Shown here: piece by piece, positions 1-64,000 of the stretch
Layout: each line of letters starts with the position of its first letter
How positions within the stretch are numbered: position 1 is the stretch's first letter
Virus record (IMG/VR): IMGVR_UViG_3300027896_000028
Direction: 5' to 3' (one strand)
DNA from: a virus
Taxonomy: Duplodnaviria; Heunggongvirae; Uroviricota; Caudoviricetes
Length of the DNA: 64,000 nucleotides
Notes under the pieces: generated by a model
Databases searched by the model: none
Told to the model about the DNA's origin: nothing
What the model saw: the letters and a program-made list of their open reading frames with translations, nothing else
Position numbers and translations under genes: made by a program

Positions 1-26
1 TTTCATATAGTTATAGTAGTATGTTT

Positions 27-356
27 TTATTGTTTAATCAACTTCTCTTTTTGTTCTCTCATCCAAGGCGTGCCTTCAAACCAAGGCTCGATATATTCTA
101 CGATATCCTTACGAGAGAATGAAGCAAAGTTATCGTTAGGACAACTCTCCAACACTTGGGTCATCATGAAAGCTAGCTTGGTAGACTTGTCGCTTTGTTT
201 ATCAGCGAAAGCTTTAACACCTTCCGTGGCTGCATCAATGATATGCTTCACCAGAGAGGGGTCTTCTTTACAAGACTGGTATACCCATTGTGTAATGGCT
301 TCTTTATTATCCATATTAGCAACCTCCAAAAATGCTACAGATAATAATGATTGCAA
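27..356 (-). CDS. hypothetical protein
   Basis: 109-aa ORF in the six-frame track, co-oriented with the flanking minus-strand genes. No recognisable motif. Confidence 0.45.
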   Translation of the reverse strand: MQSLLSVAFLEVANMDNKEAITQWVYQSCKEDPSLVKHIIDAATEGVKAFADKQSDKSTKLAFMMTQVLESCPNDNFASFSRKDIVEYIEPWFEGTPWMREQKEKLIKQ

Positions 357-448
357 TGATTGCAGCCCAGAAGCTGCTGTTATCCTTTGTACTGGTTGAA
401 TAACCTTTATATCTGCCGTGTCTGTCGTAATGATAACGTTTACTCATA

Positions 449-634
449 TTATTCTATCAATTTTGCCTTATAGAGCACCGTTTCAAGTTCCATGCGTTCA
501 GTCTGAACAGCCTCCGCTTTGATAAGTGCATCATCAGCCTCGCGACGATGTTTCGCTTCGCGATATTTCATTGATTCAATAACTTGTTCAAGAGCACGCT
601 TCCAGGCGTCTAATGTATTAGATTGATTATCCAT
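449..634 (-). CDS. hypothetical coiled-coil protein
   Basis: Track ORF 449..685. Start moved to an internal Met (MDNQSN) so it does not overlap the HIT gene. Charged helical sequence. Confidence 0.4.
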   Translation of the reverse strand: MDNQSNTLDAWKRALEQVIESMKYREAKHRREADDALIKAEAVQTERMELETVLYKAKLIE

Positions 635-635
635 A

Positions 636-1025
636 TTATTTCTTCCAGTACTTTGCTTTTTTAGGGATGACATGACGAATACCACCGCGTGGGTCTTTTA
701 CATCTCCTCTATAGCGAGGGATGACGTGACAATGAAATTGTAGCATAGTCTGACCTGCCGCATGTCCTTCGTTAAAGCCTACATTGAATCCATCAGGACG
801 AATAGGTAAACTTACATCTAGGTCACCCATTACCCAATCAACCATCCAAATCAATTCATCACGTTCATCTTTACCTAAGAGCATAAAACACTCTACTGCA
901 CGCTTAGGAACAATTAGAGTATGACCAGGTGAAATAGGAAATCCATCTCTAAAGATCACGAGCCTATCTCCTTCAAATATGAAGTCTTTCTTTTTAATCT
1001 TACCGAATATAGGTAATGTAATCAT
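636..1025 (-). CDS. HIT-family (histidine triad) nucleotide hydrolase/transferase
   Basis: 129 aa. Motif GHTLIVPKRAV resembles the HIT core, and QFHCHVIPR is a degenerate histidine-triad motif. Confidence 0.75.
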   Translation of the reverse strand: MITLPIFGKIKKKDFIFEGDRLVIFRDGFPISPGHTLIVPKRAVECFMLLGKDERDELIWMVDWVMGDLDVSLPIRPDGFNVGFNEGHAAGQTMLQFHCHVIPRYRGDVKDPRGGIRHVIPKKAKYWKK

Positions 1026-1038
1026 AATAAATTATAAG

Positions 1039-1320
1039 TTATTTCTTGTCGTTAGTCAAGCCATATTTCTTCAATTCTTTACTGTTGAGTTGGTGCTTGA
1101 GAGTAATTTTGACAAAAGGTTCTGTACCTTTGCGCCAGCTACGACCATCAGTAGTGTATGTGTCACGAACATACCAACTACGAGAGTCGACTTCACAGGC
1201 TTCACCGAAATGTCCCACAACTACGACTGGCATATCACCTGTCGGGTCGAGCTCTTTCAGTTTAGCTATGACCTGTTTAGTGGCCATAAACTTGCTCATG
1301 GCTGTTTGTTCTTTAGACAT
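1039..1320 (-). CDS. hypothetical protein
   Basis: 93-aa ORF tightly packed between minus-strand genes. Confidence 0.45.
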   Translation of the reverse strand: MSKEQTAMSKFMATKQVIAKLKELDPTGDMPVVVVGHFGEACEVDSRSWYVRDTYTTDGRSWRKGTEPFVKITLKHQLNSKELKKYGLTNDKK

Positions 1321-1476
1321 ATCAGTAACTTACGTATCCACCATCGTAATTACATCTGCTGCAAACACCGCGAGGTGAAGGGTCTTCAGGACCACGGTCG
1401 ACAATCTCAAAGTCGTGCCCACCTTTGTGTAGGTTCTCACACAACCATTGAAACAATTTCCACTTCAATTTGCGTA

Positions 1477-1725
1477 TCATGACCTCAGATCCCTTTCATA
1501 TGAATTGTTTATCGCTTCTTCGCGCAGCCTGTCTAACTCTTCTGCATGTTGTATAGCATTTTCACGTGCTTGATGGACTGATAGCTTTAGATGTTCAATC
1601 TCCATTGCTAATCGATAGTTTTCTTCAGTTAACACATCAATCCGCTGCTCACGCTTGGTGATTTGTTTTAACATAGAATAAGTATAGACTATTCCGCTGG
1701 AACAGGCCAGAATTATTTGACGCAA
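1477..1725 (-). CDS. hypothetical coiled-coil protein
   Basis: 82-aa ORF with heptad-like charged sequence. Confidence 0.4.
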   Translation of the reverse strand: MRQIILACSSGIVYTYSMLKQITKREQRIDVLTEENYRLAMEIEHLKLSVHQARENAIQHAEELDRLREEAINNSYERDLRS

Positions 1726-2156
1726 TTAGGAAAAATCTTAGCAAGAATCCTTTGATCTGCTTTCACTCTGTGCTCATTAAGCTTTTCTTCTTTGTAATCT
1801 AACATACTCTCTATAGCTGCTCTGATACGTTTGGCATCAGCTCGCTCAAATTTGAACATATCTGTATTGGTTAACCAAGCTTCGATGGGGCACGGGTTAT
1901 CCGCTTCTATCCCATAGATCCTGTCACCATCACAAAATGTTAATCTACGTTCTACTGTCTGACTAACTTCATCCGTCCACTTATCGTGGTTCTCAGGCCG
2001 GAGATCAACCAAAATTTGATTCACAATGCATTCATAGGAAACATCTTTCGGTGGTTCAGGTACCGGTGATGCAACTGGTGCAGGTTTCTTAAACGCAGTT
2101 GCAAATACTTTGTATGTATTACGTATATTTTGGAACATAATATCATTTAGCGACAC
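1713..2156 (-). CDS. hypothetical protein
   Basis: 147-aa ORF immediately upstream of the NAMPT-family gene on the same strand. Confidence 0.5.
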   Translation of the reverse strand: MSLNDIMFQNIRNTYKVFATAFKKPAPVASPVPEPPKDVSYECIVNQILVDLRPENHDKWTDEVSQTVERRLTFCDGDRIYGIEADNPCPIEAWLTNTDMFKFERADAKRIRAAIESMLDYKEEKLNEHRVKADQRILAKIFPNCVK

Positions 2157-3759
2157 GTGCCCGAATGTCTGCGAGCGTTTCGTTGATCAACAGTTTACCA
2201 TCGAGGAACACCGACTTGAGTTCACCCTTGGCTTCCTCTTCCGGAGTAACGCGATCGGTGTAGGTATAGTGGCCATCCACCAAGTCGACACGAACCATAC
2301 CTCTGGCAGACTTCTTCATACCATCATCCGACACCGGATCTTTGTACACATCGATCGCAGTGCCATTGACAATACCGTGAGTAGCTTTAATAGCCAGACC
2401 AAACGTATCGCGCGTATTGAATTGATACGTATAGCTACCAATGCCATAGACTGCGTTGGTGGAAGCAAAGCCCTTATCCTTGAGGCGGATACTGATCTTC
2501 TCTGCACGTTCCACAGTAATCGAATCACCATAGATAGCACCGATATGCGAATCCAACATCTTATAACCCTTCGGACTAACAGTACCATCGAAGATGTCCC
2601 AAAGAGATTCAATGAGACCCTTGCGTACCACTTCCTTCTCACGAGGCGTCAGCTTCTCCATCTGAGGATGGTAACCATCAAAGCCGCAGAGACAGTCCAC
2701 CGGATCAGTCCAGAACGAGTCGGGACGGATAACCAGCTTATCCACCGGGAAGCCTCCAGTACGGGCCATGATCTCAGGTTTCAACCGCGGAAGAATCTCA
2801 GATACAACACTGAAGAGGTTATATGTATCACCGACATACGACACAACACCACTCGGAAAGCCTTCAGTGATATACCATTTGAGGAAAGCGTACTCACGGA
2901 TGAGCATCGGATTGATAACCACTGGGTCGTGATCTTCTTGACCTTGACCTTCAGGTGTGCGATCAATAAATTCCTTCATCGACTTACCAAAGTATTCATC
3001 GTTATAGATGATGTTAAAGCTGGCCACAGCATGTTCAGAAGCTGGAACGCTAGCACCAACCAGTTCCTTCTCCACATCCGCATTGTAGTAGTGTTCCAAG
3101 AACTCAATAGCCGGAATGGTATCGGTCCCAGTGAAAGACAACAAATGTCCACCACCACTCGTACAAGCCGACTCCATGCTGCTCATACCACGGAAGCTGA
3201 AGTCATGACCCTGCCATTGACAGAAGCTGGTATCACCAACTGTTTCCATAGCGTACTTGTCGAGCACAGCCCGGAAGGTCTTGGCGATGGTAGCACTAGT
3301 CATCGGCTGCCAAGTGATACAGCTCCAGATGCTCTCCAGATAGTTCACCAACCAATAAGCATGATCAACGGTGTTGGTGATAGTCGTACACGGAGTACGA
3401 ATAGACACGCTAACACCTTCAGGAAGCGATTTGATATGAAGCGGGAGATAGCCCAAGTCGTGGAGCTTCTTGATGTGATCCGTAGTCACCGCACCCTTAC
3501 CGAGCGTGGCGTTAATCATACGGAGATACTTGGCTTCCACTTCAGCCCAAGGCTTACGGAAGAAGTTCACCTCCCATTGATTCAAGAGATACTCCTTGAT
3601 GAAGTATTGCAGGCCGAAGACAACAACCGTATTCGTACCTTCGATACGGCTCTTGCGTGGAGTGAGATTGGAATATACCTTCGTGGTGCCTTTCGGGTAC
3701 ATTTTATAATGTCCCTGTTTGTAGAAATCGTTTTGAATCAGTGGTTGGATATGTTTCAT
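2143..3759 (-). CDS. nicotinamide phosphoribosyltransferase family protein (NAMPT/NadV-like; candidate Namat of an NAD+ reconstitution pathway)
   Basis: 538 aa. The N-terminus MKHIQPLIQNDFYKQGHYKMYP and the overall length are typical of the NAMPT/NadV family. The long antisense ORF 2110..3894 is rejected. Confidence 0.85.
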   Translation of the reverse strand: MKHIQPLIQNDFYKQGHYKMYPKGTTKVYSNLTPRKSRIEGTNTVVVFGLQYFIKEYLLNQWEVNFFRKPWAEVEAKYLRMINATLGKGAVTTDHIKKLHDLGYLPLHIKSLPEGVSVSIRTPCTTITNTVDHAYWLVNYLESIWSCITWQPMTSATIAKTFRAVLDKYAMETVGDTSFCQWQGHDFSFRGMSSMESACTSGGGHLLSFTGTDTIPAIEFLEHYYNADVEKELVGASVPASEHAVASFNIIYNDEYFGKSMKEFIDRTPEGQGQEDHDPVVINPMLIREYAFLKWYITEGFPSGVVSYVGDTYNLFSVVSEILPRLKPEIMARTGGFPVDKLVIRPDSFWTDPVDCLCGFDGYHPQMEKLTPREKEVVRKGLIESLWDIFDGTVSPKGYKMLDSHIGAIYGDSITVERAEKISIRLKDKGFASTNAVYGIGSYTYQFNTRDTFGLAIKATHGIVNGTAIDVYKDPVSDDGMKKSARGMVRVDLVDGHYTYTDRVTPEEEAKGELKSVFLDGKLLINETLADIRARVAK

Positions 3760-3790
3760 AGTAAAATAATAAAGGATTTGGTTGTGATAG

Positions 3791-4042
3791 TCAAGATTTA
3801 TTTGCGAATCTCTCTGACTGTTCTTTTAAGAAGGTCGAGATGGCCTGCTTCTGTGCAACAGACATTTCAGTGGCAATCATCTCATCCGATATAGCTTTCA
3901 GATACGCAGCGACATTGTTTAATCCGATGAATACAGCTTGATACCTATCTGTATCGACTTCCATAATAGCATGGGCGATATCTTCAGAGGATACGTGGAC
4001 TTCTACCTCCACGTCCACGTTTACTGTTTTTGTGATTTTCAT
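3791..4042 (-). CDS. hypothetical protein
   Basis: 83-aa ORF. Confidence 0.45.
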   Translation of the reverse strand: MKITKTVNVDVEVEVHVSSEDIAHAIMEVDTDRYQAVFIGLNNVAAYLKAISDEMIATEMSVAQKQAISTFLKEQSERFANKS

Positions 4043-4043
4043 A

Positions 4044-4253
4044 TCAGGTTTCTTTCGCTAAAATGGCATAAACAGCACCAATGCATTTTTCTTTGGCCCA
4101 GTCAACCCACACTTGTTTATCAATGCAATCACTGGCTTCGATAGCAGATTGTGTAAACCTAATAAATTCACCGCTCATGTCGCAGATAACGAAGCCTTTA
4201 TCATCGATGTATAGCATGTATCTCGTCATAACATTAGGGATTTTCTTCGACAA
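4044..4253 (-). CDS. hypothetical protein
   Basis: 69-aa ORF. Confidence 0.4.
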   Translation of the reverse strand: MSKKIPNVMTRYMLYIDDKGFVICDMSGEFIRFTQSAIEASDCIDKQVWVDWAKEKCIGAVYAILAKET

Positions 4254-4731
4254 TCTTCATATACATCGTGTTCAAATCAGAATACACACGAGCCAGTAGA
4301 GATGGGTTAACCAATTCAGTCTGGATCAATACATCGTTCTTACGCTTGTACTCTGGATGGATACAGACATAAGTCTTGCGATAGGGAGCATACTGACACT
4401 TGACAAGCTGCTTACCATATTCCAGAAGGGTAATGGGTGCCAATGTCTCAGGAGCGAAATAGAATAGAGTAATCTCCGCCAAGTCGAGATGCTTAAACTC
4501 CCAAGCAATCTGCTCGCGTTCTGCTTTAGGGTCAAGAGTGGAATAGTTATCACGGCGTGGATTAAAGATGTTAAAGTGAGGTAACAAACGATTCGCAGCA
4601 TCATCTTGCCAATTGGAGGCACCAGTAATGGAGCCAGCTAGGAAGATGGTATGCTTCAAATCGAGACCAGAGTAGTGTTCAATGCTATTAGGAGCTTCGA
4701 GATATTTCATAAGTTTAAGATATGGCATCAA
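4234..4731 (-). CDS. nucleoside 2-deoxyribosyltransferase-like protein (putative)
   Basis: 165 aa. The motif IFLAGSITGASNWQDD resembles the Rossmann-type N-deoxyribosyltransferase N-terminus. This is an inference from motif recall only. Confidence 0.4.
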   Translation of the reverse strand: MMPYLKLMKYLEAPNSIEHYSGLDLKHTIFLAGSITGASNWQDDAANRLLPHFNIFNPRRDNYSTLDPKAEREQIAWEFKHLDLAEITLFYFAPETLAPITLLEYGKQLVKCQYAPYRKTYVCIHPEYKRKNDVLIQTELVNPSLLARVYSDLNTMYMKIVEENP

Positions 4732-5206
4732 TCGTTGTTCCGAAAGTGCGTACAGCCATTAACGTTTTCCCAAGGAGATTTAATCCTTGCCAATTCTTTT
4801 CATCGAGAATAAGATCATCATCCTCTGCAAGACCTACACCCCATATCTTATCTGTAGGTGAAGCTTCTACTAAAGTCCGTGAGCCTGTAGCTTTTAATAG
4901 TTCCCACAAGCCTAGATTCTGCCGAAACTTCGCAAGCACAGCAGTATGCATGGCGCGCTCACGTAATTTTTCCCATTTAGCATTGTTAAATCCTTTAACC
5001 AGTCTGCCTAGCTTCTTAGCTTCTGCAGGATGCTTAACACTTGCAATCTGCGTCATGATATCAGCATCGTTAAAATGGTAAGCCTTCAACCACATAAAGG
5101 CGTGCTCTGAAGTATAGAATGGTATATCGTCAATGTGTAACGGCGCAGGATAGAAGTTACTCATAAACCCACCGTAGAAATAGATATGTGTGTCAGTGGT
5201 CCTCAT
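4715..5206 (-). CDS. NADAR-domain protein (YbiA-like; NAD- and ADP-ribose-associated)
   Basis: 163 aa. IYFYGGFMSNFYPAPLHIDDIPFYTSEHAFMWLKAYHF matches the conserved YbiA/NADAR signature. Confidence 0.8.
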   Translation of the reverse strand: MRTTDTHIYFYGGFMSNFYPAPLHIDDIPFYTSEHAFMWLKAYHFNDADIMTQIASVKHPAEAKKLGRLVKGFNNAKWEKLRERAMHTAVLAKFRQNLGLWELLKATGSRTLVEASPTDKIWGVGLAEDDDLILDEKNWQGLNLLGKTLMAVRTFGTTIDAIS

Positions 5207-6099
5207 AGTTTGTCAAAGAATTTGTTCACTAACCCAAGGACGTGAATATTTGGGTGTTGCGTATCTACCAAATCATGGTAGTAACTATCAGTAGTCCATA
5301 TCTGATCAATACCGTTACATAACAATTTCTCAAGTGTAGTGGTTAGATTGGTATCTCCACCGAAGACTCCATGAGTAACGTAAAGAATAACCTTACCACA
5401 GTTCTTCTTCTTCAGCTCAGCAGCGAGACCAATGAATGTACCACCCATTTCGCAGATATCATCTACAATAACAACATTCCTACCTTTGAGATCATCGCAG
5501 TAAACAGCAATCTCTTTAATCTTTCCGTTTGTTAGATCGCGAAGCTTATCGGCCCGAACGAAATTGTCATGAGCCAACCAACCAGCCACTTCGGCTGTCT
5601 TCTTATTGCTACCAGCATCCGGACTGACGAGTACACTACCCATCAGAGTAGGAATGAAATCGGTATACTTGTTGAGTACATCGAGCTGAGAGATAATCTG
5701 AACCCGATCGATAACAGCTTCGCTAACCAAGCTATGAGGGTCGACAATGGTTACCTTGTTGAAGTTCAAGCTGTTGATGTAGTTAGCGAATACCTTCAAG
5801 CTAAAGGATTCACCTCTATCACAAACCCTATCCTGCCGAGCATAAGGCAGATAAGGCATGAACAGATTGATAGGGTTCTTGTCAAAGCGTTCAAGAGCGT
5901 CCTTCAGATTAGCCAGCTTGAACAAGTCATCGCTGTTCTGAATGCGAGCAACAATCACATTAGGCTGTTCAATAGATTGGTAAGCATAGTCAGCAGCATT
6001 AAGCTTGACAGACACTTCACCAGCAGGGAAGATGAATTCCTTGAAGTAAAGAGAACTTTTAATGCCAGTTGTGAGGTTAATTTTGTGGATGTTAAACAT
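5203..6099 (-). CDS. ribose-phosphate pyrophosphokinase (PRPP synthetase)-like protein; candidate Adps of an NAD+ reconstitution pathway
   Basis: 298 aa. The PRPP-binding loop NVVIVDDICEMGGTF is diagnostic of the Prs family. The long antisense ORF 5569..6120 is rejected. Confidence 0.8.
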   Translation of the reverse strand: MFNIHKINLTTGIKSSLYFKEFIFPAGEVSVKLNAADYAYQSIEQPNVIVARIQNSDDLFKLANLKDALERFDKNPINLFMPYLPYARQDRVCDRGESFSLKVFANYINSLNFNKVTIVDPHSLVSEAVIDRVQIISQLDVLNKYTDFIPTLMGSVLVSPDAGSNKKTAEVAGWLAHDNFVRADKLRDLTNGKIKEIAVYCDDLKGRNVVIVDDICEMGGTFIGLAAELKKKNCGKVILYVTHGVFGGDTNLTTTLEKLLCNGIDQIWTTDSYYHDLVDTQHPNIHVLGLVNKFFDKL

Positions 6100-6100
6100 A

Positions 6101-6283
6101 TTATTTGGGTGCGTGTATAAAGAGATAAAGGATACCTACAAATAGGCTGACAGTCATCGCGATCTGCAAAGGACTATCAGCGTCTTTGTTGTTACGGAGA
6201 AATCCAGCAATGCTGCACAGGCCACAGATGGACCAGATGATGGTAATTAGCATCAACCAATTGTTGTGAAGTATGATGTCCAT
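6101..6283 (-). CDS. small membrane protein
   Basis: Track ORF 6101..6379 trimmed to an internal Met. Two hydrophobic helices. Confidence 0.4.
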   Translation of the reverse strand: MDIILHNNWLMLITIIWSICGLCSIAGFLRNNKDADSPLQIAMTVSLFVGILYLFIHAPK

Positions 6284-6284
6284 A

Positions 6285-6467
6285 TTATCTTCCTTTGATG
6301 AAAGCAATGAGCAAAACCACCGCAAGAGCTGCTGCTCCAATGATAAAGAGCCAGTAGAAGAATGTAGGATACGTATCAATCAGCTGCTGGAAGCAGTACT
6401 GTTGATACGACATAACAACGACGGGTTGATTGTTCATATTAGTTCTCTTGAACGACGAATGTACCAC
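6285..6467 (-). CDS. small membrane protein
   Basis: 60 aa with a hydrophobic core (FFYWLFIIGAAALAVVLLIAFI). Confidence 0.4.
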   Translation of the reverse strand: MVHSSFKRTNMNNQPVVVMSYQQYCFQQLIDTYPTFFYWLFIIGAAALAVVLLIAFIKGR

Positions 6468-6696
6468 TGATGATTACAGCCTTGTCATTGTTGTCAATGA
6501 AGAAGCAGCTTCCACCACGATCTTCCACCTTGGACTTAGCTTTCCAAGTTTGGATAGCTGTACCGTTTGCGTTGTAGAGGGTGATGGTGCGATTCAAGCC
6601 GAGCCAGTCAGACTTCTCGTGCTTGAGTGCGTTGTTAATTTTACCACAACCGGTCAGAACAACCAGGAGAGGAGCGATGATGAGTAGTTTTTTCAT
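6439..6696 (-). CDS. putative lipoprotein
   Basis: 85 aa. N-terminal signal with lipobox LVVLTGC. Confidence 0.5.
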   Translation of the reverse strand: MKKLLIIAPLLVVLTGCGKINNALKHEKSDWLGLNRTITLYNANGTAIQTWKAKSKVEDRGGSCFFIDNNDKAVIISGTFVVQEN

Positions 6697-7289
6697 TTTG
6701 TTAGTTGATAGATAGATATTCCGAACTTGGTTTTGTCAGCGAACACTTTTGTAAATTCTCCAGTCTTCTCGAAAGCTTCGAGAGCGTTAGAGACACCGCT
6801 ACAGAAAACAGAATCATGGAAAATCATGTAACCATCTTTCGCAACGAGTGATTTGTAATTCTGGATGTCTCTCTTCACACCCTCTTCAGAGTGGTCTGCA
6901 TCAATATAAACTAAGTCGAAGAGCTGGTTATGAGACAATGCCCACGCTTGAGCTTCTTTTGACTGAGAGTCACCGATGTACTCTTCCACGTTCTTACCTT
7001 TGAGGTTATCCTTCCGATAGACGTGAGCAGAGTGTTGATTGTTGTCGATGATTTTGATCGTATCAATACCGAGAAAGTCAGAGAACACTCTTGCATTTCC
7101 ACCAGCAGCAGCACCAACCTCCAAGAGGTTCTTAAAGCTTTTATTAGAAGCCATTAAGAAAGCTACCACATTAGAAATCTCATCCAGGTTCTGCTGCAGA
7201 CGAATACCACCTACAAACTTACCACCAAACATTTCCAAGTTATCAGAACCCAGATCTGCGATTTTGTCTTTAATTTCTTGAATGTCCAT
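6693..7289 (-). CDS. class I SAM-dependent methyltransferase
   Basis: 198 aa. Motif I is LEVGAAAGG, and VYIDADH is typical of O-methyltransferase-like Rossmann enzymes. Confidence 0.7.
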   Translation of the reverse strand: MDIQEIKDKIADLGSDNLEMFGGKFVGGIRLQQNLDEISNVVAFLMASNKSFKNLLEVGAAAGGNARVFSDFLGIDTIKIIDNNQHSAHVYRKDNLKGKNVEEYIGDSQSKEAQAWALSHNQLFDLVYIDADHSEEGVKRDIQNYKSLVAKDGYMIFHDSVFCSGVSNALEAFEKTGEFTKVFADKTKFGISIYQLTK

Positions 7290-7327
7290 ACAAAGAGTGT
7301 AGATGATTTAGTTAATATGTGCAAGAG

Positions 7328-7549
7328 TTAAATTGAATATTCTGGTACAAATTCTTTGTTAAAGCAGTTCACTAGATGCTCCTCGTTAATGAAACCATAT
7401 CCATTGCGATCGAACTTGAATGTGCAGTCTTTATTCTCTGGTGTACCAGCACCACAATAGAAGTACTTGTTGACAGAGTGTAGATACATACACCTACCAA
7501 TCTTTAACTCTTCATTACACAATGGACATTTAGGATTCATAAGTCTCAC
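7328..7549 (-). CDS. cysteine-rich small protein (zinc-ribbon-like)
   Basis: 73 aa with CPLC...C...C...C spacing. Confidence 0.45.
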   Translation of the reverse strand: MRLMNPKCPLCNEELKIGRCMYLHSVNKYFYCGAGTPENKDCTFKFDRNGYGFINEEHLVNCFNKEFVPEYSI

Positions 7550-7763
7550 GCATTTGTACCCAGAACCGTAGGTTAGTAGCTACCGGTAGTCTTGCACTAT
7601 CAGCTACTGCTGTAGCAATATGAATACCGAGATGTGCATATGCATTATCATTCCATGAAGTTATTAGGTCATCGAGGTGTGCACCTGGACTTATAAACAC
7701 CCTGCGAGTGACATAGTCACGTTGCTTAAAAGGTTTACTAACTATTACATCTTCAGCTTCCAT
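7530..7763 (-). CDS. hypothetical protein
   Basis: Track ORF 7530..7832 trimmed to an internal Met to avoid overlap with the ligase gene. Confidence 0.35.
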   Translation of the reverse strand: MEAEDVIVSKPFKQRDYVTRRVFISPGAHLDDLITSWNDNAYAHLGIHIATAVADSARLPVATNLRFWVQMRETYES

Positions 7764-7764
7764 A

Positions 7765-8880
7765 TTAATGCTTAAAGCAATTGTCAATATCGATGCGAGC
7801 GAAGTTTGGAGTACCCAAACCAGTAAGACCATTGTAAAGGAACGTAACTGTCTTCCCTATCCAACCACCCACCTCAAAGAGAACCTTACGGTCCTCATAG
7901 CAACCTTTAAACGTTGCATCAAACTCTATACCCTCCCACAGCAATGTAGCTGTGACTGCAGAACCGTCCATCGTCTTGCCTTGATGGATAGCGAGGATCT
8001 TAGCTTCTGCGTCATCTTCGGGTTTAACCTTGAGTAGATCATATGAGCGACCGTGCTTGTAAGGAGCAGTGATAGACCGATACATAGCACCCTCGTACCC
8101 ATCATCTACATAGGATTGATACACTTTGTATGTCTCATCAACACTCTTCACCATCTCGTAGTCGACAACAACAATGTATTTGATATCCTGTAGAAAAGTC
8201 TTCAGAGCTTCACGACGCTGCAGGTTTCCGGTCTGCTCAGTAACGCCATTGAAACCGTAACCATCATAAACATAGAGCCGAACAAACTCTTCGCTCTCCT
8301 TTAAAACAGCTGGTGTGATCTTCTTCTCCTTCTTTTTGAGAATGCTCATCAACTTGTTGAGCTTATAACGGAACTCGTGATTGTAACCTTCACCATCAAT
8401 AACGAGATCAGGATATCTCTTAAAAAGAGGCTCCAAGGCTTTGATGATGTGTGGAATGGTAAGCCAGGTCTCACCCTTGCGAGTGAATGCACCATCCTTA
8501 GTAACAATGACACGACCACCGTTGTACTTGCGATCCAACATCGCCGGGAAAGTGATTGTATCAAGACGATCTTTGAGATGATAAGCGAGCATAGGCTCAA
8601 CGTACTGAAAGTTGTCAACATCATTGATAGAAAGGAAGTAACCAGTCTTGAGCTGTTTCTTGTATTTCGACTTGACCTCAGCTTCAGCTTGCTCTTCAGC
8701 AGTAGTAGCATTTGCCTTGCCGATGTTCTTCGGCTTAGCAATGACCCAATCTGATTCAACTAGATTAGGGCTACCCTTCACTCCAGCGACAGTACGAAAC
8801 TTATCACCATCACGCTGCTGATACCAGATGCGAATATTACCTGTTGAATCCTTACAATAGAGGGTGTCGTATGTTTTCAT
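7765..8880 (-). CDS. ATP-dependent DNA ligase (T7-like)
   Basis: 371 aa. Motif I is KYNGGR (compare T7 KYDGQR), motif IV is DGYEGAMYR and motif V is LLKVK. Confidence 0.8.
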   Translation of the reverse strand: MKTYDTLYCKDSTGNIRIWYQQRDGDKFRTVAGVKGSPNLVESDWVIAKPKNIGKANATTAEEQAEAEVKSKYKKQLKTGYFLSINDVDNFQYVEPMLAYHLKDRLDTITFPAMLDRKYNGGRVIVTKDGAFTRKGETWLTIPHIIKALEPLFKRYPDLVIDGEGYNHEFRYKLNKLMSILKKKEKKITPAVLKESEEFVRLYVYDGYGFNGVTEQTGNLQRREALKTFLQDIKYIVVVDYEMVKSVDETYKVYQSYVDDGYEGAMYRSITAPYKHGRSYDLLKVKPEDDAEAKILAIHQGKTMDGSAVTATLLWEGIEFDATFKGCYEDRKVLFEVGGWIGKTVTFLYNGLTGLGTPNFARIDIDNCFKH

Positions 8881-8908
8881 TATTAAAATTATAGCTTATT
8901 TTTCGAAA

Positions 8909-9142
8909 TTAGTCAAGAGTTTTTTCAAGTTGTTCACTGAGTAGATGTTGAACAAGTAGATGTTGAACAGTCTGGCTTACTTCCCATGCAACTGGAGATT
9001 CGATGCCAATACGTACCAGCATCATACCATCATCTACTACTGAGAAGGCATTGTACATATCATCATACATAGACATAGCCAACCTTTTCACTTCGTCCAT
9101 CTCAGCTGGTCTAGGTATTATATATGTTGTCATCTTTTCCAT
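8909..9142 (-). CDS. hypothetical protein
   Basis: 77-aa ORF. Confidence 0.4.
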   Translation of the reverse strand: MEKMTTYIIPRPAEMDEVKRLAMSMYDDMYNAFSVVDDGMMLVRIGIESPVAWEVSQTVQHLLVQHLLSEQLEKTLD

Positions 9143-9354
9143 AGGTTACATAAGACAGCTCTCAGTACAGATTGAACAGGTACTCTTGTATTACTGTACG
9201 TGGTTACGAATACTTGTTTATTGACCTCTTGGAAGATACCAATGTCAAAGTGGTTGAAGGTGTCTTCACTACACTGATGTTCTATTGACAGCATAACATC
9301 TGTACCAAGAAAGATATTTGTATCATCCATAATTAAAAAACCGGGCCCAGCCAT
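9130..9354 (-). CDS. hypothetical protein
   Basis: 74-aa ORF. Confidence 0.4.
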   Translation of the reverse strand: MAGPGFLIMDDTNIFLGTDVMLSIEHQCSEDTFNHFDIGIFQEVNKQVFVTTYSNTRVPVQSVLRAVLCNLWKR

Positions 9355-9376
9355 ATCATGTACTAGACCCGGTTGA
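9341..9376 (-). terminator. possible intrinsic terminator
   Basis: CCGGG...CCCGG hairpin with a long loop, followed on the minus strand by a T6 run, downstream of gene 9395..10255. Confidence 0.3.
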
Positions 9377-9394
9377 GTTGGCTACAAACTAAAC

Positions 9395-10255
9395 TTACGT
9401 GAGAATGTCAGCGTTTTCAAACAGGTTCTGATTGCGCCATTTGAGCGCTTCAGCGACAGTTTTGATTTCCGGTGCCACACCCTCAAGGTGGAAGCAGCCG
9501 ATCGATGGATTCGTCATCTTGAGATAACGAGCGTCTTTCAGCTCCTCACTCAGTTCGATGCTGTACAGCTCGTATGTATCCCGTTTGTCGAGCAGCTTGT
9601 GTGGAAGCGCACTGATCACGCGATCCATACCCACCTTGCGAATCAGCTCGCGACGAACTTCAACGTTGGTTTCCTTCAAGACCGTATTGGTGTCTAGCTT
9701 CTCAGCGGGAGTCAACACATACTCTTTCTTCAGCATCACACCGTTGAGTGCGAAGATTTCGTTATCGCCACTGTAAGACAGCGCCGGGCCATCTTCGCAG
9801 TTGAGACCGCTAGCGTTCTTCTTGACAATCGACATCGGTTGGCACACGATGCATTCCTGGTCGAGAGGAAACACCATGCCATACTTCTGGCAGTTGCGAA
9901 GAGCATCGTATTCCGCGCGGTTTTTGTAAACCACGTCGAGTTCATTCGCGCAATATTCGTAGAACGCGAACCACGACGCCCAGAACTGGCAGTCGAAGTA
10001 CGGATACACGAACTTCAGTTGATCGTCTTTCTTGCGACCAAGAACTTCATTGACGCGATCCCAACACGCCTTCGGAGACTGAAAGAGTGAAACCGGTGCC
10101 GGTTTATCCTTCTTCAGGACGAGGCGCTGAAACACTTCGAAGTCAGCTTCCGCATCTTCGAGTTTCAATTGCTTTGTGGTGAGCCCCTTCGCAGTCCATT
10201 CCGCAACGTATTGCGGAAACTTCGCTTGCTGCTCTTCCGTTAGTTTAGTGATCAT
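9395..10255 (-). CDS. hypothetical protein (GC-rich gene)
   Basis: Track ORF 9395..10300 begins at TTG. The start is set to the first in-frame ATG (MITKLTEEQ). Local GC is about 50% against roughly 37% background. Confidence 0.5.
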   Translation of the reverse strand: MITKLTEEQQAKFPQYVAEWTAKGLTTKQLKLEDAEADFEVFQRLVLKKDKPAPVSLFQSPKACWDRVNEVLGRKKDDQLKFVYPYFDCQFWASWFAFYEYCANELDVVYKNRAEYDALRNCQKYGMVFPLDQECIVCQPMSIVKKNASGLNCEDGPALSYSGDNEIFALNGVMLKKEYVLTPAEKLDTNTVLKETNVEVRRELIRKVGMDRVISALPHKLLDKRDTYELYSIELSEELKDARYLKMTNPSIGCFHLEGVAPEIKTVAEALKWRNQNLFENADILT

Positions 10256-10289
10256 AGTCTGAGTGTTATTTGTTGTTTGTGTTGGCGAT

Positions 10290-10610
10290 TTAGTCAACAA
10301 CCTGACGGGTCATCTTGCTGAACCAATCGTATTCTTGAACACGACCAATCTCGTACAAGCCCTTGTCGAGCTTGATGTGACCGTGCTCTTGGTGAGTCAG
10401 AGTAGCCGGCCCCTCGAGCTTCAAGAGCATCTTCTCACCAATCTGGATGAGTTCGGAGTCGGTCTCTTCGATGCCGTGATAGTGACCAGTCACTTCACCT
10501 TCAGCGAGCACGAGCTTGCCTTTGGAAATGACCTTCTGTTCACCAGCAGGCATCTTCGTGATGCGACGGAGAAGCACGTCGCCCTGTTGTACTGTTTTAA
10601 GTTTCTTCAT
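10290..10610 (-). CDS. hypothetical protein
   Basis: 106 aa with GDVLL...GEVTGHYH motifs. GC-rich like its neighbour. Confidence 0.5.
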   Translation of the reverse strand: MKKLKTVQQGDVLLRRITKMPAGEQKVISKGKLVLAEGEVTGHYHGIEETDSELIQIGEKMLLKLEGPATLTHQEHGHIKLDKGLYEIGRVQEYDWFSKMTRQVVD

Positions 10611-10687
10611 AATTTAATTTGTTTATTTTTGTTTGTTAATTCCAACTGTTCCTAAAAGTATAACTTCTTTTCCGGTATAGGCAATAA

Positions 10688-11113
10688 TTATTTAAGACTA
10701 TCTGTAGGTACCAGAAGACCTTCTTGGATGCCTTTGCAGTTGTATGCATACTCACCGATATCAGTTAAGGGAGCAACTAACATAGTTGTAGAGCTCGCTG
10801 CTGAATGAGATACCTTATCCGTATAATTTACATAACGACGAGCTTCGATATAGTTCGTGGTACACCCCATCAAAGATAAAATCCAGTTAGTAGTTGCTAC
10901 AGCAGCAGCAGCAGTATTTACTTGAATTGGTGCAAAGTAAATCTCGTTAGTTACATAGACTGTATTGGTAGTAGGGTTGTGAAGCAAGGTTTGATATTTG
11001 CTCTGTATAGAACCAGCGTATAGAACCACACCAATTGCAACTGCGATTAACAGGCCCACTGCGATATTGTTTTTAGTTTGTTCAGTTAACATAAAATTAG
11101 ATGCACCTGCCAA
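10688..11113 (-). CDS. membrane protein
   Basis: 141 aa with an N-terminal TM helix (IAVGLLIAVAIGVVLYAG). Confidence 0.45.
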   Translation of the reverse strand: MAGASNFMLTEQTKNNIAVGLLIAVAIGVVLYAGSIQSKYQTLLHNPTTNTVYVTNEIYFAPIQVNTAAAAVATTNWILSLMGCTTNYIEARRYVNYTDKVSHSAASSTTMLVAPLTDIGEYAYNCKGIQEGLLVPTDSLK

Positions 11114-11219
11114 TAATGAAACCAGCTACGAGGATGATTATAACCTGCCAGCTAAGAAAGCTGACGAGATAAGCTGCACCTATGATAGCAAATGAAATCA
11201 GAATAAGATGTTTCATATT

Positions 11220-11540
11220 TTAGCGAGTTGAGGTGATTGCTTCGTTTGAATAATAAATTGTTTCAGTAGGTGTGACAACTGTGCAACTCCGTTGAGCGCA
11301 TTGCTTAATCAAATGTTTAGCTAGCTCCTTTGCTTTAGCATCAATCGTATCTGTTTCGCTAGGAAACCGAGGATAGTTAATCAAACCAACACAAACACCT
11401 GACTCCATTCCACCAGTAAAAACAAATAACGTTTTTGTGATGCTCACACAAAAACCAGATAGACAGTAGAAGCTACAAGCATTGACAACTGCATCGTAGT
11501 TACCAGCAATGTATATTTTAACTTCGTATGTCTTTACCAT
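11220..11540 (-). CDS. hypothetical protein
   Basis: 106-aa ORF. Confidence 0.45.
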   Translation of the reverse strand: MVKTYEVKIYIAGNYDAVVNACSFYCLSGFCVSITKTLFVFTGGMESGVCVGLINYPRFPSETDTIDAKAKELAKHLIKQCAQRSCTVVTPTETIYYSNEAITSTR

Positions 11541-11565
11541 GCCACAATAATAATAGAAGAATAAA

Positions 11566-11608
11566 AAAAAGCAAGAAAAACCCTGCGGAGTCTTATAGCT
11601 CCGCAGGG
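11566..11608 (-). terminator. rho-independent terminator
   Basis: Perfect 10-bp GC-rich stem CCCTGCGGAG/CTCCGCAGGG with an 8-nt loop, followed on the minus strand by a T-run. Lies immediately downstream of the pilin-like gene. Confidence 0.7.
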
Positions 11609-11628
11609 TTGCTAACTACACCAAGCTC

Positions 11629-11997
11629 TTATTGCATTGCGTGAGCTGGCGTGGCTGTTGACAGTGTGCATGTAGGTGAAGTACCTACGTTCACTGTGTC
11701 GTTGTACGTCCCGCCACCAGGGCAGCCAGGGACTTTATTATTAGCATTCAGTTTGATATAAACTGAAAGGCTAGCAGATACTGAAGCAGTAGTGCCAGCA
11801 GCCTTGTTGTTCTCTATCGCATACTCCTGCGCTGCATTGTCAATCTGCTGAAGATTGTTAATGCATGCATTAGCTTGCGTCGTTGCACGAGCTCTCACGA
11901 AGTTGGGAATAGCAATAGCAGCAAGCAATCCTATAATTGCGACAACTATCATTATTTCAACAAGCGTGAAGGCGCTTTGTCTTTTGGTCGTTTTCAT
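11629..11997 (-). CDS. type IV pilin / pseudopilin-like protein (prepilin-type N-terminal cleavage/methylation domain)
   Basis: Leader MKTTKRQSA followed by FTLVEIMIVVAIIGLLAAIAIP, the class III signal / N-methyl-Phe hydrophobic helix. Strong SD (AAAGGAGAG) 6 nt upstream of the chosen ATG. GC-rich. Confidence 0.75.
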   Translation of the reverse strand: MKTTKRQSAFTLVEIMIVVAIIGLLAAIAIPNFVRARATTQANACINNLQQIDNAAQEYAIENNKAAGTTASVSASLSVYIKLNANNKVPGCPGGGTYNDTVNVGTSPTCTLSTATPAHAMQ

Positions 11998-12204
11998 GTT
12001 ACTCTCCTTTGAACATGGCGTGGAACAATGCAGCAAGCGGGTTATATGTAGTATGTATTTGTTCCAGTTTATTGCTCGCTGCTACCATATAAATAATTTA
12101 AGCTACTATTTTAAAAAGGTCAACTAAATAGTTTTACTTCTACCTCATCACTCTGGTTGATTCGTGTAAAGCTTTAATAAATATAAGATAGGAACCTAAA
12201 GAAG

Positions 12205-14820
12205 ATGTCTGACAAAAACAACATTGTGGGTGCATTTCGTCACAAAAATACACTCATTACACCTACAGTAGTGAATCGAGGTAATAGCGTCATCTTTTAC
12301 ACATCAAAAAAGAGAATGACTCTCTCTGATGGTGCCTCACCCCTGTATGAATATACTGTACGCGGTAAAAGCCTTATTATTGAGTCCCATACAGTAAAAC
12401 CAGGTGTTGAGGTTGGTGTATTAACAATCGAGAATGCTAATTATGAGTTTCTTCTCCAGCCTGCCGGGAATCGGGAGTCGGCTATTATAATTAACCCAAA
12501 TCAAAAGAAAGTAGTCATTGATAATAGCAGCGTTGCATCCTATTTCACTAAAGATACCGACCACCCGAAATCAATAGAACAAAACAACGGACCTCTCAAG
12601 TTCAATAATTACGAGACAAAGCATCTAGTATATGAAGCACTCACACCACTCTCTGCTCTTATAGCAGAGAGTGTGAGCAATCAAAATGAGTCAATATCAT
12701 TAGCTCTCACAAATCTTAACAATTTCGTCAAAGAACAGCGAGTTGCCTTGGAAGGTGTAATCCAGAAGGATTTTGTCAAGATAAAAGAGTCTCAGCAGAC
12801 ATCATTTACTAAAGGATGGGAGAAGGTTCTCGAAATAACTGACAAGAAGACGTCCGAATGGTTTAAGGTTTATGGTGAGAAGACAAACAAGAAGGTCTCG
12901 TCCGAATTACAATCGTTCGCAAGGAATTTAATAAACGAAGCTGTTGAGAAGCAAGGTGAGGAACTGTTAAAGGAATCTCATACTCACCTAGCATCACTTA
13001 GTGCTTTAACATTCAAATGGTTTAAGGAGCAGGTTAATAACATTGAGAAGATGTCTGATCAACTGCTAGTCGAAAAGAATGAGCAGACTGAAACAGAATT
13101 GGACAAGCGAATAGAGAAGTTGACAGAACAGGTTACCCACAAGCTGCAACATCTTACAGATAAAGTAACGTCCGAATCCACAAAGATTGAACAGTCCTTG
13201 ACATCTAAAGTAGACAAAAAGACAAATGCTATTGACACGTTGTCTAAGTCGCTAGAGAAGATCATTAAGGAGACACCTGGTAATGTTACAGAGCTATTTG
13301 AGAGTGCATCTAGGAAGTGGACGAAGGCGCTCGAAGATAAGGTAACTGAGCTCGAAACATTCAAAGAGAGCATTTACAGTGGTAATAAAGATGTAGTAGA
13401 TAAGTTCAATAAGCTTTCACATAAGGTTACTGAAACAGAGACAGAGCTAGAGAAGCAGAAGAAGACTGTTAACAGGGAAGTAAAGACATATATCGACAAG
13501 CAGACTGCTGAGATGAAAATCTTGATTGGTAAGTCTCTGGAGTCTGGTGGTGGCTCTGCTACTAACCCATTCATTAACGGTGGCACGATGAATGGTGACC
13601 TAACTGTTAAGGGTAACTTAAACGTTGAAGGTATATATCTATCTGCTGGTATTAGTTTATTCACGCTACTATCTGGTGCGGGCGGTGGAACTGGTAGAGA
13701 TGATGTTAACACAGTTGTTATATCTAGCTCAGCTAACTGGAATAGTGTATTCTCAACGGTTAAAGCTAATAGCGCTGAATGGGAAGCTGATTTTACAGTT
13801 GTAAACACTAACTCAGCTAATTGGGATACTGCATACGGTTACTCTACAGTGTACAGTTCTAACAGTGCGTCTTACGGTTCAACATATTCTACCGTTAACA
13901 CTAATAGCGCTAGCTGGGATATATCTTCTGCATACGCAACGGTATACAGCTCTAACAGTGCTAAGTACGAATCTAATTATAGTACGACTACCACTAACTC
14001 AGCTAACTGGGGTAGTGTATACACCACAGTAAATAATACTAGCGCTAATTGGAATATTGGTTATGATTTTGGTACAACGTTCAGTGTTATTAGTGCTTCA
14101 TATGATTCGTCTTATTCAACTGTTAATGCTAACTCCGCTAACTGGGATATCAGTTTTAAATACAGCACAGTTTATAGTGCCAATAGCGCTACATACGCCA
14201 CAATCGCTTATACAGCAAATTATCTGCCTCTCAGTGGTGGTAGCGTAGTAGGTGATGTTACAATTTTCGGTAATCTAACAGCATACGGCACAATTACCTT
14301 CTTAGACACACAGGTAATTGTTGCCAGTGCAATGCATATTACCAATACAGGTACTGGCCCTGCATTAGTAGTAAATCAAACAGGCCCTCAACCTATTGCA
14401 GATTTCCAAGATGACGGTTTTACTGTTGTTCGTATCGCTGATGATGGCTTTGTTGGTATTGGGACAATTACACCGAATGTTGAATTGACGGTTAAGGGTG
14501 CTATCAGCGCTACTGGAGACGTTACATTTAATAGCAGCCTAAACTTAATGCCGGTCGTTTCGGGGGCTGCTGTTGTCTTAGGTGCTAAATCATTCTACGT
14601 ATATTCTGGTGCAGGTGATATTACTTGGACGCTACCTGATTTAGCATCATCACCTAATAGAATGTATTTTATCAAGAATCGTAGTGCGGCTGGTAACATT
14701 TCCCTAAATGCTAGTGGAGCTGATAATTTATACTACACCTCTGTAACGCCTTCTTACAACGTAGGGCCTGGTGAAGCTTATATCATCGCAAACGATGGCA
14801 CATACTGGGAGATCATGTAA
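12205..14820 (+). CDS. tail fiber-like protein (long coiled-coil stalk, NSANW-type repeats, C-terminal beta-rich domain)
   Basis: 871 aa. A roughly 250-aa heptad-rich coiled coil, then GGTMNGDLTVKGNLNVEG and TITPNVELTVKG fiber-type motifs. At least 10 degenerate N(S/T)(A/S)NW repeats (aa 510-650). Confidence 0.65.
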   Translation: MSDKNNIVGAFRHKNTLITPTVVNRGNSVIFYTSKKRMTLSDGASPLYEYTVRGKSLIIESHTVKPGVEVGVLTIENANYEFLLQPAGNRESAIIINPNQKKVVIDNSSVASYFTKDTDHPKSIEQNNGPLKFNNYETKHLVYEALTPLSALIAESVSNQNESISLALTNLNNFVKEQRVALEGVIQKDFVKIKESQQTSFTKGWEKVLEITDKKTSEWFKVYGEKTNKKVSSELQSFARNLINEAVEKQGEELLKESHTHLASLSALTFKWFKEQVNNIEKMSDQLLVEKNEQTETELDKRIEKLTEQVTHKLQHLTDKVTSESTKIEQSLTSKVDKKTNAIDTLSKSLEKIIKETPGNVTELFESASRKWTKALEDKVTELETFKESIYSGNKDVVDKFNKLSHKVTETETELEKQKKTVNREVKTYIDKQTAEMKILIGKSLESGGGSATNPFINGGTMNGDLTVKGNLNVEGIYLSAGISLFTLLSGAGGGTGRDDVNTVVISSSANWNSVFSTVKANSAEWEADFTVVNTNSANWDTAYGYSTVYSSNSASYGSTYSTVNTNSASWDISSAYATVYSSNSAKYESNYSTTTTNSANWGSVYTTVNNTSANWNIGYDFGTTFSVISASYDSSYSTVNANSANWDISFKYSTVYSANSATYATIAYTANYLPLSGGSVVGDVTIFGNLTAYGTITFLDTQVIVASAMHITNTGTGPALVVNQTGPQPIADFQDDGFTVVRIADDGFVGIGTITPNVELTVKGAISATGDVTFNSSLNLMPVVSGAAVVLGAKSFYVYSGAGDITWTLPDLASSPNRMYFIKNRSAAGNISLNASGADNLYYTSVTPSYNVGPGEAYIIANDGTYWEIM
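13720..14200 (+). repeat. degenerate coding tandem repeats (about 45 nt; NxSANW(D/N)xxY motif)
   Basis: Repeated TNSANW / NSASW / NSAKY units are visible in the translation of 12205..14820. Confidence 0.5.
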
Positions 14821-14828
14821 ATATTCAT

Positions 14829-16961
14829 ATGAAGAACATTGTAGTTAAATTCATCTTAGCAGCAGTCTTGGTGTTGTTAGGCATCGCAGACAGTCAAGCA
14901 GCTTTGCAGACAACGTTTCCTGCGAGCGCTATTACTAATGCTCCCTGGACAACAACACAAACTGTATCCCAGATTATTAGCACATCATCTATCTCTGTAC
15001 AGCAGATTACTAATTTTAATCAAGTCATATCAACCTCATCAGTTCCGGCCAATACTATTACTAATCCAATTTGGGTTAATACTAATGGTGGATTTGCATG
15101 GGGTCTTACTATTTTTGGTGGTGTATTCAACGGCAATGGCGGAGGGCTAACCAATCTTAATATTAGCGGCATTTCTAATTTTCCAACAGCATGGAGTTAT
15201 ACGGCTATAACTAATCCACCATGGTGTACAACCGGAGCAGTTAGTAGCATAATTTCAACATCAGCTATTCCAGCTGCTAATATAACTAACCCTACTTGGT
15301 TGACTACTCAGCAAGTTGGTGGTATTATAGCCACGTCAGCAATACCTGCAGCCAATATAACTAACCCCCCTTGGACTACTACAGGAGCAGTTGGTGGAAT
15401 TCTATTAACATCTCAGTTGCCTAATACGGTCATCACTAACCCGCCTTGGACAACAACTGGAGCAGTGCAATCAGCCATCTCATCGTTCGCTTCTACAGGT
15501 ACAGTAGCTTATGCTAACACATCATCAGTCGCAATGAACCTTTCAGCTGATCTAACTAACTGGGTTTTATCATCTGGTGTAGGTGTAGATTTCTATCAAA
15601 CTTCTACTACTAATAACATATCAGCTTCAATCTCCAATTGCTTTATGTTCTCTGTAAGCCCAGTAATAAACATGATGACAAATTCAGTTGTACCTACTGC
15701 AGGTTCTTATGGGCAGACTTGGCTAACTCCAATAACTGTTTCTCGTCTTGAAGTAGGTTACATATACATTAATTCCATGTTCTCGATAACAGGTAACGGT
15801 GGACCATCCACCACTGCTCAATATGAATTGTGGACTTGGAACACAAATGGTACATTTACACAATTCCCTGGTGGTTACTGTTCTGGTATGATGGTTAGTT
15901 CCGCTACGCCCGCCAATACAGGGCCAATGTCTATATCTATACAAAATGCAACCAACTTAGCAAGCGGAACTTATCTCGCACTACGATTAAAATTTGTTAC
16001 AACTAGCGGAAATAATCTAAATTTCTCTACCTATTCTGGAGATGGATATATCTCTGTTATTGCTGTAAATGCTGGTAACTCATTACAGTCAATAGCAACA
16101 AATAACCCATTTAATGGTGCATTCTTAGGGTCAGACGGTATCAACTCTTTCTGGTCGATTAATGCTTATTGGTTAACTAATCTAAACGCTACAAACTTGA
16201 CAGGTATAATTCCTCTAACGAAAATACCATCACTACCGAGTTCAATCATTACTAACCCCCCTTGGTTGACTACTCAGCAAGTTGGAGGTATTATAGCTAC
16301 ATCACAGATACCAGCAGTTAATATTACTAACCCCCCTTGGACTACTACAGGAGCAGTTGGTGGAATTCTATTAACATCTCAGTTGCCTAATACGGTCATC
16401 ACTAACCCGCCTTGGACTACTACAGGAGCGGTTGGTGGAATTCTGCTTACATCTCAGTTACCTAATACGGTAATTACTAATCCACCTTGGACAACTACAC
16501 AAGCAGTAGGTGGCATTGTTGCTACATCCGCGATACCAGCTGCTAATATAACAGGCACTTTGCCTTATATCAGCAACAATAATGGTGCTGGTACAAACAC
16601 TACGCTCGTCACTGTTACTATAACTAATGGTAACTGGACAGGCCTGTTCTCATTAACGAATGTGACATTTACATTTTCAGGTAACATTAGGTATGCTGTT
16701 ACAAACGTATCAGCAAACTATACAGTATCAACGAACGACAACACTGTTAACTGCCTATCTAATTCCTTTAACGTAACCTTACCAACTGCTGTCGGAATTG
16801 AAGGTCTGGAGTATGATGTTAAGAATTCAGGTAACGGTGTTATCACTTTACTAACTACAGCTGGCCAAACGATAGACGGTAACGCTAGTGGAACAATTAA
16901 GTTAGGTACTATGGATAACTATACATTACGTGTAGCCAATACAAACTGGATGATAAGATAA
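14829..16961 (+). CDS. repeat-rich secreted or structural protein (fiber/adhesin-like)
   Basis: 710 aa. N-terminal signal-peptide-like MKNIVVKFILAAVLVLLGIADSQA. At least 10 copies of a roughly 25-aa unit ITNPPWTTTGAVGGILLTSQLPNTV. C-terminal domain similar to that of 12205..14820. Confidence 0.65.
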   Translation: MKNIVVKFILAAVLVLLGIADSQAALQTTFPASAITNAPWTTTQTVSQIISTSSISVQQITNFNQVISTSSVPANTITNPIWVNTNGGFAWGLTIFGGVFNGNGGGLTNLNISGISNFPTAWSYTAITNPPWCTTGAVSSIISTSAIPAANITNPTWLTTQQVGGIIATSAIPAANITNPPWTTTGAVGGILLTSQLPNTVITNPPWTTTGAVQSAISSFASTGTVAYANTSSVAMNLSADLTNWVLSSGVGVDFYQTSTTNNISASISNCFMFSVSPVINMMTNSVVPTAGSYGQTWLTPITVSRLEVGYIYINSMFSITGNGGPSTTAQYELWTWNTNGTFTQFPGGYCSGMMVSSATPANTGPMSISIQNATNLASGTYLALRLKFVTTSGNNLNFSTYSGDGYISVIAVNAGNSLQSIATNNPFNGAFLGSDGINSFWSINAYWLTNLNATNLTGIIPLTKIPSLPSSIITNPPWLTTQQVGGIIATSQIPAVNITNPPWTTTGAVGGILLTSQLPNTVITNPPWTTTGAVGGILLTSQLPNTVITNPPWTTTQAVGGIVATSAIPAANITGTLPYISNNNGAGTNTTLVTVTITNGNWTGLFSLTNVTFTFSGNIRYAVTNVSANYTVSTNDNTVNCLSNSFNVTLPTAVGIEGLEYDVKNSGNGVITLLTTAGQTIDGNASGTIKLGTMDNYTLRVANTNWMIR
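15190..15480 (+). repeat. about 75-bp coding tandem repeats (first block)
   Basis: Near-identical DNA units encoding ITNP(P/T)W(T/L)TT...GGI..TS.(I/L)P. Confidence 0.55.
16240..16560 (+). repeat. about 75-bp coding tandem repeats (second block, 4 units)
   Basis: Units such as actaaccc(c/g)ccttggac(t/a)actaca(g/c)gagc(a/g)gttggtggaattct recur at 16243, 16321, 16396 and 16471. Confidence 0.6.
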
Positions 16962-16968
16962 TAAATTT

Positions 16969-18267
16969 ATGAAGAAAATATTAGCAACAATAACATTAAT
17001 AGTATTTGCCTGTTTTATGGCAGGTGCAACAATCATTAATAATCCAACAGTTGATTTCAACCCAGGTAACGAATCTGCCTTCGGTGTGCTTGAGACAGGT
17101 GAGTTGACACCAGTCTTGCAAATGGACTTTATCTACGGTATTAACATCCAAGTAGGTAAGACAAACATAAGCGGTTTAACCGGCGGTGGTAACGTAGATA
17201 CTTCTGCGAACCGTCTTCGTGTTCAATCTGGAACTAATACGGCAGGATTCGGCACTTTTCAATCTGTGCGTGGTGCTAAATACCGCGCAGGACAAGGCGT
17301 CACAGCCCGTTGGACATCAGTATTCGCTCAGCCTGTAACCAATAACTTACAGGAGATGGGTGCTGGTAATGAATCTGATGGTTATATGTTTGGATATTTT
17401 ACTAATGGACAATTTGGTATCATTTACCGTGGATGGGGAACAAATTCATTCATTCCGCAAACGAGCTGGAATGGTGATAAATCTGACGGTACCGGTAAAA
17501 GTGGATTTGCGTTAATACCCACGAATGGTAATGTGTACATGGTGAAATACCCTTTCCTGGGTTATGGTAATATTGAATTTTTTATTGAAGATGGATCGGC
17601 TGGATTCGTATTGGTGCATACAATTCTATATGCAAATACATCAACCAATACATCTATCAGCAACCCGAATCTGTCATTCTGGGCTCGTAGTATTAACTAT
17701 GGTTCTCAAAGCAATGTTGTTATGTACTCTGGTTCGGTGGGTTTCTTCTTATCAGGTCCTCGTTCATTCTTAAGCAATCCTAAATGGGCTGCAAACTCAG
17801 GTTATCTAACTGCTGCGACTGCATATGAAACTAATCTAATAACACTGCAAAATTGTACAAACTATAACGGTATACCAAACCGTTCATTAATCAGATTAAA
17901 CTCAATGACGATTAGTACTACAGTGACTGCATCTGGAGCTGCTACATATTTTGTTCGATATAACCCAAACTACACTATAGCGCCTACATTCGTAGCTATC
18001 AATGGTACAACTAACCTAAATGGTTTGGTTATAACAAACGGTAACTCTATAACAGGTATATCAACAAACAATACTGGTATATCGGGAGGTCAATTAATAT
18101 TCACTAGTTGTGTTTCTGGTCCTAACAACGGATCTCAGAATCAACTTATTGACCTATCGCCATATGACCTCTATATCGCACCAGGTGATAAGATTACAGT
18201 AAGTGTGCAAGCTGTGGCTGGTACTACAATAAGCATCATCAGCTTAACTTGGACAGAAGATATCTAA
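16969..18267 (+). CDS. secreted or structural protein (signal-peptide-like N-terminus)
   Basis: 432 aa. MKKILATITLIVFACFMAGA, then a Gly/Asn/Thr-rich beta-type sequence. Confidence 0.55.
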   Translation: MKKILATITLIVFACFMAGATIINNPTVDFNPGNESAFGVLETGELTPVLQMDFIYGINIQVGKTNISGLTGGGNVDTSANRLRVQSGTNTAGFGTFQSVRGAKYRAGQGVTARWTSVFAQPVTNNLQEMGAGNESDGYMFGYFTNGQFGIIYRGWGTNSFIPQTSWNGDKSDGTGKSGFALIPTNGNVYMVKYPFLGYGNIEFFIEDGSAGFVLVHTILYANTSTNTSISNPNLSFWARSINYGSQSNVVMYSGSVGFFLSGPRSFLSNPKWAANSGYLTAATAYETNLITLQNCTNYNGIPNRSLIRLNSMTISTTVTASGAATYFVRYNPNYTIAPTFVAINGTTNLNGLVITNGNSITGISTNNTGISGGQLIFTSCVSGPNNGSQNQLIDLSPYDLYIAPGDKITVSVQAVAGTTISIISLTWTEDI

Positions 18268-18272
18268 ACTTT

Positions 18273-19139
18273 ATGAAGTATATTACGTCTCTATTAACAG
18301 TTGGTATATTGTTATTAACCTTTTCAGTAATGGGTCAATCTACAATGACTGTGTCTAGCTTTTCTGGAACCATACAGCAAGGTGTAGTAGTGACTATTGC
18401 GCAGCAGGCTAACTCATTAACTGCCGGGAGTACTAGTACTAATCCGACTTTTGTTGGTACTACAATCTTGAATAGCAATTTGGTAATAAATGCCGACACC
18501 ACTACCAGCCCCATCACAATTACAAACAGCAAATTCGTAACAGTCATAACGAACAGTCTTATAGGAACAACTTTGTACGTAAGTTATGGAGCTAATAAGC
18601 CATTAATATCCTGGAACACTAATGGCAATATTATAATAACACCTGCGACTGGAAGTTCTGTCAGCCTTAATGGTAATACTTCAATAGGTACTACTACGAC
18701 AACTAATACAGTTCGTGGAACAACTATGTTTACCGGTGAAGGTACTACTACAATTGGTGGATCGGTGACAATTTCAAATGGATATGTAGATACTCCGGTT
18801 TACGTAAGCTATACAGGTGTCACAAATGGCATATTAGATTTATCATTGGGATCAACGTTTATGATCACAAATTTAACCAATCACATCTATATATCATTAA
18901 CCAATACTACTGGTTTAATTGGTACGCATAGGAACATAACTCTATTGACTCAACAGAATGGTGTGGGTGGTTGGTTTATTACTTGGAATACTAACGTGGC
19001 TGTAGCTTGCTCTAAGTTTAGTTATGGAGTAATCCCAGTTAACACGACAAATAGTAATGCCCGTACTGTATACTCAGGTACTACATCGCCAAGTAGTACA
19101 AACGTTTTCTGGATAATGACAGACAATTTCCAACCTTAA
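18273..19139 (+). CDS. secreted or structural protein (signal-peptide-like N-terminus)
   Basis: Track ORF 18249..19139. Start moved to MKYITSLLTVGILLLTFSVMG to avoid overlap. Thr/Asn-rich. Confidence 0.5.
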   Translation: MKYITSLLTVGILLLTFSVMGQSTMTVSSFSGTIQQGVVVTIAQQANSLTAGSTSTNPTFVGTTILNSNLVINADTTTSPITITNSKFVTVITNSLIGTTLYVSYGANKPLISWNTNGNIIITPATGSSVSLNGNTSIGTTTTTNTVRGTTMFTGEGTTTIGGSVTISNGYVDTPVYVSYTGVTNGILDLSLGSTFMITNLTNHIYISLTNTTGLIGTHRNITLLTQQNGVGGWFITWNTNVAVACSKFSYGVIPVNTTNSNARTVYSGTTSPSSTNVFWIMTDNFQP

Positions 19140-19142
19140 AAT

Positions 19143-21641
19143 ATGAGATACATATATGCTATACTTGCTGCACTACTCATATTCATTCCTAGAGTAGGAG
19201 CGGTATCTAAGACTGCAGTTTCTACTGGTAACTGGAATGCCGCTATTTGGAGTCCCACTGGAGTTCCAGTCTCTACAGATTCCGTTATTATCTCTAACGT
19301 TACAGTCACCATTACTAATAACATAACGATTACAAATCTCTGGTTGACGAATGCAGTATCAGTTTTAGTAGTTACAAACCCAAATGGCCCAGCTTCCTTA
19401 ACGGTGAAAGGTAACCTCACGAATGAGTCTGGATCAACACTGTCACTCGCCGCGAATTGTACTTGTACGAACCTTGTCATCAATGGTGTTGCTAATAGCA
19501 CAGGTGGACTGATTCTTTTATACAACAGCATATCGCTTACTGCTCAATCAATTACTACGACTGGATTTGGTTCTGGTTCTGGTTCGATTAATAGTGTGAC
19601 TGGAAATAACGTTTGTACCAATCATGGCCAATTTGTTTCTGGCGCTGGTGGGTTTCAGTTGGGATGTGATTCAGGCTCATTTACTCATTCAGGAGGAACT
19701 GGCTCAATAGGATTTAACAAATATGGGGCGGGAACGAATATTCTATATGGGGCGGATGGTACAACTGGCGCACATACTATAAATGCAGGTGTGTGGCAGC
19801 TAAGTCCAGGAGCTTCAATGCAAGCAGTATCTTGGACTATAAAAGGAGTTTTGGACTTGAATAATAACAACTTAGCAGTTGGCGCAGTGGCAAATAAAAC
19901 AATCACACTAGGTAACTCTACAGTTTGTGATATCAAAACAGGAACTGGCACAATGAGTATTTTTTATCCTGATACTATAATTTCAACCTCAGGTGCGGTA
20001 ACTAGCACCATTAGTGGAAACTTAGATATTAATAAGTTTACGAATAATAATGGCGGTCTTCGATTTAATACAGTTAACTCTGCCGCATACATAAAACTTC
20101 AAGCGGTAGTTTCGGGTGGAGGGTTTGTTAAGACTAATGTAGGTACTCTAGAACTTTCTGGTGCAAACATATATACAAATCAATTAGAGATAGCGCAAGG
20201 GGTATTAGTGTTAACTGTCGCTCCTAATAGTAACAACGTTGCTGGTCCATTTGGTAGTAACGCACTCCCGGTGCTTCTTGGAAGCTCAAGTACAATAGCT
20301 AATGCCACTTTGACCTTTGGATTTGATGGATCATCAGATAAAGACTTCTATGTAGGTGTTTCAGGTGAGAGCGGTCCTGCAAATGCTATTAATACGAGTG
20401 GTGGTAACATAGAATTATCAGGATTTATCACTGCTCCTGGTGGAGCTACATCTAAGATGATAGAAAAACGTGGAGGATTAACTCTTACACTTTCCGGAAT
20501 AACTGATAATCTTTGGGTTAAGTGGTATTTAATAGGTGGAACGTTAGTTCTCAATAAATCAAATCCGGCTACTCGAGCAGGTGCTGAGTTATGGCTTGAT
20601 GGTACTTTTAGTACTACAGCTAGACTAGGTCCTGATAGTGGTGGTGATCAAATAGGTACTGGAGGACTAGGAGGAAACCTTAACTTTACTAATCAGAATC
20701 CTGGATCTTTCTCAGTGTTTGATATGAATGGTCAGAATGAAGCTATTGATATTATAAGCGCACCGGTCTCTACTAATTTTATCATCTGTAACAATAGCAA
20801 CAATACCATCTCTACTCTTACTGTAGGTACATCAACTCCTGGCGGTAGTTCATCTTACGGCGGACTATTCTTAGATAATACAAATGGAAGTGGAGGGGGT
20901 TTGGCTTTAAGGAAATATGGTACCGGTATATTCACCTTCTGTTATTCTAATCTATCAGCGTTTACAGGAGGAGTCTTAGTTAGTAATGGTATCTTATCTG
21001 CTACCAACGGGTTCAGGTTTGGTGAAAGCAATAATATCACAGTGGTTCAAGGCGCATATCTATCCCTATTTTCATCATCTAGCGTGCTCGGTACAAACGC
21101 TTGGTTATTTTTAGGTACAAATGCGGGTTCGTTTGTAACTAATAGTTTTAATGGAACTAACTTTATTGGTGCATTGTTCACCAATGGTGTTCGCCTAGCA
21201 AACGGCACCTACGGTGTATCCAACTCTCCTGCAGCTAATAAGATTAACGTCTTCGCAGCAACTAATGTAAATGGTAACGGTATATTGAGTGTGGGTAACG
21301 TTCCTAATGGTATAGCACCGGTTATCACAAACGTTACAGCTAGCTACTTCGAAAATCGCAGTCACTATCCTTGGGCCATACTAACTGGAGTAATCAGCAA
21401 TTCACAAGGTATCTATCCAGCACAAGGAGAAACAGTAACAGCCAAGATAGATGGATTCCCAGCTTATAACGGAACAGTAACTAACAATACAGGCAGATTC
21501 GTAGTAACTAATAGAATTGAGTCTATACCTGGAGGTATATTTCCTATACTATACTCTTATACAGGAGGAACAAACCTCTTAGCTGCACCTACAAATAGCA
21601 GCACAATATTAACCAATGTAGGTTCATTCATGACTTTTTAA
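19143..21641 (+). CDS. autotransporter-like beta-helix repeat protein (PATR-type repeats)
   Basis: 832 aa. Signal-peptide-like MRYIYAILAALLIFIPRVGA. Repeated G-x-GTL-x-LSGAN-x-YT motifs (VGTLELSGANIYTNQLEIAQGVLVL; LRKYGTGIFTF...NGILSATNG) match passenger-associated transport repeats. Confidence 0.55.
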   Translation: MRYIYAILAALLIFIPRVGAVSKTAVSTGNWNAAIWSPTGVPVSTDSVIISNVTVTITNNITITNLWLTNAVSVLVVTNPNGPASLTVKGNLTNESGSTLSLAANCTCTNLVINGVANSTGGLILLYNSISLTAQSITTTGFGSGSGSINSVTGNNVCTNHGQFVSGAGGFQLGCDSGSFTHSGGTGSIGFNKYGAGTNILYGADGTTGAHTINAGVWQLSPGASMQAVSWTIKGVLDLNNNNLAVGAVANKTITLGNSTVCDIKTGTGTMSIFYPDTIISTSGAVTSTISGNLDINKFTNNNGGLRFNTVNSAAYIKLQAVVSGGGFVKTNVGTLELSGANIYTNQLEIAQGVLVLTVAPNSNNVAGPFGSNALPVLLGSSSTIANATLTFGFDGSSDKDFYVGVSGESGPANAINTSGGNIELSGFITAPGGATSKMIEKRGGLTLTLSGITDNLWVKWYLIGGTLVLNKSNPATRAGAELWLDGTFSTTARLGPDSGGDQIGTGGLGGNLNFTNQNPGSFSVFDMNGQNEAIDIISAPVSTNFIICNNSNNTISTLTVGTSTPGGSSSYGGLFLDNTNGSGGGLALRKYGTGIFTFCYSNLSAFTGGVLVSNGILSATNGFRFGESNNITVVQGAYLSLFSSSSVLGTNAWLFLGTNAGSFVTNSFNGTNFIGALFTNGVRLANGTYGVSNSPAANKINVFAATNVNGNGILSVGNVPNGIAPVITNVTASYFENRSHYPWAILTGVISNSQGIYPAQGETVTAKIDGFPAYNGTVTNNTGRFVVTNRIESIPGGIFPILYSYTGGTNLLAAPTNSSTILTNVGSFMTF

Positions 21642-21645
21642 AACT

Positions 21646-21879
21646 ATGGCAAACCTTAACCTTAGAGAACCAAACAATATAACTAGCAATTGGTATGTTG
21701 ATACAACATGCACACATTGCCATAAATGCACTAGAACTTGCTCTGCTGTGTTCTACGGCAACGAAAATGCTACATGGGTATTTGCCGGCCCGCATACTCC
21801 TGAGGATTTGGCTCTGTGTGAGAAAGCTATGGCCGAATGTCCAGTCGGTGCAATAGGTAATGATTGGGTAGAGCCTTGA
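21646..21879 (+). CDS. 4Fe-4S ferredoxin-like protein
   Basis: 77 aa with CTHCHKCTRTC (CxxCxxCxxxC) and a distal ECP cysteine. Confidence 0.55.
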   Translation: MANLNLREPNNITSNWYVDTTCTHCHKCTRTCSAVFYGNENATWVFAGPHTPEDLALCEKAMAECPVGAIGNDWVEP

Positions 21880-21909
21880 TTCGTATTAAGCAGGTACTAC
21901 AATACTACT

Positions 21910-22455
21910 ATGAAAGCAATTGTAGCAATGGATTTAAACCGAACCATTGGTAATAACGGTAAACTCCCCTGGCCAAAAATTAAAGAAGATTTCGCGTTCT
22001 TCAAGAAGATGACTATAGGTGACAATCTTATCATGGGTCGCAAGACTTTTGACTCTGTAGGTGAGTTACCTGGACGCTTCACTTGGATCTTAACTAATGA
22101 TCAATCTAAGATGGCTAAGAAGTGCCTTAATATGGCTGGTGAGAGTTATGCCTACAATAATAACAGCGCTTATGTTGAGCGAGCTGATATTGATAAATTT
22201 ATAGCGACTGAAGGAAAAGATCCTCGATACACTAGCGATTTATGGGTTTGTGGTGGTGCCCAAATCTACAAAGATCTGATTCCCCTCTGCACAGATGTTT
22301 ATGTTACTCTAGTATTGAACGAATACGAAGGTGATACATTTCTACCGGAGTTTGAACATCTCTTCATTGAGCAAACTATTATTAAAGAACATAAAGACTT
22401 CTGGATCATTAGATACCACACACCTACTGCGATACCGGGAACACAATTGGTATAG
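21910..22455 (+). CDS. dihydrofolate reductase
   Basis: 181 aa. AIVAMDLNRTIGNNGKLPW and WVCGGAQIY are the DHFR signature motifs. Confidence 0.85.
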   Translation: MKAIVAMDLNRTIGNNGKLPWPKIKEDFAFFKKMTIGDNLIMGRKTFDSVGELPGRFTWILTNDQSKMAKKCLNMAGESYAYNNNSAYVERADIDKFIATEGKDPRYTSDLWVCGGAQIYKDLIPLCTDVYVTLVLNEYEGDTFLPEFEHLFIEQTIIKEHKDFWIIRYHTPTAIPGTQLV

Positions 22456-22576
22456 GTTTACCTTCGGAGTCAGTTAACACTGTAGCGTCTCCGTTACTGT
22501 TGATAGCATTCGGCATTGTTTGGCAACCTTGCATTAACACTAAAAGTAGTGGTATAGTAATAAACAGAATCTTCAT
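22424..22576 (-). CDS. putative small lipoprotein
   Basis: Track ORF 22424..22630 trimmed to MKILFITIPLLLVLMQGC (lipobox). Confidence 0.35.
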   Translation of the reverse strand: MKILFITIPLLLVLMQGCQTMPNAINSNGDATVLTDSEGKPIPIVFPVSQ

Positions 22577-22908
22577 ATAGCCTCGACAGTATTTATTACT
22601 GGAGGTAGCTCTGGCAATGTAGTCCACCACTTAACCTGGATATCCGCTGCATTCTGATTGTCAAATATCCAATAGAAAACATTAGAGTCTGAGTTATCAG
22701 GCATCTGTCGAGCAATGGTAATTGTTTCACCATCGCTAATAAGAACACGCTCATGCTTCGGAGGAGGTGAGGCATGAGTATACCTATTCCAGTTAACGTT
22801 CATATCAATATTTAATATGTTTTCTTTCATAATCAAAGGATATAACCGATTTGGACGAAGTGCAAGTCTATTAATACGTCCGAATTTACTAGTTGATTTA
22901 TGTTTCAT
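22573..22908 (-). CDS. hypothetical protein
   Basis: 111-aa ORF. Confidence 0.4.
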   Translation of the reverse strand: MKHKSTSKFGRINRLALRPNRLYPLIMKENILNIDMNVNWNRYTHASPPPKHERVLISDGETITIARQMPDNSDSNVFYWIFDNQNAADIQVKWWTTLPELPPVINTVEAI

Positions 22909-22924
22909 ACCTCTAAATAGTAGT

Positions 22925-23404
22925 ATGAAGAAGATTACTGCTTACGCCGCTATCGCGCTTGTCGCAACGATGTTTATTATTGGTTGTTCTACCACCAAGG
23001 ATCTTGCACCAAACGGTGCATATAATCAAGATGCATACCTGTATAACATTGATCAAACCGTTGTTGTATCATATAACGTGATTGATCAATTTCTCATATT
23101 TGAAATGAAGAATAACGACTGGATTAAAACCAATTCACCTGAGGTCTTTAAGATTGCTAACGACATCAGAGATAAGACACCGAACGTCCTGAAGAATATC
23201 TCAACAGCTCGTAACTTGTATATCAAGTATCTAGGTAACACCAATGAACTAGCAGCCAATAAAGAATTGGCAAAAGCACAGCTGTCATCAGCTGTCGGTG
23301 ATCTTAGCAACACTGCATTGATCGCTCAAAGCGCTATTGGCGCAGTCAGTATAGGTGCACAAGCTCCGGTTGCTACGAATGTTGTCAACATCCTACCCCA
23401 ATAA
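22925..23404 (+). CDS. putative lipoprotein
   Basis: Track ORF 22817..23404 trimmed to MKKITAYAAIALVATMFIIGCS (lipobox). Confidence 0.5.
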   Translation: MKKITAYAAIALVATMFIIGCSTTKDLAPNGAYNQDAYLYNIDQTVVVSYNVIDQFLIFEMKNNDWIKTNSPEVFKIANDIRDKTPNVLKNISTARNLYIKYLGNTNELAANKELAKAQLSSAVGDLSNTALIAQSAIGAVSIGAQAPVATNVVNILPQ

Positions 23405-23407
23405 TTT

Positions 23408-23692
23408 ATGTCAAATCAAACTACTGAAACAATTGCGACAAATGCATCTGCAATCTTGAATGCTGTTAACGGTGTTCTACCTATCGTCGAAGCTCTTGTA
23501 CCTGCAGCTCAAGGTAACGCTCAGGTTATTAAACTCGCTACCGATGCTGCAGCTGCGTTGATACCTCTTATTAGATGTATACCGACCGGTGGTGAAGTAA
23601 CTGTGCAAGAGCAAGCTGCTCAATTCGCTCGAGTTTACGCTATCCTTGCTGGTACACCACTAACTGGACCGCAGTGGCAGAAACAGGTCTAA
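23408..23692 (+). CDS. hypothetical protein
   Basis: 94 aa, Ala-rich. Confidence 0.45.
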   Translation: MSNQTTETIATNASAILNAVNGVLPIVEALVPAAQGNAQVIKLATDAAAALIPLIRCIPTGGEVTVQEQAAQFARVYAILAGTPLTGPQWQKQV

Positions 23693-23694
23693 CA

Positions 23695-23922
23695 TTACCA
23701 GTTAATCGTTGTAGTTTCACTATCCATGTCTACATGGACCTGGTAACCTAACCTCAAGAGCTCCCTCTTGACTGTAGCTTTAATGCGGTAAGCTAGTCTA
23801 CATTCGCGTAAATTAGTATTAATACTGCGAAGGATATTCTCTTCTACGTTCTCAAGCTGACCTTCGAGGCTACCCTCAACCATGTCAGCTGCTTCCTGTG
23901 CTGTAGGTAATTTTTTAAACAT
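23695..23922 (-). CDS. hypothetical protein
   Basis: Track ORF 23695..24021 trimmed to an internal Met to reduce overlap with the next gene. Confidence 0.35.
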   Translation of the reverse strand: MFKKLPTAQEAADMVEGSLEGQLENVEENILRSINTNLRECRLAYRIKATVKRELLRLGYQVHVDMDSETTTINW

Positions 23923-24250
23923 ATACGATTTTGATTTTATTTTGTTCTGCGAATTCAATCTCGGCTTTAACACCGACAGATACATCCCAGCCTGGGAGCT
24001 GATAAACGAATAAACCATCACACAAGCTCAAAAAATGTAGATCGTGCTCTGACCAGAACTCCCATGTGTGAGGTAATTTAGGCTCAGCAGCGAGAGCAAT
24101 TGGACGACCGTGTGATATCGGAGAGTATACGCGATACCCTTCTAACATCAGAGCAGCTGCCTTCTTGTTGATGAGGTTAAACCTGCTCTCCATCTCCTTA
24201 GGGTCTGGATGTGAGTATGGTGCTGCCAGATAGATGAATAGCTTTTTCAT
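23915..24250 (-). CDS. nucleoside 2-deoxyribosyltransferase-like / DUF4406-like protein (putative)
   Basis: 111 aa. MKKLFIYLAAPYSHPD...CDGLFVYQLPGWDVSVGVKAEIEFA matches the small Rossmann NDT-like fold pattern (inference). Confidence 0.4.
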   Translation of the reverse strand: MKKLFIYLAAPYSHPDPKEMESRFNLINKKAAALMLEGYRVYSPISHGRPIALAAEPKLPHTWEFWSEHDLHFLSLCDGLFVYQLPGWDVSVGVKAEIEFAEQNKIKIVYV

Positions 24251-24251
24251 G

Positions 24252-24482
24252 TTATTTGCGTCTAGCTAGATTGTGAATAAAACCATCCATGTCCGTTCCT
24301 CTCCAGACATCATAACCAGTTGCACCTTTAGGAAGCGCTCTATTCTCTTTGCGAGCTTCTTCTACAAGCTGTTTAACTACACATGGCTTCAGCACTACGG
24401 ACCAGTCATGTATTTGCTTGTATTGCATCTTCAGACCGTCTTGAAGAGTGAACGATTTATTGATTAAGTCTTCGACTAACAT
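24252..24482 (-). CDS. hypothetical protein
   Basis: Track ORF 24252..24527 trimmed to a downstream Met so it does not overlap the tRNA. Confidence 0.4.
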   Translation of the reverse strand: MLVEDLINKSFTLQDGLKMQYKQIHDWSVVLKPCVVKQLVEEARKENRALPKGATGYDVWRGTDMDGFIHNLARRK

Positions 24483-24493
24483 ATGATTTAAGT

Positions 24494-24569
<76 letters not shown>

Positions 24570-24779
24570 GAGATTATTTTTTCTTTTTCTTTATTGGCAT
24601 GTACTTCCGGTCTCTACCGTTAAGTGCAAGGGCGTAGTTCAGCGTATTGGCGACACTATCGCTCATCGTATATACAGCTTTAAACACCTTTTGATTAGTA
24701 TCCGTGTTAATCAAATTGTACTTTCTTTCCATAACAATAATGTAGTATCAAAATGAAAATTAAGCAACTGAATTTTAGA

Positions 24780-25580
24780 CTATTTTAAGAGGTTGAAGTA
24801 TTCTCGCCAATCACATTTAATGAGCTTGCATTGTCTAGGGTCAGACAGATATAAGAAGTCTAAAATCTTTTCATCACTACCAATGTAGCCATTTGCAATG
24901 CAGGCTTCTACAATCATGTTAAATGTAGTAACCATTGAGTCTATCATTTCAATAGGTACAATGAATGCTGTACCTTGAATAAAGCGCATCTGCGACAAAG
25001 CATGATCTCTCGGTACTTGTATGCTAATATCTGAATGATGAGAGAAGAATGTAATTCGTTCTTTATCGATCTTAGCTTCGTTAGGCCATACCACACCCTT
25101 GTAGTTTTTTATATCTTCTCTCAAGCCACCAGCGTCAACCCAGAATAGGAACTGCTGACCTGGGAAAGCTGCAGCTTCTGCTGCAATCTCCAGAAAGCGT
25201 ACCTTATTAAACATCACTACATTGTATAGGGGTTTAGACATCTCTGGTACATGGTGAAAGGACACTTGCTTCTTGAATGCTTCAGAAGACATCAGCTCTT
25301 CAAGTTCATCGTTAAACTGAACATAGGCATCTAGCTCTTTAAGAGGTGTAATTAGTAGATGCGTCTTACAACCTGTAGGGTCAACCTCTCTACGAGATCT
25401 TATGATCTCCTCTTTAAATTTCTCTTCAGTAAAGATGACCATATTGCAGTCGATAGCTAACGTATTCTTCATCCAGTGGAGATACGTGTTGTAAGACATA
25501 GTGTGATGTTGCCATTTATCCCTCTCAATATCATAGAGAGCTGTAACTAGAGTAGTGTGTTTATTCATATCCATTGCCAA
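24780..25580 (-). CDS. hypothetical protein (possible nucleotide-sugar transferase-like)
   Basis: 266 aa. An LFWVDAGG motif lies in a glycosylation gene cluster. The family assignment is uncertain. Confidence 0.45.
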   Translation of the reverse strand: MAMDMNKHTTLVTALYDIERDKWQHHTMSYNTYLHWMKNTLAIDCNMVIFTEEKFKEEIIRSRREVDPTGCKTHLLITPLKELDAYVQFNDELEELMSSEAFKKQVSFHHVPEMSKPLYNVVMFNKVRFLEIAAEAAAFPGQQFLFWVDAGGLREDIKNYKGVVWPNEAKIDKERITFFSHHSDISIQVPRDHALSQMRFIQGTAFIVPIEMIDSMVTTFNMIVEACIANGYIGSDEKILDFLYLSDPRQCKLIKCDWREYFNLLK

Positions 25581-26323
25581 TTTACAATTTGATTTTTGTG
25601 AAGTATATTTACCTTAGACACATCAAAATGTCTAGAGGTGTTATCAGGGCTGTATAGAGAGTCTAATTTAAAGCCTACATGGTTAAGCATAGTGGGTACA
25701 AAACCTTCACCGTAACCAAAATAACCAGCATCATTGAAATCTAACAAAGCTTTAAACGCTTCATTTGAATATCGAGTGATAGCAAAGAATGAACCGAATA
25801 TGTCTTTGACATCAGCAGGCATAGTATCTGTCGGGCCAGGATATCTACGAAACCAATCGGTACCTGAGTGAGTATTATTGTCAATCAACGGTACTAGAGG
25901 TTGTTCAGTGATACCAGCATTCTTGAATATGAAGTAGCTTAGGAAATCTGAATCATACTTTACATCTTTAAAAAATGCATCCCAGTCATTGCAGAGTATA
26001 TCATCATCAAAGAACCAATAGTAGTCGAAATTTGGATTAGCTTTATAGAAGTTAAGCATCCTTAGATAAGCATAGAACCATATGATGTTACGATTACCAT
26101 AAGCATTCCAGTAATGCTGCTTGCTTACCTCGTGTGGAAATTTCAGATTCTTTCGTACATCTGCTTCTGTGTAGATAAATGAGTTACCGTTGATAGGAGA
26201 AACTGGATTACTCTGACTATCGATAATAGCGTAGGTATTAGGTTTTTCAAGAAATGCCTTCCAGTGTGGGATATAGCTATTAATTGAATGGTTAGCAAAG
26301 CATGCACAATAACTGTTAATCAT
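25565..26323 (-). CDS. putative glycosyltransferase (DxD motif)
   Basis: 252 aa. YWFFDDDILCNDWD is a DXD-type motif. Confidence 0.5.
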   Translation of the reverse strand: MINSYCACFANHSINSYIPHWKAFLEKPNTYAIIDSQSNPVSPINGNSFIYTEADVRKNLKFPHEVSKQHYWNAYGNRNIIWFYAYLRMLNFYKANPNFDYYWFFDDDILCNDWDAFFKDVKYDSDFLSYFIFKNAGITEQPLVPLIDNNTHSGTDWFRRYPGPTDTMPADVKDIFGSFFAITRYSNEAFKALLDFNDAGYFGYGEGFVPTMLNHVGFKLDSLYSPDNTSRHFDVSKVNILHKNQIVNWQWI

Positions 26324-27122
26324 ACGAAGTTCTTAGAATTTTATACCATGTAGGTATCCGGTTAAATTGATGTACAATAGCATAAGGTGACCTCTGTTTA
26401 TTTACTATGCGACCATTGTATAGTTCAGGTACACAGTACTTCTCTTTTATGATGTTAAAGAATCCCCACACATTGAAGAATTGTGTTGGTCCAGCTACTG
26501 CACAATGCATAGCCCAGCTGTCATTTAAATTATAAATCTTCAGCTTATCTACCTGCTTCTTAGCTACCATGACAATGAGAGCTGCCTGGTCTTGTATATC
26601 ATGCTTATTAGTGCTACCTTCACACATAGCGTACATCCGCTTAAGCAATGAACTTAGAGGTGCGCGATTACCAGCAATGACACCAGAGTTGATGACTTCT
26701 TGATCTGAACATACAGCTCTATCACCTGGAAATAGCTTGCTTATGTTATCGGCATTCCATGGTTCCTGGTTAACCGTAACACCTTCACCACTTACAAAAA
26801 TATCATATGTACTGAAATCGAGCAAGAGCGGATTATCTTGAAATACGACATCAAAGACATCTGTGTACAGGATATGTTCATCTGTAATTGTGTCTAGATA
26901 ATCTGCAGCTACCTTCAACCGTGTATGATTAATAGATTGCTCGTGTGGTAGATTAACAGATATAACTTTCAACGGTAGATCGGCTACAGACTGCAAATCT
27001 CGTTCAGTCGCGTTAATAGCAAGTAAAACTACTGCATCTGGGCTGAAACGCTTGAAGCTCCTACTCCAGAGGCTTATTTTCGCTTTGTTATTGAACAGTT
27101 GATTACAAACACCTAAAAGCAT
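26316..27122 (-). CDS. putative glycosyltransferase
   Basis: 268 aa. ILYTDVFDVVFQDNP is a DxD-like motif. Co-oriented with neighbouring GT genes. Confidence 0.45.
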   Translation of the reverse strand: MLLGVCNQLFNNKAKISLWSRSFKRFSPDAVVLLAINATERDLQSVADLPLKVISVNLPHEQSINHTRLKVAADYLDTITDEHILYTDVFDVVFQDNPLLLDFSTYDIFVSGEGVTVNQEPWNADNISKLFPGDRAVCSDQEVINSGVIAGNRAPLSSLLKRMYAMCEGSTNKHDIQDQAALIVMVAKKQVDKLKIYNLNDSWAMHCAVAGPTQFFNVWGFFNIIKEKYCVPELYNGRIVNKQRSPYAIVHQFNRIPTWYKILRTSYD

Positions 27123-27123
27123 A

Positions 27124-28362
27124 TTAAAGTTTACCTATAATTTGGTTACACCATCCCTTGCTCATACTATGAGGCCAAACAATCCAGCTAGCAGGTTTTT
27201 CAACTACATCAAACTCTCTCCAAATTTTAACCCATTGATCATCACCAGCGAGACAAGCCTTCACCTCTTCTAGATTAGCATCCTTACGATATAGATCGCG
27301 ACCGTCAGCAGCCTTGAAAGCAACACACCAGAAATCATAATCAGTCTCAGTAAACTGTGGTCTATGAGCATCTATACAATGCTTGAAACGACGTGTGAGC
27401 GATGCTTCCCAATTTTCAACTGGTGGATTAGGAGCTATCTTATTCTCTAATGTATATTGCTGAACTGAGCGATTCTTGAAGCTGATACCAGCATACAGCT
27501 CGTAATCGCGAAGTGTACGCTTAGTACCGAATCCGTAGATACCAAAATCAATATCCTGTACTTCGTTATCCATACCGAAAAGCTTACGATTTCTTAAATG
27601 AGATTCCTTATTCTGTTCACCCCATTTAGGTGCATCATCCCAATGCTTTGTACGACCCTTTCTAGTATACTCGTGCCAGCATATAACCTTGTGCGGACAG
27701 AACAAATCATATCCATGTGTAAATGACCTCACAGCAAGGTTAATCTCTTCACCATGAAAGTAATAATGTGGGTCATAAATCACCTCTTTATTCCATTGAC
27801 CTAGAGTGAAGATAAAATGAGCTGAGAGAAAACGAGCTGGTAACGGTGAATTATAACTCTGCCAATTCGGTATAGTAGCTGGAAGAAAGAATACAGCTCC
27901 TTCAGGAATGAATCTATCAAAATTCATCAACCACGGAACCTCTGTTCTACCAGCTGGATAAGTCTCCGGGTTAAATGATGGTATATAAGATGTCAGCAAA
28001 GGTTTCTCATGTCCTTTAGCTCTCAACTCCTCGAGCATGTTGATACAAGTTTCATCCCAGTTCGGTGTAAACCTGTGATGTGAATCCAAACATAACGAAT
28101 ACTTCTCATTTGTATACTGCTGTTGAATGAGATTACGTGCCCAGCAACAGCCACCTGTTTTGTCATGGGGTATATCAAGTATCTTTACATTCGGCAGATC
28201 TTTAATCTCGTCAATTTTCTCATCCGGTGAATGCTGCCATGCAATGCAGATTGTAATATTCTCTGGATTCTTAGCGTTTGAAAGTAGGTGCTGAATTGTC
28301 GACACCAACAGAGGGTCTCGGTAAGCAGCGATCTGCACAAAAATAGTATTTGGTTGCGCCAT
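27124..28362 (-). CDS. glycosyltransferase (GT-A fold)
   Basis: 412 aa. N-terminal IFVQIAAYRDP...ICIAWQHSPDE...CLDSHHRF follows a GT-A Rossmann pattern. Confidence 0.6.
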   Translation of the reverse strand: MAQPNTIFVQIAAYRDPLLVSTIQHLLSNAKNPENITICIAWQHSPDEKIDEIKDLPNVKILDIPHDKTGGCCWARNLIQQQYTNEKYSLCLDSHHRFTPNWDETCINMLEELRAKGHEKPLLTSYIPSFNPETYPAGRTEVPWLMNFDRFIPEGAVFFLPATIPNWQSYNSPLPARFLSAHFIFTLGQWNKEVIYDPHYYFHGEEINLAVRSFTHGYDLFCPHKVICWHEYTRKGRTKHWDDAPKWGEQNKESHLRNRKLFGMDNEVQDIDFGIYGFGTKRTLRDYELYAGISFKNRSVQQYTLENKIAPNPPVENWEASLTRRFKHCIDAHRPQFTETDYDFWCVAFKAADGRDLYRKDANLEEVKACLAGDDQWVKIWREFDVVEKPASWIVWPHSMSKGWCNQIIGKL

Positions 28363-28383
28363 GATAATAATTACGTATAAATA

Positions 28384-28635
28384 ATGTATATGCCACTTAA
28401 ACCAGGTTCAAGTAAAAAAACGATTAGTTCTAATGTTGGTGAGTTGATGAGCTCTTACAAAAAGAAAGGTACGCTCGGTACTTCCCACCCAAAAAGCAAA
28501 GCAAAAGCTCGCAAACAGGCTATAGCTATTGCAATGAGCAAAGCCGGTAAAAATAAGAAGACTCATAATGAGTGCTTTAATAACGCTGTTAACAGAGTGC
28601 TGTCCGAGGCTTTCGAGTTTAAAATTGAAAGCTGA
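28384..28635 (+). CDS. small basic protein
   Basis: 83 aa, Lys-rich. Confidence 0.4.
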   Translation: MYMPLKPGSSKKTISSNVGELMSSYKKKGTLGTSHPKSKAKARKQAIAIAMSKAGKNKKTHNECFNNAVNRVLSEAFEFKIES

Positions 28636-28639
28636 GTTG

Positions 28640-29460
28640 TAAATCCTTCTGACTCCATCGCCGGAATCAAAGCTCATAAACAAGACGATCTGCTTACAAA
28701 CTCTCAGCAAAATTATGTTTATTGTTAGAGCACAAAAACGCTTATTTAAAAAAGCTGGTGACTGTTTTCGCGTGGTCACGGCAGCGGCTAGTTCGCGTAA
28801 CTAGCGGACGGAATAGTGAATGTCCATATTAGGGTCGGCTCACCACGTGCTCAAGCCTTGTTAGGTTTTTAATTTAGCGCTATGCCTAACGAACGCGTCT
28901 CCGTCGAGATTTAAATTGGACTTGGTGGGGGTTTAGATTACCCACAACTCACCTGTTCAACGATCTTTTCAGTCACACCAGCAAGCTTAATTACTTCTTG
29001 CCTTTTTAGGTGATGGGATTGATTACCCACAGTTCTCGGCAGCTATCTAATATATTTTAGAATAGCCTGAACCCCTTCTCAGTACCAAGTTGGCCAACTC
29101 AATACCTCCAGGACTTTAACCATCAAACAGACTCTGTACTCGTATCTGCTCTTCGCAGCTCCGATGCGTTACCCCTTGCTTCAAAGGTTGTTCCGCCACA
29201 AAAGTCCAAATTGTCTGTTCATGAGCCGGTTGATGGGCTTGCACACATGCTGTCCGCTTGGTCACGGGTATGGCCAGCTCACAAACAAATTTTAAAAGAA
29301 CAAAACTACAAAATTGCGGTAGGTTTTTAAACCGATGCACCTACAAAATCGGTCGGGTTAGACTTTCTATCACCCGCAGTTCCGAGTCATTATAGCATTC
29401 ACATCCTCGCGCGCTGTTGAGTTTTTAGTTTAAGGTAACGCACTCAACGAACCTAAATCG
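28640..29460. other. about 0.8-kb structured non-coding region (possible ncRNA, origin or regulatory region)
   Basis: No credible ORF. GC is elevated against background. Multiple hairpins (GCTAGTT-CGCG-AACTAGC; GTGGG...CCCAC) and two copies of GATTACCCACA at 28936 and 29021. Confidence 0.4.
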
Positions 29461-29461
29461 A

Positions 29462-29788
29462 TCAATGCGCAGTCGACAAATAGTGACTGTGCAAACCAAC
29501 TACCTTGTTACCCATTTCCGGGAACGCGACAAAATAGCGAGTAAATTGCCGGTTGCTATTACCACGGATATGGACACCATCCTGAGTCGAGACCGCGACA
29601 ACCGTACCGGTCAAGCCAACATACTTCTTGTAACGACCTTGCTCACTCTTGCGAGTATTGCGCGTAACCTTCACCGTTTGAGCGGGGGTAAATTTGCAAT
29701 TGCGGTTCGTGCTTTGGTCCCACTCAGTGAGCACCGAGGCATAGATGTTGTTCTTGTCGAGTAATTTGATACGTTTCGTTAAGTTCAT
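29462..29788 (-). CDS. hypothetical protein
   Basis: 108 aa. GC-rich. Confidence 0.45.
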   Translation of the reverse strand: MNLTKRIKLLDKNNIYASVLTEWDQSTNRNCKFTPAQTVKVTRNTRKSEQGRYKKYVGLTGTVVAVSTQDGVHIRGNSNRQFTRYFVAFPEMGNKVVGLHSHYLSTAH

Positions 29789-29835
29789 ATTTTTATTATA
29801 CTGTATTGTTTTTGTTTTTCAACTGTTTTTTCCGT

Positions 29836-30366
29836 TTAAACCGTTTTAAAGTATTTGACCTCTTTACCTTTTTTATTGCAAGCTTTCATCTCTGTAAAGA
29901 CGATCGTCTTAGCTTTGACACCATCCTTGATAGCTTTGTAAGCTTCCATGTAACTGATGCCGAGCTTCTCAGACAACTCCTTACAGCTGTATTCACCTTC
30001 AGGTAACTTTACAGCTACCTTTACGACCTCTTCTTCGTCTTCAGCAGCCAGCTTCGCAACACCTGCTGCAGTCAGCTCTTCAAATTTAACCTTGGCAGCA
30101 CCACGAGCTCCATAGCTCCAAGCCGTGCGACCAAACGTATTAGCTGACGGATAAACTTCACGATCTTCCGGTTCAAAAGCACCACCAGGTAATGGGTCAC
30201 CTTTCTTGCGCTTCTTGATTATGAAGACTTCGTATCCCATTAACAAGTCTTTCTGACGACGTTCGTAAATTGCAACGTTCTCGTTGCGCATGACTTGATT
30301 CAAAGTAACAGGGTTACCGACAAAACCATCACCAGTCCAAATCTTAGTTTTCGGTAATTCAATCAT
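29836..30366 (-). CDS. hypothetical protein
   Basis: 176 aa. GC-rich, with a charged Ala/Glu/Lys-rich C-terminus. Confidence 0.5.
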   Translation of the reverse strand: MIELPKTKIWTGDGFVGNPVTLNQVMRNENVAIYERRQKDLLMGYEVFIIKKRKKGDPLPGGAFEPEDREVYPSANTFGRTAWSYGARGAAKVKFEELTAAGVAKLAAEDEEEVVKVAVKLPEGEYSCKELSEKLGISYMEAYKAIKDGVKAKTIVFTEMKACNKKGKEVKYFKTV

Positions 30367-30613
30367 ATGTAAATTATAGTCGCTTCTCTCACTTAGTCAA
30401 GAAAATATTTTGTGTGAATGGAGGTATCACCCTCTTGATGCATTTTGGCCAATGCTGGTTACTTCTGTCGAGTCGATATCAAACTACTTACGGGTTATAG
30501 TCTGCAGGTATATACGCCGCCTGTTTTACATTTCCATTGCCGGCTGCAGCGAGCAACGTTTGCCGTTTTGGTTTGTCGTGGTGAGTTGTCCACGTTTCAT
30601 TCACACAAAAAAT

Positions 30614-30835
30614 TTAAAAAGTCGTAGTCAGTTGACTGCGTATTGAGTCGACATCCTCAATCCCCTTGGGTTTGGTCGCGTCAATTTCAGCGTGAATTTC
30701 GCGGAGCAGTTTCCAGCTATTTCTGGTCACGGCCCAGCCAGCCATACGCTCACGCAATCTTTTTGCCGACGGACGACCGTAGTTGGGGTTTTGGGAGAGT
30801 TTGGTACCGACGTAGACAGCTTTCGAATCAGACAT
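30614..30835 (-). CDS. hypothetical protein
   Basis: 73-aa ORF. Confidence 0.4.
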   Translation of the reverse strand: MSDSKAVYVGTKLSQNPNYGRPSAKRLRERMAGWAVTRNSWKLLREIHAEIDATKPKGIEDVDSIRSQLTTTF

Positions 30836-30994
30836 AATAATTTAGTCAGTTGAGGTTTAGGTTGTTACGGCATGAATGTCAAAACAAATATCATCGCGAT
30901 AGCGTAGGCAGTATTCGGTGAACCTGACCACGCCGTCCAAGCGATGGCGACTAAGAGTACAACTCTTAGCAGCCAAAGCCAGTTCGACAAAAAC

Positions 30995-31318
30995 TTAAGC
31001 AGCAGCGGGCTCATTGTTAATCTTTTTGTCGAAGTGGAAACGCAGTTTGTTGCCAGCTGTCCAAATCGTCAGGATGCCCTTCGCGACTCCAGCTGCGTTG
31101 ACCACCAGTGTACAACCGATTTCGTCGTTGTACCGGTAATTGTATTCAGACGACTCAGCAACGTGCTGGTCGTAACGTTTGAGGATCCAATCCTTGGCGA
31201 CTTTTGCGTATTCGGTTAATTGTTTATCGATCATGTTTATATTTTGGCTCATAAATTGTGTTTGTGCAAGTTGTTTCTTTGTATTTCTGTATTTTTCTTT
31301 AGACACCCACGGAATCAT
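30995..31318 (-). CDS. hypothetical protein
   Basis: 107-aa ORF. Confidence 0.4.
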   Translation of the reverse strand: MIPWVSKEKYRNTKKQLAQTQFMSQNINMIDKQLTEYAKVAKDWILKRYDQHVAESSEYNYRYNDEIGCTLVVNAAGVAKGILTIWTAGNKLRFHFDKKINNEPAAA

Positions 31319-31727
31319 TGGAGTCTTGAGATTTGGTCTGCTTAGATATCAAGTGATCTAGGTTAATTTTCAGGGGATTTTGGTTTGTTTCACTGTGTTT
31401 TTCCATCTGACTATACATACTCTCACCCAGTTCTGTCAACTTAAAGACTGGTTCTCCGTATTTGTCAACCTCAGTTGGATGTGGTTCTAGCAAACCAGCC
31501 TCCTGTAATTTGTCGGTGACTTCTTTCATAGCTTTGTCTTTTTCTTCCATGATAATTAGTCGAGCTTTCCACCTCGTACAGCCTAGTTGCTCCATAAGGA
31601 ACGTCTCAGCATCTGCGTCCGACATTATCGTTTTTTGTTTCTTCTCCGAAGTATAAATCCAGAGCAGAAATAAATTTGCAGCTATAATTGCTACAACCAG
31701 ACCATATTGTATGAACGTGTATAACAT
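31299..31727 (-). CDS. membrane-anchored protein
   Basis: 142 aa with an N-terminal TM helix (LVVAIIAANLFLLWIY). Confidence 0.45.
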   Translation of the reverse strand: MLYTFIQYGLVVAIIAANLFLLWIYTSEKKQKTIMSDADAETFLMEQLGCTRWKARLIIMEEKDKAMKEVTDKLQEAGLLEPHPTEVDKYGEPVFKLTELGESMYSQMEKHSETNQNPLKINLDHLISKQTKSQDSNDSVGV

Positions 31728-31732
31728 ATTTT

Positions 31733-32059
31733 CTATCCACTGCAGTTAAAGGTTTGAGTCGATTTCGTTGCTCCCACCTTATGACAGATTTCTTTAAAGA
31801 CATTTGTCGCGACATCATTGTCAGTAATCGACAATATTCTCTTAACTTTGTCGCGACCCTGATCTTCAGTCAAGTTGGTCCATTCTGGGTCACCAGATGT
31901 AAATACGTTGACCGTAGCAGACTTACTTATTTGGACGTCAGGAAATAGCCTTGCAATCTCCCTCACGAACGCTTCGTCAAAATCTCTTTCATACGCCGCG
32001 TTCATCATACTCTCAAGTAGGTTACCAGCGCTTAGAGTCTTACTCTTTTTTCGTCTCAT
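31733..32059 (-). CDS. hypothetical protein (paralog family, member 1)
   Basis: 108 aa. Shares GDPEW(T/S)NLT(E/D)D and a ...ICxxxG core with 32063..32371. Confidence 0.5.
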   Translation of the reverse strand: MRRKKSKTLSAGNLLESMMNAAYERDFDEAFVREIARLFPDVQISKSATVNVFTSGDPEWTNLTEDQGRDKVKRILSITDNDVATNVFKEICHKVGATKSTQTFNCSG

Positions 32060-32062
32060 ACG

Positions 32063-32371
32063 TCAAAAAGGTGGTTCTGATATGTCGACTGCTTTCCACT
32101 CGCCATTGTATCCTGTGTATATCCAGGTCTCGTCTGCAGTGCTCTCGTCGTTATTATACGACGTTACTGACAGTGCTTCAGCATCGCGCTTGTCACGAGC
32201 TTGACTGCAAATTTCATTGAAGAGGTTTAAAGCGGTTTTATAGTCTAGACCGGGAAACATTGCCTGCACCTTAATGACACCAGCATCATCAGTCAGATTA
32301 CTCCACTCTGGGTCGCCGACCTCACCGGATGTTTTGACAGGTTTGACTACACCTGGTTTACCTCGCTTCAT
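32063..32371 (-). CDS. hypothetical protein (paralog family, member 2)
   Basis: 102 aa. GDPEWSNLTDDAG...LFNEICSQ. Confidence 0.5.
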   Translation of the reverse strand: MKRGKPGVVKPVKTSGEVGDPEWSNLTDDAGVIKVQAMFPGLDYKTALNLFNEICSQARDKRDAEALSVTSYNNDESTADETWIYTGYNGEWKAVDISEPPF

Positions 32372-32454
32372 TGACTCTAGTATTTGGCGAATAGCATCTG
32401 TTGCTTCTTGCTTCTTGCTTCTGTTCGTCAGTTCTGTAGTCTGCGTAGTAGTCT

Positions 32455-32781
32455 TTAATCTTCATACGACTTGGTAATGTTATAGATTGACTGATCTATT
32501 GTATAAGCACCTGTCAGAGTTACAAAATTAGTGCTTTGAAAAACCGCTTTCATACCTGCATTCTTAATTTCCTGTTTACACAATTCTTTAAAAATTTCTG
32601 CTGCGGTTATGTTATTAGGTATAGACAACAACTCTGATACTGCTTTGCTACCCTCTGGTGTTGTCATATGACTCCAAACTATCGGGGTATTTGGAACCAT
32701 AGCAATCTCTAAACAAGGATTAGGCACACTACCGGGTGTGTTCAATGTCCATTCTTCATCTGTTATTGGGTCTTCGTTCAT
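32455..32781 (-). CDS. hypothetical protein (paralog family, member 3, divergent)
   Basis: 108 aa. TDEEWTLNTPG...IFKELCKQ. Confidence 0.45.
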   Translation of the reverse strand: MNEDPITDEEWTLNTPGSVPNPCLEIAMVPNTPIVWSHMTTPEGSKAVSELLSIPNNITAAEIFKELCKQEIKNAGMKAVFQSTNFVTLTGAYTIDQSIYNITKSYED

Positions 32782-33257
32782 TCAGAGTCGATTTCATCTA
32801 ATGTGGAGTCAAAATCAACCGAGCTGTTAAGCCTCTTAATAATCTCGTCCTTGCAGCTATCTATCAAACCGACATCAGTATCAGTCTGAACTAGATGAGA
32901 TGTCAGATTAGACATATCGTTGTCATCATCCACAATTACAAAGCAAGTCACATCCGGGTTCTCGTCGAGCCAGTGTTGTATCTCACCACCTCTATCGAGG
33001 TGCGGCAGACTTGCTGTCTTACCAATGACTACACGACGAGTAGCTGGGCTGAGTTTTGAGAACAGATAATTAACTGATGCTGGGTGATGTCTCCATGTAG
33101 ATGAAAGAACGATGTCGCAGCCTGTTTCTGCAGCAATTTGATCTAACATTGCGCATTTATCTTTTTCTACCCCTACCAAACCATCAAATGATTCGGTCGT
33201 AAACCTGTTGTTGAGAACTCCATCAACGTCTAAGAAGAGTACTTTCCTTGATTGCAT
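32778..33257 (-). CDS. HAD-superfamily phosphatase
   Basis: 159 aa. Motif I is FLDVDGVLN, and the acidic motif is FVIVDDDND. Confidence 0.7.
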   Translation of the reverse strand: MQSRKVLFLDVDGVLNNRFTTESFDGLVGVEKDKCAMLDQIAAETGCDIVLSSTWRHHPASVNYLFSKLSPATRRVVIGKTASLPHLDRGGEIQHWLDENPDVTCFVIVDDDNDMSNLTSHLVQTDTDVGLIDSCKDEIIKRLNSSVDFDSTLDEIDSE

Positions 33258-33323
33258 AATTAGTTTTTTTGTAGTGTGATTTCCATTGTTGTAATTATAT
33301 TTGACAAATTTAAAAAGTCAATG

Positions 33324-34799
33324 TTATTTTTTAATTTGGTCTTTCCAGAATATCGATAGAGCGAGTTGAGTACAGCGACTCTGGAATTGAGCTGCACTTT
33401 CACCTCTGCCTGCTTCGATAGTTTTCTCAACCAGTTCAGGGTAATCAGAGAGTATATATTTCGCAACTTTTTCGCGCTCTGTTTGCTCCATCTCGTGCAG
33501 CTCGATAATACGGTCTACACGCCCTGGTCGAGTTGATTTGACTTCGATATCAGCCTTATCTGGTATACCAAGTGCAGGGTCAAGACTTGATATGTCGTTA
33601 GTTGTAATAACCAAGAACACACCATCTCCATTATTGACACCTGAAATAGTATTCAAGAGACAATCGAATGTGAGTGAGTCTATCAACTCCTTAGCCGTAA
33701 TATTTGCTCTACCGCTGAACACGTTATCAATATCTTCAATCAGAGCTATAGCAGGTGCATTTTGTTGAACCTCCTGCCATGCTTCGGTAAAGGAGTTATT
33801 GTCTAACCCGCTTAAGTCGAGAACATATACAGGTAAATCCAAATCCATCGCAATAGAACGAACAAGTGTACTCTTACCAGTTCCAGGTTTACCGTGTAGG
33901 AGCCAGCCCATGCGCCAGGTAATACCTTTTTCTTTGAACCACTTTTCGTGTTTAAGCCACAACCGAATTTCTTTAACGGCTTCCATAACATAGTCAGGGA
34001 AGAAGAAAACATTAAAAGCTGTGTTCTTACCTTTCTTGGTTCCAATATCGCCAATCTCCCAGTTAAGTAGGCGAACTACGTTTGTGCGTATATTTGTTTC
34101 ATCTGAAGATACACCAGTGTGACCACCTCTACTCGACACTTCATCGCTACCATTCTTTCCACCTGAGCCCTTCATAGAGCGACCAATACGCGTAATGCTA
34201 AAGCGATTATTCTTTTCTACAAGGTTTTCAAAGCCTGTTACACACTTCAACCCGCTATTAGAGCTTATGCGGTGTAGGCTGTTATAATAGTCGATCGACT
34301 CTAATACAAGTTTATTGATATCAAATAGGCCTCTGATTGTGCTGACGTTAATAATAAAGTCGGAGCTATATTCACCAAAGCCGCGAGAATCCTTCTGACC
34401 ATTAAAACCGTATACAATTGGTCTCTTATTAAGCCATACTAGGATGCTTTCAGACGAGAAGCTTTCAAAACCAACAACCTCAACGCGTTGAACAGGGTTA
34501 ACAAACAGCTTACTACCACCAAAGACTCGAGGTCCAAATATGCTACGCTTTGCTTTAGCGTTTAAGTAAGCGCTTATTGCTTTAGCTGAATCATCCTTAA
34601 GAGTAACCTTGACAAACAATATGCTGCTCAAATTGCGCACAAAACCGGTAATATGGCCCCATGCAGTAACAACTATCGCGATTACAGCAGCGATACCCGC
34701 ATATCCACCAGCACTAGTTAAGTATGCAGGTATATTTGAACTTGCTGCATGAACAACAGGGACTGCGTTAGAAGCTTGAATAATGAAGTTAGTTGTCAT
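33324..34799 (-). CDS. membrane-anchored AAA+ ATPase (BCS1-like)
   Basis: 491 aa. N-terminal TM segment, Walker A LLHGKPGTGKST and Walker B ALIEDID (the IEDID form typical of BCS1). Confidence 0.65.
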   Translation of the reverse strand: MTTNFIIQASNAVPVVHAASSNIPAYLTSAGGYAGIAAVIAIVVTAWGHITGFVRNLSSILFVKVTLKDDSAKAISAYLNAKAKRSIFGPRVFGGSKLFVNPVQRVEVVGFESFSSESILVWLNKRPIVYGFNGQKDSRGFGEYSSDFIINVSTIRGLFDINKLVLESIDYYNSLHRISSNSGLKCVTGFENLVEKNNRFSITRIGRSMKGSGGKNGSDEVSSRGGHTGVSSDETNIRTNVVRLLNWEIGDIGTKKGKNTAFNVFFFPDYVMEAVKEIRLWLKHEKWFKEKGITWRMGWLLHGKPGTGKSTLVRSIAMDLDLPVYVLDLSGLDNNSFTEAWQEVQQNAPAIALIEDIDNVFSGRANITAKELIDSLTFDCLLNTISGVNNGDGVFLVITTNDISSLDPALGIPDKADIEVKSTRPGRVDRIIELHEMEQTEREKVAKYILSDYPELVEKTIEAGRGESAAQFQSRCTQLALSIFWKDQIKK

Positions 34800-34800
34800 A

Positions 34801-35103
34801 TTATTTTACCTTTTCAAAAACGTGAGCTACAAATGCACCTTCCTTAAGAGTATAAGAGCCAATAAATAAGACCCCTGTGTCAGAGCAAGGTGTATCTACT
34901 CCTACTGTAATTATCTCTTTTGGTATATATGGATTGTTAATATTCTCTGCAACATACAAGTTAACTGCTGGTCTAATACCATACGCACCAGATACTGGTT
35001 TTGATTTATCAGTATGAATGCTTAAGAACATGGCTCCCTCTCTCACATGAATATTCTGTGAGTTGCTGACGCTCAGTTCTATAGCTCTAATTTGCATGCT
35101 CAT
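34801..35103 (-). CDS. hypothetical protein
   Basis: 100 aa. Confidence 0.4.
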   Translation of the reverse strand: MSMQIRAIELSVSNSQNIHVREGAMFLSIHTDKSKPVSGAYGIRPAVNLYVAENINNPYIPKEIITVGVDTPCSDTGVLFIGSYTLKEGAFVAHVFEKVK

Positions 35104-35725
35104 AATTTGTCGTGAATGTCGTTGTTTGATTTATTTCCAGACACTTATAATACACACCATCAATAGTAATTTCAAGATTTTTATGGTGGTGTCCAAAGAA
35201 AACTTGTTTCGGTTTGCGTCTCTCAATCATTCGCTGGAGAGCTAACCTAGTACGAGATTTTGCAGTAACCCACGGCCACGCACCCTGTACAATATTCTGA
35301 GGGCCATCGTGTGAAAGAAGAGTATCAGCAGAGCTGTGTTCCCATTGATTAATAGCTTCTTCGAGTTGTTGGTATGTCAACTCTTCATCATCCCACCAGT
35401 CGATACCAATTGTGCGAGAATCCTTGTCATGACTATCTGCACCAGAAACAAAGAAGAAGCCTTTATACTCACCGAAATCACCTAGACAGTTTGGAAGGGT
35501 ATGGCACTCTTTGCGATTGTCGTGATTACCTGGGAAGAACTTAAAGGTAGGTGGTAACTTCTTAAACTTGTATGTATCCGGTACACCATCAACAATAAAG
35601 CCAACACCTAAGTCTCCTATCTGGATAACCTCAGTTTTAGTAGGTACCCTCTTCTGAGCTTTTTGGTGCACCTTATGGCACCTATCTAGGTAACCATGTA
35701 CATCGCCTAAAATTGTAAATGTCAT
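35087..35725 (-). CDS. metallophosphoesterase (calcineurin-like / lambda PPase-like)
   Basis: 212 aa with GDVHG, GDLGVG and GNHDN motifs. Confidence 0.75.
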   Translation of the reverse strand: MTFTILGDVHGYLDRCHKVHQKAQKRVPTKTEVIQIGDLGVGFIVDGVPDTYKFKKLPPTFKFFPGNHDNRKECHTLPNCLGDFGEYKGFFFVSGADSHDKDSRTIGIDWWDDEELTYQQLEEAINQWEHSSADTLLSHDGPQNIVQGAWPWVTAKSRTRLALQRMIERRKPKQVFFGHHHKNLEITIDGVYYKCLEINQTTTFTTNYEHAN

Positions 35726-35922
35726 ACTATTGGTGATCTTAGATCTAAGAGATCAAAGTCGTTCTTGTTGACAGTTAGTTTTCCGTGGTCTTTAAACTCT
35801 ACAATGTAGTAGTAGTCATCGCATACTCTAGTATCTCGAGTAACAGCAATTAAGGTACCTTCTTCATGCTTCTCTATTCTGTTACCTTCAACGGTAACAG
35901 CTTTGCGTGCGCACACCCTCAT
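35722..35922 (-). CDS. hypothetical protein
   Basis: 66 aa. Confidence 0.35.
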   Translation of the reverse strand: MRVCARKAVTVEGNRIEKHEEGTLIAVTRDTRVCDDYYYIVEFKDHGKLTVNKNDFDLLDLRSPIV

Positions 35923-36022
35923 TCTATTGTAGATTCTTCAGCTTTGATAGCTTCCTGTTTTTGTTTCTCGAGATAGATGTTGTATTCCGCTTCTTGTTCA
36001 GTTTGTTCTTCAGTCGTCATAT

Positions 36023-36205
36023 TTACCTTTTTAATAGGATGTTGATCCAAGTGATTAATGTAATTAAAAATGGTGCTGTAATCAAGGCGAAAATCACGCC
36101 ACCTACTGGCCCGGAATCACAATGCCAGAAATGGAACCATTTAGTCTTCTTGACTATTACAGTTGGTTTGGTAGGTACTATCGGTTTTGATGTTTGTTGT
36201 ATCAT
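36023..36205 (-). CDS. small membrane protein
   Basis: 60 aa, hydrophobic. Confidence 0.3.
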   Translation of the reverse strand: MIQQTSKPIVPTKPTVIVKKTKWFHFWHCDSGPVGGVIFALITAPFLITLITWINILLKR

Positions 36206-36420
36206 GCTAGTTCGTTAATAGTTGGTAAATGGTTTCCTTGGACATTACGTGTATATACAAAAGTCGACGGTACTAGGTCCCATGGATTATATCCAATATA
36301 AGCTGTATGCGAAGTTGTATCCGGTTTAGGGAATTCAATCTTCTGCGGTCCAGGTGGTTGAAACAGTGTGTTCAAACCAACTGGTCTCAGGATATTAGGG
36401 TTAATAGCTCCTACAGTCAT
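36202..36420 (-). CDS. hypothetical protein
   Basis: 72 aa. Confidence 0.35.
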   Translation of the reverse strand: MTVGAINPNILRPVGLNTLFQPPGPQKIEFPKPDTTSHTAYIGYNPWDLVPSTFVYTRNVQGNHLPTINELA

Positions 36421-36872
36421 ACAGGTAGTTTACAGATAAACAAAGTACCTTCCCACTCTTCGAAGATAACTTTGAGCATCGTTTCAATAATTCTCCAGTC
36501 TCCTCCACCGAGGCCACACCCGATAAAGTAGGGTACTGCAGCACTTCTCAAACCTACAGTTTCAAGATGACTGCGAATACCTGTCATCCCGGTAAAGAAG
36601 GCTTCATAGTCGGTATGACGTTTATCACTTCCATACCGATATTGACTGTATAGGTTATAGATGTACTTAGCATCATAAGCTTTAACACAGCTATAGTGGC
36701 CCATCTTAGCTTTGTCTCCACAAGTGGTATGATTATCTGCCTCAGCAGCTTCAGGGTACCTATCACGAATTAACCTAGCAATGCCGCCACCCATCTTCCC
36801 AAAGCAATTGCATTGGTGAATGATAGCATCACTCTCCATTTTAAAGATGTCCATTTCAACATTTGTAATCAT
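36417..36872 (-). CDS. Macro-domain protein (ADP-ribose binding/processing)
   Basis: 151 aa. IIHQCNCFGKMGGGIARLI matches the macro-domain core (NAAN...GGGV). Confidence 0.7.
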   Translation of the reverse strand: MITNVEMDIFKMESDAIIHQCNCFGKMGGGIARLIRDRYPEAAEADNHTTCGDKAKMGHYSCVKAYDAKYIYNLYSQYRYGSDKRHTDYEAFFTGMTGIRSHLETVGLRSAAVPYFIGCGLGGGDWRIIETMLKVIFEEWEGTLFICKLPV

Positions 36873-37522
36873 TTCTTTTCCTCTAGTCTTCCAGCTGTAT
36901 TGTCAATTTCCTGTCTACGTTTAGCTGCTTTAGCTCTGCATTCAGCGCAGCGAATAGTAACCCAGCCCAGACTAGCTGTTACATCCTTTGTGGAACCGCA
37001 AGTCTCACAAATCTTATAAGACATAGATTCCGCGAAGTCGATATACGCCATGGTGGTCATATCCCCACCCCTAACATAGAAGCACAACCCGCCGAACTTT
37101 TCTTTAACCTGCAAAGCAACCACTTGAGATCTGGGGATCTTGGATTCCTTATGGTGTTCATGCAAGCTGAAATGGCTTTGAATCCACTGATACAATCTCC
37201 ACTCTGTACTCTTAAAATATCCCGCAGGTCTAGGGCCCTTGTTGTCGTCCAACAATATGTTGTGTGCTAACGGATACACGATATGATTCCACACCAAGGC
37301 ATTCCACAATCTCTTCAGCTTACGAATGACTATATTTTCAGGGACCCAATCCTTCTGGTCGCAATGCCATTGAATCTTGCGACAGGTTAGATCAAGAAGA
37401 TCATACCATCCATCTCCGCATTCAAACCCCCAGTACATACAACTTTCAGTCATTGGCTTATCTCTGTCAGCAAAGATCTTAGGGTACTTGTCGTATAACT
37501 TCTTTGTATTTTCTTCGTTCAT
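36869..37522 (-). CDS. hypothetical protein with C-terminal zinc ribbon
   Basis: 217 aa. CETCGS...CAEC at the C-terminus. Translationally coupled to the macro gene. Confidence 0.5.
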   Translation of the reverse strand: MNEENTKKLYDKYPKIFADRDKPMTESCMYWGFECGDGWYDLLDLTCRKIQWHCDQKDWVPENIVIRKLKRLWNALVWNHIVYPLAHNILLDDNKGPRPAGYFKSTEWRLYQWIQSHFSLHEHHKESKIPRSQVVALQVKEKFGGLCFYVRGGDMTTMAYIDFAESMSYKICETCGSTKDVTASLGWVTIRCAECRAKAAKRRQEIDNTAGRLEEKK

Positions 37523-37525
37523 ATA

Positions 37526-37843
37526 TTATGTCGATTTAATCGGACCACACCAAGGCCCATTAGGCACTGGCCAACCTGGACCTGGGTTTATAATAGGCGG
37601 ATAATGCACCTGTGGTGGACTACAAGGACAGACAGATGTAAAGGGAGACAACCCAGCGCCACATCGCGGACAAATCCAACCTGTTAAGCCACCAGCTGGT
37701 CTAGAGTTCGGGCTCGGGTTCTGTATCAGCTCTTTTTTATCACCACTAGCTTCTTGTATTATTTGCAGCCACGTCTTTCCGCAGCAGGTACAAGAGCCAC
37801 CATCAGACTCAAAATTATGTTCATTCCAGATACATTCGCTCAT
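37526..37843 (-). CDS. cysteine-rich zinc-finger protein
   Basis: 105 aa with CTCCGK...CPRCGAG...CPCS. Confidence 0.45.
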
Positions 37844-37893
37844 AAGACATATTAACCTATTCTATCGTCATAATCAACTTAAAATATTGACAT

Positions 37894-37930
37894 AAAAAAC
37901 GCGTACTATTTCTAATACGCGTTTTGTGTT
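37894..37930 (-). terminator. rho-independent terminator (bidirectional hairpin)
   Basis: 10-bp stem AAAACGCGTA/TACGCGTTTT, 10-nt loop, flanked by A6 and T-runs. Downstream of gene 37942..38190. Confidence 0.6.
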
Positions 37931-37941
37931 TATCTGTTTGG

Positions 37942-38190
37942 TTAGTTAAATGCAGTTAATGCATTCACAACTGTAGCGAGGCGAGCGTTAGCCTGAGCCT
38001 GCGTCCAGTCACCAGCAGCATCGTAAGCAGCTCCACTCCACAACACAACCGGTTGCGCGAGTTCTGCGACGAAAGCGCGGACGATCTTCTGACTTGGAAG
38101 ATCGACAACGCGCTCAAGCGTTACAGAGGAGATAACTACAGCCTGCTTAATCGTCTTAGGAGACGATAGGTCTATTTTAATGGCAGCCAT
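37942..38190 (-). CDS. hypothetical protein
   Basis: 82 aa. Confidence 0.45.
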   Translation of the reverse strand: MAAIKIDLSSPKTIKQAVVISSVTLERVVDLPSQKIVRAFVAELAQPVVLWSGAAYDAAGDWTQAQANARLATVVNALTAFN

Positions 38191-38301
38191 ATTTGGTCCT
38201 TTTTGTTATGTCCGATTGTCTACGCGATCAGCTTTCGTTCGGACGCCGTGCTAATCGTTTATAAGGTTACCACTCAGTAACCAAAATTGTTAAATTATTT
38301 A

Positions 38302-39516
38302 TTAAACCCCAGCACCTAAGTCCCAGGTTCTGATAGTACCTGCATTATTGTATTCAGCTATTAAGTTGCCAGATGAAACGTCAATACGGAAAGCTAAACC
38401 ACCACGCATCAAAGTACCATCTATTTCGTTACCCACTATCGCACCACCATCTGTAAGAGCGGATAGCGTAGGAACTGTCATCGCCACAGTCCCAGTTTGA
38501 TGTATACGTATACTACTACGTGAATTAGTACTGTTGTGTCTACCAAATTCCATAACACGGAAAGGGGCTGGCCCTATGTTTACAGCCATACCAACTACAA
38601 CCGATTCGTTTGCGGAAACTGAATTTTCCCAACCGAATATTTGTGAGGAAACGTTTCCAGAAGCTATCTGATTAAATCCGCCAATCACTGTAGAATTCGT
38701 ACCTAGCAGTTGGTTATTACAACCTACTACAGTTGATGTATTACCGCTACCGTTTATTGTATTAATAGAGCCAACAATTGTAGCATTATCGCAGGTATCA
38801 TAATTGCTAGATGTCATTGTATTACCATAACCGACTACTGTCGCATTATCAAAGTATTTTGCAGACATTGTATTACTACAACCAACAGCTGTAACATTCA
38901 GTTGAGGTATATTGCCGTAACCATTTGAAACTGTATTGTTGTACCCAAACACGGCGGCATTTTCACCGTGGACTGTATTCTTATAACCAAATGCGCAACC
39001 TTTCTGACCGTCTGCAATTGAATTTTTGTAACCAATTGCTGTAGACCGATAAGCTGATGCAGTGTTATTATAACCGAAGGTAGAAGTATAATAACCACTA
39101 GAAGTGTTGCCATGACCAAAAGCCGAACTATACGGACTACCGACTGTGTTGCTATGACCAAATGCGGAGCCACCCGAAAGGTAAGTTGGGTAAGACCATG
39201 TCGTCGAGTGAACTACATTACGAAAACCGACTGCAGAGCTTTCATTAAAGTAATTCGAAACGGTGTTATTGCAACCAACCGCAGAACCGTTCACACTACC
39301 CGCATAATTACCCCATCCCATTGCAACTGCATGAGCATACATACCTGCCGTCGTATTACTACTACCCACTCTAATCTCACCGCTTGGTAATCCATTAACA
39401 ACAGAGACTGCTGTAGCTCTAAACTCTGTGTTAGAGTTAGTATTGTAACCAACTAATTGAGCATCAGTTAGCTGTGTATTATCTTTCGATGCGAAGTTAG
39501 TAAAATTCTGTGACAT
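38302..39516 (-). CDS. fiber/adhesin-like repeat protein, paralog A (YadA-head/Hep_Hag-like repeats)
   Basis: 404 aa. Starts MSQNFTNFAS. Central S(A/T)(A/F)(F/I)GY.NT degenerate heptad-ish repeats. Conserved C-terminal domain ...DGTLMRGGLAFRIDVSSGNLIAEYNNAGTIRTWDLGAGV. Confidence 0.55.
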   Translation of the reverse strand: MSQNFTNFASKDNTQLTDAQLVGYNTNSNTEFRATAVSVVNGLPSGEIRVGSSNTTAGMYAHAVAMGWGNYAGSVNGSAVGCNNTVSNYFNESSAVGFRNVVHSTTWSYPTYLSGGSAFGHSNTVGSPYSSAFGHGNTSSGYYTSTFGYNNTASAYRSTAIGYKNSIADGQKGCAFGYKNTVHGENAAVFGYNNTVSNGYGNIPQLNVTAVGCSNTMSAKYFDNATVVGYGNTMTSSNYDTCDNATIVGSINTINGSGNTSTVVGCNNQLLGTNSTVIGGFNQIASGNVSSQIFGWENSVSANESVVVGMAVNIGPAPFRVMEFGRHNSTNSRSSIRIHQTGTVAMTVPTLSALTDGGAIVGNEIDGTLMRGGLAFRIDVSSGNLIAEYNNAGTIRTWDLGAGV

Positions 39517-39537
39517 ATATGTGATTATTTAATGCTC

Positions 39538-40347
39538 TCAGTAACCAAAAGCATTAAAAAACCAGGTGTGGTCGTTACGAATCATGTTGGCCAAGTCTTT
39601 GCCTAAAACATCATTATAATCAGGTTTAACGGCTTTAAGCGAAGTTGCTACCTGATGATTACCATACACGCCAAAATGCGAGTCGTCTTCAAACACTTCT
39701 TTCTTCAGATTATTGAAGTCATGAGTGAATGGATCTATGCCAATATATTCGTACACCTTATTCATTGTCTCTTGCGGTGCCATGCAAAGATCCTCGTATC
39801 GGACGAATAGAATCTTCTTATCTATACCACGTTGAAATGAATCGGCTGTACGTAATAACGCTAATCCGATAGGTTGAGTATTCAACCAATGCTGAATGCG
39901 CTGGCCTGTAGTCATGTTAGTTAGATTAACTGGATTATCTGTACCAACAGGCAAATGACGAGTCTTGCGGTAAACCTTTTCCATACTAGCAATAGAAGCT
40001 CTCAAATCTCTAACCATACAGATCATCTTCGGGTTAGGATTCCATTGGTCTACCCATTCATAGTAATGAGACCAACCTCTATTCTTATCGCATACAATTG
40101 GACGATTAGTAATAGGCGCGTAATAGGAATCTGCCATTCCTTTGCACATGTTGATGAAACCTTTTAACATCAACTCGGGATCTTGAGATTTGACTTCAGG
40201 AAGATTGTAGTTGCCACGAGCCGCAAATTGATATTCAAGCAATGGTGAGGTGGCGCTACCGTAGATATTAGGATTCTGGTGCAGAATGACTTGAAGTAGT
40301 TCGGAGCCACTACGGGGCATCGATGTATTAAAAATCAGCTTTTCCAT
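39538..40347 (-). CDS. sulfotransferase-family protein
   Basis: 269 aa. The 5'-PSB-like loop SMPRSGSELL and the 3'-PB-like RDLRASIAS are arranged as in PAPS-dependent sulfotransferases. Confidence 0.6.
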   Translation of the reverse strand: MEKLIFNTSMPRSGSELLQVILHQNPNIYGSATSPLLEYQFAARGNYNLPEVKSQDPELMLKGFINMCKGMADSYYAPITNRPIVCDKNRGWSHYYEWVDQWNPNPKMICMVRDLRASIASMEKVYRKTRHLPVGTDNPVNLTNMTTGQRIQHWLNTQPIGLALLRTADSFQRGIDKKILFVRYEDLCMAPQETMNKVYEYIGIDPFTHDFNNLKKEVFEDDSHFGVYGNHQVATSLKAVKPDYNDVLGKDLANMIRNDHTWFFNAFGY

Positions 40348-40385
40348 ATGCTGATTATTTAATTAAAAGTTCTAAAAATCAAATG

Positions 40386-40643
40386 CTATACACCTACACC
40401 TAAATCCCAAGTTTTGATAGTACCGCCACTGTTATGATCAACCATTAAGTGGCCAGTAGACGGATCAATTCGAAAACCCAAACCATTACGCATTAAAGTA
40501 CCATCTATCTCTTGACCTAAACTGCTGCCGCCGTCAGCAAATGCGGATGCAGTTAACGTTGTAAAGGTTGTAGCACCTGTATTAGTATGCATACGAATGC
40601 CTGTGCGGGATACGAAGTTGGTAAAATTCTGCGACATACGCAA
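40386..40643 (-). CDS. truncated fiber paralog (shared N-terminus and C-terminal domain only)
   Basis: 85 aa. MRMSQNFTNFVSR... then directly the conserved GTLMRNGLGFRID...WDLGVGV C-domain. Confidence 0.5.
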   Translation of the reverse strand: MRMSQNFTNFVSRTGIRMHTNTGATTFTTLTASAFADGGSSLGQEIDGTLMRNGLGFRIDPSTGHLMVDHNSGGTIKTWDLGVGV

Positions 40644-40647
40644 TTAT

Positions 40648-41784
40648 TTATACTAACAAACCTAAATCTAATGATGTGACATTGCCAGACGCATTATTGA
40701 ATTGTAGTATCGCGTGATTGCTTGTGCTAATACGAACAGCAATACTGCCACGCATTAATGTACCATCGACTTCGCTGCCTGCAGTAGATCCACCGTCTGT
40801 AAAGGCTGTATCGGTTTGTGGAACGGTAAGGTTAGTCATACCACTTGCAGTATGCATACGAACCGCTGCTCGAGTAGTGCTCCAATCACCGAGCTCTAAT
40901 GCCCCTTTAGTTGAATGTACGCTACGACCGATAGCTGTACTATTCGTATCTTCACTGTTACCGTAGCCAACTGAACATCCTATCCCGATGGCTATTAAGT
41001 TGTTAGTACCATTACCATCAGGGTCTACTACATTACTATTACCTAATATCAAACAGTTAGTACCATTAAGTGTATTGCTGTTACCAACCACTACTCCTCC
41101 TTGATTCACAATTGCGTAATTGCTATTACCTACAACGAAAGCATTTACAAACCCTGCTTGTTGAGCATGAGTAGAATTACCAAATATACAATTACCAGGA
41201 CCGATTGGGACGTTGCTATTACCAACTATAATAGTACCAGTATCATCAGCTGTGCTTCGATTATTGTAACCAAATATTGCACCATGATTACCGGCTAATA
41301 TATTATTACTTCCAACCGCTGTTGAAAAGTATCGAAGATTCGTATTGACTGAGTTATTATAACCTATAGCGACTGTGTTGTAACCATGAGCTGTGTTATT
41401 AATACCTAGTGCTGTGCTGTGATCAACAGTAGCGCTATTACCTGCACCTACAGCAACAGCGTTAGTGTAACCGTTGGCTGTGTTGGCATTACCTATTGCT
41501 GCTGAACTACCTGTTCCGTATCCGAAATTACTAATACTGTTATTGCTGATACCTATAGCTGTTACTAAATTACCTGAATACCCTGAATTAAAGGAACCTG
41601 TATTACCATCACCTATCATCACCATCTGACTGCTACTACCATCAGGTGTGCTTAAATGGTTGACAACATTTAATAAATCAGCTCGGAATTCAACATTTGC
41701 AGCCGGGCTATAACCTACAATCTGAACCCCAGAGAGTTCGGCCGATGTTGTTCTCTCTGTGAAGTTAGTGAAATTCTGCGACAT
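40648..41784 (-). CDS. fiber/adhesin-like repeat protein, paralog B
   Basis: 378 aa. MSQNFTNFTE N-terminus, GNSN/GYNN repeat core and the same C-terminal domain. Confidence 0.55.
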   Translation of the reverse strand: MSQNFTNFTERTTSAELSGVQIVGYSPAANVEFRADLLNVVNHLSTPDGSSSQMVMIGDGNTGSFNSGYSGNLVTAIGISNNSISNFGYGTGSSAAIGNANTANGYTNAVAVGAGNSATVDHSTALGINNTAHGYNTVAIGYNNSVNTNLRYFSTAVGSNNILAGNHGAIFGYNNRSTADDTGTIIVGNSNVPIGPGNCIFGNSTHAQQAGFVNAFVVGNSNYAIVNQGGVVVGNSNTLNGTNCLILGNSNVVDPDGNGTNNLIAIGIGCSVGYGNSEDTNSTAIGRSVHSTKGALELGDWSTTRAAVRMHTASGMTNLTVPQTDTAFTDGGSTAGSEVDGTLMRGSIAVRISTSNHAILQFNNASGNVTSLDLGLLV

Positions 41785-41859
41785 ATGAAGTATTTATTCT
41801 TCATATAACAGAATTGTTGGTATGTAGTGAGTAGAATTTAGTCTAAGCTATCACTAACA

Positions 41860-42087
41860 CTACCCTTTATAATCAGCTAGATCTTTAAAATCAGTCAAAT
41901 AAACAAAATTTTCGATGATTATGTATGTCCCTAAATCACCATCAGATTCGGACTGCTCGATAGCTACACAAGGAAATTGTGCAGGTTTACCTATGGAATA
42001 TCTGGTATAACTATCATTCTTCCAATATTTGGCTTGGTGCTGCTTGAACGCCTTCTCGTCTGCTAAGTATGTTTTTTCGACGATCAT
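41860..42087 (-). CDS. hypothetical protein
   Basis: 75 aa. Confidence 0.4.
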   Translation of the reverse strand: MIVEKTYLADEKAFKQHQAKYWKNDSYTRYSIGKPAQFPCVAIEQSESDGDLGTYIIIENFVYLTDFKDLADYKG

Positions 42088-42088
42088 A

Positions 42089-42556
42089 TTATCCTTGAGT
42101 TATCGGTGTACGAATTAAAGGATCTTTAAAAGTCTTCTTGCTCATGATCTCTTGCACCTTTTCAAAACTGATAGGGAAGTAGTTATGACAGTCAACACCT
42201 ACGTCGATTGAGAGAGCATGTGGATCATCTGGTAACGTATTGTGAGTATGACCGTACAAGTGCCAAGCGCCGCGATGAGATTGGTTCCAAACGCGCATAG
42301 CATAATGACACAATGTAATACTCTTATCGCGACAAGTGATCTCTCTATAGCTATCAGAGTATGAGTAAAACTTCTCTCTATTCTGCCAAGCTATATGGTC
42401 ATGATTACCTTTAACAAGTACAATCAAACCGTTAAGGCGTTTGAGATAACTATCAAAACCATACTCAGTCTTGGTAAAAGCGAAATCACCGAGGTGATAA
42501 ATTAGGTCATCTTTCTTCACAACACTATTCCAATTAGCGATTAAAGCCTCATCCAT
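42089..42556 (-). CDS. metallophosphoesterase
   Basis: 155 aa with LGDFAF, GNHDH and GHTHN motifs. Confidence 0.7.
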   Translation of the reverse strand: MDEALIANWNSVVKKDDLIYHLGDFAFTKTEYGFDSYLKRLNGLIVLVKGNHDHIAWQNREKFYSYSDSYREITCRDKSITLCHYAMRVWNQSHRGAWHLYGHTHNTLPDDPHALSIDVGVDCHNYFPISFEKVQEIMSKKTFKDPLIRTPITQG

Positions 42557-42670
42557 TTCAACAGAGCTCTTGAACGGGCGATTACAATACTTGATTATGT
42601 TAGAATGTCCGAAATGAGCTAGGTGTCAGCGGTGAACCAAGTATGGTACCCGCTGACATCACCTTTCTCT

Positions 42671-43539
42671 TTAAATTGTTGATTCATAATATTTGTTTAT
42701 ATACTCTTCTTTGTTATATCTCTCTCCTCGTTTGTATCTATCTATAAGTATAACACATAGCTGCTGCTCTTGCCACTCTTTTTTGAAAGATAAAATTTTA
42801 TCAAACAATTGATCCAGGGTCATGCCATCAGCATCTGTATATCTCCCTTTCTTTTTACTGACATTTTCACTATGGGTCAGTATTTGGCAATTACAAGGAT
42901 GGCGCAATATCTCCGGAAACACTTTATTTTGGAATCCTGTTCTTCTAGAATATATGTGATCTCGTACAACCCCATCAATATTTGTTGTGTTATTAAAAAC
43001 ACCACAATTTGATAATTTATTTTTAGTATCCTTTACAATATCAAACATTCTTTGATTCCAATTGGCGCAATCACGATAAAAAATATAATCATCCTTTTGA
43101 TTGAGTGGGACCCAGTAACCCTTCTCTTCGTATTGTTTTCGTTGTCTCGATTTATATTCAGGTGTAAATTTATTTCTCGATTTAATACCTATGAGCTGTT
43201 TTATTTCATCTGTATGTTTGTGTGAATACGATTCAGCGTCACGATGTTCATGCATAGCGCGAATGCGTTGTTTAGAGAATTTTTTCCTCTGTTCGCAGTA
43301 CCCGCCTTAAACCTATATTCATCGTTAACCTTGGATTTTACAAGTCGTGATTGCTCTTGTTTTTGCTTCAGGGACCATTTGTTTTTGTAATTGGGGTTAT
43401 TAGCCCCACGAAGAGCAGTCTTATACAATATCCTTTGGCATTCTTTTGAACATACAGGGGTATTTGAATTCACTTGGCATGCGTATCGTTTAAATGATGT
43501 TTTACAGACCGCACATTTATATGTAGACTGATTCTTCAT
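42671..43539 (-). pseudogene. HNH homing endonuclease, split into two frames (frameshifted or programmed)
   Basis: ORF 43201..43539 carries an N-terminal zinc finger and a GANNPNYKNKWS NUMOD-like motif. ORF 42671..43255 in another frame carries the HNH core (HIYSRR...HPCNCQILTHSEN). The overlap region contains a T-rich run. Confidence 0.5.
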
Positions 43540-43739
43540 ATAAATATTTAGTCATATCGCGTGTCCAAAATGGGTATCAGATGTGAACCAAGTGCTCATA
43601 TTATTTTTTAAGCCATTCCAGTATAAAATGTATCCACCAAAGCACACCATTGACAAGCATTAGCCAGTAAGCTAACACAGCTGCCATTTTAGTAAAATCA
43701 TTTTGTCTATCTAAATACCTGGCTAATGTTTTCATCATA

Positions 43740-43994
43740 TTATTTCCTAAACCAACTCTCAGTAATATCCATAATACGGAATACTCTGGGAGCCACTATG
43801 TCACTTATAAAAATACAAAACCAAACTATCGGTCCATGTAGAGCTTTATAAAGAAGCCTCTTACGTGGATTGGGTATCTCGTTTTCAGCGGCATACCTAC
43901 CATTACCATCATAATACATCGCCGCGCCTATGCAGCTATATGTTATGATTGCAAATGCAATTAGAAGATTTATCAATATTCTTATGTCTGACAT
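43740..43994 (-). CDS. membrane protein
   Basis: 84 aa with two TM helices. Confidence 0.4.
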   Translation of the reverse strand: MSDIRILINLLIAFAIITYSCIGAAMYYDGNGRYAAENEIPNPRKRLLYKALHGPIVWFCIFISDIVAPRVFRIMDITESWFRK

Positions 43995-44009
43995 ATTAAG
44001 ATTATATCT

Positions 44010-44573
44010 TTATTTCAGATAAGTGGCAAGTGTTTTTAGCGTTTCACTAAAGGAAACTGAAGACACTTTACAAATACCACCTAGCTTGCGTTCCACCATG
44101 CCGTATAGCCATTTACAGAGATTTTCCGAAGTTGGTACAAATTGCACCAATACTAACCCACCCGCCACTTCAATATGATGGGGCGCCGTTGATGGTGTTG
44201 GCGCGATACAATACTCTACGTGATCATTTACAACAACCGCTTGAACGGCATTGAGATCTAGTGCTGATACCTTATCGAGATTTGTTCGCGTGGAATTGAC
44301 AAAATCAATCGCCCACGGGTCTTCGAGATCTAAAATGGTTTTATGGTCCAGCTGATCATCTATAAACTTCTTAAACCAATTCAAATTAACATAATCAAGA
44401 AGCATGCCTTGCGGGTTAACCATTTCCCCTTCTAACTCCACTGTGATGATAGAGTTGTGGCCATGGCACCTCTTACATTTGCAAATAGAATTGTTTGAGA
44501 GTTCATCAGAAAGCTCTTGTTTCCAGACACGATGGGTGTAGCAGAGTTCGAATTGTTTTGAGATTTTATACAT
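44010..44573 (-). CDS. 6-carboxytetrahydropterin synthase (QueD/PTPS)-like protein
   Basis: 187 aa with a CxxxHGH motif (CKRCHGHNSIITVELEG). Confidence 0.6.
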   Translation of the reverse strand: MYKISKQFELCYTHRVWKQELSDELSNNSICKCKRCHGHNSIITVELEGEMVNPQGMLLDYVNLNWFKKFIDDQLDHKTILDLEDPWAIDFVNSTRTNLDKVSALDLNAVQAVVVNDHVEYCIAPTPSTAPHHIEVAGGLVLVQFVPTSENLCKWLYGMVERKLGGICKVSSVSFSETLKTLATYLK

Positions 44574-44585
44574 ATCATTATTATA

Positions 44586-45287
44586 CTATATTTTTTTCTT
44601 AAATCCACAAGAAGGTGTTGAAGTTCCGTAGATTTCTAAATACGATTTCCCTATTTTAGAGTGATTAGGACAATAATAATGTCCAGGTGTTTTAACCATT
44701 TTATTACAACCGCATAAACAAGCTCGAGGTTTTTTGCATTCTACACAAAAACGACCTTTGATATCTGCTGACATAAATTCATTCTTACAGTTCTCACATA
44801 TATGTTTAAATTTTTTATCTTTAAGCTTATACGGCCCTTTCTTTTGCCCTGTTCGACTTAGAACCATCTTTAATCTACTCTCTGCAGAGTGAACTTTGCC
44901 TTTATTGCTTTGAGATATCTTTCGTCTAGTCTCATCAGATATAGTGCGTATTGAATTATTTTGTGATACCATTTTACTATGTTGTATTTTTAATTTTTCG
45001 TATACAACTGATGTAACTTTATAATCTCTTAATACTCTACTATTTTCTGTATTCAGTTGATTACACATGGCCCATAGGGCAAATTTAAGTTTGTTGTTAT
45101 CAGGGTATATCCTTGTCAGTAATTGATGGCATATAAAATGCTCTCTTGCTGTTAAAGACACCTTGTTTGTTTTGCTATTATTGCCGCTCAGGCATTTTGG
45201 TATAATGTGATGTTTTTCGGTGTAACCTTGTAGTACTCGTTGTTTAGCCCTTTCAATGATGTCGTCGTAAATCTTCTTATATTTCAT
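44586..45287 (-). CDS. HNH homing endonuclease
   Basis: 233 aa. HNH core EKHHIIPKC...REH, NUMOD3-like repeats (ETRRKISQSNKGK.HS) and a C-terminal Cys cluster. Confidence 0.7.
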   Translation of the reverse strand: MKYKKIYDDIIERAKQRVLQGYTEKHHIIPKCLSGNNSKTNKVSLTAREHFICHQLLTRIYPDNNKLKFALWAMCNQLNTENSRVLRDYKVTSVVYEKLKIQHSKMVSQNNSIRTISDETRRKISQSNKGKVHSAESRLKMVLSRTGQKKGPYKLKDKKFKHICENCKNEFMSADIKGRFCVECKKPRACLCGCNKMVKTPGHYYCPNHSKIGKSYLEIYGTSTPSCGFKKKI

Positions 45288-45324
45288 ATTAATTATTTAT
45301 ATGAAATGCTTTAATATACACGTA

Positions 45325-45624
45325 TTATTTGGGTGACATATCTGGATTTATAGCCCATTGAATGCATTTCATATCTGTGATATCCACTAAGCGGATACCG
45401 TTCTTCGTTTTAAAGGTAACATGGTTATCTACCTTAGGCGGTTCTATTTTAGGCTGACAATTATCGCAACGTTTGATGTGAAAATCCCAATGGCCACAAA
45501 CATCACAAAAAAAGCCACACGAAGGTTTCCCTTCATGCGGCTTGGACGGATCTGTATTGCCAGAATAAGGCATAAACAGTTTGAAAATGTAGTAGCTAAT
45601 ATCTGTTGTAGGATTTGTAGTCAT
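45325..45624 (-). CDS. cysteine-rich small protein
   Basis: 99 aa with CGFFCDVCGH...CDNC. Confidence 0.4.
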   Translation of the reverse strand: MTTNPTTDISYYIFKLFMPYSGNTDPSKPHEGKPSCGFFCDVCGHWDFHIKRCDNCQPKIEPPKVDNHVTFKTKNGIRLVDITDMKCIQWAINPDMSPK

Positions 45625-46694
45625 TACTTCTTGCTGTCATAGTGTTTGTTAATGATTTTAAAGCTCTTACCGCCTTTCATTTTAACGACAACACCCTCGA
45701 AAGGTACACCATTAATATTGTCAATACCTTCATCGTACTTCTTAATCAATTCAGGTGTTAAGACAACATCCTTCTCAATCATAGGAACTGTTTCAATGCC
45801 AAGAGCTTCGGCTACCTTTACATAGTAGTGTGGAGACTCAATACCTTCATACTGAAGTGTATTGAAATTATAAACGCTGAACAATGCAAAGCCTAATGGT
45901 TTACTAGAATGGGGGTTGATAGACATCTTCTGAATACCATTACCATACATCTCACCGCGTAAGGCTAAGCTGACTTTATGCTTAACGCAGTAATCTTTAA
46001 GCTTCGCAACCAAATCCTTTTCTTTAGCAATAGTGGTGTACTTGTTAACACATTCTGTCTTCAACTCCATGCTTCGAGTGGTGATACCAATATGGTAATG
46101 ACTCGACCAATCTGATGTCTCTAATTGAGCTGCTACCTCTTTACAGAAGACTGTCATGCTACTTCCATCGATTTTCAAAGTAACATCTACAACCTCGCCA
46201 TAAGGAATAGCATCCAAGTTCTGGTAACGCTCTTCATCTGTCTTGCCTAAGCCTGTAGGCAACGGACCTTTAGCATCCAAGTCTTGCGGTATTGGTGGCT
46301 CATATTTAGTGACACCAAGAATATCAGCAACATCCGCACCTTCTAAACCACCAACAACAGTTCCAGAGAATGCATTCATTCGCTCTATTTCAACCGTAGG
46401 AACAATACCCAATGATTCAACAATACCCATACTCCAACTGCCGCGAAGCTTTACAGCTTTCACGCGACTGGATTTGGCTTTGTAGAAAGCAGCCCATTCT
46501 TTATCAGGGAGAACAGTATCAGGCTGGATGAATACAATCAGTTCACCAACTTTATATTGATCACGCTTAACGATACACTGATAGCCCAACACCTTGACAA
46601 TGTCTAAAGTATCTGCATTGCTGTGATGAGCTACTTCTAAAATTTTTTCAATAGATGCGAGTTTCATATTCAAATTATAGCGATTATTTAGCAA
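45624..46694 (-). CDS. ATP-dependent RNA ligase (DraRnl/Rnl5-like: N-terminal OB/tRNA-binding-like domain plus C-terminal nucleotidyltransferase)
   Basis: 356 aa. The N-terminus EVAHHSNADTLDIVKVLGYQCIV resembles the tRNA-binding OB fold. Motif I is KIDGSS, motif IV PFEGVVVK and motif V KIINK. Confidence 0.65.
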   Translation of the reverse strand: MLNNRYNLNMKLASIEKILEVAHHSNADTLDIVKVLGYQCIVKRDQYKVGELIVFIQPDTVLPDKEWAAFYKAKSSRVKAVKLRGSWSMGIVESLGIVPTVEIERMNAFSGTVVGGLEGADVADILGVTKYEPPIPQDLDAKGPLPTGLGKTDEERYQNLDAIPYGEVVDVTLKIDGSSMTVFCKEVAAQLETSDWSSHYHIGITTRSMELKTECVNKYTTIAKEKDLVAKLKDYCVKHKVSLALRGEMYGNGIQKMSINPHSSKPLGFALFSVYNFNTLQYEGIESPHYYVKVAEALGIETVPMIEKDVVLTPELIKKYDEGIDNINGVPFEGVVVKMKGGKSFKIINKHYDSKK

Positions 46695-46817
46695 AAGACA
46701 AGATTAAAGTTGTGACACCATATAAGAAGTATACAATAGCCATCTTGTAGTTACATTTAATGATGGCTTCGATAGCTGCTCCGAAGAGCATGAAACCAGC
46801 TGCAGTATTACATATAT

Positions 46818-47027
46818 TCACTGTACAACCTCCTCTTTCCATTTAGTCCCGTCAAACCAGTTAAGTTTCTTTTGCGCCTCTTCTAAAGTATAGAAGGTGT
46901 CAGTACACCAAAGATCGGTATTATACGAAGCGTCTACCCAGCACCATCTAAACAAGCAATGCTTTTGCTGTATAACATATGTAACCTTACCTTCCGGATT
47001 TTCTCTTTTAATGATTCTAGCTTTCAT
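46818..47027 (-). CDS. hypothetical protein
   Basis: 69 aa. Confidence 0.4.
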   Translation of the reverse strand: MKARIIKRENPEGKVTYVIQQKHCLFRWCWVDASYNTDLWCTDTFYTLEEAQKKLNWFDGTKWKEEVVQ

Positions 47028-47028
47028 A

Positions 47029-47247
47029 TTATTTCAACCACATTGTTAATCCCCACACAATCCAAGCAATAGCAGTACCTACAAAGCATATAATCATAAC
47101 AAGCGCTGTGAACATACCAGCAAACCACCCCGTATCTTTTCGTTCCATGTATGCCATAATGTATGCCATAATAAGTGTCGCAGCGAAACCTAGCAGTGTT
47201 ATAAATTCTGGTACAACCCAACTTGTCAAATGTATTGTAATATTCAT
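47029..47247 (-). CDS. membrane protein
   Basis: 72 aa with two TM helices. Confidence 0.4.
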   Translation of the reverse strand: MNITIHLTSWVVPEFITLLGFAATLIMAYIMAYMERKDTGWFAGMFTALVMIICFVGTAIAWIVWGLTMWLK

Positions 47248-47249
47248 AT

Positions 47250-47564
47250 CTAGGAGTTTTTAAGGTGTGACAAAGTCTGCTCCATCTCTTTGATGTCAGC
47301 TTCGTACGTCTCAGCTAACATCTTATTCTTTCGAGTAGTTCGACCTAAGCTTATATCATGAAATGCTAGAAGCTCCTTCGTACTATCCAACCCATTTTGA
47401 ATACATCGTATAGCTGCATAGATATAATCCTTCTGTATCGTTCGCATCTCTGGCTGATAAGAGATAGGATTAACAAATTCAGCTGCGTGATATTCACTTA
47501 AACCGTGCGTTGGACAGTTACGACCTTCCCCGCAGCAGCAATTCGCTATATTTGTAGTATTCAT
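47250..47564 (-). CDS. hypothetical protein
   Basis: 104 aa. Confidence 0.45.
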   Translation of the reverse strand: MNTTNIANCCCGEGRNCPTHGLSEYHAAEFVNPISYQPEMRTIQKDYIYAAIRCIQNGLDSTKELLAFHDISLGRTTRKNKMLAETYEADIKEMEQTLSHLKNS

Positions 47565-47569
47565 TATGT

Positions 47570-47609
47570 TAAAAGTAGAAAGCTGGCCTCTAGATCTCTA
47601 GAGGCCAGC
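47570..47609 (-). terminator. rho-independent terminator
   Basis: Perfect 12-bp palindromic stem GCTGGCCTCTAG/CTAGAGGCCAGC with a 4-nt loop, just downstream of the SPFH gene stop. T-rich on the minus strand. Confidence 0.6.
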
Positions 47610-47621
47610 TATTGTTGTTGA

Positions 47622-48905
47622 TTACTTCTTCGTCGTAGTCGTCATATCCAAGCTCAGCTCCTTGGCCGTCTTAGCCGTAAGCAGACTGATCAAGTCGGAC
47701 GCACCGCCTGCAGGTCCAGCACCTCCACCACCGAGAACGGTAGTCGGGACCCAATTGCCTTGGTACTTGGCGATGGACTCAGCATAGGCTTTATTAACCT
47801 CAACCCAAGCCGAGAGCTTCTGTTCCAATGCACCGTTAGCCTGCATGACCAACTGTGCAGCTTGCGCTTGACCTTCACCGATCAAGATCTGTGCAGCCTT
47901 GGTAGCTTCAGCAGCCTTAGCGGAGAGTTCAGCTTCATTCACTTTCTTCTGTGCGATAATGATAGCGTTCGTCATTTCAGCTTGAGCATTAAGGCGTGTG
48001 ACTTCCAGGTTCTTCTGTGCAATCGTAACTTCCTTAGCTTTGATTGCTTCCTGTTCCCACTTCGCCTGTGCAGCGCTAGCTTTACCCTGCTGTTCGATCG
48101 TCAGAGCATCCTGTTCAGCTGTCTTAGCTTTCGCAATAGCAGTCTGAACTGCCATGATTGCTTGCTGTTGGTTTGCAATCTGATTCTTAACGACATCAGA
48201 GTAAGCAATACCATCGATAGTCAAGTTGAACGTACGGAGACCGAGAACACCAATCAAGCTCGTGTCTTCACGAACCGGGTTTCCATGGCTATCCATCGAG
48301 ATGTCAACTTGGCGAACGGTCTTCTCCTGACCAGTCAACGGATCGATACTACGAACATCGCGCGACAGCGTTTTATACGCACCCTTTTCAATCTGGTCAT
48401 AAACCAAGCTCAAGAGGTCGTTACGACGAGAAGCGTACGATTCAGCAGATGACATCAACGGACCTGTCATATACACTGCTTTACCGATGTTCTTCACGAT
48501 AATCTGCTGTTCGATAGCAGAGGGTGAGCCATACGTCTTGTGCAACGTAATGACCTGATCCATTGTAGCTGGCATTTCCCAGGCCAGAGACCCAGAGATT
48601 TCAGCTTCAGCACCGTCGTTGAAACGGATGTCCAATTTCGGAATGTGATACACTCCGTCGTTATCATCTTTATCCTTGGCATTGTCGAAGTCGATCTGAC
48701 CCCGACGCGGATAGAAGGTGACTTTACCACCCCAGCGCTGGTGAATACCAGGATTGAATGATACTGTAAGAGTACCATCAATCGGGCTTTGCAGCACTGC
48801 GATTTGATTTGCGTCCTGATGATACCATGCGGTATTACACACGACGATGATTGCGATTAACGCTACTGCAGCAAGGCAGAGCCCGACGATTTGACGAGTT
48901 GTCAT
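47622..48905 (-). CDS. SPFH/band-7 domain protein with C-terminal coiled coil
   Basis: 427 aa. N-terminal TM, beta-rich core, then an Ala/Gln/Glu-rich helical tail. Confidence 0.55.
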   Translation of the reverse strand: MTTRQIVGLCLAAVALIAIIVVCNTAWYHQDANQIAVLQSPIDGTLTVSFNPGIHQRWGGKVTFYPRRGQIDFDNAKDKDDNDGVYHIPKLDIRFNDGAEAEISGSLAWEMPATMDQVITLHKTYGSPSAIEQQIIVKNIGKAVYMTGPLMSSAESYASRRNDLLSLVYDQIEKGAYKTLSRDVRSIDPLTGQEKTVRQVDISMDSHGNPVREDTSLIGVLGLRTFNLTIDGIAYSDVVKNQIANQQQAIMAVQTAIAKAKTAEQDALTIEQQGKASAAQAKWEQEAIKAKEVTIAQKNLEVTRLNAQAEMTNAIIIAQKKVNEAELSAKAAEATKAAQILIGEGQAQAAQLVMQANGALEQKLSAWVEVNKAYAESIAKYQGNWVPTTVLGGGGAGPAGGASDLISLLTAKTAKELSLDMTTTTKK

Positions 48906-48911
48906 ATTTTT

Positions 48912-49244
48912 TTATTTCTTGTTGTTTTTGTTGTTTGTTTGTTTACTACCCCGCTCTTTAGGAGCAGGAGATTCTTTGGTAGTACTGAATAGATCATCCA
49001 CTACTTTCTTCCGTTTAAGCTCAGCTTTGAGTCTGGCGATTTCAGCCTTCATCTCTTCTTCGTCCATCTCTTCTTTAACACTCGCAATTTCCTTAGCGAG
49101 TTTAGGCTTCTTACTGAAGATAGGAAACATCGGTCTATATGTAAGCAGAGGCCAGATGATTTGAGACGCAAATGTAATCAGCATGGTAGCAACCATGATG
49201 AATTCAATGAACCGTACCGGTGAACCAAATAGAATTTTGTACAT
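48912..49244 (-). CDS. membrane protein with charged C-terminal helix
   Basis: 110 aa. Confidence 0.4.
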   Translation of the reverse strand: MYKILFGSPVRFIEFIMVATMLITFASQIIWPLLTYRPMFPIFSKKPKLAKEIASVKEEMDEEEMKAEIARLKAELKRKKVVDDLFSTTKESPAPKERGSKQTNNKNNKK

Positions 49245-49350
49245 AGGAAAATGATATATGTTTTTTTGTTTTAATCAACGTCTTTTTCTACGCGGACCAG
49301 AAATAGATGTTGTGATTGTTTTGCGTATCTTATAGCTACCAACACGCTTT

Positions 49351-49749
49351 TCATACCGCCTTGTTTTTGTTATTTTCATAAAGCTCTGGGTTTTCAAACT
49401 CGTTACCGACAACAATCATATCCTGTGTCGTCATATATGCTAATTCTTTTTCTGTCTGGTCATCCCAATTACAGACGAACATACCCGCCAAAAAACTAAC
49501 CCATCCAATTCTTTTAGAAAAATCAATTCCGTATTGAATAATATCTCCCTCGTAGATCTCTTTACCATTCTTATCCTTGACTCCTGTATATTGTAGAGCG
49601 GCACAGTCATTCAATTCTTCAATACCCACTTTATCCATAAAACCACCCATGAGTATTATCTCACCGAAGAGATTGACCTCGTAACCTGGTTTATGAATCC
49701 ATTCGTTAGTCTTTGTGTTTCGCACTCTAAATTTAATTTCTCTATTCAT
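49351..49749 (-). CDS. YopX-family protein
   Basis: Track ORF trimmed to an internal Met. KEIYEGDIIQYG motif. Confidence 0.5.
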   Translation of the reverse strand: MNREIKFRVRNTKTNEWIHKPGYEVNLFGEIILMGGFMDKVGIEELNDCAALQYTGVKDKNGKEIYEGDIIQYGIDFSKRIGWVSFLAGMFVCNWDDQTEKELAYMTTQDMIVVGNEFENPELYENNKNKAV

Positions 49750-49750
49750 A

Positions 49751-50167
49751 TTATTGTAATTTCCAATATCCGTAAACTCGTCTCCATCCCTTTGTTGTGT
49801 GAATTTTGTCATCATTCATCACACCATAAATGATTGCAACGACATGCTCTCTTAAGCTACAAATGATCTTACCTCTGGGCACCTTTCCATCTTCTAGTAT
49901 GAATGAGGGGGCTGTATACCAAACAAACCCCAGCTCTTTCATGTATCGCTTAAACCAAGCAGCTCGTGTCGAGATACCATCCATCACCGTACATGATGGA
50001 GTATGGTGTATAGATTTGCGCTGCTTAGCGTTACCTTCTGCTAGTCTATTGTACACCTGCTGATAAGGTAGGCCTGTAGCGATTGCTATAGAGCGACAAA
50101 CACAGTCTCCACCCTTACTGCGATAACCAGCAGCAGCTCTACCACCATCATTGAATTTAAATTTCAT
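49751..50167 (-). CDS. hypothetical protein
   Basis: 138 aa. Confidence 0.45.
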   Translation of the reverse strand: MKFKFNDGGRAAAGYRSKGGDCVCRSIAIATGLPYQQVYNRLAEGNAKQRKSIHHTPSCTVMDGISTRAAWFKRYMKELGFVWYTAPSFILEDGKVPRGKIICSLREHVVAIIYGVMNDDKIHTTKGWRRVYGYWKLQ

Positions 50168-50742
50168 TATACAACAGGTACAACCTTTAAAATAGCGTGG
50201 TGGTGTTTGTGCATAGGCTTTGGATTAAAAGCCTTCAACTTCTTCAGCTTAGGCCTCTTCCAACCCATCTCCTCAGGAGTCTTGCTACCCTTCTTGTTAT
50301 TACGCTTCTTATGCAACAGAGCAATATTGTTAGGGTCCTTCCTGCTACCACCACGGCTAATTGGGTCAAGATGGTCAAGAGATCTATCCTCAGGAGCAAG
50401 AATCTCACCAGTTACATAATCTCTACCACCATCGCGTTCAGAGATAGTCTTTAAGTTCACCTTAGCAGAACGCTTCGGCACTCTGTCATAGTTGACAGCA
50501 ACAATAACAGTTGGCATCCTAATCCTAGATACAGTGGTGTGGAGAGTCTCTTCAGCAGAGAGTGGTTCGAGCTTAATCCAATCTTCCCACTTGACAGGGT
50601 AGTACTCATCGTCATTGCGAAAGTCAAGAGCAGTCGCAGCGTCAATGAACATCTGCTTAATAGCGTCCTCGACAGTTACCTCATTAATGAGCTGCCAGTT
50701 CGAATTAAGTACAAATACTTTGCGTCTTAGAATATCAGACAT
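50167..50742 (-). CDS. HNH endonuclease
   Basis: 191 aa. RDGGRDYVTGE...LDHLDPISRGG...NIALLHKKRN follows the HNH His-Asn-His pattern, with a basic tail. Confidence 0.65.
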   Translation of the reverse strand: MSDILRRKVFVLNSNWQLINEVTVEDAIKQMFIDAATALDFRNDDEYYPVKWEDWIKLEPLSAEETLHTTVSRIRMPTVIVAVNYDRVPKRSAKVNLKTISERDGGRDYVTGEILAPEDRSLDHLDPISRGGSRKDPNNIALLHKKRNNKKGSKTPEEMGWKRPKLKKLKAFNPKPMHKHHHAILKVVPVV

Positions 50743-50830
50743 ATTGTTAATACAAAGAATATATGGTTTTCAGTCACTAATCAACTAAATTACACCGCGA
50801 AAAACAATATTTCGGGATTAAATATCTAAA

Positions 50831-51124
50831 ATGGCCTTTACAAATCAAAATTTATGTCGCAGCTTTAATGTAGCTGTAACCAACAGCCTTGTTTCTTTAA
50901 CTGCTCAGGATTGTACTGAAGTGGTGATTTATAATCAAGGACCATCTGCAGTATTGTTATTTGATAATGGATACACAGATGCATCTAATAGCTATATTGT
51001 TGCACCCTCTGCTTCATTCACAGTCAGGGGTATTACGAATAGTTCAGCGTTGAGCGCCCAGAGCATAGGGACATCTCAAGTGTATTACCGTACTCAGTAT
51101 TATCATGCACACGTGATTCGGTAA
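50831..51124 (+). CDS. hypothetical protein
   Basis: 97 aa. Confidence 0.45.
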   Translation: MAFTNQNLCRSFNVAVTNSLVSLTAQDCTEVVIYNQGPSAVLLFDNGYTDASNSYIVAPSASFTVRGITNSSALSAQSIGTSQVYYRTQYYHAHVIR

Positions 51125-51143
51125 GATTTCTAAACACAAAAAA

Positions 51144-51176
51144 AGCCTGTAGATTTCTCTACAGGCTTTTTTATTT
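51144..51176 (+). terminator. rho-independent terminator
   Basis: 10-bp stem AGCCTGTAGA/TCTACAGGCT followed by TTTTTTATTT, immediately after the stop of 50831..51124. Confidence 0.7.
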
Positions 51177-51283
51177 GGTCACCTCGACTAGACTCCCACT
51201 AGCATCTTCAACGTTAGGACCGTTGCGCTCTATTAAATTGAGCTACGAGGTGAAAAAGTGATTTTTAAGACTAAATATTTGAT

Positions 51284-51745
51284 ATGGCAACTATACGTCG
51301 TTCAGAAGAAAAGGTGCTCTCAGAAGCATACACTCAAGTTTTAAACACCGAAGGCTTCTTTGATCGAGTTGCTGCTACCGGAGCGGGTGTTATGCAGACA
51401 GCTAAGAATGTTGGTTCTGGTATTAAAGCTACTGGACAAGCTCTTACTGGTAATCTCGCAGGTGCACAAGCAACTGTTGCTAAAATGTCACCAGCAGACG
51501 ATGCTAAGATGCAATCTATTTTAAAGAATTCAGCTAAAAACTTTCTTACGGACATCTTCAAGCTTAAATTGATACCAGGTGCAGAAAATCTTCAACCACA
51601 GGATGTTGATATTAAGGCATTCATCACTGCTGTTGAACCTTTCCTTCAACAGTTAAAGGCTTCAAAGGCACCGGCTCCAGCCGCACCAGCAACTGGAACA
51701 ACTCCAGCAACTCCGGCCGCACCAGCAACTCCACCGGTAGCTTAA
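51284..51745 (+). CDS. Ala/Pro-rich protein
   Basis: 153 aa with a C-terminal PAAPATGTTPATPAAPATPP low-complexity tail. Confidence 0.5.
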   Translation: MATIRRSEEKVLSEAYTQVLNTEGFFDRVAATGAGVMQTAKNVGSGIKATGQALTGNLAGAQATVAKMSPADDAKMQSILKNSAKNFLTDIFKLKLIPGAENLQPQDVDIKAFITAVEPFLQQLKASKAPAPAAPATGTTPATPAAPATPPVA

Positions 51746-51749
51746 TAAA

Positions 51750-51782
51750 TGGCGGATGAGGAGGGAGTTCCACCCCCGGACG
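51750..51782 (-). other. tRNA 3'-end fragment (T-arm + acceptor 3' strand + CCA; Ser-like)
   Basis: The minus strand reads GGGGG-TGGAACT-CCCTC-CTCATCC-G-CCA. This closely resembles the 3' end of tRNA-Ser at 63778..63871. There is no 5' partner. Confidence 0.35.
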
Positions 51783-51847
51783 TTTTTTAGGCGTCGACTG
51801 TTTAGCAAACAGTTGTGTAAATGTGACATACACGTCTCATCCAAAAA

Positions 51848-51923
51848 TGGTACCCTAGGCCGGTCTTGCACCGGCACTTGACAGATTTTAAGTCTGTTGA
51901 CTCTGCTTTTGGTCTACTAGGGC
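51848..51923 (-). tRNA. tRNA-like gene, anticodon UAA (Leu-type anticodon but class I length; non-canonical D/T loops)
   Basis: 76 nt with an encoded CCA. Acceptor GCCCTAG/CTAGGGT (G1-U72), D-loop AAAAGCAG without GG, anticodon stem ACAGA/TCTGT, loop CUUAAAA, T-arm GCCGG-TGCAAGA-CCGGC, discriminator A. Confidence 0.55.
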
Positions 51924-52012
51924 GTCAAATAAACTCCCCCAGGATTACGCTTTGTTATAGGCCTCAGGGTCACCTGATTATTAGCTTTACAAGAGGCGCT
52001 GGAGGATTAAAA

Positions 52013-52089
52013 TGGTACTCCGGGTAGGACTTGCACCTACAACATTTGAGGTTTGAGCTCAACGACTCTTCTAATTGGTCTACCGGAGC
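52013..52089 (-). tRNA. tRNA-like gene, anticodon CAA (Leu-type anticodon, class I length; non-canonical D/T loops)
   Basis: 77 nt with CCA. Acceptor GCTCCGG/CCGGAGT (G1-U72), anticodon stem TTGAG/CTCAA, loop CUCAAAC, T-arm GTAGG-TGCAAGT-CCTAC, A73. Confidence 0.55.
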
Positions 52090-52090
52090 A

Positions 52091-52600
52091 TTAGTTGCTA
52101 CTAAAATCAGGATCAGTGAAATGAACGTGACCAGTCTTGTAATGTCTACGAGCTATTATCACATTTTCAAGTTCATTGATTGCATTCTTATCCGCTTCAA
52201 CTGTTTTAAATTGCTTGGTCGCTAACGACGTAATCAAGGGTATCGCTTGCTTTTGTACACCCTGTACAAACTCTTGAATTTTATCTAACTCTTCAGGGCT
52301 GAGAGTAGTTGGATCAAGTTTTAAGTGCTCTGATATATCGAGAAGAGCATCACCTAAGAGTCTACTAGTTATATCATCTACAACAATGTGGCTAGTAAAG
52401 AACCCTGCAGCGTCTCTAATCTCACCAGCAGCACAACTAGCGGCTACTTCTTCCTTTTCGTAATACTCACCTTCGATAATATCCTCTATTACTTTAAGAG
52501 TTCTGTCAATCAACATTCGAGGTGTAATATACCGCTGAGCATACTTCATCAGATCTTTACCGTTGTATGCTTCATTTATTAGATGATTGTCCAAGTTCAT
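52091..52600 (-). CDS. hypothetical protein
   Basis: 169 aa, acidic. Confidence 0.5.
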   Translation of the reverse strand: MNLDNHLINEAYNGKDLMKYAQRYITPRMLIDRTLKVIEDIIEGEYYEKEEVAASCAAGEIRDAAGFFTSHIVVDDITSRLLGDALLDISEHLKLDPTTLSPEELDKIQEFVQGVQKQAIPLITSLATKQFKTVEADKNAINELENVIIARRHYKTGHVHFTDPDFSSN

Positions 52601-52619
52601 AATATTATTTAGGCAAAAG

Positions 52620-52675
52620 TGGTCCTCCCAGCGAGACTCACACTCGCAACCTAGCCCTTATCGAGGGGTAGCTCT
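52620..52675 (-). other. tRNA 3' half (class II: anticodon-stem 3' strand, long variable arm, T-arm, acceptor, CCA)
   Basis: The minus strand reads GAGCT-ACCCCTCGATAAGGGCTAGG-GCGAG-TGTGAGT-CTCGC-TGGGAGG-A-CCA. It pairs with the 5' half at 53171..53200 (acceptor CCTCCTG/TGGGAGG and anticodon stem AGCTC/GAGCT). Confidence 0.45.
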
Positions 52676-52688
52676 ATTAAATAATTAT

Positions 52689-53087
52689 ATGAAGACATCT
52701 AATTGTTTAAATTGTAAAGTAACATTTAATTATAATGGCTCTAACTATCATGGTAAGTATTGCTCAAATAAATGCCAAGGAGAGTATAGACAGAAGCAAT
52801 ATCTGATAAATCTCAAATCTGGAGCATTAAACGGTAAGACTATAAATAGACCTAGTGTATATGCTCATTTAGTTCGTGAGAACGGTAATAGATGCGCTAT
52901 ATGCCTTACAGAAGGTATATGGAATGAAAAACCGTTGAGGTTATGGGTAGATCATATAGACGGCAATGCCTCCAATAATACCTGGACTAATTTTAGATTA
53001 ATATGTCCTAACTGTGAATCACAGTTAGATACATGCAGAGCTAAGAATAAAGGTAAGGGCAGAAAAGCCATCGGTATGAAATGGTAG
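52689..53087 (+). CDS. HNH homing endonuclease
   Basis: Track ORF 52587..53087; ATG chosen at MKTSNCLNC. N-terminal Cys4 finger, then NRCAICL...WVDHIDGNASNNTWTNFRLICPNCES (HNH). Its stop overlaps the 3' end of the tRNA at 53082. Confidence 0.7.
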   Translation: MKTSNCLNCKVTFNYNGSNYHGKYCSNKCQGEYRQKQYLINLKSGALNGKTINRPSVYAHLVRENGNRCAICLTEGIWNEKPLRLWVDHIDGNASNNTWTNFRLICPNCESQLDTCRAKNKGKGRKAIGMKW

Positions 53088-53156
53088 TCCTGGCAGGATT
53101 TTCGCCCGCAACCTGAGGGTTATATGCCCACTGCTCTAAAATTGAGCTACAGGACC
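53082..53156 (-). tRNA. tRNA-like gene, anticodon loop CAUAUAA (UAU, Ile-like, if canonical numbering applies)
   Basis: 75 nt with CCA. Acceptor GGTCCTG/CAGGACT (G1-U72), D-arm GCTC-AATTTTA-GAGC (TT in place of GG), T-loop CGAAAAT. A sits at position 33, which is atypical. Confidence 0.45.
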
Positions 53157-53170
53157 GTTAAATTTATAAA

Positions 53171-53200
53171 GAGCTTGCTCTACAATTGAGCTACAGGAGG
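53171..53200 (-). other. tRNA 5' half (acceptor 5' strand, D-arm, anticodon-stem 5' strand)
   Basis: The minus strand reads CCTCCTG-TA-GCTC-AATTGTA-GAGC-A-AGCTC. It is followed directly by an intact tRNA and is complementary to the 3' half at 52620..52675. Confidence 0.4.
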
Positions 53201-53203
53201 AAA

Positions 53204-53279
53204 TGGTAGACACGACAGGTCTTGCACCCGCACTAAGCCGGTCCTAAGCCGACTGCCTCTGCTTTTGGGCTACGTGTCC
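53204..53279 (-). tRNA. tRNA-like gene, anticodon UAG (Leu-type anticodon, class I length)
   Basis: 76 nt with CCA. Acceptor GGACACG/CGTGTCT (G1-U72), D-loop AAAAGCAGA, anticodon stem GTCGG/CCGGC, loop CUUAGGA, T-loop TGCAAGA, A73. Confidence 0.55.
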
Positions 53280-53286
53280 ATTAAAA

Positions 53287-53362
53287 TGGCAGCCTGTGAA
53301 GGACTTGCACCCTCAATTACCGTTCCGAAGACGGTAGTGATATCTAATTTCACCAACAGGCC
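53287..53362 (-). tRNA. tRNA-Arg (anticodon UCG), non-canonical D/T loops
   Basis: 76 nt with CCA. Acceptor GGCCTGT/ACAGGCT (G1-U72), D-arm GTGA-AATTAGATA-TCAC, anticodon stem ACCGT/ACGGT, loop CUUCGGA, T-arm GAGGG-TGCAAGT-CCTTC, G73. Confidence 0.6.
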
Positions 53363-53441
53363 ATGGAGCTGAATGTCGGTAATGCTCCGACTTATCTAGT
53401 TTACGAAACTAGTGCATCACTTTATATGCTTATCCAGCAAA

Positions 53442-54077
53442 TCAACTCTTTATATATTTAGAAGGAGGAAACTCTTCGTGGTAGTGATTTACACCACTTG
53501 TAAATAAACTCTTGTATGTATCATTCTTACCTAAACTAAGCAACCACTTTTCAGATGAATAATAATCAGTTGTATCACAGGTTGGCAACTGTTTGATATA
53601 CGAACTCTTTGCCCACCAAAAATTACCTGAGTAGTGTAATCCAAAACCAGGTGCATCCTGTTTATTAACACCAACTGTATTCATCTCCTCCAAAGCTTTA
53701 AAACACTCTTTCCACTCTTCTATAAGAAAGTACTCCATATAAGCTATCCAGCTATTAACAGGTACACTATCACATTTAGTAACACCTTTCGAGTGGATAT
53801 AAAGTATATTAGCTTCTGATTCTAAGTTTCGGCAAAACTCTCTAATGTAGTTAGTTGTTAACGATTCATTAGAAAACATAACCGGTGACAAACTGATAAC
53901 CTCTATCTTCGGATGCACTTTAAACTTCGGTGCATTTGACATATCACCGTTCAAGGAAACATATATCTTATCTACTGCGTCAATGAGACCACTCGATACG
54001 ATTTTATTATACGTCTTCAGGAAGCGTTCGTGGTAATCGTTTAAAGTTGATGAATGATAAAATATGTAACTTTGCAT
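53442..54077 (-). CDS. hypothetical protein
   Basis: 211 aa. Confidence 0.5.
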   Translation of the reverse strand: MQSYIFYHSSTLNDYHERFLKTYNKIVSSGLIDAVDKIYVSLNGDMSNAPKFKVHPKIEVISLSPVMFSNESLTTNYIREFCRNLESEANILYIHSKGVTKCDSVPVNSWIAYMEYFLIEEWKECFKALEEMNTVGVNKQDAPGFGLHYSGNFWWAKSSYIKQLPTCDTTDYYSSEKWLLSLGKNDTYKSLFTSGVNHYHEEFPPSKYIKS

Positions 54078-54131
54078 ATGGTTATTTTATAACATCTCTA
54101 TTTGTTATCAACTTTAATAAATGGCGGGAAA

Positions 54132-54392
54132 TTAATCAGGTTCAATGAATGATAAATCGTTTTGAAACCAAGATTCACCTTCATGATGTTTACAGCACTT
54201 ATTTGAGCAATAACCCCACCAATCTCCTTCATATTGAGGATGATCTTTGGTATCCCAATTACAGCAAACATGGATGATAGGCCAACCACAATCTTTGCAA
54301 TGTATACCTTCTGAAATTTCTATCGTCTCTGTGCTAGTTTTATATTTCAACTTATGCATAAATGGTGGGAATGATAGGATTTGCACATACAC
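54132..54392 (-). CDS. Cys/His-rich small protein
   Basis: 86 aa with CKDCGW...HVCCNW...CSNKCCKHHEG. Confidence 0.4.
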   Translation of the reverse strand: MYVQILSFPPFMHKLKYKTSTETIEISEGIHCKDCGWPIIHVCCNWDTKDHPQYEGDWWGYCSNKCCKHHEGESWFQNDLSFIEPD

Positions 54393-54446
54393 TGTTTACC
54401 TCCTCAAGGTAACGTCTCCTGCTAGTTGGACTACATTCCCGTAAAT

Positions 54447-54523
54447 TGGTGCGCTCGGAGGTAGTTGCAACCTCACCATATCCGGTTAAGAGCCGGGTGC
54501 CGGTCTACTGTAGCTTCAGGCGC
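54447..54523 (-). tRNA. tRNA-like element (anticodon loop CUCUUAA, CUU Lys-like); poor D-arm
   Basis: Ends in ACCA. T-arm GAGGT-TGCAACT-ACCTC, anticodon stem CCGG/CCGG, acceptor with one mismatch. The D-arm cannot be folded canonically. Confidence 0.3.
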
Positions 54524-54529
54524 ATTAAA

Positions 54530-54952
54530 TTATAACGACGATATACTCTGCGATAAGGCTGATTGTTTAAATGCTTCCATCTCTTCTTTGCTTGGTCGCA
54601 CTTCGACTCTTTCAGTCTTAAATTCTAGGTTAATAGACATATCAACATCAGAACCATCCAATGCTTTGATAGTCTTACCTTTAACAGGTCTCTCGTAAAC
54701 ACATTGCATATAGAAGACTTTGCCCATCTTCTTTGGTTTGATATCATCTAGTTGTTTACCTATCTCGAGCTGCTCTGTAAACCACTTATCACCGTCACGC
54801 ATTTCTTTCGGGCGCCCATTAGAAAAGTGAGCATTGAAGTATTCGAGGAGTTCTTCCTTTGTACCGACTAATATTTCAGCTTTTTGTATCATGGAATCAA
54901 TATAACAGATAAAGATATAAATGCAACTGAAGTTTAGAAATGGTCGCAGCAC
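54530..54952 (-). CDS. hypothetical protein
   Basis: 140 aa. GTG start, N-terminal hydrophobic segment. Confidence 0.45.
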   Translation of the reverse strand: MLRPFLNFSCIYIFICYIDSMIQKAEILVGTKEELLEYFNAHFSNGRPKEMRDGDKWFTEQLEIGKQLDDIKPKKMGKVFYMQCVYERPVKGKTIKALDGSDVDMSINLEFKTERVEVRPSKEEMEAFKQSALSQSISSL

Positions 54953-55015
54953 CCGGTGCTACCCCGGACTGAACTGGCTTATGAAACCTGCTCGATCGTT
55001 GGATCTACTGCGAAA

Positions 55016-55090
55016 TGGAGCCACCAGAAGGATATGCACCTTCCTGTCTGACTTACCAAGTCAGTTCATCGCTGTCTATGAGTTGGCGGC
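55016..55090 (-). tRNA. tRNA-Thr (anticodon GGU), non-canonical D/T loops
   Basis: 75 nt with CCA. Acceptor GCCGCCA/TGGTGGC, D-arm TCAT-AGACAGCG-ATGA, anticodon stem CTGAC/GTCAG, loop UUGGUAA, T-arm GAAGG-TGCATAT-CCTTC, U73. Confidence 0.6.
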
Positions 55091-55097
55091 GTTGTGA

Positions 55098-55499
55098 TTA
55101 ACAATTAATCAAATCAATATTCTGATCACCTGCAATGTTTACCAACCCGTTATCACCTGCGATGTTAAACAACTGACATGAATCACCAGGTGTTGGAGTA
55201 GGTGTTGGGGTAGGTGTGATCTCTGTCGGTGTCGGAGTCGGCAAAATCTCTGTCGGTGTTGGTGTGATCTCTGTCGGTGTCGGAGTCGGCAAAATCTCTG
55301 TCGGTGTTGGTGTGGTACCTGGTGTGGGTGGAACGTACAAGGTATGGCCTACTGTAGTAGCAGATGTGTTAGATATCTTAGGTTGTATACCTCTTGCTCT
55401 TCCACCAGCTCGCACTGATGCCGCTGCAGCTATTCTCGCCTCTGAACGCGTAGCTCTTGCTATTCTAATACTATCAAATTGTGATGGTGACTGTGCCAT
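55098..55499 (-). CDS. Pro/Thr-repeat protein
   Basis: 133 aa with TPTPTEILPTPTPTEITP tandem repeats. Encoded by a perfect 2 x 48-bp DNA tandem duplication. Confidence 0.5.
   Translation of the reverse strand: MAQSPSQFDSIRIARATRSEARIAAAASVRAGGRARGIQPKISNTSATTVGHTLYVPPTPGTTPTPTEILPTPTPTEITPTPTEILPTPTPTEITPTPTPTPTPGDSCQLFNIAGDNGLVNIAGDQNIDLINC
55213..55308. repeat. perfect 48-bp tandem duplication (2 copies)
   Basis: ggtgtgatctctgtcggtgtcggagtcggcaaaatctctgtcggtgtt occurs twice, back to back. Confidence 0.8.
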
Positions 55500-55518
55500 A
55501 CATATATTTATCTAAAAC

Positions 55519-55592
55519 TGGAGCTCAGTATTGGATTTGATCCGTCGTTTCAGTCTTACCAAGACCGTGTTCTGCTATTGAACTAACAAGGC
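55519..55592 (-). other. chimeric tRNA-like element (Thr-GGU-like 5' two-thirds + unrelated T-arm/acceptor 3' end with CCA)
   Basis: The 5' part is GCCTTGT-TA-GTTC-AATAGCA-GAAC-A-CGGTC-UUGGUAA-GACTG. The 3' part GGATCAAATCCAATACTGAGC-T-CCA does not pair with the 5' acceptor strand. Confidence 0.35.
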
Positions 55593-55595
55593 AAA

Positions 55596-55624
55596 TGGAG
55601 CTCAATATTGGATTTGCACCAATG
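55596..55624 (-). other. tRNA 3'-end fragment (T-arm ATTGG-TGCAAAT-CCAAT + acceptor 3' strand ATTGAGC + U + CCA)
   Basis: A direct repeat of the 3' end of the chimera. There is no 5' partner adjacent. Confidence 0.35.
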
Positions 55625-55655
55625 AATAATCGTTTTGAGTTCATTAAATAATTAT

Positions 55656-56435
55656 ATGACACAAAAAACAGGTATTTATACTAATTGTAAGCAATGTAAT
55701 AAGTCTATATATGTTACAAGAGGTGCAGCGAAGAAACGTCAAAATCATTTTTGTTCGCAGACATGCTCAGCAAAATACAATAACGCGCATAGAGCACCTA
55801 TGACAAGCAAGCAGAAGCAACAGAGATCAGATACCCTACGCAAATTTCATGGATTGCCTACACGAATATTGACACAACCAATTATGCCACTCGAACATCG
55901 ACTTAGTATATCTCGTGCTCACAGGGAAGGTAAGATTATGCAAAAGGAATATACTTGTAAGGTGTGCAATCAACTATTCATTTCACATAGGCAAGGCAAG
56001 GCATATTTTCCTACTGTTTGTTCAGATGAATGTCGCGGGCAACAATTAATTAAAAACGCGCACGGATGTAGATACATCTATAAAAACACCCATATGCAAT
56101 CTAGCTGGGAAGTTAGTATTGCAAAATTTCTTGATGAACAAGGTATAGAGTGGGTACGCCCTAAGTGTATACCTTACAAATATCTAGATGGAAAGATGAG
56201 AAATTATTTTGCTGATTTTTTTATACCATCTCTTAATTTATATGTAGATCCTAAAAATCCGATAATTGCCCGCATTCAAAAGGATAAGCTTCTTATTTTA
56301 GAAAAACAGATTGATCTTATCTATGGTACGGTGGATTTTCTCAAACAAGAAATACTTAAACGGGTTAAGAAGATGGAGCTAGGTGTCGGTGCTGCCCCGA
56401 CTAACTTCCGCTTTGCAGGCGGTGCCGTTTGCTGA
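55656..56435 (+). CDS. putative homing endonuclease (N-terminal Zn fingers + C-terminal Vsr/DUF559-like PD-(D/E)xK domain)
   Basis: Track ORF 55635..56435 (TTG start); ATG at MTQKTGIY chosen. It shares the upstream leader TTAAATAATTATATG with the HNH gene at 52689. The motif YFADFFIP...LYVDPKNP resembles the Vsr-like nuclease core. The C-terminal 20 codons run antisense through a tRNA. Confidence 0.55.
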   Translation: MTQKTGIYTNCKQCNKSIYVTRGAAKKRQNHFCSQTCSAKYNNAHRAPMTSKQKQQRSDTLRKFHGLPTRILTQPIMPLEHRLSISRAHREGKIMQKEYTCKVCNQLFISHRQGKAYFPTVCSDECRGQQLIKNAHGCRYIYKNTHMQSSWEVSIAKFLDEQGIEWVRPKCIPYKYLDGKMRNYFADFFIPSLNLYVDPKNPIIARIQKDKLLILEKQIDLIYGTVDFLKQEILKRVKKMELGVGAAPTNFRFAGGAVC

Positions 56436-56449
56436 TTCGGTAACCTAGC
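56374..56449 (-). tRNA. tRNA-Cys (anticodon GCA), non-canonical T-loop
   Basis: 76 nt with CCA. Acceptor GCTAGGT/ACCTAGC (perfect), U8 A9, anticodon stem CCGC/GCGG, loop CUGCAAA, T-arm GTCGG-GGCAGCA-CCGAC, U73. Confidence 0.5.
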
Positions 56450-56550
56450 TTAAGACGAGTCCCTTAGCTTCTTGGGTAACTGAGCATTAAATGGGGTGAC
56501 CGGTGGGTAATTACTTCGATTTTATCACCCCATCAGATATAAGTATTAAT

Positions 56551-57282
56551 ATGAAGACAACAGTAAGCTGTCCGATGTGTAAAACGGCTTTCAAACAACT
56601 AACTAATAGCCATTTTAAGCGGTGTCATAATACTACAATACACGATATAAAAATACAATTCCCTAATATTCAATTAAAATCGGATGCAACATATTCATTA
56701 GAATGCAAACAAATGGTATTAAAACGCCATTTAGCTGTTAAATTTAAAAATACAGAAAAGAAACAACGAGTTATTGAATATAATTCTAATCCTAAATGCT
56801 GTCAACAATGCTCAAAACCTATTTCATATACGAATAAGCGTTATGCTGATTTTTGTTCACATAAATGTGCAGCTGTTTTTAATAAATCACATCTCAGTTT
56901 TTCAGTTAAACGTAGTAAGGCTGAGATGTATATGGAACGGTTACTAACGAAATCTTTTCCTCTTATACCCATTGAAACAAACAACAGAAGTGTGCTCTCA
57001 ACTAAATTTGAAATTGATATATTATTACCAACGATTAAACTAGCTATTGAAATAAATGGGCCGACTCATTTTATACCAGTTCATGGTGATGAGATTCTTA
57101 AAAAAATACAGAATAGAGATTTACAGAAGGTATTAGAACTCCAGAAATTAAATTATACTTTTTTTGTTATTGATATAAGTCAGTTTACAAATTTTGAAAA
57201 GACTGTGAAATATCTTGATATTATATTCATTAAACAAATTAAGCCTTTTATTGAGCAGTATCAAAAAGAAATGGTCAGGTAG
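56551..57282 (+). CDS. putative homing endonuclease (Zn finger + Vsr/DUF559-like PD-(D/E)xK domain), paralog of 55656..56435
   Basis: Track ORF 56503..57282 (GTG start); the ATG at MKTTVSCPMCK has the same ATGAAGACA context as the HNH gene at 52689. The motif FEIDILLP...LAIEINGPTHF is a D...(E/Q)xK-like core. Its stop overlaps the tRNA at 57272. Confidence 0.55.
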   Translation: MKTTVSCPMCKTAFKQLTNSHFKRCHNTTIHDIKIQFPNIQLKSDATYSLECKQMVLKRHLAVKFKNTEKKQRVIEYNSNPKCCQQCSKPISYTNKRYADFCSHKCAAVFNKSHLSFSVKRSKAEMYMERLLTKSFPLIPIETNNRSVLSTKFEIDILLPTIKLAIEINGPTHFIPVHGDEILKKIQNRDLQKVLELQKLNYTFFVIDISQFTNFEKTVKYLDIIFIKQIKPFIEQYQKEMVR

Positions 57283-57348
57283 GTGGGATTTGCACCCACA
57301 CAGTTCCCTTCACAGAGGAAGATGCTAACTATTACATCACGTACCTGA
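57272..57348 (-). tRNA. tRNA-like gene with enlarged or irregular anticodon loop (anticodon unresolved)
   Basis: 77 nt ending in CCA. Acceptor TCAGGTA/TACCTGA, D-arm GATG...CATC, T-arm GTGGG-TGCAAAT-CCCAC. The anticodon region TTCC-UCUGUGAAG-GGAA folds only with an 8-9-nt loop. Confidence 0.4.
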
Positions 57349-57354
57349 ATAATC

Positions 57355-57423
57355 TGGAGCCAAGCCGGACATTGCAGTCCGCATCCTCGTTTACAAAACG
57401 AGCGTAGGTAGCTTACGCAAGGC
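57355..57423 (-). tRNA. tRNA-Thr-like (anticodon UGU), 5' region shortened (possible pseudo-tRNA)
   Basis: 69 nt with CCA. Perfect anticodon stem CTCGT/ACGAG with loop UUUGUAA, T-arm CGGAC-TGCAATG-GTCCG. The acceptor has two U-U mismatches and a 3-bp D-stem. Confidence 0.4.
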
Positions 57424-57427
57424 AAAA

Positions 57428-57502
57428 TGGAGCCCCATGAAAGATTTGCGCTTTCCTTTCCGGATTACAAAGCCGGTGCATCGCTGTCTATGCTTATAGG
57501 GC
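57428..57502 (-). tRNA. tRNA-Thr (anticodon UGU), non-canonical D/T loops
   Basis: 75 nt with CCA. Acceptor GCCCTAT/ATGGGGC, D-arm GCAT-AGACAGCG-ATGC, anticodon stem CCGG(C)/(U)CCGG, loop UUUGUAA, T-arm GAAAG-CGCAAAT-CTTTC, U73. Confidence 0.55.
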
Positions 57503-57539
57503 GTAAAATATGCAGATGTTTTGCTAACACTTGCATAAA

Positions 57540-57613
57540 TGGTAGGGGATAGAGGTAACGCTCCTCTGTCCTGTCGGTGTAAGCGACTCGCTCTGCTTTT
57601 GAGCTAACCCCCC
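57540..57613 (-). tRNA. tRNA-Val (anticodon UAC), non-canonical D/T loops
   Basis: 74 nt with CCA. Acceptor GGGGGGT/ATCCCCT (G1-U72), D-arm GCTC-AAAAGCA-GAGC, anticodon loop CUUACAC, T-arm AGAGG-AGCGTTA-CCTCT, A73. Confidence 0.55.
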
Positions 57614-57620
57614 ATGAAAA

Positions 57621-57923
57621 TTAAACTTGGCCTGGTCCCGTATTCTGCATCTCACAATCCTCATCTCCACCTACTTCTTCTTTTGCAGACCATTTTTCAT
57701 CGGCTTCGACTGTGTGCATGCCAATAAGTTCTTTAGCAAGGTGCAATATATCCTCTAAAACATACACCGGGTCTTGGCGTTCATCATCACTATTGAGATG
57801 ATCTTCGATTAAAGAAATAATTGCTTTACCAATCTGAACCTCACGCTTCTCTTCAGGATTAGACATATTGGTTTCATCATGCTCTACGTACAATCTATAA
57901 ATTTTGTCGGAATCGTTTGTCAT
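57621..57923 (-). CDS. acidic hypothetical protein
   Basis: 100 aa, Asp/Glu-rich. Confidence 0.45.
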   Translation of the reverse strand: MTNDSDKIYRLYVEHDETNMSNPEEKREVQIGKAIISLIEDHLNSDDERQDPVYVLEDILHLAKELIGMHTVEADEKWSAKEEVGGDEDCEMQNTGPGQV

Positions 57924-57943
57924 ACTAATATTTATGTATTTTA

Positions 57944-58609
57944 TTACAACTTTAAGGCTTTATCAACTTCTGATTTTTGTTTTTTACTGACACCCGCTTT
58001 ATGCATCACTTCATTACGCTTCATAGTGTCCATTATATTATCATCTATATGAATGACATCTGCAGCGGTTTTTGTTATCGCATTTGGTATTGCGGTCTTA
58101 CTAGTTACTACTGTTGTATCAATATTACACGTTTGTTTAAGATCCTCTATACACGATAAGAGCTCAGAAGTAAACACTTCGTCTGTCACAATATACAAGT
58201 GAGATATGTCATTAAATTCATTGTCTCTATCGCGAACCCAATCATGTAGGCATACAATATTTGAATGTGAGTTAACACGTACAGTATTCAATATTTTGTT
58301 CATTGCCTTGTATGGGTTTGAACTATGCTTAATTTCATGAACAGAGCGTACTTCGTTATCATATATTACAACGGTTACATCAGTGTTCAACTCTCCTATC
58401 TTATATGAAACCCACTGTAACTGAGTCATTATTGCCCAACCGTTTGATCTAGTTCGATATGACAGTGAAGCACTGGATGTATCAACAGCAATAACCAGTC
58501 TCGATTTCTTAGCTTTCGGTTTAACAAATTTCTTACCTGGTTCAAGCTTGAGCTCGGGTTGTATTGTTTGATAGGCTTCGACTAGAAGCGATGTATCCTT
58601 ATTGCTCAT
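57944..58609 (-). CDS. VWA-like domain protein (putative)
   Basis: 221 aa. LVIAVDTSSAS resembles a MIDAS DxSxS motif. Confidence 0.45.
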   Translation of the reverse strand: MSNKDTSLLVEAYQTIQPELKLEPGKKFVKPKAKKSRLVIAVDTSSASLSYRTRSNGWAIMTQLQWVSYKIGELNTDVTVVIYDNEVRSVHEIKHSSNPYKAMNKILNTVRVNSHSNIVCLHDWVRDRDNEFNDISHLYIVTDEVFTSELLSCIEDLKQTCNIDTTVVTSKTAIPNAITKTAADVIHIDDNIMDTMKRNEVMHKAGVSKKQKSEVDKALKL

Positions 58610-59421
58610 AAATTCATTGCATCAATTACGGTACCCATATCTTCCGGTTTAACACCAGATGAAATTGCATCGTGTTGCTTCTTAGATAGCTCTTTACCGT
58701 TTATATAGTAACCATGATGCAAATCGACCCGCTTAAATTCTACTGCTGGTCCATCCATACGGTGGTTTATAGTACAACCAGCATCTTTATAGTATAGTGT
58801 TACGAATCCTTTATCATCTTTACACAATTTTTCACCAGAAACTTTGTCAGTATAACCTACTATGTTTATAACATCTGTCATCTTTTTCCAACCTGTTACA
58901 AAGTATATACGAGTTTGACCTGCACCCCGTGATGTAAATTCCTTACGGGCATATATAAATGGTTCGCCATCTATTGTACCTGGTATATAAAACGATAATA
59001 GGTATCCTTTAGGTCCTTTTATCGGGTCGTAAGTCTCACCTTTATATAGAGAAGGTACAGTGTAAACAATACCTTGATACTCAACTTTTTGATCTATTGT
59101 AGATCTATTTACCTTAAATTTATTGAGATTATTGCGTGTTACAGAGCTCAGAGGTGCAGTATCAAGTGGAAATATCCAACCCGGTGAATGCTTTACAACT
59201 TTAGATTTACCAACAGTTAAGTTGATATCGTTATCAAAGATTTTGTCGCTGTACTTTGCCCACTTAGCTTCAGTAGCAGTACCCTCATACAACATTACCA
59301 GATTCTTATTGTCCGTCTTGTTTGCGCATCTCATTGACATACGGTAAATTCTTAACTTTTCTTTTAGCAGGGTTTCTGATACGCTTTGTAGGTGTTTCTT
59401 GATCCTCTTCCTGAGGTGCAC
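58606..59421 (-). CDS. hypothetical protein
   Basis: 271 aa, basic N-terminus. Confidence 0.5.
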   Translation of the reverse strand: MHLRKRIKKHLQSVSETLLKEKLRIYRMSMRCANKTDNKNLVMLYEGTATEAKWAKYSDKIFDNDINLTVGKSKVVKHSPGWIFPLDTAPLSSVTRNNLNKFKVNRSTIDQKVEYQGIVYTVPSLYKGETYDPIKGPKGYLLSFYIPGTIDGEPFIYARKEFTSRGAGQTRIYFVTGWKKMTDVINIVGYTDKVSGEKLCKDDKGFVTLYYKDAGCTINHRMDGPAVEFKRVDLHHGYYINGKELSKKQHDAISSGVKPEDMGTVIDAMNL

Positions 59422-59487
59422 GATGGGGCACAGGCATTGCTGCTATATTGTTAATGTGCTGCTGTATCTTATTAATATCCATCATAA

Positions 59488-60870
59488 TTATTTGGTACCT
59501 TTATCTAAAGATGCTTGAGCACGTGTCCAATCCTTTGACATAAACGATTTAAACGGCTCAACGTTCTTATTATCAAGTATAGTCTTAAATAGCGTAGCAG
59601 TTATCATATTATCCACTCTATTAAGTTTACTAAAGAAAACGTTCATCCATTCTTCATCAAGTTCGTGTAGGATACCGCACATCTCAGCGGCAACTTTTAT
59701 CTGTGTTTTCTTATCAGCTCCCATCAGTCTCTTTTGAAGCTCTGATGTGCAGCGTGAAAGAACACCATGGAGTTGATCAGTGCTAACACCTTCCGTCTCC
59801 TTGGTGTTCTTTTTCAAACCGATATGCTTCTTAGGGTTAGATACTAACTTATCCCAATCGAAATGACGCATATAACGCAAGTGCGCCATAAATCTACGAG
59901 ACCATGCTGGGCCACATGACTCACCAGCAGCTATTTCAATCTCTGTCATCGGATCGTAACTCAACTTACCATTACTCGCTTTGAAATCTTTATAGATTTC
60001 CTCCATATCTTCACTCAATGTAACAAACGAGCGAGGACATGCAAACTGATTATCGAAAGAAGGTTTCTCGTAGAAATTCTTTTCTGGATCAATTTCAACA
60101 AACTCACAGATGTATTCACTAATATTATTCATTCGTGCCCACTTTAGCCAAGTTGGAGCATCTGCAACCATTATACCAGCTTTAAAACGACTGGTTAAAG
60201 CGATCGGAAGTGGTTCATTGAAATCTGCACCTAAGTTACCTGCAGCAACAATACCCCAATCATCATTCATCTTCAAGTTACCAATCTTGCGATCTAATAC
60301 TAACTGAAATAGCGCCTTTTGTACAGCTTGGTGACCTTGATTTATTTCATCAAGGAAAAGCATACCAGATGAAGAAGGTATACCCATGATATATGCATAA
60401 AGCTGTGGCTTCATCTCGAGATATTCCTTCCTGCTTCTGATATCAATAATACCCGTAATGTCAGAAGGTTCTAACATCGCTGTGCGAATATCCCAAAAGA
60501 AGAAGTAATCTTTATAGAGGTTGTTATCGATAATATGACGCTGTTCATCAACACTTAATAATGCCCAGTCAACTACTTTACGCTTACCACCAAGTTTCTG
60601 ATCGACTATTCTTGCTAAATCGTTAGCTGATTCTTTAATCACAGCAGTTTTACCAAGACCAGGATCACCATAAACAAGCACAGATCTATGAGTCTTAAAA
60701 CCTCTGACAATAGAACGAACGGTTTGTTCAATTGAACGCTCAACTAGGTTCTTTTCCGCATGAGAGTGTGTAGGTGTATTAGTATCTGGAAACTCAGAGA
60801 TATCGATAGCATCTTCCTCTGCATATTCACAGAGTTTTCTAAAAGTATCGATTGTTTTGAAGGCTCTCAT
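59488..60870 (-). CDS. AAA+ ATPase (MoxR/AAA_5-like)
   Basis: 460 aa. Walker A VLVYGDPGLGKTAV, Walker B MLFLDEINQG and a sensor AAGN. Confidence 0.65.
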   Translation of the reverse strand: MRAFKTIDTFRKLCEYAEEDAIDISEFPDTNTPTHSHAEKNLVERSIEQTVRSIVRGFKTHRSVLVYGDPGLGKTAVIKESANDLARIVDQKLGGKRKVVDWALLSVDEQRHIIDNNLYKDYFFFWDIRTAMLEPSDITGIIDIRSRKEYLEMKPQLYAYIMGIPSSSGMLFLDEINQGHQAVQKALFQLVLDRKIGNLKMNDDWGIVAAGNLGADFNEPLPIALTSRFKAGIMVADAPTWLKWARMNNISEYICEFVEIDPEKNFYEKPSFDNQFACPRSFVTLSEDMEEIYKDFKASNGKLSYDPMTEIEIAAGESCGPAWSRRFMAHLRYMRHFDWDKLVSNPKKHIGLKKNTKETEGVSTDQLHGVLSRCTSELQKRLMGADKKTQIKVAAEMCGILHELDEEWMNVFFSKLNRVDNMITATLFKTILDNKNVEPFKSFMSKDWTRAQASLDKGTK

Positions 60871-60874
60871 ATAT

Positions 60875-62254
60875 TTATTTAATGTCGATAAGAAAGGTTT
60901 TGAGTCTAGTTTCAGGTTGTAGAGTTTTAATACCTTCCGCTGTGGTAACTAATGCAAAGTTCTTTGTCGGTGGTGGTAATAGATTAATAGGTGGATGCTC
61001 GACAAAACCGTCAGTTATATAAACAACTGCAGTAGCCTGCTTTTCTAGTTTATTCTTTCTAAGATATTCAGCTACCGACCCCATTGTAGTTCCACCACTC
61101 CTGAGATTGTTTAAAATAGTTTGTAACAACGTTGGAGCAGTACCTTTAGTTACGTTGATATGATAGTAAGCAACGTCATGCCACAACACTATGCATATGT
61201 TAGCTTGAGGGTAATGCCTGAAGACGTTAAGAGTTTCTGTGACAAAAGCTGAGAGTTCTTGTTGACCGATAGAACCTGAGGTATCGATAGCGATCACAAT
61301 GGGCGGTAAAATATCTTCATTGTGCATCTTTGGTAATATAACACCAGCTGCAAGAGGTCTCTTAGCAAATTTTCGCTGATCGTATCTTGCAACCGTCTGC
61401 ACTATAATCTGTTTCAACACAACTCGCCAATCAACGCGAGGTTTATGGATATCCATGATGTGTTCTCTCATGCCGCCTTCACCAGTACCTCGCTGTTTAC
61501 CCCTTCCAGCATCTTCATCATTTTTAGATGATTGGCTAGCTTGGCTAACCGCACGTCTAATATCATCAGCAGATTTATTACCAATTTCACCATCAACAAT
61601 AACGATCGGGGTACCGTCATTTGTTTTTCCTGGTGTACCCAGGACAATATCGAGAGGTGCAACTGCATTAAACTTCATTTGCTTATCAAGAATTTTATAC
61701 AAATATTCTGCACTCTTATTGCTAACGTCTATAGATACTGCCTTACCTGATGCTGTTAGCTTTGAATTTAACACAACCTTAGCTGTAGCACCATTGTTAC
61801 TCATTACAGGTATACAGCCCGCAGATGGCAGTTTAAAACCATTGCGGAGTAGGTCTCGGTTCATAATGAAATCTGTAGCAATATTCCACAACTGGTGGTG
61901 ACGACCCTTCTTGCGATCAGATGTCATTGTTGCAATGTGAGATGCTTCATGAGCAAGTACACCTATGCATTCGTCAAAATCTAAAAATTCAAGAGCGAAT
62001 CGAGGATTTATATAAATGTTACCTTGGGTATCAACTGCCATTGTTGGTAAACTATAGGTAGTTACTACGTTAAGCTTCTGTAGAAAGTGACCTAGAAATG
62101 GTGCATGTTTATAGATTTGAAACTTAGAACCCTTTAATCTAAGTCTAAACTTATCTTCCTGTTCTGGTGTAAGTGGTACCGACATCTCGTCGTAATTAAG
62201 CTCACGCTTAGAAGCTTCAGTCAAAATATTCGCAACTGTGTCGTTAAATTTCAC
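60875..62254 (-). CDS. zinc-metallopeptidase (HExxH) + VWA domain protein (DUF2201-like partner of MoxR ATPases)
   Basis: 459 aa. VLAHEASHIATM is an HExxH motif. The C-terminal VIAIDTSGSIGQQEL is a VWA MIDAS motif. GTG start. The antisense ORF 61455..61901 is rejected. Confidence 0.65.
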   Translation of the reverse strand: MKFNDTVANILTEASKRELNYDEMSVPLTPEQEDKFRLRLKGSKFQIYKHAPFLGHFLQKLNVVTTYSLPTMAVDTQGNIYINPRFALEFLDFDECIGVLAHEASHIATMTSDRKKGRHHQLWNIATDFIMNRDLLRNGFKLPSAGCIPVMSNNGATAKVVLNSKLTASGKAVSIDVSNKSAEYLYKILDKQMKFNAVAPLDIVLGTPGKTNDGTPIVIVDGEIGNKSADDIRRAVSQASQSSKNDEDAGRGKQRGTGEGGMREHIMDIHKPRVDWRVVLKQIIVQTVARYDQRKFAKRPLAAGVILPKMHNEDILPPIVIAIDTSGSIGQQELSAFVTETLNVFRHYPQANICIVLWHDVAYYHINVTKGTAPTLLQTILNNLRSGGTTMGSVAEYLRKNKLEKQATAVVYITDGFVEHPPINLLPPPTKNFALVTTAEGIKTLQPETRLKTFLIDIK

Positions 62255-62277
62255 ACTATTATTTATGTCTTCTTAAA

Positions 62278-62353
62278 TGGCGCTTGTATCTGAAGTTGCA
62301 TCAGAAATTTAACCTTCGCAGGGTTATGTGATATCTATTTTCACCATACAAGC
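62278..62353 (-). tRNA. tRNA-Arg (anticodon GCG), non-canonical D/T loops
   Basis: 76 nt with CCA. Perfect acceptor GCTTGTA/TACAAGC, D-arm GTGA-AAATAGATA-TCAC, anticodon stem TAACC/GGTTA, loop CUGCGAA, T-arm TCTGA-TGCAACT-TCAGA, G73. Confidence 0.6.
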
Positions 62354-62387
62354 AAACCGGCGCTCTATCTAACTGAGCTACTCGAGC
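62354..62387 (-). other. tRNA 5' half fused upstream of tRNA-Arg(GCG)
   Basis: The minus strand reads GCTCGAG-TA-GCTC-AGTTAGATA-GAGC-G-CCGGT-UU and then runs directly into the next tRNA. There is no 3' partner adjacent. Confidence 0.35.
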
Positions 62388-62388
62388 A

Positions 62389-62580
62389 TTAAATTTTTTC
62401 GAAGTTATCAAGAGTATCCCATTCAAGCAACCTCTTGTGTGCACTATACTCTATTACAAGACCTCTAGATTCACGTTTAACAACACGGACCGTGTAACCA
62501 AAGCCTTTATGTTGAAGGACGTCACCAACACCCCACTCTTTAGGGGACTGTGTTTGTTCATAAAAGACCTTGAAAGTCAT
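62389..62580 (-). CDS. hypothetical protein
   Basis: 63 aa. Confidence 0.4.
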   Translation of the reverse strand: MTFKVFYEQTQSPKEWGVGDVLQHKGFGYTVRVVKRESRGLVIEYSAHKRLLEWDTLDNFEKI

Positions 62581-62599
62581 ATTATTATTTAGTCTTAAA

Positions 62600-62674
62600 T
62601 GGTAGCGCGTAGGGGTTACGCTCCCCTGCCTTAGCCTTGAAAGGGCTCTATCCTAACTATTAGACGAACACGCC
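62600..62674 (-). tRNA. tRNA-Glu (anticodon UUC), non-canonical D/T loops
   Basis: 75 nt with CCA. Acceptor GGCGTGT/ACGCGCT (G1-U72), anticodon stem AGCC/GGCT, loop CUUUCAA, T-arm AGGGG-AGCGTAA-CCCCT, A73. Confidence 0.55.
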
Positions 62675-62675
62675 A

Positions 62676-62999
62676 TTAAATTTGTCGAGCTTGGCAAGCT
62701 GGGCACCTGCGAAGCAGCTCAGTGTAGTTAGCTTTAACATCGTACCAACCTACATGATTAAAATTTTCTAAAACACTGCAATCTAGGGGTGTCTTATGCT
62801 TCATATTGCGATTCAACATCTCTTCTGCAATCTCATCGTGTCGAGTTTGCAATGTCTTTGTATCGACTAAGCCAGTAGAAGCATACTTACCAAGTGCAAC
62901 ACCTTTTTTGATAGAACCAATAAACATATGATGTTCTACGTGCTCACCAAGCAGGTGTTTATTGCACATTAATTTAGGATTTACATGCCATTGTCTCAT
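62676..62999 (-). CDS. pyrimidine-dimer DNA glycosylase (T4 endonuclease V / DenV-like)
   Basis: 107 aa. LMCNKHLLGEHVEHHMFIGSIKKGV aligns with the DenV motif [24 protein letters not shown]. Confidence 0.55.
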   Translation of the reverse strand: MRQWHVNPKLMCNKHLLGEHVEHHMFIGSIKKGVALGKYASTGLVDTKTLQTRHDEIAEEMLNRNMKHKTPLDCSVLENFNHVGWYDVKANYTELLRRCPACQARQI

Positions 63000-63040
63000 A
63001 GATTTAATGTATAAAATCTATGAAGTAAAATCAATGCATT

Positions 63041-63499
63041 TTACCCGTTTTGATTCTTTAGGTTGGAGATGTAGTCACCGTAAGAGTTATAATCAGTAAA
63101 GATTCTTGTCCAAATAAAGAGGTTGTTCTTTCCTCCGTTAACAGTCTCTTTAATACCAATTACATGGAAAGGTGGTTGACGTTTTTGTACTTCTACACCG
63201 TAAATGAGGGTAGTAGGTTTACTAGGTCCCTCTGTCTTAAATCTGATAGATGCTTTCAATTCGAAAATTGCATCTTGTCCTCGGCTAGCTTTCCACGCTC
63301 GAAAATATCGACGCATAATAGCTCGCTCGTTAGGCTTCAACTTCTTCTTATCTGATAAGAACTGTTTAGTTACCTTTTCACGATCACCGGCACCTCGGTC
63401 ATATCGAAGAGCTACCTTGGATGGTCTATGAGCCTCTGCTAGAATAAACGACTTAAAGCTTTTCATTTTTAACCTCTGGTTTAGCAGCTGCATCAGCAA
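63041..63499 (-). CDS. hypothetical basic protein
   Basis: 152 aa. Confidence 0.45.
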   Translation of the reverse strand: MLMQLLNQRLKMKSFKSFILAEAHRPSKVALRYDRGAGDREKVTKQFLSDKKKLKPNERAIMRRYFRAWKASRGQDAIFELKASIRFKTEGPSKPTTLIYGVEVQKRQPPFHVIGIKETVNGGKNNLFIWTRIFTDYNSYGDYISNLKNQNG

Positions 63500-63650
63500 A
63501 AGCGTCTTGGGTATCTACAGCTGTATCAACACCTAGAGCATGTTTAAAATCCTCTTCAGAATTAAACGTCAACACCGGGATATCTTGGACATCATAAGTG
63601 CTTTCAAGCATCAGTTGACCATCTGCGGCTTTTTTCAATTTCTTGCTCAT
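63453..63650 (-). CDS. hypothetical protein
   Basis: 65 aa, overlapping the previous ORF by 47 nt. Confidence 0.35.
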   Translation of the reverse strand: MSKKLKKAADGQLMLESTYDVQDIPVLTFNSEEDFKHALGVDTAVDTQDAFADAAAKPEVKNEKL

Positions 63651-63697
63651 ATTATTATTTATATGATATTGACAAATTAACCAATAGTCAATAAAAA

Positions 63698-63772
63698 TGG
63701 TCCACTAGGTTGGTATCGCACCAACGTCCACGGGGTTTCAATCCGTTGCTAATCTATCTCAGCTACTAGTGG
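63698..63772 (-). tRNA. tRNA-Phe (anticodon GAA), non-canonical T-loop
   Basis: 75 nt with CCA. Perfect acceptor CCACTAG/CTAGTGG, U8 A9, anticodon loop UUGAAAC, T-arm GTTGG-TGCGATA-CCAAC, A73. Confidence 0.65.
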
Positions 63773-63777
63773 TTAAA

Positions 63778-63871
63778 TGGCGGATAAGTGAGGTGCTGCC
63801 CCCCAGTCCGAGTGGATACGGCTCCGATCGGTTTTCAAGACCGCCCCGAACGCTGGTCCGGATACTCATCC
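63778..63871 (-). tRNA. tRNA-Ser (anticodon UGA), class II with long variable arm
   Basis: 94 nt with CCA. Acceptor GGATGAG/CTTATCC, anticodon stem CGGT/ACCG, loop CUUGAAA, long variable stem-loop, T-arm TGGGG-GGCAGCA-CCTCA, G73. Confidence 0.6.
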
Positions 63872-63877
63872 ATGAAA

Positions 63878-64000
63878 TGGAGCGGCCGAAGGACTTTCAC
63901 CTCATCAATCGGGTATAAACCGATTATCTTATATACTTCAGAGCCCAAGCCGGGTCACCGGTACGTTGGCCCACGTGTATTATTAGACGATTACCGCATA
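63878..64000 (-). other. partial class II tRNA-like gene (3' end with CCA and a long variable arm); 5' end beyond the window
   Basis: The minus strand ends ...ATCGG-TTTATAC-CCGAT...GAGG-TGAAAGT-CCTT-CGGCCGC-T-CCA. The anticodon could not be assigned. Confidence 0.3.

Follow-up and report, generated by a model that had tools for sequence, protein, structure and literature searches.

Phage-encoded type I leucine tRNAs, most likely working leucine decoders, in a large tRNA/tmRNA cluster

The 64,000-nucleotide stretch of phage DNA analysed here (the window) carries tRNA genes with leucine anticodons and no long variable arm, which raises the question of what such molecules do. The original prediction was that they may be unusual tRNA-Leu, re-coded decoders or decoys for anticodon nucleases. 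In our judgement they are most likely phage-encoded type I leucine tRNAs that work as leucine decoders and belong to a tRNA/tmRNA cluster with more than 30 genes; their expression, their charging and their benefit to the phage are the parts of this reading that we infer.

Gene calls, fold and cluster context

ARAGORN and the Rfam model RF00005 called the same three minus-strand tRNA-Leu genes with the anticodons at the same positions, bearing out the original prediction as to both the places and the anticodons UAA, CAA and UAG. The RF00005 matches run end to end and score 48.5, 49.6 and 40.4 bits, respectively, against a gathering score of 29 (E-values over the whole window 2.6e-07, 1.3e-07 and 4.3e-05). 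The tRNA-Leu(UAA) gene (51848..51923, minus strand) has 73 nt followed by its encoded CCA and shows U8, A9, a 3-bp D stem (GAC/GUC), the D-loop CAAAAGCAGA, the anticodon loop CUUAAAA with A37, the variable region CAAGU, the T-loop UGCAAGA with G55, and A73. In tRNA-Leu(CAA) (52013..52089, minus strand; 74 nt plus CCA) the corresponding parts are the D-loop CAAUUAGAAGA, the anticodon loop CUCAAAC, the variable region AUGUU, the T-loop UGCAAGU and A73; for comparison, the D-loop of E. coli tRNA-Leu is GAAUUGGUAGA. The tRNA-Leu(UAG) gene (53204..53279, minus strand; 73 nt plus CCA) has the same D-loop as tRNA-Leu(UAA), as had been predicted, together with the anticodon loop CUUAGGA (G37), the variable region UUAGU, the T-loop UGCAAGA and A73. 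The ARAGORN lengths including CCA are 76, 77 and 76 nt for UAA, CAA and UAG, in keeping with the 76-77 nt, short variable loop and A73 originally described.

While these three genes are real, the leucine set first described was incomplete, a fourth gene having been overlooked. This tRNA-Leu(GAG) gene (54363..54440, minus strand), also of class I length (75 nt plus CCA, 78 nt), was called by ARAGORN and scores 42.3 bits with RF00005, with the anticodon loop UUGAGGA, the variable region ACAGU, G37 and A73. It is the weakest of the four, with one T-stem mismatch, a D-loop that ends in AGGA rather than AGA and only a marginal gain with the family model (see below). Together the four genes form an isoacceptor set covering all six leucine codons. 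Each has a 7-nt anticodon loop with U33 and a leucine anticodon (NAA or NAG), and position 37 obeys the leucine rule, with A37 following A36 in UAA and CAA and G37 in UAG and GAG. All four variable regions are 5 nt long and stemless, such that the canonical class II mark, a long variable arm of more than 10 nt forming a stem-loop, is absent from the tRNA-Leu of the window.

Single-sequence minimum free energy folding gave roughly a cloverleaf for CAA and UAG but not for UAA and GAG, with modest z-scores (-1.6 to -4.1). The cloverleaf was judged instead by covariation and covariance-model scoring. In a set of 22 short tRNA-Leu drawn from 13 phage genomes, 98.9% of cells were paired in the short-variable-loop cloverleaf, with compensatory changes at 19 of the 20 pairs, a result matched by none of 500 shuffles, while slid controls were 35-43% paired. 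The three genes first described are genuine leucine tRNAs without a long extra arm.

Within the window the tRNA cluster spans 51176..63871 on the minus strand, with approximately 20 tRNA genes and small ORFs between them. With the window and some 8 kb on each side covered (loci L016 and L017), the cluster was seen to run about 8 kb past the end of the window, where further tRNAs are joined by a class II tRNA-Tyr of 86 nt and by a tmRNA (L016, same phage). In all, the phage contig of 157,201 bp thus has more than 30 tRNA genes and one tmRNA in this cluster. Two class II serine tRNAs with long variable arms and G73 lie in the same cluster, tRNA-Ser(GCU) (51750..51842, minus strand; ARAGORN at a relaxed threshold) and tRNA-Ser(UGA) (63778..63871, minus strand; an Rfam tRNA-Sec-like match of 28.4 bits). 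Since the serine tRNAs of this genome (93-94 nt), like its tRNA-Tyr, retain their long arms, the loss of the arm is specific to leucine, a pattern that fits a requirement for the arm by SerRS but not by LeuRS.

Among the cluster members are also tRNA-like pieces that have degenerated, one a 3′ fragment (52618-52680) and the other a tRNA carrying A33 (53085-53156), and several of its tRNAs escape ARAGORN at the default threshold. An ORF at 52689..53087 (plus strand) matches HNH_3 (Pfam E = 3.5e-4, under the curated cut-off) and is given as context only; HNH genes also lie in or beside related tRNA clusters in phage Mx1 and in mycobacterial arrays (PMC6582537). A megablast search of 50000-56000 against GenBank phages returned no match, and a protein search gave only 27-31% matches, to jumbo-phage AAA ATPases. 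The phage has 40% G+C, unlike typical Actinomycetota.

The type I tRNA-Leu family

As judged from their sequences, the window genes belong to a known family, the type I tRNA-Leu, whose signature consists of U8, A9, a 3-bp D stem, C13, A14, A15, a D-loop ending in GCAGA or GAAGA, U48 and A73. The signature is complete in UAA, CAA and UAG, and its columns are invariant or nearly so in two alignments (A1 and A2), the invariant positions in A1 being U8, A9, C12, C13, A14, A22, G23, U33, A35, U48, C56 and A73; A73 was kept in all 98 bacterial members. With a type I tRNA-Leu covariance model (R1) built from 49 members, the window genes excluded, the scores rose to 74.7 bits for UAA, 68.2 for CAA, 64.3 for UAG and 49.9 for GAG. 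The first three are the highest R1 scores of the window, with GAG falling below tRNA-Met(CAU) (56.6 bits), and every non-leucine tRNA of the window matched by R1 scored lower with it than with RF00005. Class II phage tRNA-Leu reached just 47-54 bits with the type I model; the variable region of class II tRNA-Leu in phages Trina, Mel-JY01 and Mosig is 11-15 nt. An origin from another isotype by anticodon mutation was considered and rejected, the BLAST matches of tRNA-Leu(UAA) being overwhelmingly annotated as tRNA-Leu and the D arm being of leucine type.

The original premise that bacterial tRNA-Leu are class II was an over-generalisation, as type I tRNA-Leu exist and one of them, tRNA-Leu(CAA) of Streptomyces coelicolor, is leucylated by the single LeuRS of that organism and encoded by a gene that could not be deleted (Fan et al., 2019, NAR 47:6369; PMC6614811). 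The S. coelicolor tRNA shares with the window genes a leucine anticodon, a stemless 5-nt variable loop, U8-A14, the ACCA end and a D arm in the class II style (3-bp stem, long loop). The window genes differ from it in being phage-borne, in a genome of 40% G+C, and in having A18/G55 rather than G18/U55; moreover, the phage has four type I isoacceptors and no class II tRNA-Leu in the approximately 80 kb examined, whereas the S. coelicolor set comprises one type I and four type II tRNAs. Chromosomal genes of actinobacteria have the window signature in common (GUAGCCCAA..GGCAGAGGC ... AGUG), and a model built from them gives the window genes 64-75 bits.

Short tRNA-Leu are also found in cultured phages, namely Bacillus P59, Synechococcus S-CREM1, Prochlorococcus P-SSM7 and P-RSM6, Rhodococcus Trina, Myxococcus Mx1, Lactobacillus LP65 and Bacchae and Rhizobium P106B, so that annotated carriers of the family infect Bacillus, cyanobacteria, Rhodococcus, Lactobacillus, Rhizobium and Myxococcus. 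These genes resemble those of the window in length (73-75 nt without CCA), signature, A73 and location in tRNA clusters with long Ser and Tyr. They differ in sequence, even the best matches being only 74-84% identical to the window genes, and in number and elbow: most of the cultured phages have just one or two, as a rule UAA, and the elbow is the canonical GG/UUC, as against four genes with A18/G55 in the window phage. A short-variable-loop tRNA-Leu(TAG) likewise sits together with an HNH endonuclease gene in a mycobacterial tRNA array (Behra et al., 2019; PMC6582537), and arrays in bacterial genomes and MAGs share with the window cluster many dense tRNAs, short Leu, long Ser and Tyr and an HNH gene inside the array. 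Such arrays come from cellular assemblies, though they may derive from a phage or some other mobile element, while the window array lies on a phage-like 157-kb contig, has interspersed ORFs and spans more than 20 kb. Overall, at least 120 IMG/VR contigs carry members of the family, as do at least 100 bacterial species. Most of these species are Actinomycetota, in many of which it is a solitary chromosomal gene. In M. tuberculosis long variable loops occur only in tRNA-Leu-2, -3 and -5 (PMC11541572). Literature searches found no paper specifically on phage type I tRNA-Leu genes. As such, with a family already known and common in phages and on Actinomycetota chromosomes, the window genes are uncommon rather than new.

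Comparison with more distant tRNAs places the D arm of the window genes close to that of E. coli class II tRNA-Leu, both having a 3-bp stem, an unpaired 13/22 and a 10-12-nt loop ending in AGA, and both having A14, A15-U48, A73 and A37 or G37 according to codon box. G1-U72 in the window tRNA-Leu(UAA) likewise occurs in E. coli tRNA-Leu(UAA) (PMC6614811). Relative to canonical class II, the window genes lack the long variable arm and have A9 for G9 and C13 for a purine. Animal mitochondrial tRNA-Leu, which are type I, also have a short variable region, with A73 and A14 as identity elements, but show no specific sequence kinship to the window genes and have reduced, idiosyncratic D and T loops.

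Leucine codon meaning and charging

Were the tRNAs re-coded decoders, charged with another amino acid despite their leucine anticodons, the meaning of the UUR or CUN codons would be altered in this phage. The unusual shape is the only point in favour of this, to which may be added that LeuRS ignores the anticodon, such that identity rests on other features. The phage uses all six leucine codons at 11-23% each. In its NAMPT gene (2143-3759), the UUG, CUG, CUC and CUU sites are 71-94% leucine in homologues compared with 3.7% at other codons. This gene has no UUA or CUA codons, and a second protein was therefore examined. Leucine enrichment extends to all six codons in the VWA protein (60875-62254; 0.28-0.72 versus 0.05 at other codons), with leucine the commonest residue at five of 10 UUA sites and three of six CUA sites. 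In both proteins the leucine codons fall mostly on leucine or hydrophobic homologue columns; as this alignment gives no sign of recoding, the leucine codons keep their standard meaning. The codon test thus largely refutes re-coding, as the conservation of A73 and a leucine-type D arm also argues, and we regard it as scarcely credible. Of the interpretations first offered, unusual tRNA-Leu is the one supported, and re-coded decoders find no support in the codon alignments.

For working decoders, the tRNAs would be transcribed together with the cluster and then processed, none needing CCA added since that end is encoded. The host LeuRS would then leucylate the four tRNAs. Neither a LeuRS nor any other aminoacyl-tRNA synthetase was found by Pfam among approximately 50 ORFs scanned in the window, and the three largest ORFs (871, 710 and 832 aa) lack such domains, with about half of the 157-kb contig seen. 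Bacterial LeuRS do not use the anticodon, and the long arm was not needed where tested. The arm-independent determinants of E. coli LeuRS are present in the window genes (A73, A14, A15-U48 and an A20a-type AGA D-loop end) with the exception of G18 and U55. [quoted passage not shown] Human mitochondrial LeuRS charges Streptomyces type I tRNA-Leu, human mt-tRNA-Leu(UUR) is not a substrate of the S. coelicolor enzyme, and E. coli LeuRS failed to leucylate the S. coelicolor tRNA (PMC6614811). Given this failure, charging of the window tRNAs would depend on which LeuRS the host has. Once charged, the tRNAs would decode the leucine codons of the phage, which are used almost evenly. The phage may thereby gain independence from the tRNAs of its host, possibly during an attack on host tRNAs, a possibility raised by the RNA-ligase and repair genes nearby.

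The A18/G55 elbow and tRNA-directed attack

The tRNA-Leu of the window have A18 and G55 in place of G18 and U55 while retaining G19-C56, and thus lack the canonical D/T elbow. It is this change of G18 to A that makes the D-loop odd, and it covaries with U55 to G across the tRNAs of this phage (Fisher p = 6e-37), a statistical coordination that indicates a paired change and not decay. The same variant occurs in three other members (L001, L003 and L028), the last of which, a Verrucomicrobiaceae MAG contig, has G55 in 14 of its 15 tRNAs. Most members of the family have G18-U55 and G19-C56, but the canonical elbow is not a defining trait of type I tRNA-Leu. G18:U55 contributes to leucine identity in E. 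coli. The searchable literature yielded no paper on an A18/G55 elbow.

Loss of G18 and U55 could be taken to mean that the molecules are not substrates for translation at all but tRNA mimics, serving as decoys or sponges that draw in anticodon nucleases or other proteins that bind tRNA, or else pseudogenes in decay, as could the degenerate pieces in the cluster and the members missed by ARAGORN at its default threshold. We consider this very unlikely, since the helices are all intact, U33, the anticodon-matched purine 37, the encoded CCA and A73 are all retained, and the elbow change is coordinated. In addition, compensatory changes preserve this architecture in many phages, S. coelicolor cannot do without it, and the four anticodons are an exact non-redundant set for the six codons. 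Nothing specific favours the decoys originally suggested. The genes have all that a working decoder needs.

An adaptation of the tRNAs against tRNA-directed toxins, host or phage-encoded, would supplement their role as working decoders rather than replace it, as they would still decode leucine. Toxins that take hold of tRNAs by the long arm or by a standard elbow would handle the arm-less phage tRNA-Leu, with the A18/G55 elbow of this lineage, poorly, so that phage translation would go on as the class II tRNAs of the host lose function. Toxins recognising the long variable loop are known, and human SLFN11 and SLFN14 are selective in cleaving type II tRNAs. Also encoded in the window are an RNA ligase (45624-46694), a HAD domain of RNA-repair type (32778-33257), a pair of metallophosphoesterases and a Macro domain, a set that suggests an RNA-damage arms race, and RNA or tRNA ligase genes adjoin tRNA-Leu in P-SSM7 and Mel-JY01. 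Among 120 IMG/VR loci the counts of long and short forms were 53 and 1 for Ser, 24 and 0 for Tyr and 26 and 166 for Leu, an excess of short Leu that is biased, since the loci were picked by the short-Leu signature. No toxin specific for bacterial class II tRNA-Leu was identified here, and these phages retain the arms on their Ser and Tyr tRNAs, which would stay exposed to arm-reading toxins. As type I tRNA-Leu is a normal core gene of Actinomycetota, its existence needs no defence story, and we rate such an adaptation as unlikely.

A broader form of this idea, which we hold to be rather improbable, is that phages and tRNA arrays systematically prefer arm-less tRNA-Leu and that this lineage rebuilt the elbow (A18-G55 for G18-Ψ55) in nearly all of its approximately 30 tRNAs, giving a private pool unseen by host or phage tRNA-directed nucleases and toxins and perhaps by host elbow-modifying enzymes. 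If true, the short tRNA-Leu would be one visible part of an immune-evasive translation kit with the tmRNA, RNA ligase and repair enzymes.

Least explained of all is the coordinated A18/G55 change, which runs through the entire tRNA set of a phage. The failure of E. coli LeuRS with the Streptomyces type I tRNA makes the charging of phage type I tRNA-Leu by the LeuRS of their hosts a concrete and testable question of phage-host translation compatibility. The distribution of type I tRNA-Leu has been under-appreciated, the one experimental paper calling them rare among prokaryotes (PMC6614811) while the scans place them in no fewer than 100 bacterial species and 120 viral contigs. For annotation, a 73-75-nt tRNA with a leucine anticodon, A73 and C13/..GCAGA/..AGU48 is a normal type I tRNA-Leu, neither a mis-call nor a sign of recoding.

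Short tRNA-Leu genes of the window

ARAGORN called 10 tRNAs in the whole window, including minus-strand genes for tRNA-Leu(UAA) (51848-51923), tRNA-Leu(CAA) (52013-52089) and tRNA-Leu(UAG) (53204-53279). The general tRNA model of Rfam, RF00005 (gathering score 29), matched these over model positions 1 to 71 with 48.5, 49.6 and 40.4 bits, respectively (window-wide E = 2.6e-07, 1.3e-07 and 4.3e-05), placing each anticodon at the same position as ARAGORN. The genes are 76-77 nt with the encoded CCA counted in, and parsing to standard positions gave variable regions of 5 nt (CAAGU, AUGUU and UUAGU, respectively) with A as the discriminator throughout. The original prediction had described three genes of 76-77 nt with Leu anticodons, 4-5-nt variable loops and A73 at 51848-53279, two of them sharing one D-loop, and this description holds, the shared D-loop being CAAAAGCAGA in the UAA and UAG genes. 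It overlooked a fourth gene, tRNA-Leu(GAG) (54363-54440, minus strand; 75 nt plus CCA), with variable loop ACAGU, A73 and 42.3 bits with RF00005. The UAA, CAA, UAG and GAG anticodons are together enough for all six Leu codons. A G1-U72 wobble opens the UAA, CAA and UAG genes and likewise 13 of 22 aligned short phage tRNA-Leu, with G1-C72 found in most inspected actinobacterial chromosomal tRNA-Leu of type I (short variable loop).

Type I tRNA-Leu in phages and bacteria

Single-sequence minimum free energy folds were cloverleaf-like only in part, and comparative evidence was therefore used in their place. A D-arm pattern taken from the window genes recovered three IMG/VR contigs with short tRNA-Leu genes. 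No close relative of the phage was found among GenBank phages, in which the BLAST matches of the UAA gene were mostly annotated tRNA-Leu genes. Inspection of 15 such genes in 11 of the matched phages identified 11 of 73-77 nt spread over nine phages: Bacillus P59 (two genes), Synechococcus S-CREM1, Prochlorococcus P-SSM7 and P-RSM6, Rhodococcus Trina (UAA short, CAA and UAG long), Myxococcus Mx1, Lactobacillus LP65 (two annotated, one examined in detail) and Bacchae, and Rhizobium P106B. Position by position, all short tRNA-Leu have one layout, with U8, A9, C13, A14, A15, a 3-bp D stem, a D-loop of 9-12 nt ending in (G)CAGA, a 5-nt variable loop mostly ending in AGU, and A73 retained, whereas long phage tRNA-Leu carry G9 and a purine at 13. 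In an alignment of 22 short tRNA-Leu from 13 phage genomes, U8, A9, C12, C13, A14, A22, G23, U33, A35, U48, C56 and A73 were invariant. With the variable loop kept short, a cloverleaf paired 98.9% of cells with double changes at 19 of 20 pairs, and its covariation score of 0.945, compared with 0.22 for shuffled (reached by 0 of 500) and 0.11-0.17 for slid controls, strongly supports this fold.

Family membership was assessed with R1, a covariance model built from 49 type I tRNA-Leu (10 from cultured phages, 39 bacterial) that excluded the window and its closest IMG/VR relatives. R1 scored the UAA, CAA, UAG and GAG genes at 74.7, 68.2, 64.3 and 49.9 bits, against 48.5, 49.6, 40.4 and 42.3 bits with RF00005. 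For every non-Leu window tRNA that R1 matched the order was reversed, including Met/Ile2(CAU) (56.6 against 74.1 bits), Phe (34.1 against 47.2) and His (22.5 against 41.2), while class II phage tRNA-Leu scored 47-54 bits with R1. These scores indicate that the UAA, CAA and UAG genes belong specifically to the type I tRNA-Leu family, with the GAG gene a marginal member. The gene structure and family membership of the window tRNA-Leu are established by these comparisons.

A scan of bacteria for the family signature, with one genome per species, led to 105 examined loci among the matches listed. According to ARAGORN, 102 of these are tRNA-Leu of 73-78 nt, the anticodons being UAA (55), CAA (25), UAG (17) and CAG (7), and A73 was present in all 98 distinct sequences. 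Most loci lie on high-G+C Actinomycetota chromosomes, complete ones among them, with Nocardia, Amycolatopsis, Arthrobacter, Nocardioides, Corynebacterium, Microbacterium and Bifidobacterium among the genera carrying the signature. The short tRNA-Leu was the sole tRNA of its locus (up to 8 kb) in 86 of the 105, with about 10 loci being dense tRNA arrays in MAG contigs from other phyla. On the evidence of these sequences, the family extends beyond phages. In IMG/VR, at least 120 contigs carry the signature, and full type I Leu sets occur in other contigs too, such as five genes in a 447-kb contig. Within the 120 listed loci, 166 tRNA-Leu are short and 26 long, counts that are biased to short Leu by the retrieval signature. 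Ser tRNAs there are long in 53 cases and short in one, and Tyr tRNAs long in 24 and short in none, a contrast free of that bias; loss of the arm is shown to be Leu-specific.

Exactly this situation of short tRNA-Leu is described by Fan et al. (2019, PMC6614811) in Streptomyces coelicolor, where a type I tRNA-Leu(CAA) with a 5-nt variable loop is accompanied by four type II tRNA-Leu and a single LeuRS charges both types. For this type I tRNA, U8-A14 and a loop length of 5 nt are important, the D/T elbow is of little weight such that a delta-U55/delta-C56 mutant is active, A73 is unused by the S. coelicolor LeuRS and deletion of the gene was not achievable (PMC6614811). The ability to charge type I tRNA-Leu is conferred by the leucine-specific domain of LeuRS, and the E. 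coli LeuRS does not charge the S. coelicolor type I tRNA (PMC6614811). The E. coli enzyme requires A73, A14, A15-U48, G18G19, A20a and the elbow tertiary pairs, with the anticodon and long arm dispensable, whereas arm size is the major determinant of tRNA-Ser identity (PMC9976931). Among the tRNA-Leu of Mycobacterium tuberculosis, only tRNA-Leu-2, -3 and -5 have long variable loops (PMC11541572). A mycobacterial tRNA cluster includes a tRNA-Leu(TAG) whose variable loop is short, along with an HNH endonuclease (Behra et al., 2019, PMC6582537).

The tRNA cluster and its A18/G55 elbow

At relaxed thresholds, the Leu genes lie among about 20 tRNAs in a minus-strand cluster at 51.1-63.9 kb, in which Ser(GCU) (51750-51842) and Ser(UGA) (63778-63871) retain G73 and a long variable arm. 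The window belongs to a contig of 157,201 bp, and a protein recorded on this contig has the same sequence as the ORF 60875-62254 product. Another assembly of the phage, L016, is identical to the window over the 4 kb of overlap checked and runs 8.25 kb past its end, adding Arg(UCU), Gln, Asn, Gly, two Pro, Asp, Glu(CUC) and Ile(GAU) tRNAs and a class II Tyr(GUA) of 86 nt. Just past the window end the cluster also holds a tmRNA (L016 6582-6963, plus strand, or about 65292-65673, minus strand; RF00023, 120 bits, E = 4e-47), for which ARAGORN predicts an atypical tag peptide. Class II tRNA-Leu were absent from the roughly 80 kb of phage sequence examined.

The shared D-loop CAAAAGCAGA differs from the family consensus CAAnnGGCAGA by an A in place of G18. 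The original prediction called this D-loop unusual; the change is not peculiar to Leu, and nearly every tRNA of the phage lacks GG in the D-loop. Nearly all have A18 and G55 for G18 and U55, with D-loops containing AGC or AGA and T-loops of UGCAA.. or AGCGUUA, and such tRNAs occur in the window (51176-63871, minus strand), in L016 (1-8254) and in the fetched loci L001, L003, L028, L063, L110 and L124. Among 341 tRNAs from the window and all loci fetched by then, GG occurred with U55 in 296, AG with G55 in 31, AG with U55 in four and GG with G55 in two, an almost perfect covariation (Fisher p = 6e-37). Within the tRNAs compared the variant is restricted to phage contigs and tRNA arrays, with a Verrucomicrobiaceae MAG contig (L028) having G55 in 14 of 15 tRNAs. 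The two changes replace the G18-Psi55 tertiary contact in a coordinated manner and leave G19-C56 in place. Nothing on this elbow was found in the literature searched, and as a lineage-wide feature it is worth noting beyond the window.

Several other tRNA-like elements were observed. A 3' tRNA fragment (52618-52680, minus strand; T arm and ..GGACCA) adjoins an antisense HNH endonuclease ORF (52689-53087, plus strand) and is similar to the 3' half of a complete tRNA on the other flank of that ORF (53085-53156, minus strand), which has a UAU (Ile) anticodon and A33 for U33 and is not called by ARAGORN. The fragment looks like the remnant of a duplication or an endonuclease-mediated rearrangement. 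Immediately upstream of tRNA-Leu(GAG) is a degenerate tRNA-like gene (54450-54523, minus strand; Lys(CUU), loop CUCUUAA) with an ACCA end and a poor D arm, matched by a custom model only (26.8 bits). Remote from the cluster, a lone canonical CAU tRNA (24494-24569, minus strand; 74 bits, GG/UUC elbow, U1-A72) looks host-like, in contrast to the cluster tRNAs; it resembles tRNA-Ile2 (lysidine type) and could help host identification. Within the cluster there is also a minus-strand gene pair (59488-62254) for a MoxR-like AAA ATPase and a DUF2201 metallopeptidase/VWA protein, with a pyrimidine-dimer glycosylase (62676-62999) just upstream.

Codon meaning and proposed function

Each of the six Leu codons is in use in the phage, with shares of 11-23%. 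In 100 homologues of its NAMPT (2143-3759, minus strand), Leu occupied 71-94% at UUG, CUG, CUC and CUU sites against 3.7% at other codons. As this gene has no UUA or CUA, the comparison was repeated on the VWA/DUF2201 protein (60875-62254) with 74 homologues of 25-47% identity, where Leu was enriched at all six Leu codons (fractions of 0.28-0.72, other codons 0.05) and was the commonest residue at five of 10 UUA and three of six CUA sites. Recoding, which the original prediction had raised beside unusual Leu tRNAs, is countered by this enrichment in both alignments, which show the Leu codons keeping their standard meaning. The interpretation in the original prediction is partly right, the window tRNA-Leu being unusual but genuine and of the known type I kind.

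The short tRNA-Leu are most likely functional Leu decoders within a near-complete private phage tRNA set. From established knowledge, they would be leucylated by a bacterial LeuRS tolerant of type I tRNA-Leu and would then decode UUR and CUN; a Pfam scan of about 50 window ORFs detected no aminoacyl-tRNA synthetase. Minus-strand genes recognised by Pfam encode an OB-fold RNA ligase (45624-46694), a "Swiss Army Knife" RNA-repair HAD domain (32778-33257), two calcineurin-like metallophosphoesterases (35087-35725 and 42089-42556) and a Macro domain (36417-36872), and together these products may provide tRNA repair to counter anticodon nucleases. Circumstantially, these genes fit phages facing tRNA-damaging defences, as do the tRNA/RNA ligase genes adjoining tRNA-Leu in P-SSM7 and Mel-JY01. 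A minus-strand NAD-related block (2143-6099) comprises NAMPT, with a G+C content above that of its surroundings, a nucleoside 2-deoxyribosyltransferase-like protein (4234-4731), NADAR (4715-5206) and a ribose-phosphate pyrophosphokinase-like protein (5203-6099), and resembles pathways by which phages reconstitute NAD+ in response to NAD-depleting defences. A 6-pyruvoyl tetrahydropterin synthase family protein, possibly QueD-like (44010-44573, minus strand; Pfam), dihydrofolate reductase (21910-22455, plus strand) and ATP-dependent DNA ligase (7765-8880, minus strand) belong to the usual auxiliary gene repertoire of large phages.

No discussion of type I tRNA-Leu in phages was found in the literature searched. 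The architecture is already documented in bacteria and present in public phage annotations, with complete sets elsewhere. Its breadth in phages is under-appreciated, likewise deserves notice outside the window and raises the question of LeuRS compatibility.

Follow-up and report, generated by a model that had tools for sequence, protein, structure and literature searches.

A phage tRNA gene split at its anticodon loop around an intact tRNA and a predicted antisense HNH endonuclease gene

In the tRNA array of an uncultured phage, one tRNA gene with a long variable arm is split at the 3´ edge of its anticodon loop, and its two halves enclose a complete tRNA gene and an antisense gene for a predicted HNH endonuclease. 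The stretch of DNA analysed here (64,000 nucleotides, further referred to as the window) harbors a dense array of tRNA genes on its minus strand; ARAGORN reports 10 of them and Rfam 13 at gathering score, and an E-value search together with our own model adds more. The split tRNA gene will be called X and the inner tRNA gene Y. We propose as the probable explanation that a homing-type cassette, composed of the HNH gene and a tRNA gene, was captured at a break in a cognate tRNA gene. X would then be a remnant, replaced by Y.

The 5´ half of X (53164..53200, minus strand) begins after a tRNA(UAG) (53279..53204, minus strand) and three T residues. It consists of the acceptor strand CCTCCTG, the dinucleotide TA, the D arm GCTC-AATTGTA-GAGC, a single A, the anticodon-stem strand AGCTC and the loop TTTATAA, which contains the anticodon UAU. 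The 3´ half (52620..52674, minus strand) continues with the stem strand GAGCT, the variable arm ACCCC-TCGATAA-GGGCT (ACCCCTCGATAAGGGCT), AGGTT, the T arm GCGAG-TGTGAGT-CTCGC, the acceptor strand TGGGAGG, the discriminator A and CCA. Because the full loop TTTATAA (53170..53164) sits in the 5´ half, we set the break between 53164 and 53163 on one side and between 52675 and 52674 on the other, at the 3´ edge of the anticodon loop, with an insert of 489 bp (53163..52675). On the minus strand the joined gene reads AGCTCTTTATAA up to the break and GAGCTACCCC after it; an uninterrupted allele would contain the joined sequence AGCTCTTTATAAGAGCTACCCC. The joined tRNA has 92 nt, a long variable arm and the anticodon UAU. 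Every helix pairs, including the acceptor stem (7/7, two G-U pairs among them) and the anticodon stem AGCTC/GAGCT (5/5). No other candidate partner than this 5´ half is present near the 3´ half, and no intact copy of X was found elsewhere in the window.

A preliminary description of this DNA had already recognized a class II tRNA whose halves flank an intact tRNA and an antisense HNH gene, and the paired stems, together with the 13 intact homologues and the covariation presented below, bear this out. The outer ends given there (52620 and 53200) stand, and the inner edges are moved from 53171 to 53164 and from 52675 to 52674. Complementarity of the acceptor and anticodon stems is likewise confirmed, at a separation of 489 bp in place of about 495 bp. 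The interval does contain the tRNA at 53082..53156, and it holds the whole HNH ORF, not merely its 3´ part.

X shows no decay in the window, all its helices being perfect, and therefore either the event is recent or some constraint acts on the halves. Because its T loop TGTGAGT shares the unusual style of the phage's own tRNAs (TGCAAGT, TGGGAGT), the sequence argues for X as a formerly resident gene of this phage.

Many phage loci with an HNH homologue carry intact tRNAs of 91-103 nt, in which a UAU anticodon arm (loop YTTATAN) precedes a second hairpin, separated by 5-6 nt from the T arm. The second hairpin has a 7-nt loop with GAT always in its centre. Joined X is colinear, end to end, with 13 such intact genes from other phages, with identity of up to 64% (L180), and its 5´ half aligns to their columns 1-40. 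The acceptor strand CCTCCTG of X has the counterparts CCTTCTG and CCCTCTG in intact relatives. All invariant columns of the family are present in X, including TTATA of the anticodon loop and the central GAT of the variable-arm loop. Covariation backs all five helices: 88.7% of pairs are formed in the family as compared with 61% in shuffles, and double changes occur at 23 of the 26 pairs. A covariance model of the 13 intact genes, with X left out, places 52674..52620 on the variable arm, T arm and acceptor with a score of 26.1 bits. X itself is not among the uninterrupted genes of the family, since its halves lie 489 bp apart.

The intact relatives of X have A73 as discriminator, which is an element of leucine identity. 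The combination of a long variable arm with an anticodon other than those of leucine and serine is shared with the nev-tRNA(UAU) of nematodes (PMC3333845) and with bacterial allo-tRNAs (PMC5389517). The phage family differs from both in its ordinary 7/5 layout of acceptor and T stem, in place of the 8/4 or 9/3 layouts that figure in the nev-tRNA and allo-tRNA comparison, and in a variable arm with a 7-nt loop and an invariant central GAU.

The insert consists of a 7-nt spacer, the complete class I tRNA(UAU) Y, the antisense gene for a 132-aa HNH protein and a 14-nt leader, so that 7 + 14 nt (21 nt) are neither coding nor part of a tRNA. Y (53082..53156, minus strand) has the anticodon loop CATATAA (UAU) and an encoded CCA. 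Position 33 is A where U is usual, two U residues oppose each other in the anticodon stem, and the T loop is CGAAAAT; ARAGORN overlooked this tRNA, which the Rfam tRNA model detected (48.4 bits; 39.6 bits with model R1). Apart from split X, it is the only UAU tRNA in the window, where both Y and the HNH gene are present in a single copy. Y is homologous to the HNH-adjoining tRNA(UAU) of L087, L252 and L093, having the same acceptor GTCCTG/CAGGAC and the same 3´ end.

The HNH gene (52689..53087, plus strand) runs antisense to the tRNA array, and its last codons with the stop, TGG TAG, are the reverse complement of the Y 3´ end CTACCA. Judging from sequence, its product is an HNH endonuclease that we presume to be active as a nuclease. 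It matches the PHROG HNH endonuclease with 7e-19, and its Pfam scores (HNH_3, 21.1 bits; HNH, 16.1 bits) both fall below the curated cutoffs. We collected 102 homologues, whose invariant zinc-finger cysteines and DH...N...N...CPNC core are all retained in the window protein. Among 30 homologues, the window protein being one of them, there is no variation at D88 H89, N97, N101, C106-P-N-C109 and the N-terminal cysteine pairs.

Two short spacers complete the insert. The first, ATTTAAC (53157..53163, minus strand), separates the broken loop from Y. Read along with the preceding CTCTTTATAA, this spacer is similar to the tRNA leader of related phages, GTTCTTTATAAATTTAAT in L252 and GCTCTTTAAC in L254, and the region may represent a microhomology junction. 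In the window the leader motif before Y has a single occurrence at 0 mismatches (14-nt core). The second is the 5´ leader of the HNH gene (52675..52688, plus strand), 14 nt of sequence TATTAAATAATTAT, the minus strand of which reads ATAATTATTTAATA before the X 3´ half. This leader is conserved 5´ of the HNH clade, the minus strand of relatives reading CATATAATTATTTATTAGACC (L087, L252, L254, L255 and L256 were compared).

We regard Y and the HNH gene as a conserved unit, because the overlap of the stop codon with the tRNA 3´ end (ACTACCATTT) repeats at L087-L089, L094 and L252/L253, all of them without X halves. More generally, tRNAs adjoin the HNH gene at 79 of the 85 loci of this HNH family. 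One member resides in the tRNA region of the T5-like phage Tequintavirus HdH2, where it abuts tRNA-Thr, and another in a crAss-like tRNA array; a metagenome scan for the HNH clade retrieved mostly distant members. The HNH-adjoining tRNA(UAU) keeps a normal anticodon loop in relatives, and the loop alone therefore cannot be the whole target site. We also considered the conserved AGACC...GGTCT hairpin before the HNH gene in relatives as a decayed 3´ half of X and obtained no support for this.

The same nesting of a split tRNA around an intact tRNA and an HNH gene is found at at least four other loci, in unrelated phages. At L090 a tRNA(UAU) and then the antisense HNH gene lie between a 5´ and a 3´ piece. 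The outer gene retains a fully paired acceptor stem (TATCTCG/CGAGATA, 7/7) but has a mispaired variable arm and a T arm shortened to 9 nt. The outer tRNA of L090 appears to belong to the same long-arm UAU family as X, and the two acceptor stems differ in 5 of 7 pairs, both remaining 7/7 paired. At L156/L227 a 29-nt 5´ piece of a Gly-type tRNA is directly followed by tRNA-Gly(GCC) and the HNH gene, beyond which nothing but T arm and acceptor is left of the outer tRNA; its anticodon loop is deleted. At L215 a tRNA-Gly(GCC) is split inside the anticodon by the HNH gene and an intact tRNA-Gly(GCC). The tRNA of L110/L115/L116 is split at the anticodon-loop end by a spacer, tRNA-Arg(UCU) and the HNH gene; L145 is a decayed version of this layout. 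At L201 duplicate tRNA pieces are scrambled around the HNH gene. The break points lie in the anticodon stem-loop in all five loci, and in four of the five cases outer and inner tRNA are isoacceptors. The outer copies of L090, L156 and L145 are truncated or mispaired. A permissive scan for split tRNAs gave 85 matches, mostly cross-matches of paralogues, of which we kept only truncated pieces flanking an HNH gene as read by eye.

The pair L110 and L116 is instructive in terms of rates. The first base of the outer tRNA is precisely where their homology sets in. Differences affect 2 of 75 positions in the outer halves, 12 of 76 in the spacer and leader (p = 0.009) and 56 of 417 in the HNH ORF (p = 0.006), with 34 of the 55 ungapped differences in the ORF at third codon positions. 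In this pair, therefore, the outer halves change at the same slow pace as the working inner tRNA. This could be due to repeated homing events that hit conserved intact alleles and co-converted the flanks, or to a role of the halves in expression of the HNH gene; a real function of the split tRNA strikes us as an improbable cause. The motif ACAGA was considered as a target-site duplication in L116; it belongs, however, to the conserved C-terminal part of the HNH protein, and the idea was dropped.

The window sequence is present in identical form in JGI 3300003852 (Ga0031655_10000127), ENA ERZ27247850 and Logan SRR5272259, and exact-protein look-ups led to four public contigs that are 100% identical at the split locus. 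An uninterrupted X at the same position, that is, an empty site, was not found. Megablast and blastn against the phage collection returned no similar genome, no homologues were found for the flanking 169-aa gene, and the DUF8361 neighbour has relatives at 41% identity or less only. No viral contig matched the DNA patterns made from the joined anticodon arm or from the 3´ half of X, and the same exact-join search for the split tRNA of L116 gave nothing new.

We suggest the following course of events. Before the insertion, X would have been a resident and working long-variable-arm tRNA(UAU) gene. The HNH enzyme, or its close relative during co-infection, would cut X in or near the anticodon stem-loop, and the break would be repaired by capture of the Y+HNH unit through short imperfect homologies. 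The first of them could be provided by TTTATAA of the X loop and the AT-rich leader of Y, since CTC-TTTATAA resembles GTTCTTTATAAATTTAAT of the L252 group. The second might involve TTTATAA-GA of X and the HNH leader TATTTAWTAGA; TTTATAA-GAGC resembles TATTTATAAGACC. The insertion would destroy the presumed target site and leave X as two dead halves, probably no longer expressed as a working tRNA. Y would supply a tRNA reading AUA, and the insertion would therefore cost the phage little. Because the nested layout occurs in several unrelated phages, the unit looks like a selfish cassette that brings its own replacement. A break associated with a homing endonuclease had been considered in the preliminary description as well, and it is now the best supported reading, given that Y+HNH occurs elsewhere without X halves and that the nesting recurs. 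The activity of the enzyme, its target, the homing and the route of repair are what we infer from these comparisons.

Individual elements of the proposed course have parallels in other phages. In phage Aeh1, nrdA is split by mobE, an inserted free-standing homing endonuclease gene, and the two protein pieces reassemble and keep function. As in nrdA, a homing endonuclease gene would here reside inside a host gene and split it in two; the split gene is, in contrast, a tRNA, and its function is most likely rescued by the intact tRNA in the insert. Phage T5 encodes the HNH enzymes F-TflI, F-TflII and F-TflIV among its tRNA genes, and we know of no split tRNA reported at these loci. Like the present protein, they are HNH enzymes with genes among phage tRNAs, and a member of the present family is found in Tequintavirus HdH2, as described above. 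Among studied systems SegB of phage T4 comes closest, a GIY-YIG homing endonuclease encoded in the T4 tRNA gene cluster, which cleaves tRNA genes and promotes the inheritance and microhomology-mediated rearrangement of tRNA+segB segments (PMC2330249, PMC13096335); the T5 enzymes F-TflI, F-TflII and F-TflIV are mentioned along with it (PMC2330249). Both systems have a free-standing nuclease gene in a phage tRNA array with its stop codon abutting a tRNA. SegB cuts tRNA genes, carries neighbouring tRNAs along and rearranges the units, and we propose likewise for the HNH enzyme. SegB departs from the HNH protein in its GIY-YIG fold, in a gene that shares the strand of the tRNAs and in having the T-loop as its target, and a nested split tRNA with an inner isoacceptor is not described for it in PMC2330249 and PMC13096335.

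SegB also serves as precedent for an alternative to which we assign a smaller yet appreciable probability, namely a local rearrangement with no horizontal homing. Y+HNH and X would have been neighbours already, and the array would have been reshuffled to the nested order by a break made by the HNH enzyme or by recombination of X with Y in their similar 5´ halves, in a way that recalls the segmental amplification by SegB, followed by deletion. The two tRNAs do share 22 of 23 bases over positions 3-25 (TCCTGTAGCTCAATT-K-TAGAGCA), SegB drives local amplification of tRNA+segB through microhomology (PMC13096335), and L201 with its scrambled duplicate pieces might be a product of such a process. Nevertheless, the window contains one Y and one HNH gene only, and the passage from neighbours to the nested order needs at least two extra steps. 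Moreover, the leader of Y matches the tRNA leader of the L087/L252/L254 group and nothing else in the window, and the breaks at four other loci fall into the anticodon stem-loop as well, all of which speaks against a purely local origin.

A working split tRNA at X is unlikely. It would require that the halves are joined at the RNA level, through an unrecognised intron or by ligation, or that they act as a two-piece tRNA, and X would thereby become the counterpart in a bacterial virus of archaeal split tRNAs; we consider the odds of this to be slim. The argument for function can be made from the intact helices of X, from the compensated acceptors of the window and L090, and from the outer halves of L110/L116, which are conserved like the working inner tRNA and more than the spacer or the HNH gene. 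There is also a promoter-like -35/-10 just upstream of the 3´ half on the minus strand, in a place where such matches are at chance level; the promoter and terminator scans altogether did not exceed chance.

An intron, which the preliminary description had offered as a large intervening sequence in the anticodon loop, finds no support. Rfam gives no match to group I or group II introns at E<=10 between 52400 and 53450, a range that includes the interval in which group I core elements were to be sought according to that description, and for group I there is no match at gathering score anywhere in the window either. The same library finds group I introns in L093 (71.4 bits), L095 (70.7 bits) and L255 (30.2 bits), the last one inside a tRNA(CAU) that abuts the HNH gene. 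Furthermore, the insert leaves no space for a ribozyme core, its ORF is antisense, and the RNA antisense to the HNH gene folds no better than shuffles (z = -1.34). The classic group I intron in a tRNA anticodon loop is that of tRNA-Leu(UAA). Such introns resemble the insert in X in being placed at the anticodon loop region and associated with homing endonucleases. They differ in that the insert has no ribozyme core, an antisense ORF and a whole tRNA inside, and in position, X being broken after the last loop nucleotide and group I introns residing within or next to the anticodon. Nor does the insert resemble an integrase-type element, as it contains only the tRNA and the HNH ORF, with no integrase and no duplicated tRNA 3´ end.

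Joining of separate halves fares no better. In Nanoarchaeum equitans and other Archaea, split tRNAs have extra complementary leaders and are joined by the archaeal splicing endonuclease and a ligase. X resembles them in the location of the break, at the anticodon loop or close to it, and in acceptor and anticodon stems that are complementary between the halves. In contrast, extra complementary leaders and such joining enzymes are neither seen nor expected for X, and the decayed copies in relatives argue for remnants. On reading of the junctions we found no additional complementarity flanking the halves, ATTTAAC and ATAATTATTTAATA being unable to pair, and no bulge-helix-bulge arrangement with its 3-nt bulges and 4-bp helix. 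No joining machinery is evident, and to our knowledge no tRNA splicing endonuclease is known from bacteria. The complete tRNA within the insert would be excised by RNase P and RNase Z. In principle the halves could afterwards pair through 12 stem bp and be ligated or used as a two-piece tRNA; we hold this for very doubtful. Colicin D inactivates tRNA-Arg by a nick between positions 38 and 39, which is exactly the position of the break in X, and the truncated or mispaired outer copies of L090, L156 and L145 add to the case against function. If X did work after all, it would be the first split tRNA outside Archaea, made and kept by a homing-endonuclease cassette.

The identity of X itself could be disputed. 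The 3´ piece might represent a class I tRNA-Ile(GAU) with the anticodon arm ACCCC-TCGATAA-GGGCT, interrupted behind the D arm (nt 26); TAGAGC would then form a repeat at the two edges, and AGCTC-TTTATAA would be no more than the leader of Y. ARAGORN accepts the corresponding 76-nt join, tRNA-Ile(gat), as readily as the 92-nt class II join. TAGAGC is indeed present at 53182..53177 and at 52676..52671, the 19 nt after the D arm look like tRNA leaders of relatives, and the hairpin, with AGGTT behind it, has the look of a tRNA-Ile(GAU) anticodon arm and variable loop; it also resembles the anticodon arm of E. coli tRNA-Ile. This possibility is nonetheless highly improbable, and we rejected it on comparison with the intact relatives. 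The loop TCGATAA has C where U33 would stand, U33 being present in every class I tRNA-Ile(GAU) among about 250 loci, whereas the variable-arm loops of the long-arm family have A or C there. In all 13 intact relatives this very hairpin serves as the variable arm and is preceded by a canonical UAU anticodon arm, and their covariance model aligns it accordingly. The perfect pairing of AGCTC with GAGCT would be left unexplained. Because the intact relatives, covariation, the U33 data and the covariance model agree, we take X for a split gene of the long-variable-arm tRNA(UAU) family. That two unrelated tRNA fragments are complementary by mere chance is a negligible prospect: tRNA arrays are full of similar sequences, and our permissive scan did pair many paralogues falsely, but the expected number of partners with matching acceptor, D arm and anticodon-stem strand is 0.435 per 64 kb for both strands, which comes to about 0.003 for 1 kb of the same strand, a single family of intact genes matches both halves over their full length, and the nested layout recurs at other loci.

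Taken together, the split locus brings two things to light. The first is a conserved family of phage tRNAs that combine a UAU anticodon with an anticodon-like GAU hairpin in the place of the variable loop. The amino acid with which this family is charged could bear on the decoding of AUA. The second concerns mobile nucleases. Homing endonuclease genes in phage tRNA arrays are already known, and a nested split tRNA with a spare tRNA is a variant of that association. At the split locus the nuclease gene moves together with an intact tRNA for the codon read by the interrupted gene, which addresses the problem of landing in a tRNA gene without cost to the phage. The same solution is seen with UAU and Gly tRNAs in unrelated phages and suggests a general rule, a selfish cassette with a spare part. 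Duplication, mosaicism and pseudo-tRNA debris in phage tRNA clusters would in part be accounted for by such a rule, and it predicts directly where the HNH enzymes cut.

The split tRNA(UAU) gene of the window, whose 3' and 5' parts lie at 52620-52674 and 53164-53200 on the minus strand, belongs to a conserved family of phage tRNAs, 91-103 nt in length, of which we found no description in the literature searched. Other members are present at loci of phages with homologues of the window HNH gene (L094, L095, L100, L113, L121, L172, L176, L177, L178, L180, L183, L192, L204 and L256). The UAU anticodon arm is canonical and the discriminator is A73. The position of the variable arm is taken by a second hairpin that resembles an anticodon arm and is backed by covariation in its stem. 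Its loop has 7 nt with an invariant central GAT, which is an isoleucine anticodon, and its position 33 is A or C, not U33; 5-6 nt follow on the 3' side, and then a normal T arm. In synthetase recognition, this GAU loop might act as a mimic. Alternatively, by analogy with nev-tRNAs, members of the family could be missense tRNAs charged with Leu or Ser.

The tRNAs of the window array (51176-63772, minus strand) are atypical. In place of TTCRANY, their T loops carry TGCAAGT, TGCAAGA, TGGGAGT or AGCGTTA, and GG is absent from the D loops. Four tRNAs of 76-78 nt carry the Leu anticodons UAA, CAA, UAG and GAG, all without a long variable arm. At least eight tRNAs were missed by ARAGORN and found by Rfam or by our own model (minus strand; 53085-53156, 53367-53438, 54447-54523, 54941-55012, 55016-55090, 55522-55592, 57431-57502, 57543-57613 and 62603-62674). 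Separately, a 48-bp unit is perfectly repeated in tandem at 55213-55314 (2.1 copies), within G/T-rich sequence. Here the BLAST match of the window to an ENA contig (L084) breaks into two pieces, one of them 99.86% identical, and the contig appears to differ from the window around the repeat.

A split tRNA around an HNH gene can also be compared between two crAss-like contigs from 3300045988, L110 and L116 (1285-1926 of L116). The first base of the split outer tRNA is exactly where their homology starts, and the flank upstream of it is unrelated. Identity reaches 97% in the outer halves, 87.5% in the spacer and 86.6% in the HNH ORF.

Just 5' of the HNH start codon, five loci (L087, L252, L254, L255 and L256) share the conserved leader TATTTATTAGACC, followed by a hairpin in which the base AGACC...GGTCT is kept while inner stem and loop vary. 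For this HNH clade, leader and hairpin may be a regulatory or recognition element; the 3' half of the split tRNA takes the equivalent place in the window. A short distance upstream of this half, a promoter-like sequence (TTTAAA-16-TATAAT; 52684-52711, minus strand) overlaps the HNH start codon on the opposite strand; matches of this type occur in the AT-rich region of the window at chance frequency.

The tRNA arrays of phages with close HNH relatives also contain group I introns (L255 563-768, L093 3042-3227, L095 347-539). That of L255 is positioned after CTCAT of a tRNA(CAU) at about 520-810, the 3' end of which directly adjoins the antisense HNH gene, an arrangement reminiscent of collaborative homing by an intron and a free-standing endonuclease. 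A 111-nt tRNA adjoins the HNH stop codon in L093 (1908-2018; Rfam 52.9 bits), and in the same place in L111. Between its anticodon-stem strands GTGAA and TTCAT lies an insertion of about 38 nt, which could be a mini-intron or a scar of an earlier insertion.

The intact tRNA inside the window insert (53082-53156) has the T loop CGAAAAT, a U-U mismatch at 28-42 of the anticodon stem and the anticodon loop CATATAA, with A at position 33. If the TTATAA loop is the recognition target of the predicted HNH enzyme, A33 could render this inner tRNA immune to it; A33 could also represent an escape from a host anticodon nuclease.

Follow-up and report, generated by a model that had tools for sequence, protein, structure and literature searches.

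Three probable homing endonuclease genes among the tRNA genes of an uncultivated freshwater phage

The target of the endonuclease SegB in tRNA genes is the sequence GGTTCRANTCC, and the enzyme brings about co-conversion of the tRNA region (PMC2330249). It cuts within tRNA genes, amplifies a segment made of tRNA plus segB, and co-localises with tRNAs (PMC13096335). The F-Tfl endonuclease ORFs of phage T5 are located in the tRNA cluster (PMC2330249), and tRNA clusters of mycobacteriophages contain HNH genes (PMC6409571). A related situation is found in an uncultivated freshwater phage analysed over a stretch of 64,000 nt (the window), in which the plus strand carries three nuclease ORFs inside a minus-strand tRNA array. 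The three ORFs are quite likely free-standing homing endonucleases of three nuclease families, equipped with FCS zinc fingers and specialised on phage tRNA arrays. The phenomenon is known from T4 SegB and T5 F-Tfl and occurs here with other enzyme families.

The first ORF is a free-standing HNH endonuclease gene (52689..53087, plus strand) whose product of 132 aa begins with an FCS-type zinc finger. The second (55656..56435, plus strand) encodes 259 aa comprising two FCS zinc fingers and a PD-(D/E)xK nuclease domain, and the third (56551..57282, plus strand) encodes 243 aa comprising zinc fingers and a Vsr/EDxHD-like nuclease domain. Their placement among opposite-strand tRNAs, pointed out in a preliminary description of this DNA, was borne out by the ORF list, ARAGORN and Rfam, and their status as homing-endonuclease-type genes embedded in the array is supported. 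Each gene faces an orphan tRNA 3’ fragment head-on and, at its other end, meets an intact tRNA tail-to-tail; the stop codons lie inside tRNA genes, by 6 nt for the HNH gene, 62 nt for the second and 11 nt for the third. The tie to tRNA genes is supported at the DNA level by overlaps, orphan fragments and split tRNAs.

The identification of the HNH gene, already proposed, holds: its protein matches PHROG HNH families at 7e-19, 5.5e-15 and 2.3e-14 and carries the motif CxxC...DH..N..N..CxxC in the form CAIC...VDHIDGN...NN...CPNC, with Pfam scores (PF01844 / PF13392) remaining below cut-off (HNH_3 21.1 vs 24.8, HNH 16.1 vs 21.4). The second protein shows the restriction-endonuclease-like fold and D...(D/E)xK motif of PD-(D/E)XK enzymes, with E152, D187, D198 and K200 invariant across diverged homologs; in Pfam it gives only sub-threshold matches (Rhodanese_C, DUF7487). 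The third protein has a Vsr-like fold with the conserved E, D, H and D of EDxHD nucleases, its residues E125, D156, N169, H173 and D190 being invariant across diverged homologs. It matches no Pfam family at E<=0.1, and its likeness to Vsr is at the fold and profile level only. The label “Vsr/DUF559-like”, previously given to both genes, stands as a fold assignment for the third gene, without a Pfam match, and is replaced by PD-(D/E)xK for the second. The two were also called paralogous, which holds only weakly, as they have just an FCS-type zinc finger in common and belong to different families: 72 aa align in BLASTP, with 31% identity, and the hhalign alignment is confined to the FCS zinc finger. 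The N-terminus of the third protein carries FCS/MYM-type zinc fingers. Nuclease folds and catalytic residues are intact in the three proteins. None of them matches a GIY-YIG domain in Pfam or PHROGs, and their folds differ from GIY-YIG.

The stop codon of the HNH gene overlaps by 6 nt the CCA end of an intact tRNA named “B” (53082..53156, minus strand), as the preliminary description had stated. This tRNA scores 48.4 bits with Rfam and 64.9 bits with R1, a covariance model built from other tRNAs of this phage lineage only, and is missed by ARAGORN; its anticodon loop CAUAUAA reads UAU, with A33. The tRNAs of this lineage are systematically non-canonical, with the canonical TTC at T-loop positions 54-56 in only 3 of 37 (mostly G at 55) and D-loop GG in only 4 of 37. 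On either side of “B” and the HNH gene lie the two halves of another tRNA, “A”. Its orphan 5’ fragment (53158..53201, minus strand; repeat family D18) consists of the acceptor strand CCTCCTG and the D arm; aligned with the 5’ part of “B”, it shows 96% identity. Its orphan 3’ fragment (52620..52688, minus strand; R1 20.6 bits, E 8e-4) spans the D or anticodon region to TGGGAGG-A-CCA and abuts the HNH leader. In an acceptor matrix, the acceptor strand of this 5’ fragment pairs 7/7 solely with the 3’ fragment at 52620; the breakpoint of “A” can be read in two ways.

The second gene runs into a divergent tRNA-Cys (56374..56449, minus strand), which folds as a cloverleaf with an anticodon loop CUGCAAA (GCA) and reaches 39 bits with R1 (E 3e-8). 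ARAGORN and Rfam miss it, even at E<=10, and it is accepted as a divergent tRNA gene from its cloverleaf and the lineage covariance model. The ORF had been described as antisense through the whole tRNA-Cys; the overlap is real but covers 62 of the 76 nt, and the last 19 aa of the protein correspond to read-through into the antisense tRNA. Next to it stands an orphan 5’ fragment, “E5” (56450..56485, minus strand), made of GCTCAGT, the D arm and the start of the anticodon arm, whose acceptor pairs 7/7 with two 3’ ends, one at 55596 and one at 55519. The former belongs to an orphan 3’ fragment, “D3” (55596..55650, minus strand; R1 17.8 bits, E 0.004), which extends from the anticodon region to ATTGAGC-T-CCA, directly beside the leader of endonuclease gene two; like the 3’ fragment of “A”, it scores as tRNA-like with R1. 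The latter belongs to tRNA “C” (55519..55592, minus strand; anticodon GGU; Rfam 33.2 bits, R1 23 bits), which is probably chimeric, with only 5/7 of its own acceptor paired and its last 22 nt duplicating the 3’ end of “D3”. The acceptor of an element “H” is likewise 5/7 paired, and this element scores only 3.4 bits as a tRNA (R1). Two resident tRNA genes are thus split around a unit of tRNA plus endonuclease, their halves (A5’/A3’ and E5’/D3’) pairing 7/7, with breakpoints that differ, in the D loop or the anticodon loop and not at T54.

The third gene ends 11 nt inside the 3’ end of a tRNA-His (GUG; 57272..57347, minus strand) detected by both ARAGORN and Rfam, again as first described. Ahead of this gene, a 39-nt hairpin (56493..56531, minus strand) had been reported, and its 7-bp arms GGGGTGA/TCACCCC and its span over the GTG at 56503 are confirmed; as a structure it is unexceptional, its energy matching that of shuffled sequence (minus strand, z = +0.26; plus strand, z = -0.17). 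Nor is the GTG start required: translation from the ATG at 56551 already includes the conserved CxxC. The element reads, in order, as a 5’ acceptor-like strand, a TAAAAT linker, the T-stem 3’ strand CCCAC, an acceptor 3’ strand, C and CCA, and its CCCAC is identical to the T-stem 3’ strand of tRNA-His. Judged by this layout, it looks like an orphan mini-tRNA remnant of the kind flanking Vsr-like nuclease genes in other phages: the same layout recurs in four loci of the Vsr-like family (L168, L178, L180, L170), with a counterpart at the same place in the related phage L150.

The two first genes share an identical 15-nt leader, TTAAATAATTATATG (52677..52691 and 55644-55658, plus strand; repeat family D10). 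The preliminary description had noted this identity, which in fact extends to 17 nt, and had taken it as the mark of a mobile cassette with its own expression signal. The latter idea is not supported: the motif is genome-wide and precedes many unrelated genes, the outcome that the preliminary description itself had named as counting against the leader. TAAATAWT is found 4-5 nt ahead of the ATG of about 17 unrelated genes in the window. TAAATA[AT] occurs 35 times there, 18 of them (17 distinct gene starts) within 12 nt upstream of an ATG whose ORF is 60 aa or longer, with both strands represented. The leader of an AAA-ATPase gene (59488-60870) differs at 1 of 18 nt, and a variant, TAAGTATTAATATG (56540-56553, plus strand), stands ahead of the third endonuclease gene. 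Beyond the 17 nt, the upstream regions of the HNH and second genes are unrelated tRNA fragments. The TAAATAWT leader is a genome-wide gene-start motif that is not endonuclease-specific.

Across hundreds of unrelated viral contigs, the three families are supported as specialists of phage tRNA arrays, rarely seen outside them. Of 66 IMG/VR loci of the HNH family, 58 have a tRNA no more than 150 nt away and 65 have one in the ±3-kb flanks. For the PD-(D/E)xK family, this holds within 300 nt in 69/79 loci and within 2 kb in 74/79, and for the Vsr-like family in 21/28 and 25/28, respectively, against 0/33 and 4/33 for a control gene. All contexts retrieved by exact-protein look-up (L150, L151, L153-L157) show tRNA arrays on the minus strand and the endonuclease gene opposite, on the plus strand.

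Traces of insertion also surround Vsr-like relatives. In L168, L180 and L181, 19-20 of 20 nt copy the last 20 nt of the adjacent tRNA (null maximum 13-14/20); the copies begin at TTCGA (T54), 45-65 nt from the ATG, and affect three tRNA species (Cys, Met and CUA). The intact tRNA is kept, and the duplicate 3’ end lies across the insert from it. At least 13 of 25 Vsr-like loci contain an orphan fragment that spans T-loop to 3’ end, and in L151 an orphan (...TGCGAATCCTGCCTGCAGTACCA) resembles the 3’ end of the tRNA-Arg across the gene. A duplicated tRNA piece was found in just 7/49 HNH and 2/52 PD-(D/E)xK IMG/VR loci. Disrupted or duplicated targets were found as split tRNAs, 3’-end duplications and orphan T-loop fragments.

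Presence/absence polymorphism, suggested earlier as a check, gives a mixed picture among the relatives found, all of them distant. The L150 neighbourhood lacks the second gene; the zinc-finger HNH occupies other sites in L150, and the L151 neighbourhood does not contain it. Synteny of the third gene with tRNA-His extends to L150 (60% aa identity), where a tRNA (5718-5792) overlaps the stop of the homolog, and the tandem of second and third genes recurs in L151, these arrangements persisting despite 35-60% aa identity. Such persistence fits long vertical retention, perhaps domestication, and equally ongoing homing. Neither megablast against phages nor two metagenome pattern scans gave an insert-free close relative; the neighbouring gene is an ORFan, and the sole other contigs found are the same phage.

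Under the homing explanation, the enzymes would read sequence that is conserved among tRNA genes. In the case of the Vsr-like enzymes, the duplications starting at T54 point to the T-loop as a candidate target, in parallel with the GIY-YIG enzyme SegB, for which this was shown experimentally. Insert-free arrays or paralogous tRNA genes would be cut, and recombination-dependent break repair would copy the gene together with the neighbouring tRNA, imprecise or ectopic repair leaving orphan and chimeric tRNA pieces. Expression would rely on the phage’s ordinary TAAATAWT signal, antisense to the tRNA precursor transcript. Points against this explanation are the differing breakpoints of the split tRNAs, away from T54, the few HNH and PD-(D/E)xK loci with a duplicated tRNA piece, the failure of the searches to yield a close insert-free relative, and the persistence of gene three and the tandem in L150 and L151. 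An unlikely extension makes the tail-to-tail pair of tRNA and endonuclease the mobile unit, which would enter further tRNA genes through ectopic homing guided by conserved tRNA sequence. Three or more unrelated nuclease families would then move tRNA genes about, duplicating and recombining them, the orphan mini-tRNAs (an acceptor helix with the T-loop-to-CCA part) would be functional RNAs of the array transcript rather than dead scars, and the T-loop change from TTC to TGC in this lineage would be an escape from T-loop-reading nucleases. If true, nuclease families would continually shape phage tRNA repertoires.

The nucleases might also be domesticated and no longer selfish, kept by the phage because their breaks in the array drive tRNA duplication, amplification and reshuffling, with a benefit such as escape from tRNA-targeting host defences, or because they attack the arrays of competing phages. 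This is possible, though doubtful. SegB acts exactly so in T6 (PMC13096335), and the conserved position of the third gene, tRNA-His and hairpin in L150, the recurring tandem, the invariant catalytic residues and the duplicated and chimeric tRNA pieces of this array all agree with it. However, domestication overlaps with homing and does not exclude it, the exact 20-nt target duplications at Cys, Met and CUA tRNAs show recent insertions at new sites, and the endonuclease gene sets differ among the three related phages.

Two further readings fare worse. Enzymes directed at RNA, degrading host tRNAs or processing the array transcript, would make the proximity to tRNAs functional, and the non-canonical phage tRNAs could resist a nuclease that cuts host tRNAs and then replace those. 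This is very improbable: the structures matched best belong to enzymes that act on DNA (Vsr, I-Bth0305I, VRR-NUC, TnsA, Hjc), the N-terminal zinc-finger modules also occur on phage HNH homing endonucleases (phrog_15471), the flanking duplications and split genes are at the DNA level, and antisense overlap with tRNAs would be a strange arrangement for a gene whose product processes them. It is hardly credible that split halves form one functional tRNA gene with an intron carrying the endonuclease ORF. ARAGORN -i does join 52620..53200 as a tRNA-Tyr across 504 nt, but this prediction required 70% stringency, the intervening DNA holds a complete tRNA gene and an opposite-strand ORF, and the group I and group II intron models of Rfam gave no match across the region, even at E<=10.

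Homing endonucleases specialised on tRNA arrays, the preferred reading, bring the locus closest to SegB of T4 and T6. Both have an endonuclease gene that stands free among the tRNA genes of a phage, duplicated tRNA-containing segments and homologs statistically co-localised with tRNAs; reading the T-psi-C of tRNA genes and carrying neighbouring tRNAs would be a further likeness (PMC2330249, PMC13096335). SegB is a GIY-YIG enzyme, whereas HNH, PD-(D/E)xK and Vsr-like folds with FCS zinc fingers are found here, in genes known from sequence alone that are antisense to tRNAs and overlap their 3’ ends. T5 F-TflI/II/IV and the mycobacteriophage HNH genes, compared by location only, are similarly endonuclease ORFs interspersed in a phage tRNA cluster; the HNH protein described here has an N-terminal FCS zinc finger. 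A group I intron-encoded endonuclease in a tRNA gene was considered as a candidate and rejected, the ORFs being antisense and free of any Rfam intron family at E<=10. I-Bth0305I (PDB 3r3p), the prototype of the EDxHD (Vsr-like) homing endonucleases, resides in a recA group I intron and uses NUMOD/HTH DNA-binding modules; the third gene differs in being free-standing, in a tRNA array and equipped with zinc fingers. Finally, some integrative elements insert into the 3’ ends of tRNA genes, bringing a replacement 3’ end. The Vsr-like loci L168, L180 and L181 resemble them in the preserved intact tRNA and the duplicate 3’ end beyond the insert, but differ in that their inserts, of about 0.8 kb and without integrase, carry an endonuclease gene only, and the duplication runs from T54.

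Three plus-strand genes for zinc-finger nucleases lie within the minus-strand tRNA array of this phage, namely an HNH gene (52689-53087, gene one), a PD-(D/E)xK gene (55656-56435, gene two) and a Vsr/EDxHD-like gene (56551-57282, gene three). The three ORFs are real, as the preliminary description had them, and their products display nuclease folds and catalytic residues. For gene one, HNH families of PHROG match at 7e-19, the CxxC/DH/N/N/CxxC pattern is present, and scores with Pfam HNH models fall just under the cut-off. The C-terminal domain of gene two is confidently predicted (pLDDT about 90) to adopt a restriction-endonuclease-like fold, with structural matches to VRR-NUC (7.4), I-Bth0305I (7.2), TnsA (6.8) and Vsr (6.6) and an invariant E...D...DxK motif. 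CxxC...(F/Y)CSxxC modules occur in all three nucleases; those of genes two and three match FCS/MYM zinc fingers in profiles, and the copy in gene one matches the same zinc-finger region of a PHROG as gene two (phrog_15471). Genes two and three had been called paralogous, but they are not close paralogs because hhalign aligns the zinc finger only, which argues against true paralogy, and orthologs of both are present in the related contig L151. A fourth HNH-type gene (50167-50742, 191 aa) lies a little way beyond the array and, like the tRNAs, is on the minus strand, with a similarly placed homolog in L151 (3602-4180, 34% identity).

All three nuclease families are specialised on tRNA arrays. 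Among 66 IMG/VR loci with homologs of the HNH gene (33-64% identity), 65 have a tRNA in the ±3-kb flanks and 58 within 150 nt, and in 48 a tRNA begins at most 60 nt past the stop codon. A tRNA is found within 2 kb in 74/79 loci of the PD-(D/E)xK family and within 300 nt in 69/79, the corresponding counts for the Vsr-like family being 25/28 and 21/28, mostly on the opposite strand. The PD-(D/E)xK family by itself numbers at least 302 loci. For an unrelated control, the relatives of a 211-aa gene, these counts are 4/33 and 0/33. The tandem of the window recurs in L151, where a gene-two homolog is followed by a tRNA and then a gene-three homolog. In L150, the other of the two nearest relatives, the order is a tRNA like element 57355-57423, tRNA-His, a gene-three homolog and the hairpin, and tRNA-His again overlaps the stop codon. 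CUA-anticodon tRNAs (amber suppressors, labelled 'Pyl' by ARAGORN) stand directly beside Vsr-like genes in two IMG/VR contigs, L181 (2467-2539) and L172 (about 57 nt from the ATG), which may be relevant to stop-codon-recoding phages.

The window corresponds to JGI contig Ga0031655_10000127, identical across the 20.5 kb retrieved, and the phage is present in samples JGI 3300003852, ERZ27247850 and SRR5272259. The same phage occurs in two other assemblies, identical in aligned stretches save for three mismatches and a 48-nt repeat-copy difference in one contig, L082. A minus-strand ORF (55098-55499) contains a Pro/Thr-rich tandem repeat (TPTPTEI...) and encodes 133 aa in the window versus 117 aa in L082, a difference of 48 nt. 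Megablast against 50,697 GenBank phage records gave no match to the 51-58 kb region. Single-protein IMG/VR scans returned no matches for neighbouring-gene proteins of 221, 169 and 460 aa, the 169-aa protein being an ORFan, nor for gene two as a query, and only relatives at ≤41% identity for the 211-aa gene. These searches yielded no close relative in which presence or absence of the endonuclease genes could be compared. The closest relatives are L150 and L151, freshwater contigs of about 220 kb each, in which the endonuclease genes are also antisense in minus-strand arrays. L150, the carrier of the closest gene-three homolog, also encodes a GOLLD RNA with an embedded tRNA (2183-2656, minus strand, 193.7 bits); no GOLLD match was found within the window.

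The minus strand carries almost all genes from about 24 kb onward, and also the tRNA genes, which form a dispersed array at 51176-57613 and occur again at 62-64 kb. This array is under-called by standard tools: the count for the window was 10 tRNAs with ARAGORN and 13-14 with Rfam, and a lineage covariance model trained on 37 tRNAs of the phage and its relatives recovered, from 50.8 to 58 kb, 14 tRNAs of full length at E ≤1e-6, plus weaker partial matches. The lineage tRNAs (window 51176-57613 and 62278-63772; relatives L150, L151, L153 and L157) are systematically non-canonical. Their T-loop starts with TGC in 19/37 and AGC in 5/37, and with the universal TTC in just 3/37, the D-loop GG is present in only 4/37, and CCA is encoded by all. 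In unrelated phage arrays, TTC is found in 498/537 tRNAs. The non-canonical T-loop could be an escape from T-loop-reading nucleases. All four Leu-anticodon tRNAs of the window (51848-51923, 52013-52089, 53204-53279 and 54363-54440; anticodons UAA, CAA, UAG and GAG) are 76-78 nt long and, unlike bacterial tRNA-Leu, have no long variable arm. The anticodon loops CAUAUAA (53082-53156) and UCGAUAA (52620-52688) have A or C at position 33 instead of the near-universal U. Changes in phage tRNA anticodon loops have been linked to the evasion of host anticodon nucleases.

The reported overlaps between ORFs and tRNA genes hold, amounting to 6 nt with the tRNA at 53082-53156, 11 nt with tRNA-His (57272-57347) and 62 nt with a divergent tRNA (56374-56449). 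The latter was missed by both ARAGORN and Rfam, yet it folds into a cloverleaf, and the lineage model, whose training set did not include it, gives it 39 bits (E 3e-8). The 19-aa tail of gene two read through this tRNA is missing in homologs and predicted to be disordered, and is therefore an accidental read-through.

The DNA of tRNA genes is split and duplicated around the endonuclease genes. Each endonuclease start codon faces a CCA-ending orphan tRNA 3' fragment (52620-52688, 55596-55650 and the hairpin region at 56493-56531), and the lineage model scores the first two as tRNA-like (E 8e-4 and 0.004). Past the stop codons of genes one and two, on the far side of the intact tRNA, there is in each case an orphan 5' fragment (53158-53201 and 56450-56485, respectively). 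When all acceptor halves were compared with one another, the only 7/7 partner of the 5' fragment at 53201 was the 3' fragment at 52620, and the 5' fragment at 56485 had two such partners, the 3' ends at 55596 and 55519. Pair 2:71 is C:G in the first split tRNA versus G:C in its intact paralog at 53082-53156, both sides having changed, and at pairs 1:72, 6:67 and 7:66 at least one side differs with pairing kept. Two resident tRNA genes are thus split around a 'tRNA + endonuclease' unit. The alternative, that an intron interrupts the split tRNA, is unlikely, and a group I or II intron is rejected as no ribozyme model matches. In the first split tRNA, the breakpoint is ambiguous: it falls in the D arm if the tRNA is of class I, or in the anticodon loop if the variable arm is long. 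The tRNA at 55519-55592 also looks chimeric because its acceptor stem is mismatched and its 3' end is duplicated from a neighbour. Element 57355-57423 reaches only 5/7 acceptor pairs and 3.4 bits as a tRNA, and its counterpart in L150 is fully paired.

For the Vsr-like family, a concrete insertion point marked by a 20-nt duplication can be proposed at tRNA position 53/54. In three unrelated IMG/VR loci, an intact tRNA stands 50-57 nt past the stop codon, namely tRNA-Cys (L168), tRNA-Met (L180) and a CUA-anticodon tRNA (L181), and a copy (19-20/20 nt) of the last 20 nt of this adjoining tRNA, starting at TTCGA, i.e., T54, is found 45-65 nt beyond the ATG. At least 13 of 25 distinct loci of the family carry, at this same place, an orphan piece that extends from the T-loop through to the tRNA 3' end. 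In L168 and L180 and in two more loci, L170 and L178, the 5' acceptor strand is also duplicated in front of it, with a TAAAAGT-type linker next in most, and the two parts form a small helix closing about 25 nt. The 50-57 nt spacer between tRNA and stop codon forms a hairpin in L168 (2475-2530), L180 (2415-2469) and L181 (2418-2466), whose stems covary (ACAGTC/GACTGT; GATAACC/GGTTATC) around the conserved loop AAGTTAAyyTACyTkCACGTrGT. In seven loci (L168, L180, L178, L184, L176, L159 and L172), a T4-late-like motif of the TATAAATA type also separates the orphan fragment from the ATG of the endonuclease gene; it is on the tRNA strand and directed at the orphan fragment and downstream tRNAs, and transcription of the array beyond this point may start from a promoter brought in by the insert.

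The hairpin highlighted in the preliminary description does have 7-bp arms (GGGGTGA/TCACCCC, 56493-56531), but it folds no better than shuffled sequences on either strand (z-score about 0), which rules out an unusually stable structure or terminator. Neither terminator-like sites (20 vs 18.4 expected) nor sigma-70-like sites (3 vs 3.1 expected) are enriched in the region. The hairpin reads GGGGTGA, then TAAAATCGAAGTAATTA, then CCCAC, then CGGTCAC-C-CCA. Because this layout is that of the four family loci with the small helix and its CCCAC repeats exactly the 3' strand of the T-stem in the adjoining tRNA-His, the hairpin can be read, with moderate confidence, as an orphan mini-tRNA, either a scar or a functional element. 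A compensatory change between the window and L150 is not firm evidence, because the register of the helix with respect to CCA is not the same in the two.

The leader upstream of genes one and two was proposed to be a signal proper to a mobile cassette. The identity is real, over 17 nt, but the leader is a general gene-start motif of the phage, its similarity being common to many unrelated genes, and genome-wide use of TAAATAWT at gene starts rules out a cassette-specific signal. TAAATA[AT] occurs 35 times in the window on both strands, and 18 of these (17 distinct starts) lie at most 12 nt upstream of an ATG opening an ORF of at least 60 aa, usually with a 4-5 nt spacing. The full pattern with up to three mismatches occurs 14 times versus 2.5 expected, the leader of an AAA-ATPase gene (59488-60870) differs from those of the endonucleases at one position, and the homologs in L150 and L151 are preceded by a similar TAAATAWT motif. 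Across the window, gene starts fall into two classes, with TAAATAWT (for example 38302-39516, 39538-40347, 44586-45287, 59488-60870) or TATAAT (for example 7765-8880, 29836-30366, 44010-44573) ending about 4-8 nt before the ATG. TAAATAWT resembles the T4 late promoter TATAAATA, and no obvious Shine-Dalgarno sequence is seen at gene starts of either class in the window. This pattern suggests that there are two classes of promoter and that the mRNAs have no leader or a very short one. The leader, hairpin and paralogy claims are ordinary or weak; the association with tRNAs across whole families and the signature of insertion at the T-loop are the parts worth pursuing.

That endonuclease genes occur in phage tRNA clusters is already established for SegB of T4/T6, F-Tfl of T5 and mycobacteriophage HNH enzymes (PMC2330249, PMC6409571, PMC13096335), and the window genes are further members of this known kind. 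The sequence that SegB recognises within tRNA genes is GGTTCRANTCC; the enzyme causes co-conversion of the tRNA region and, through recombination, amplification of a segment that holds a tRNA and segB (PMC2330249; PMC13096335). By analogy, the three enzymes of the window would cut a conserved tRNA-gene sequence, break repair would copy their genes along with the adjoining tRNA, and the fragments and chimeras would result where repair between tRNA gene paralogs is ectopic or imprecise. The conserved positions in L150 and L151 would also fit a domesticated role of the endonucleases, which is inseparable here from homing, and a role directed at RNA is unlikely.

Selfish-nuclease remodelling of tRNA arrays looks like a general feature of phage genomes, and the zinc-finger HNH, PD-(D/E)xK and Vsr-like families could yield compact enzymes with a predictable target. 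A literature search of incomplete coverage returned no description of Vsr/EDxHD-like or PD-(D/E)xK zinc-finger endonucleases as tRNA-array specialists, nor of the T54 duplication. SegB has recently been shown to drive both the amplification of tRNA genes and the evasion of host defences that cleave tRNAs, and the present data suggest that the tRNA-array niche is common to at least three further families (zinc-finger HNH, PD-(D/E)xK and Vsr/EDxHD-like).
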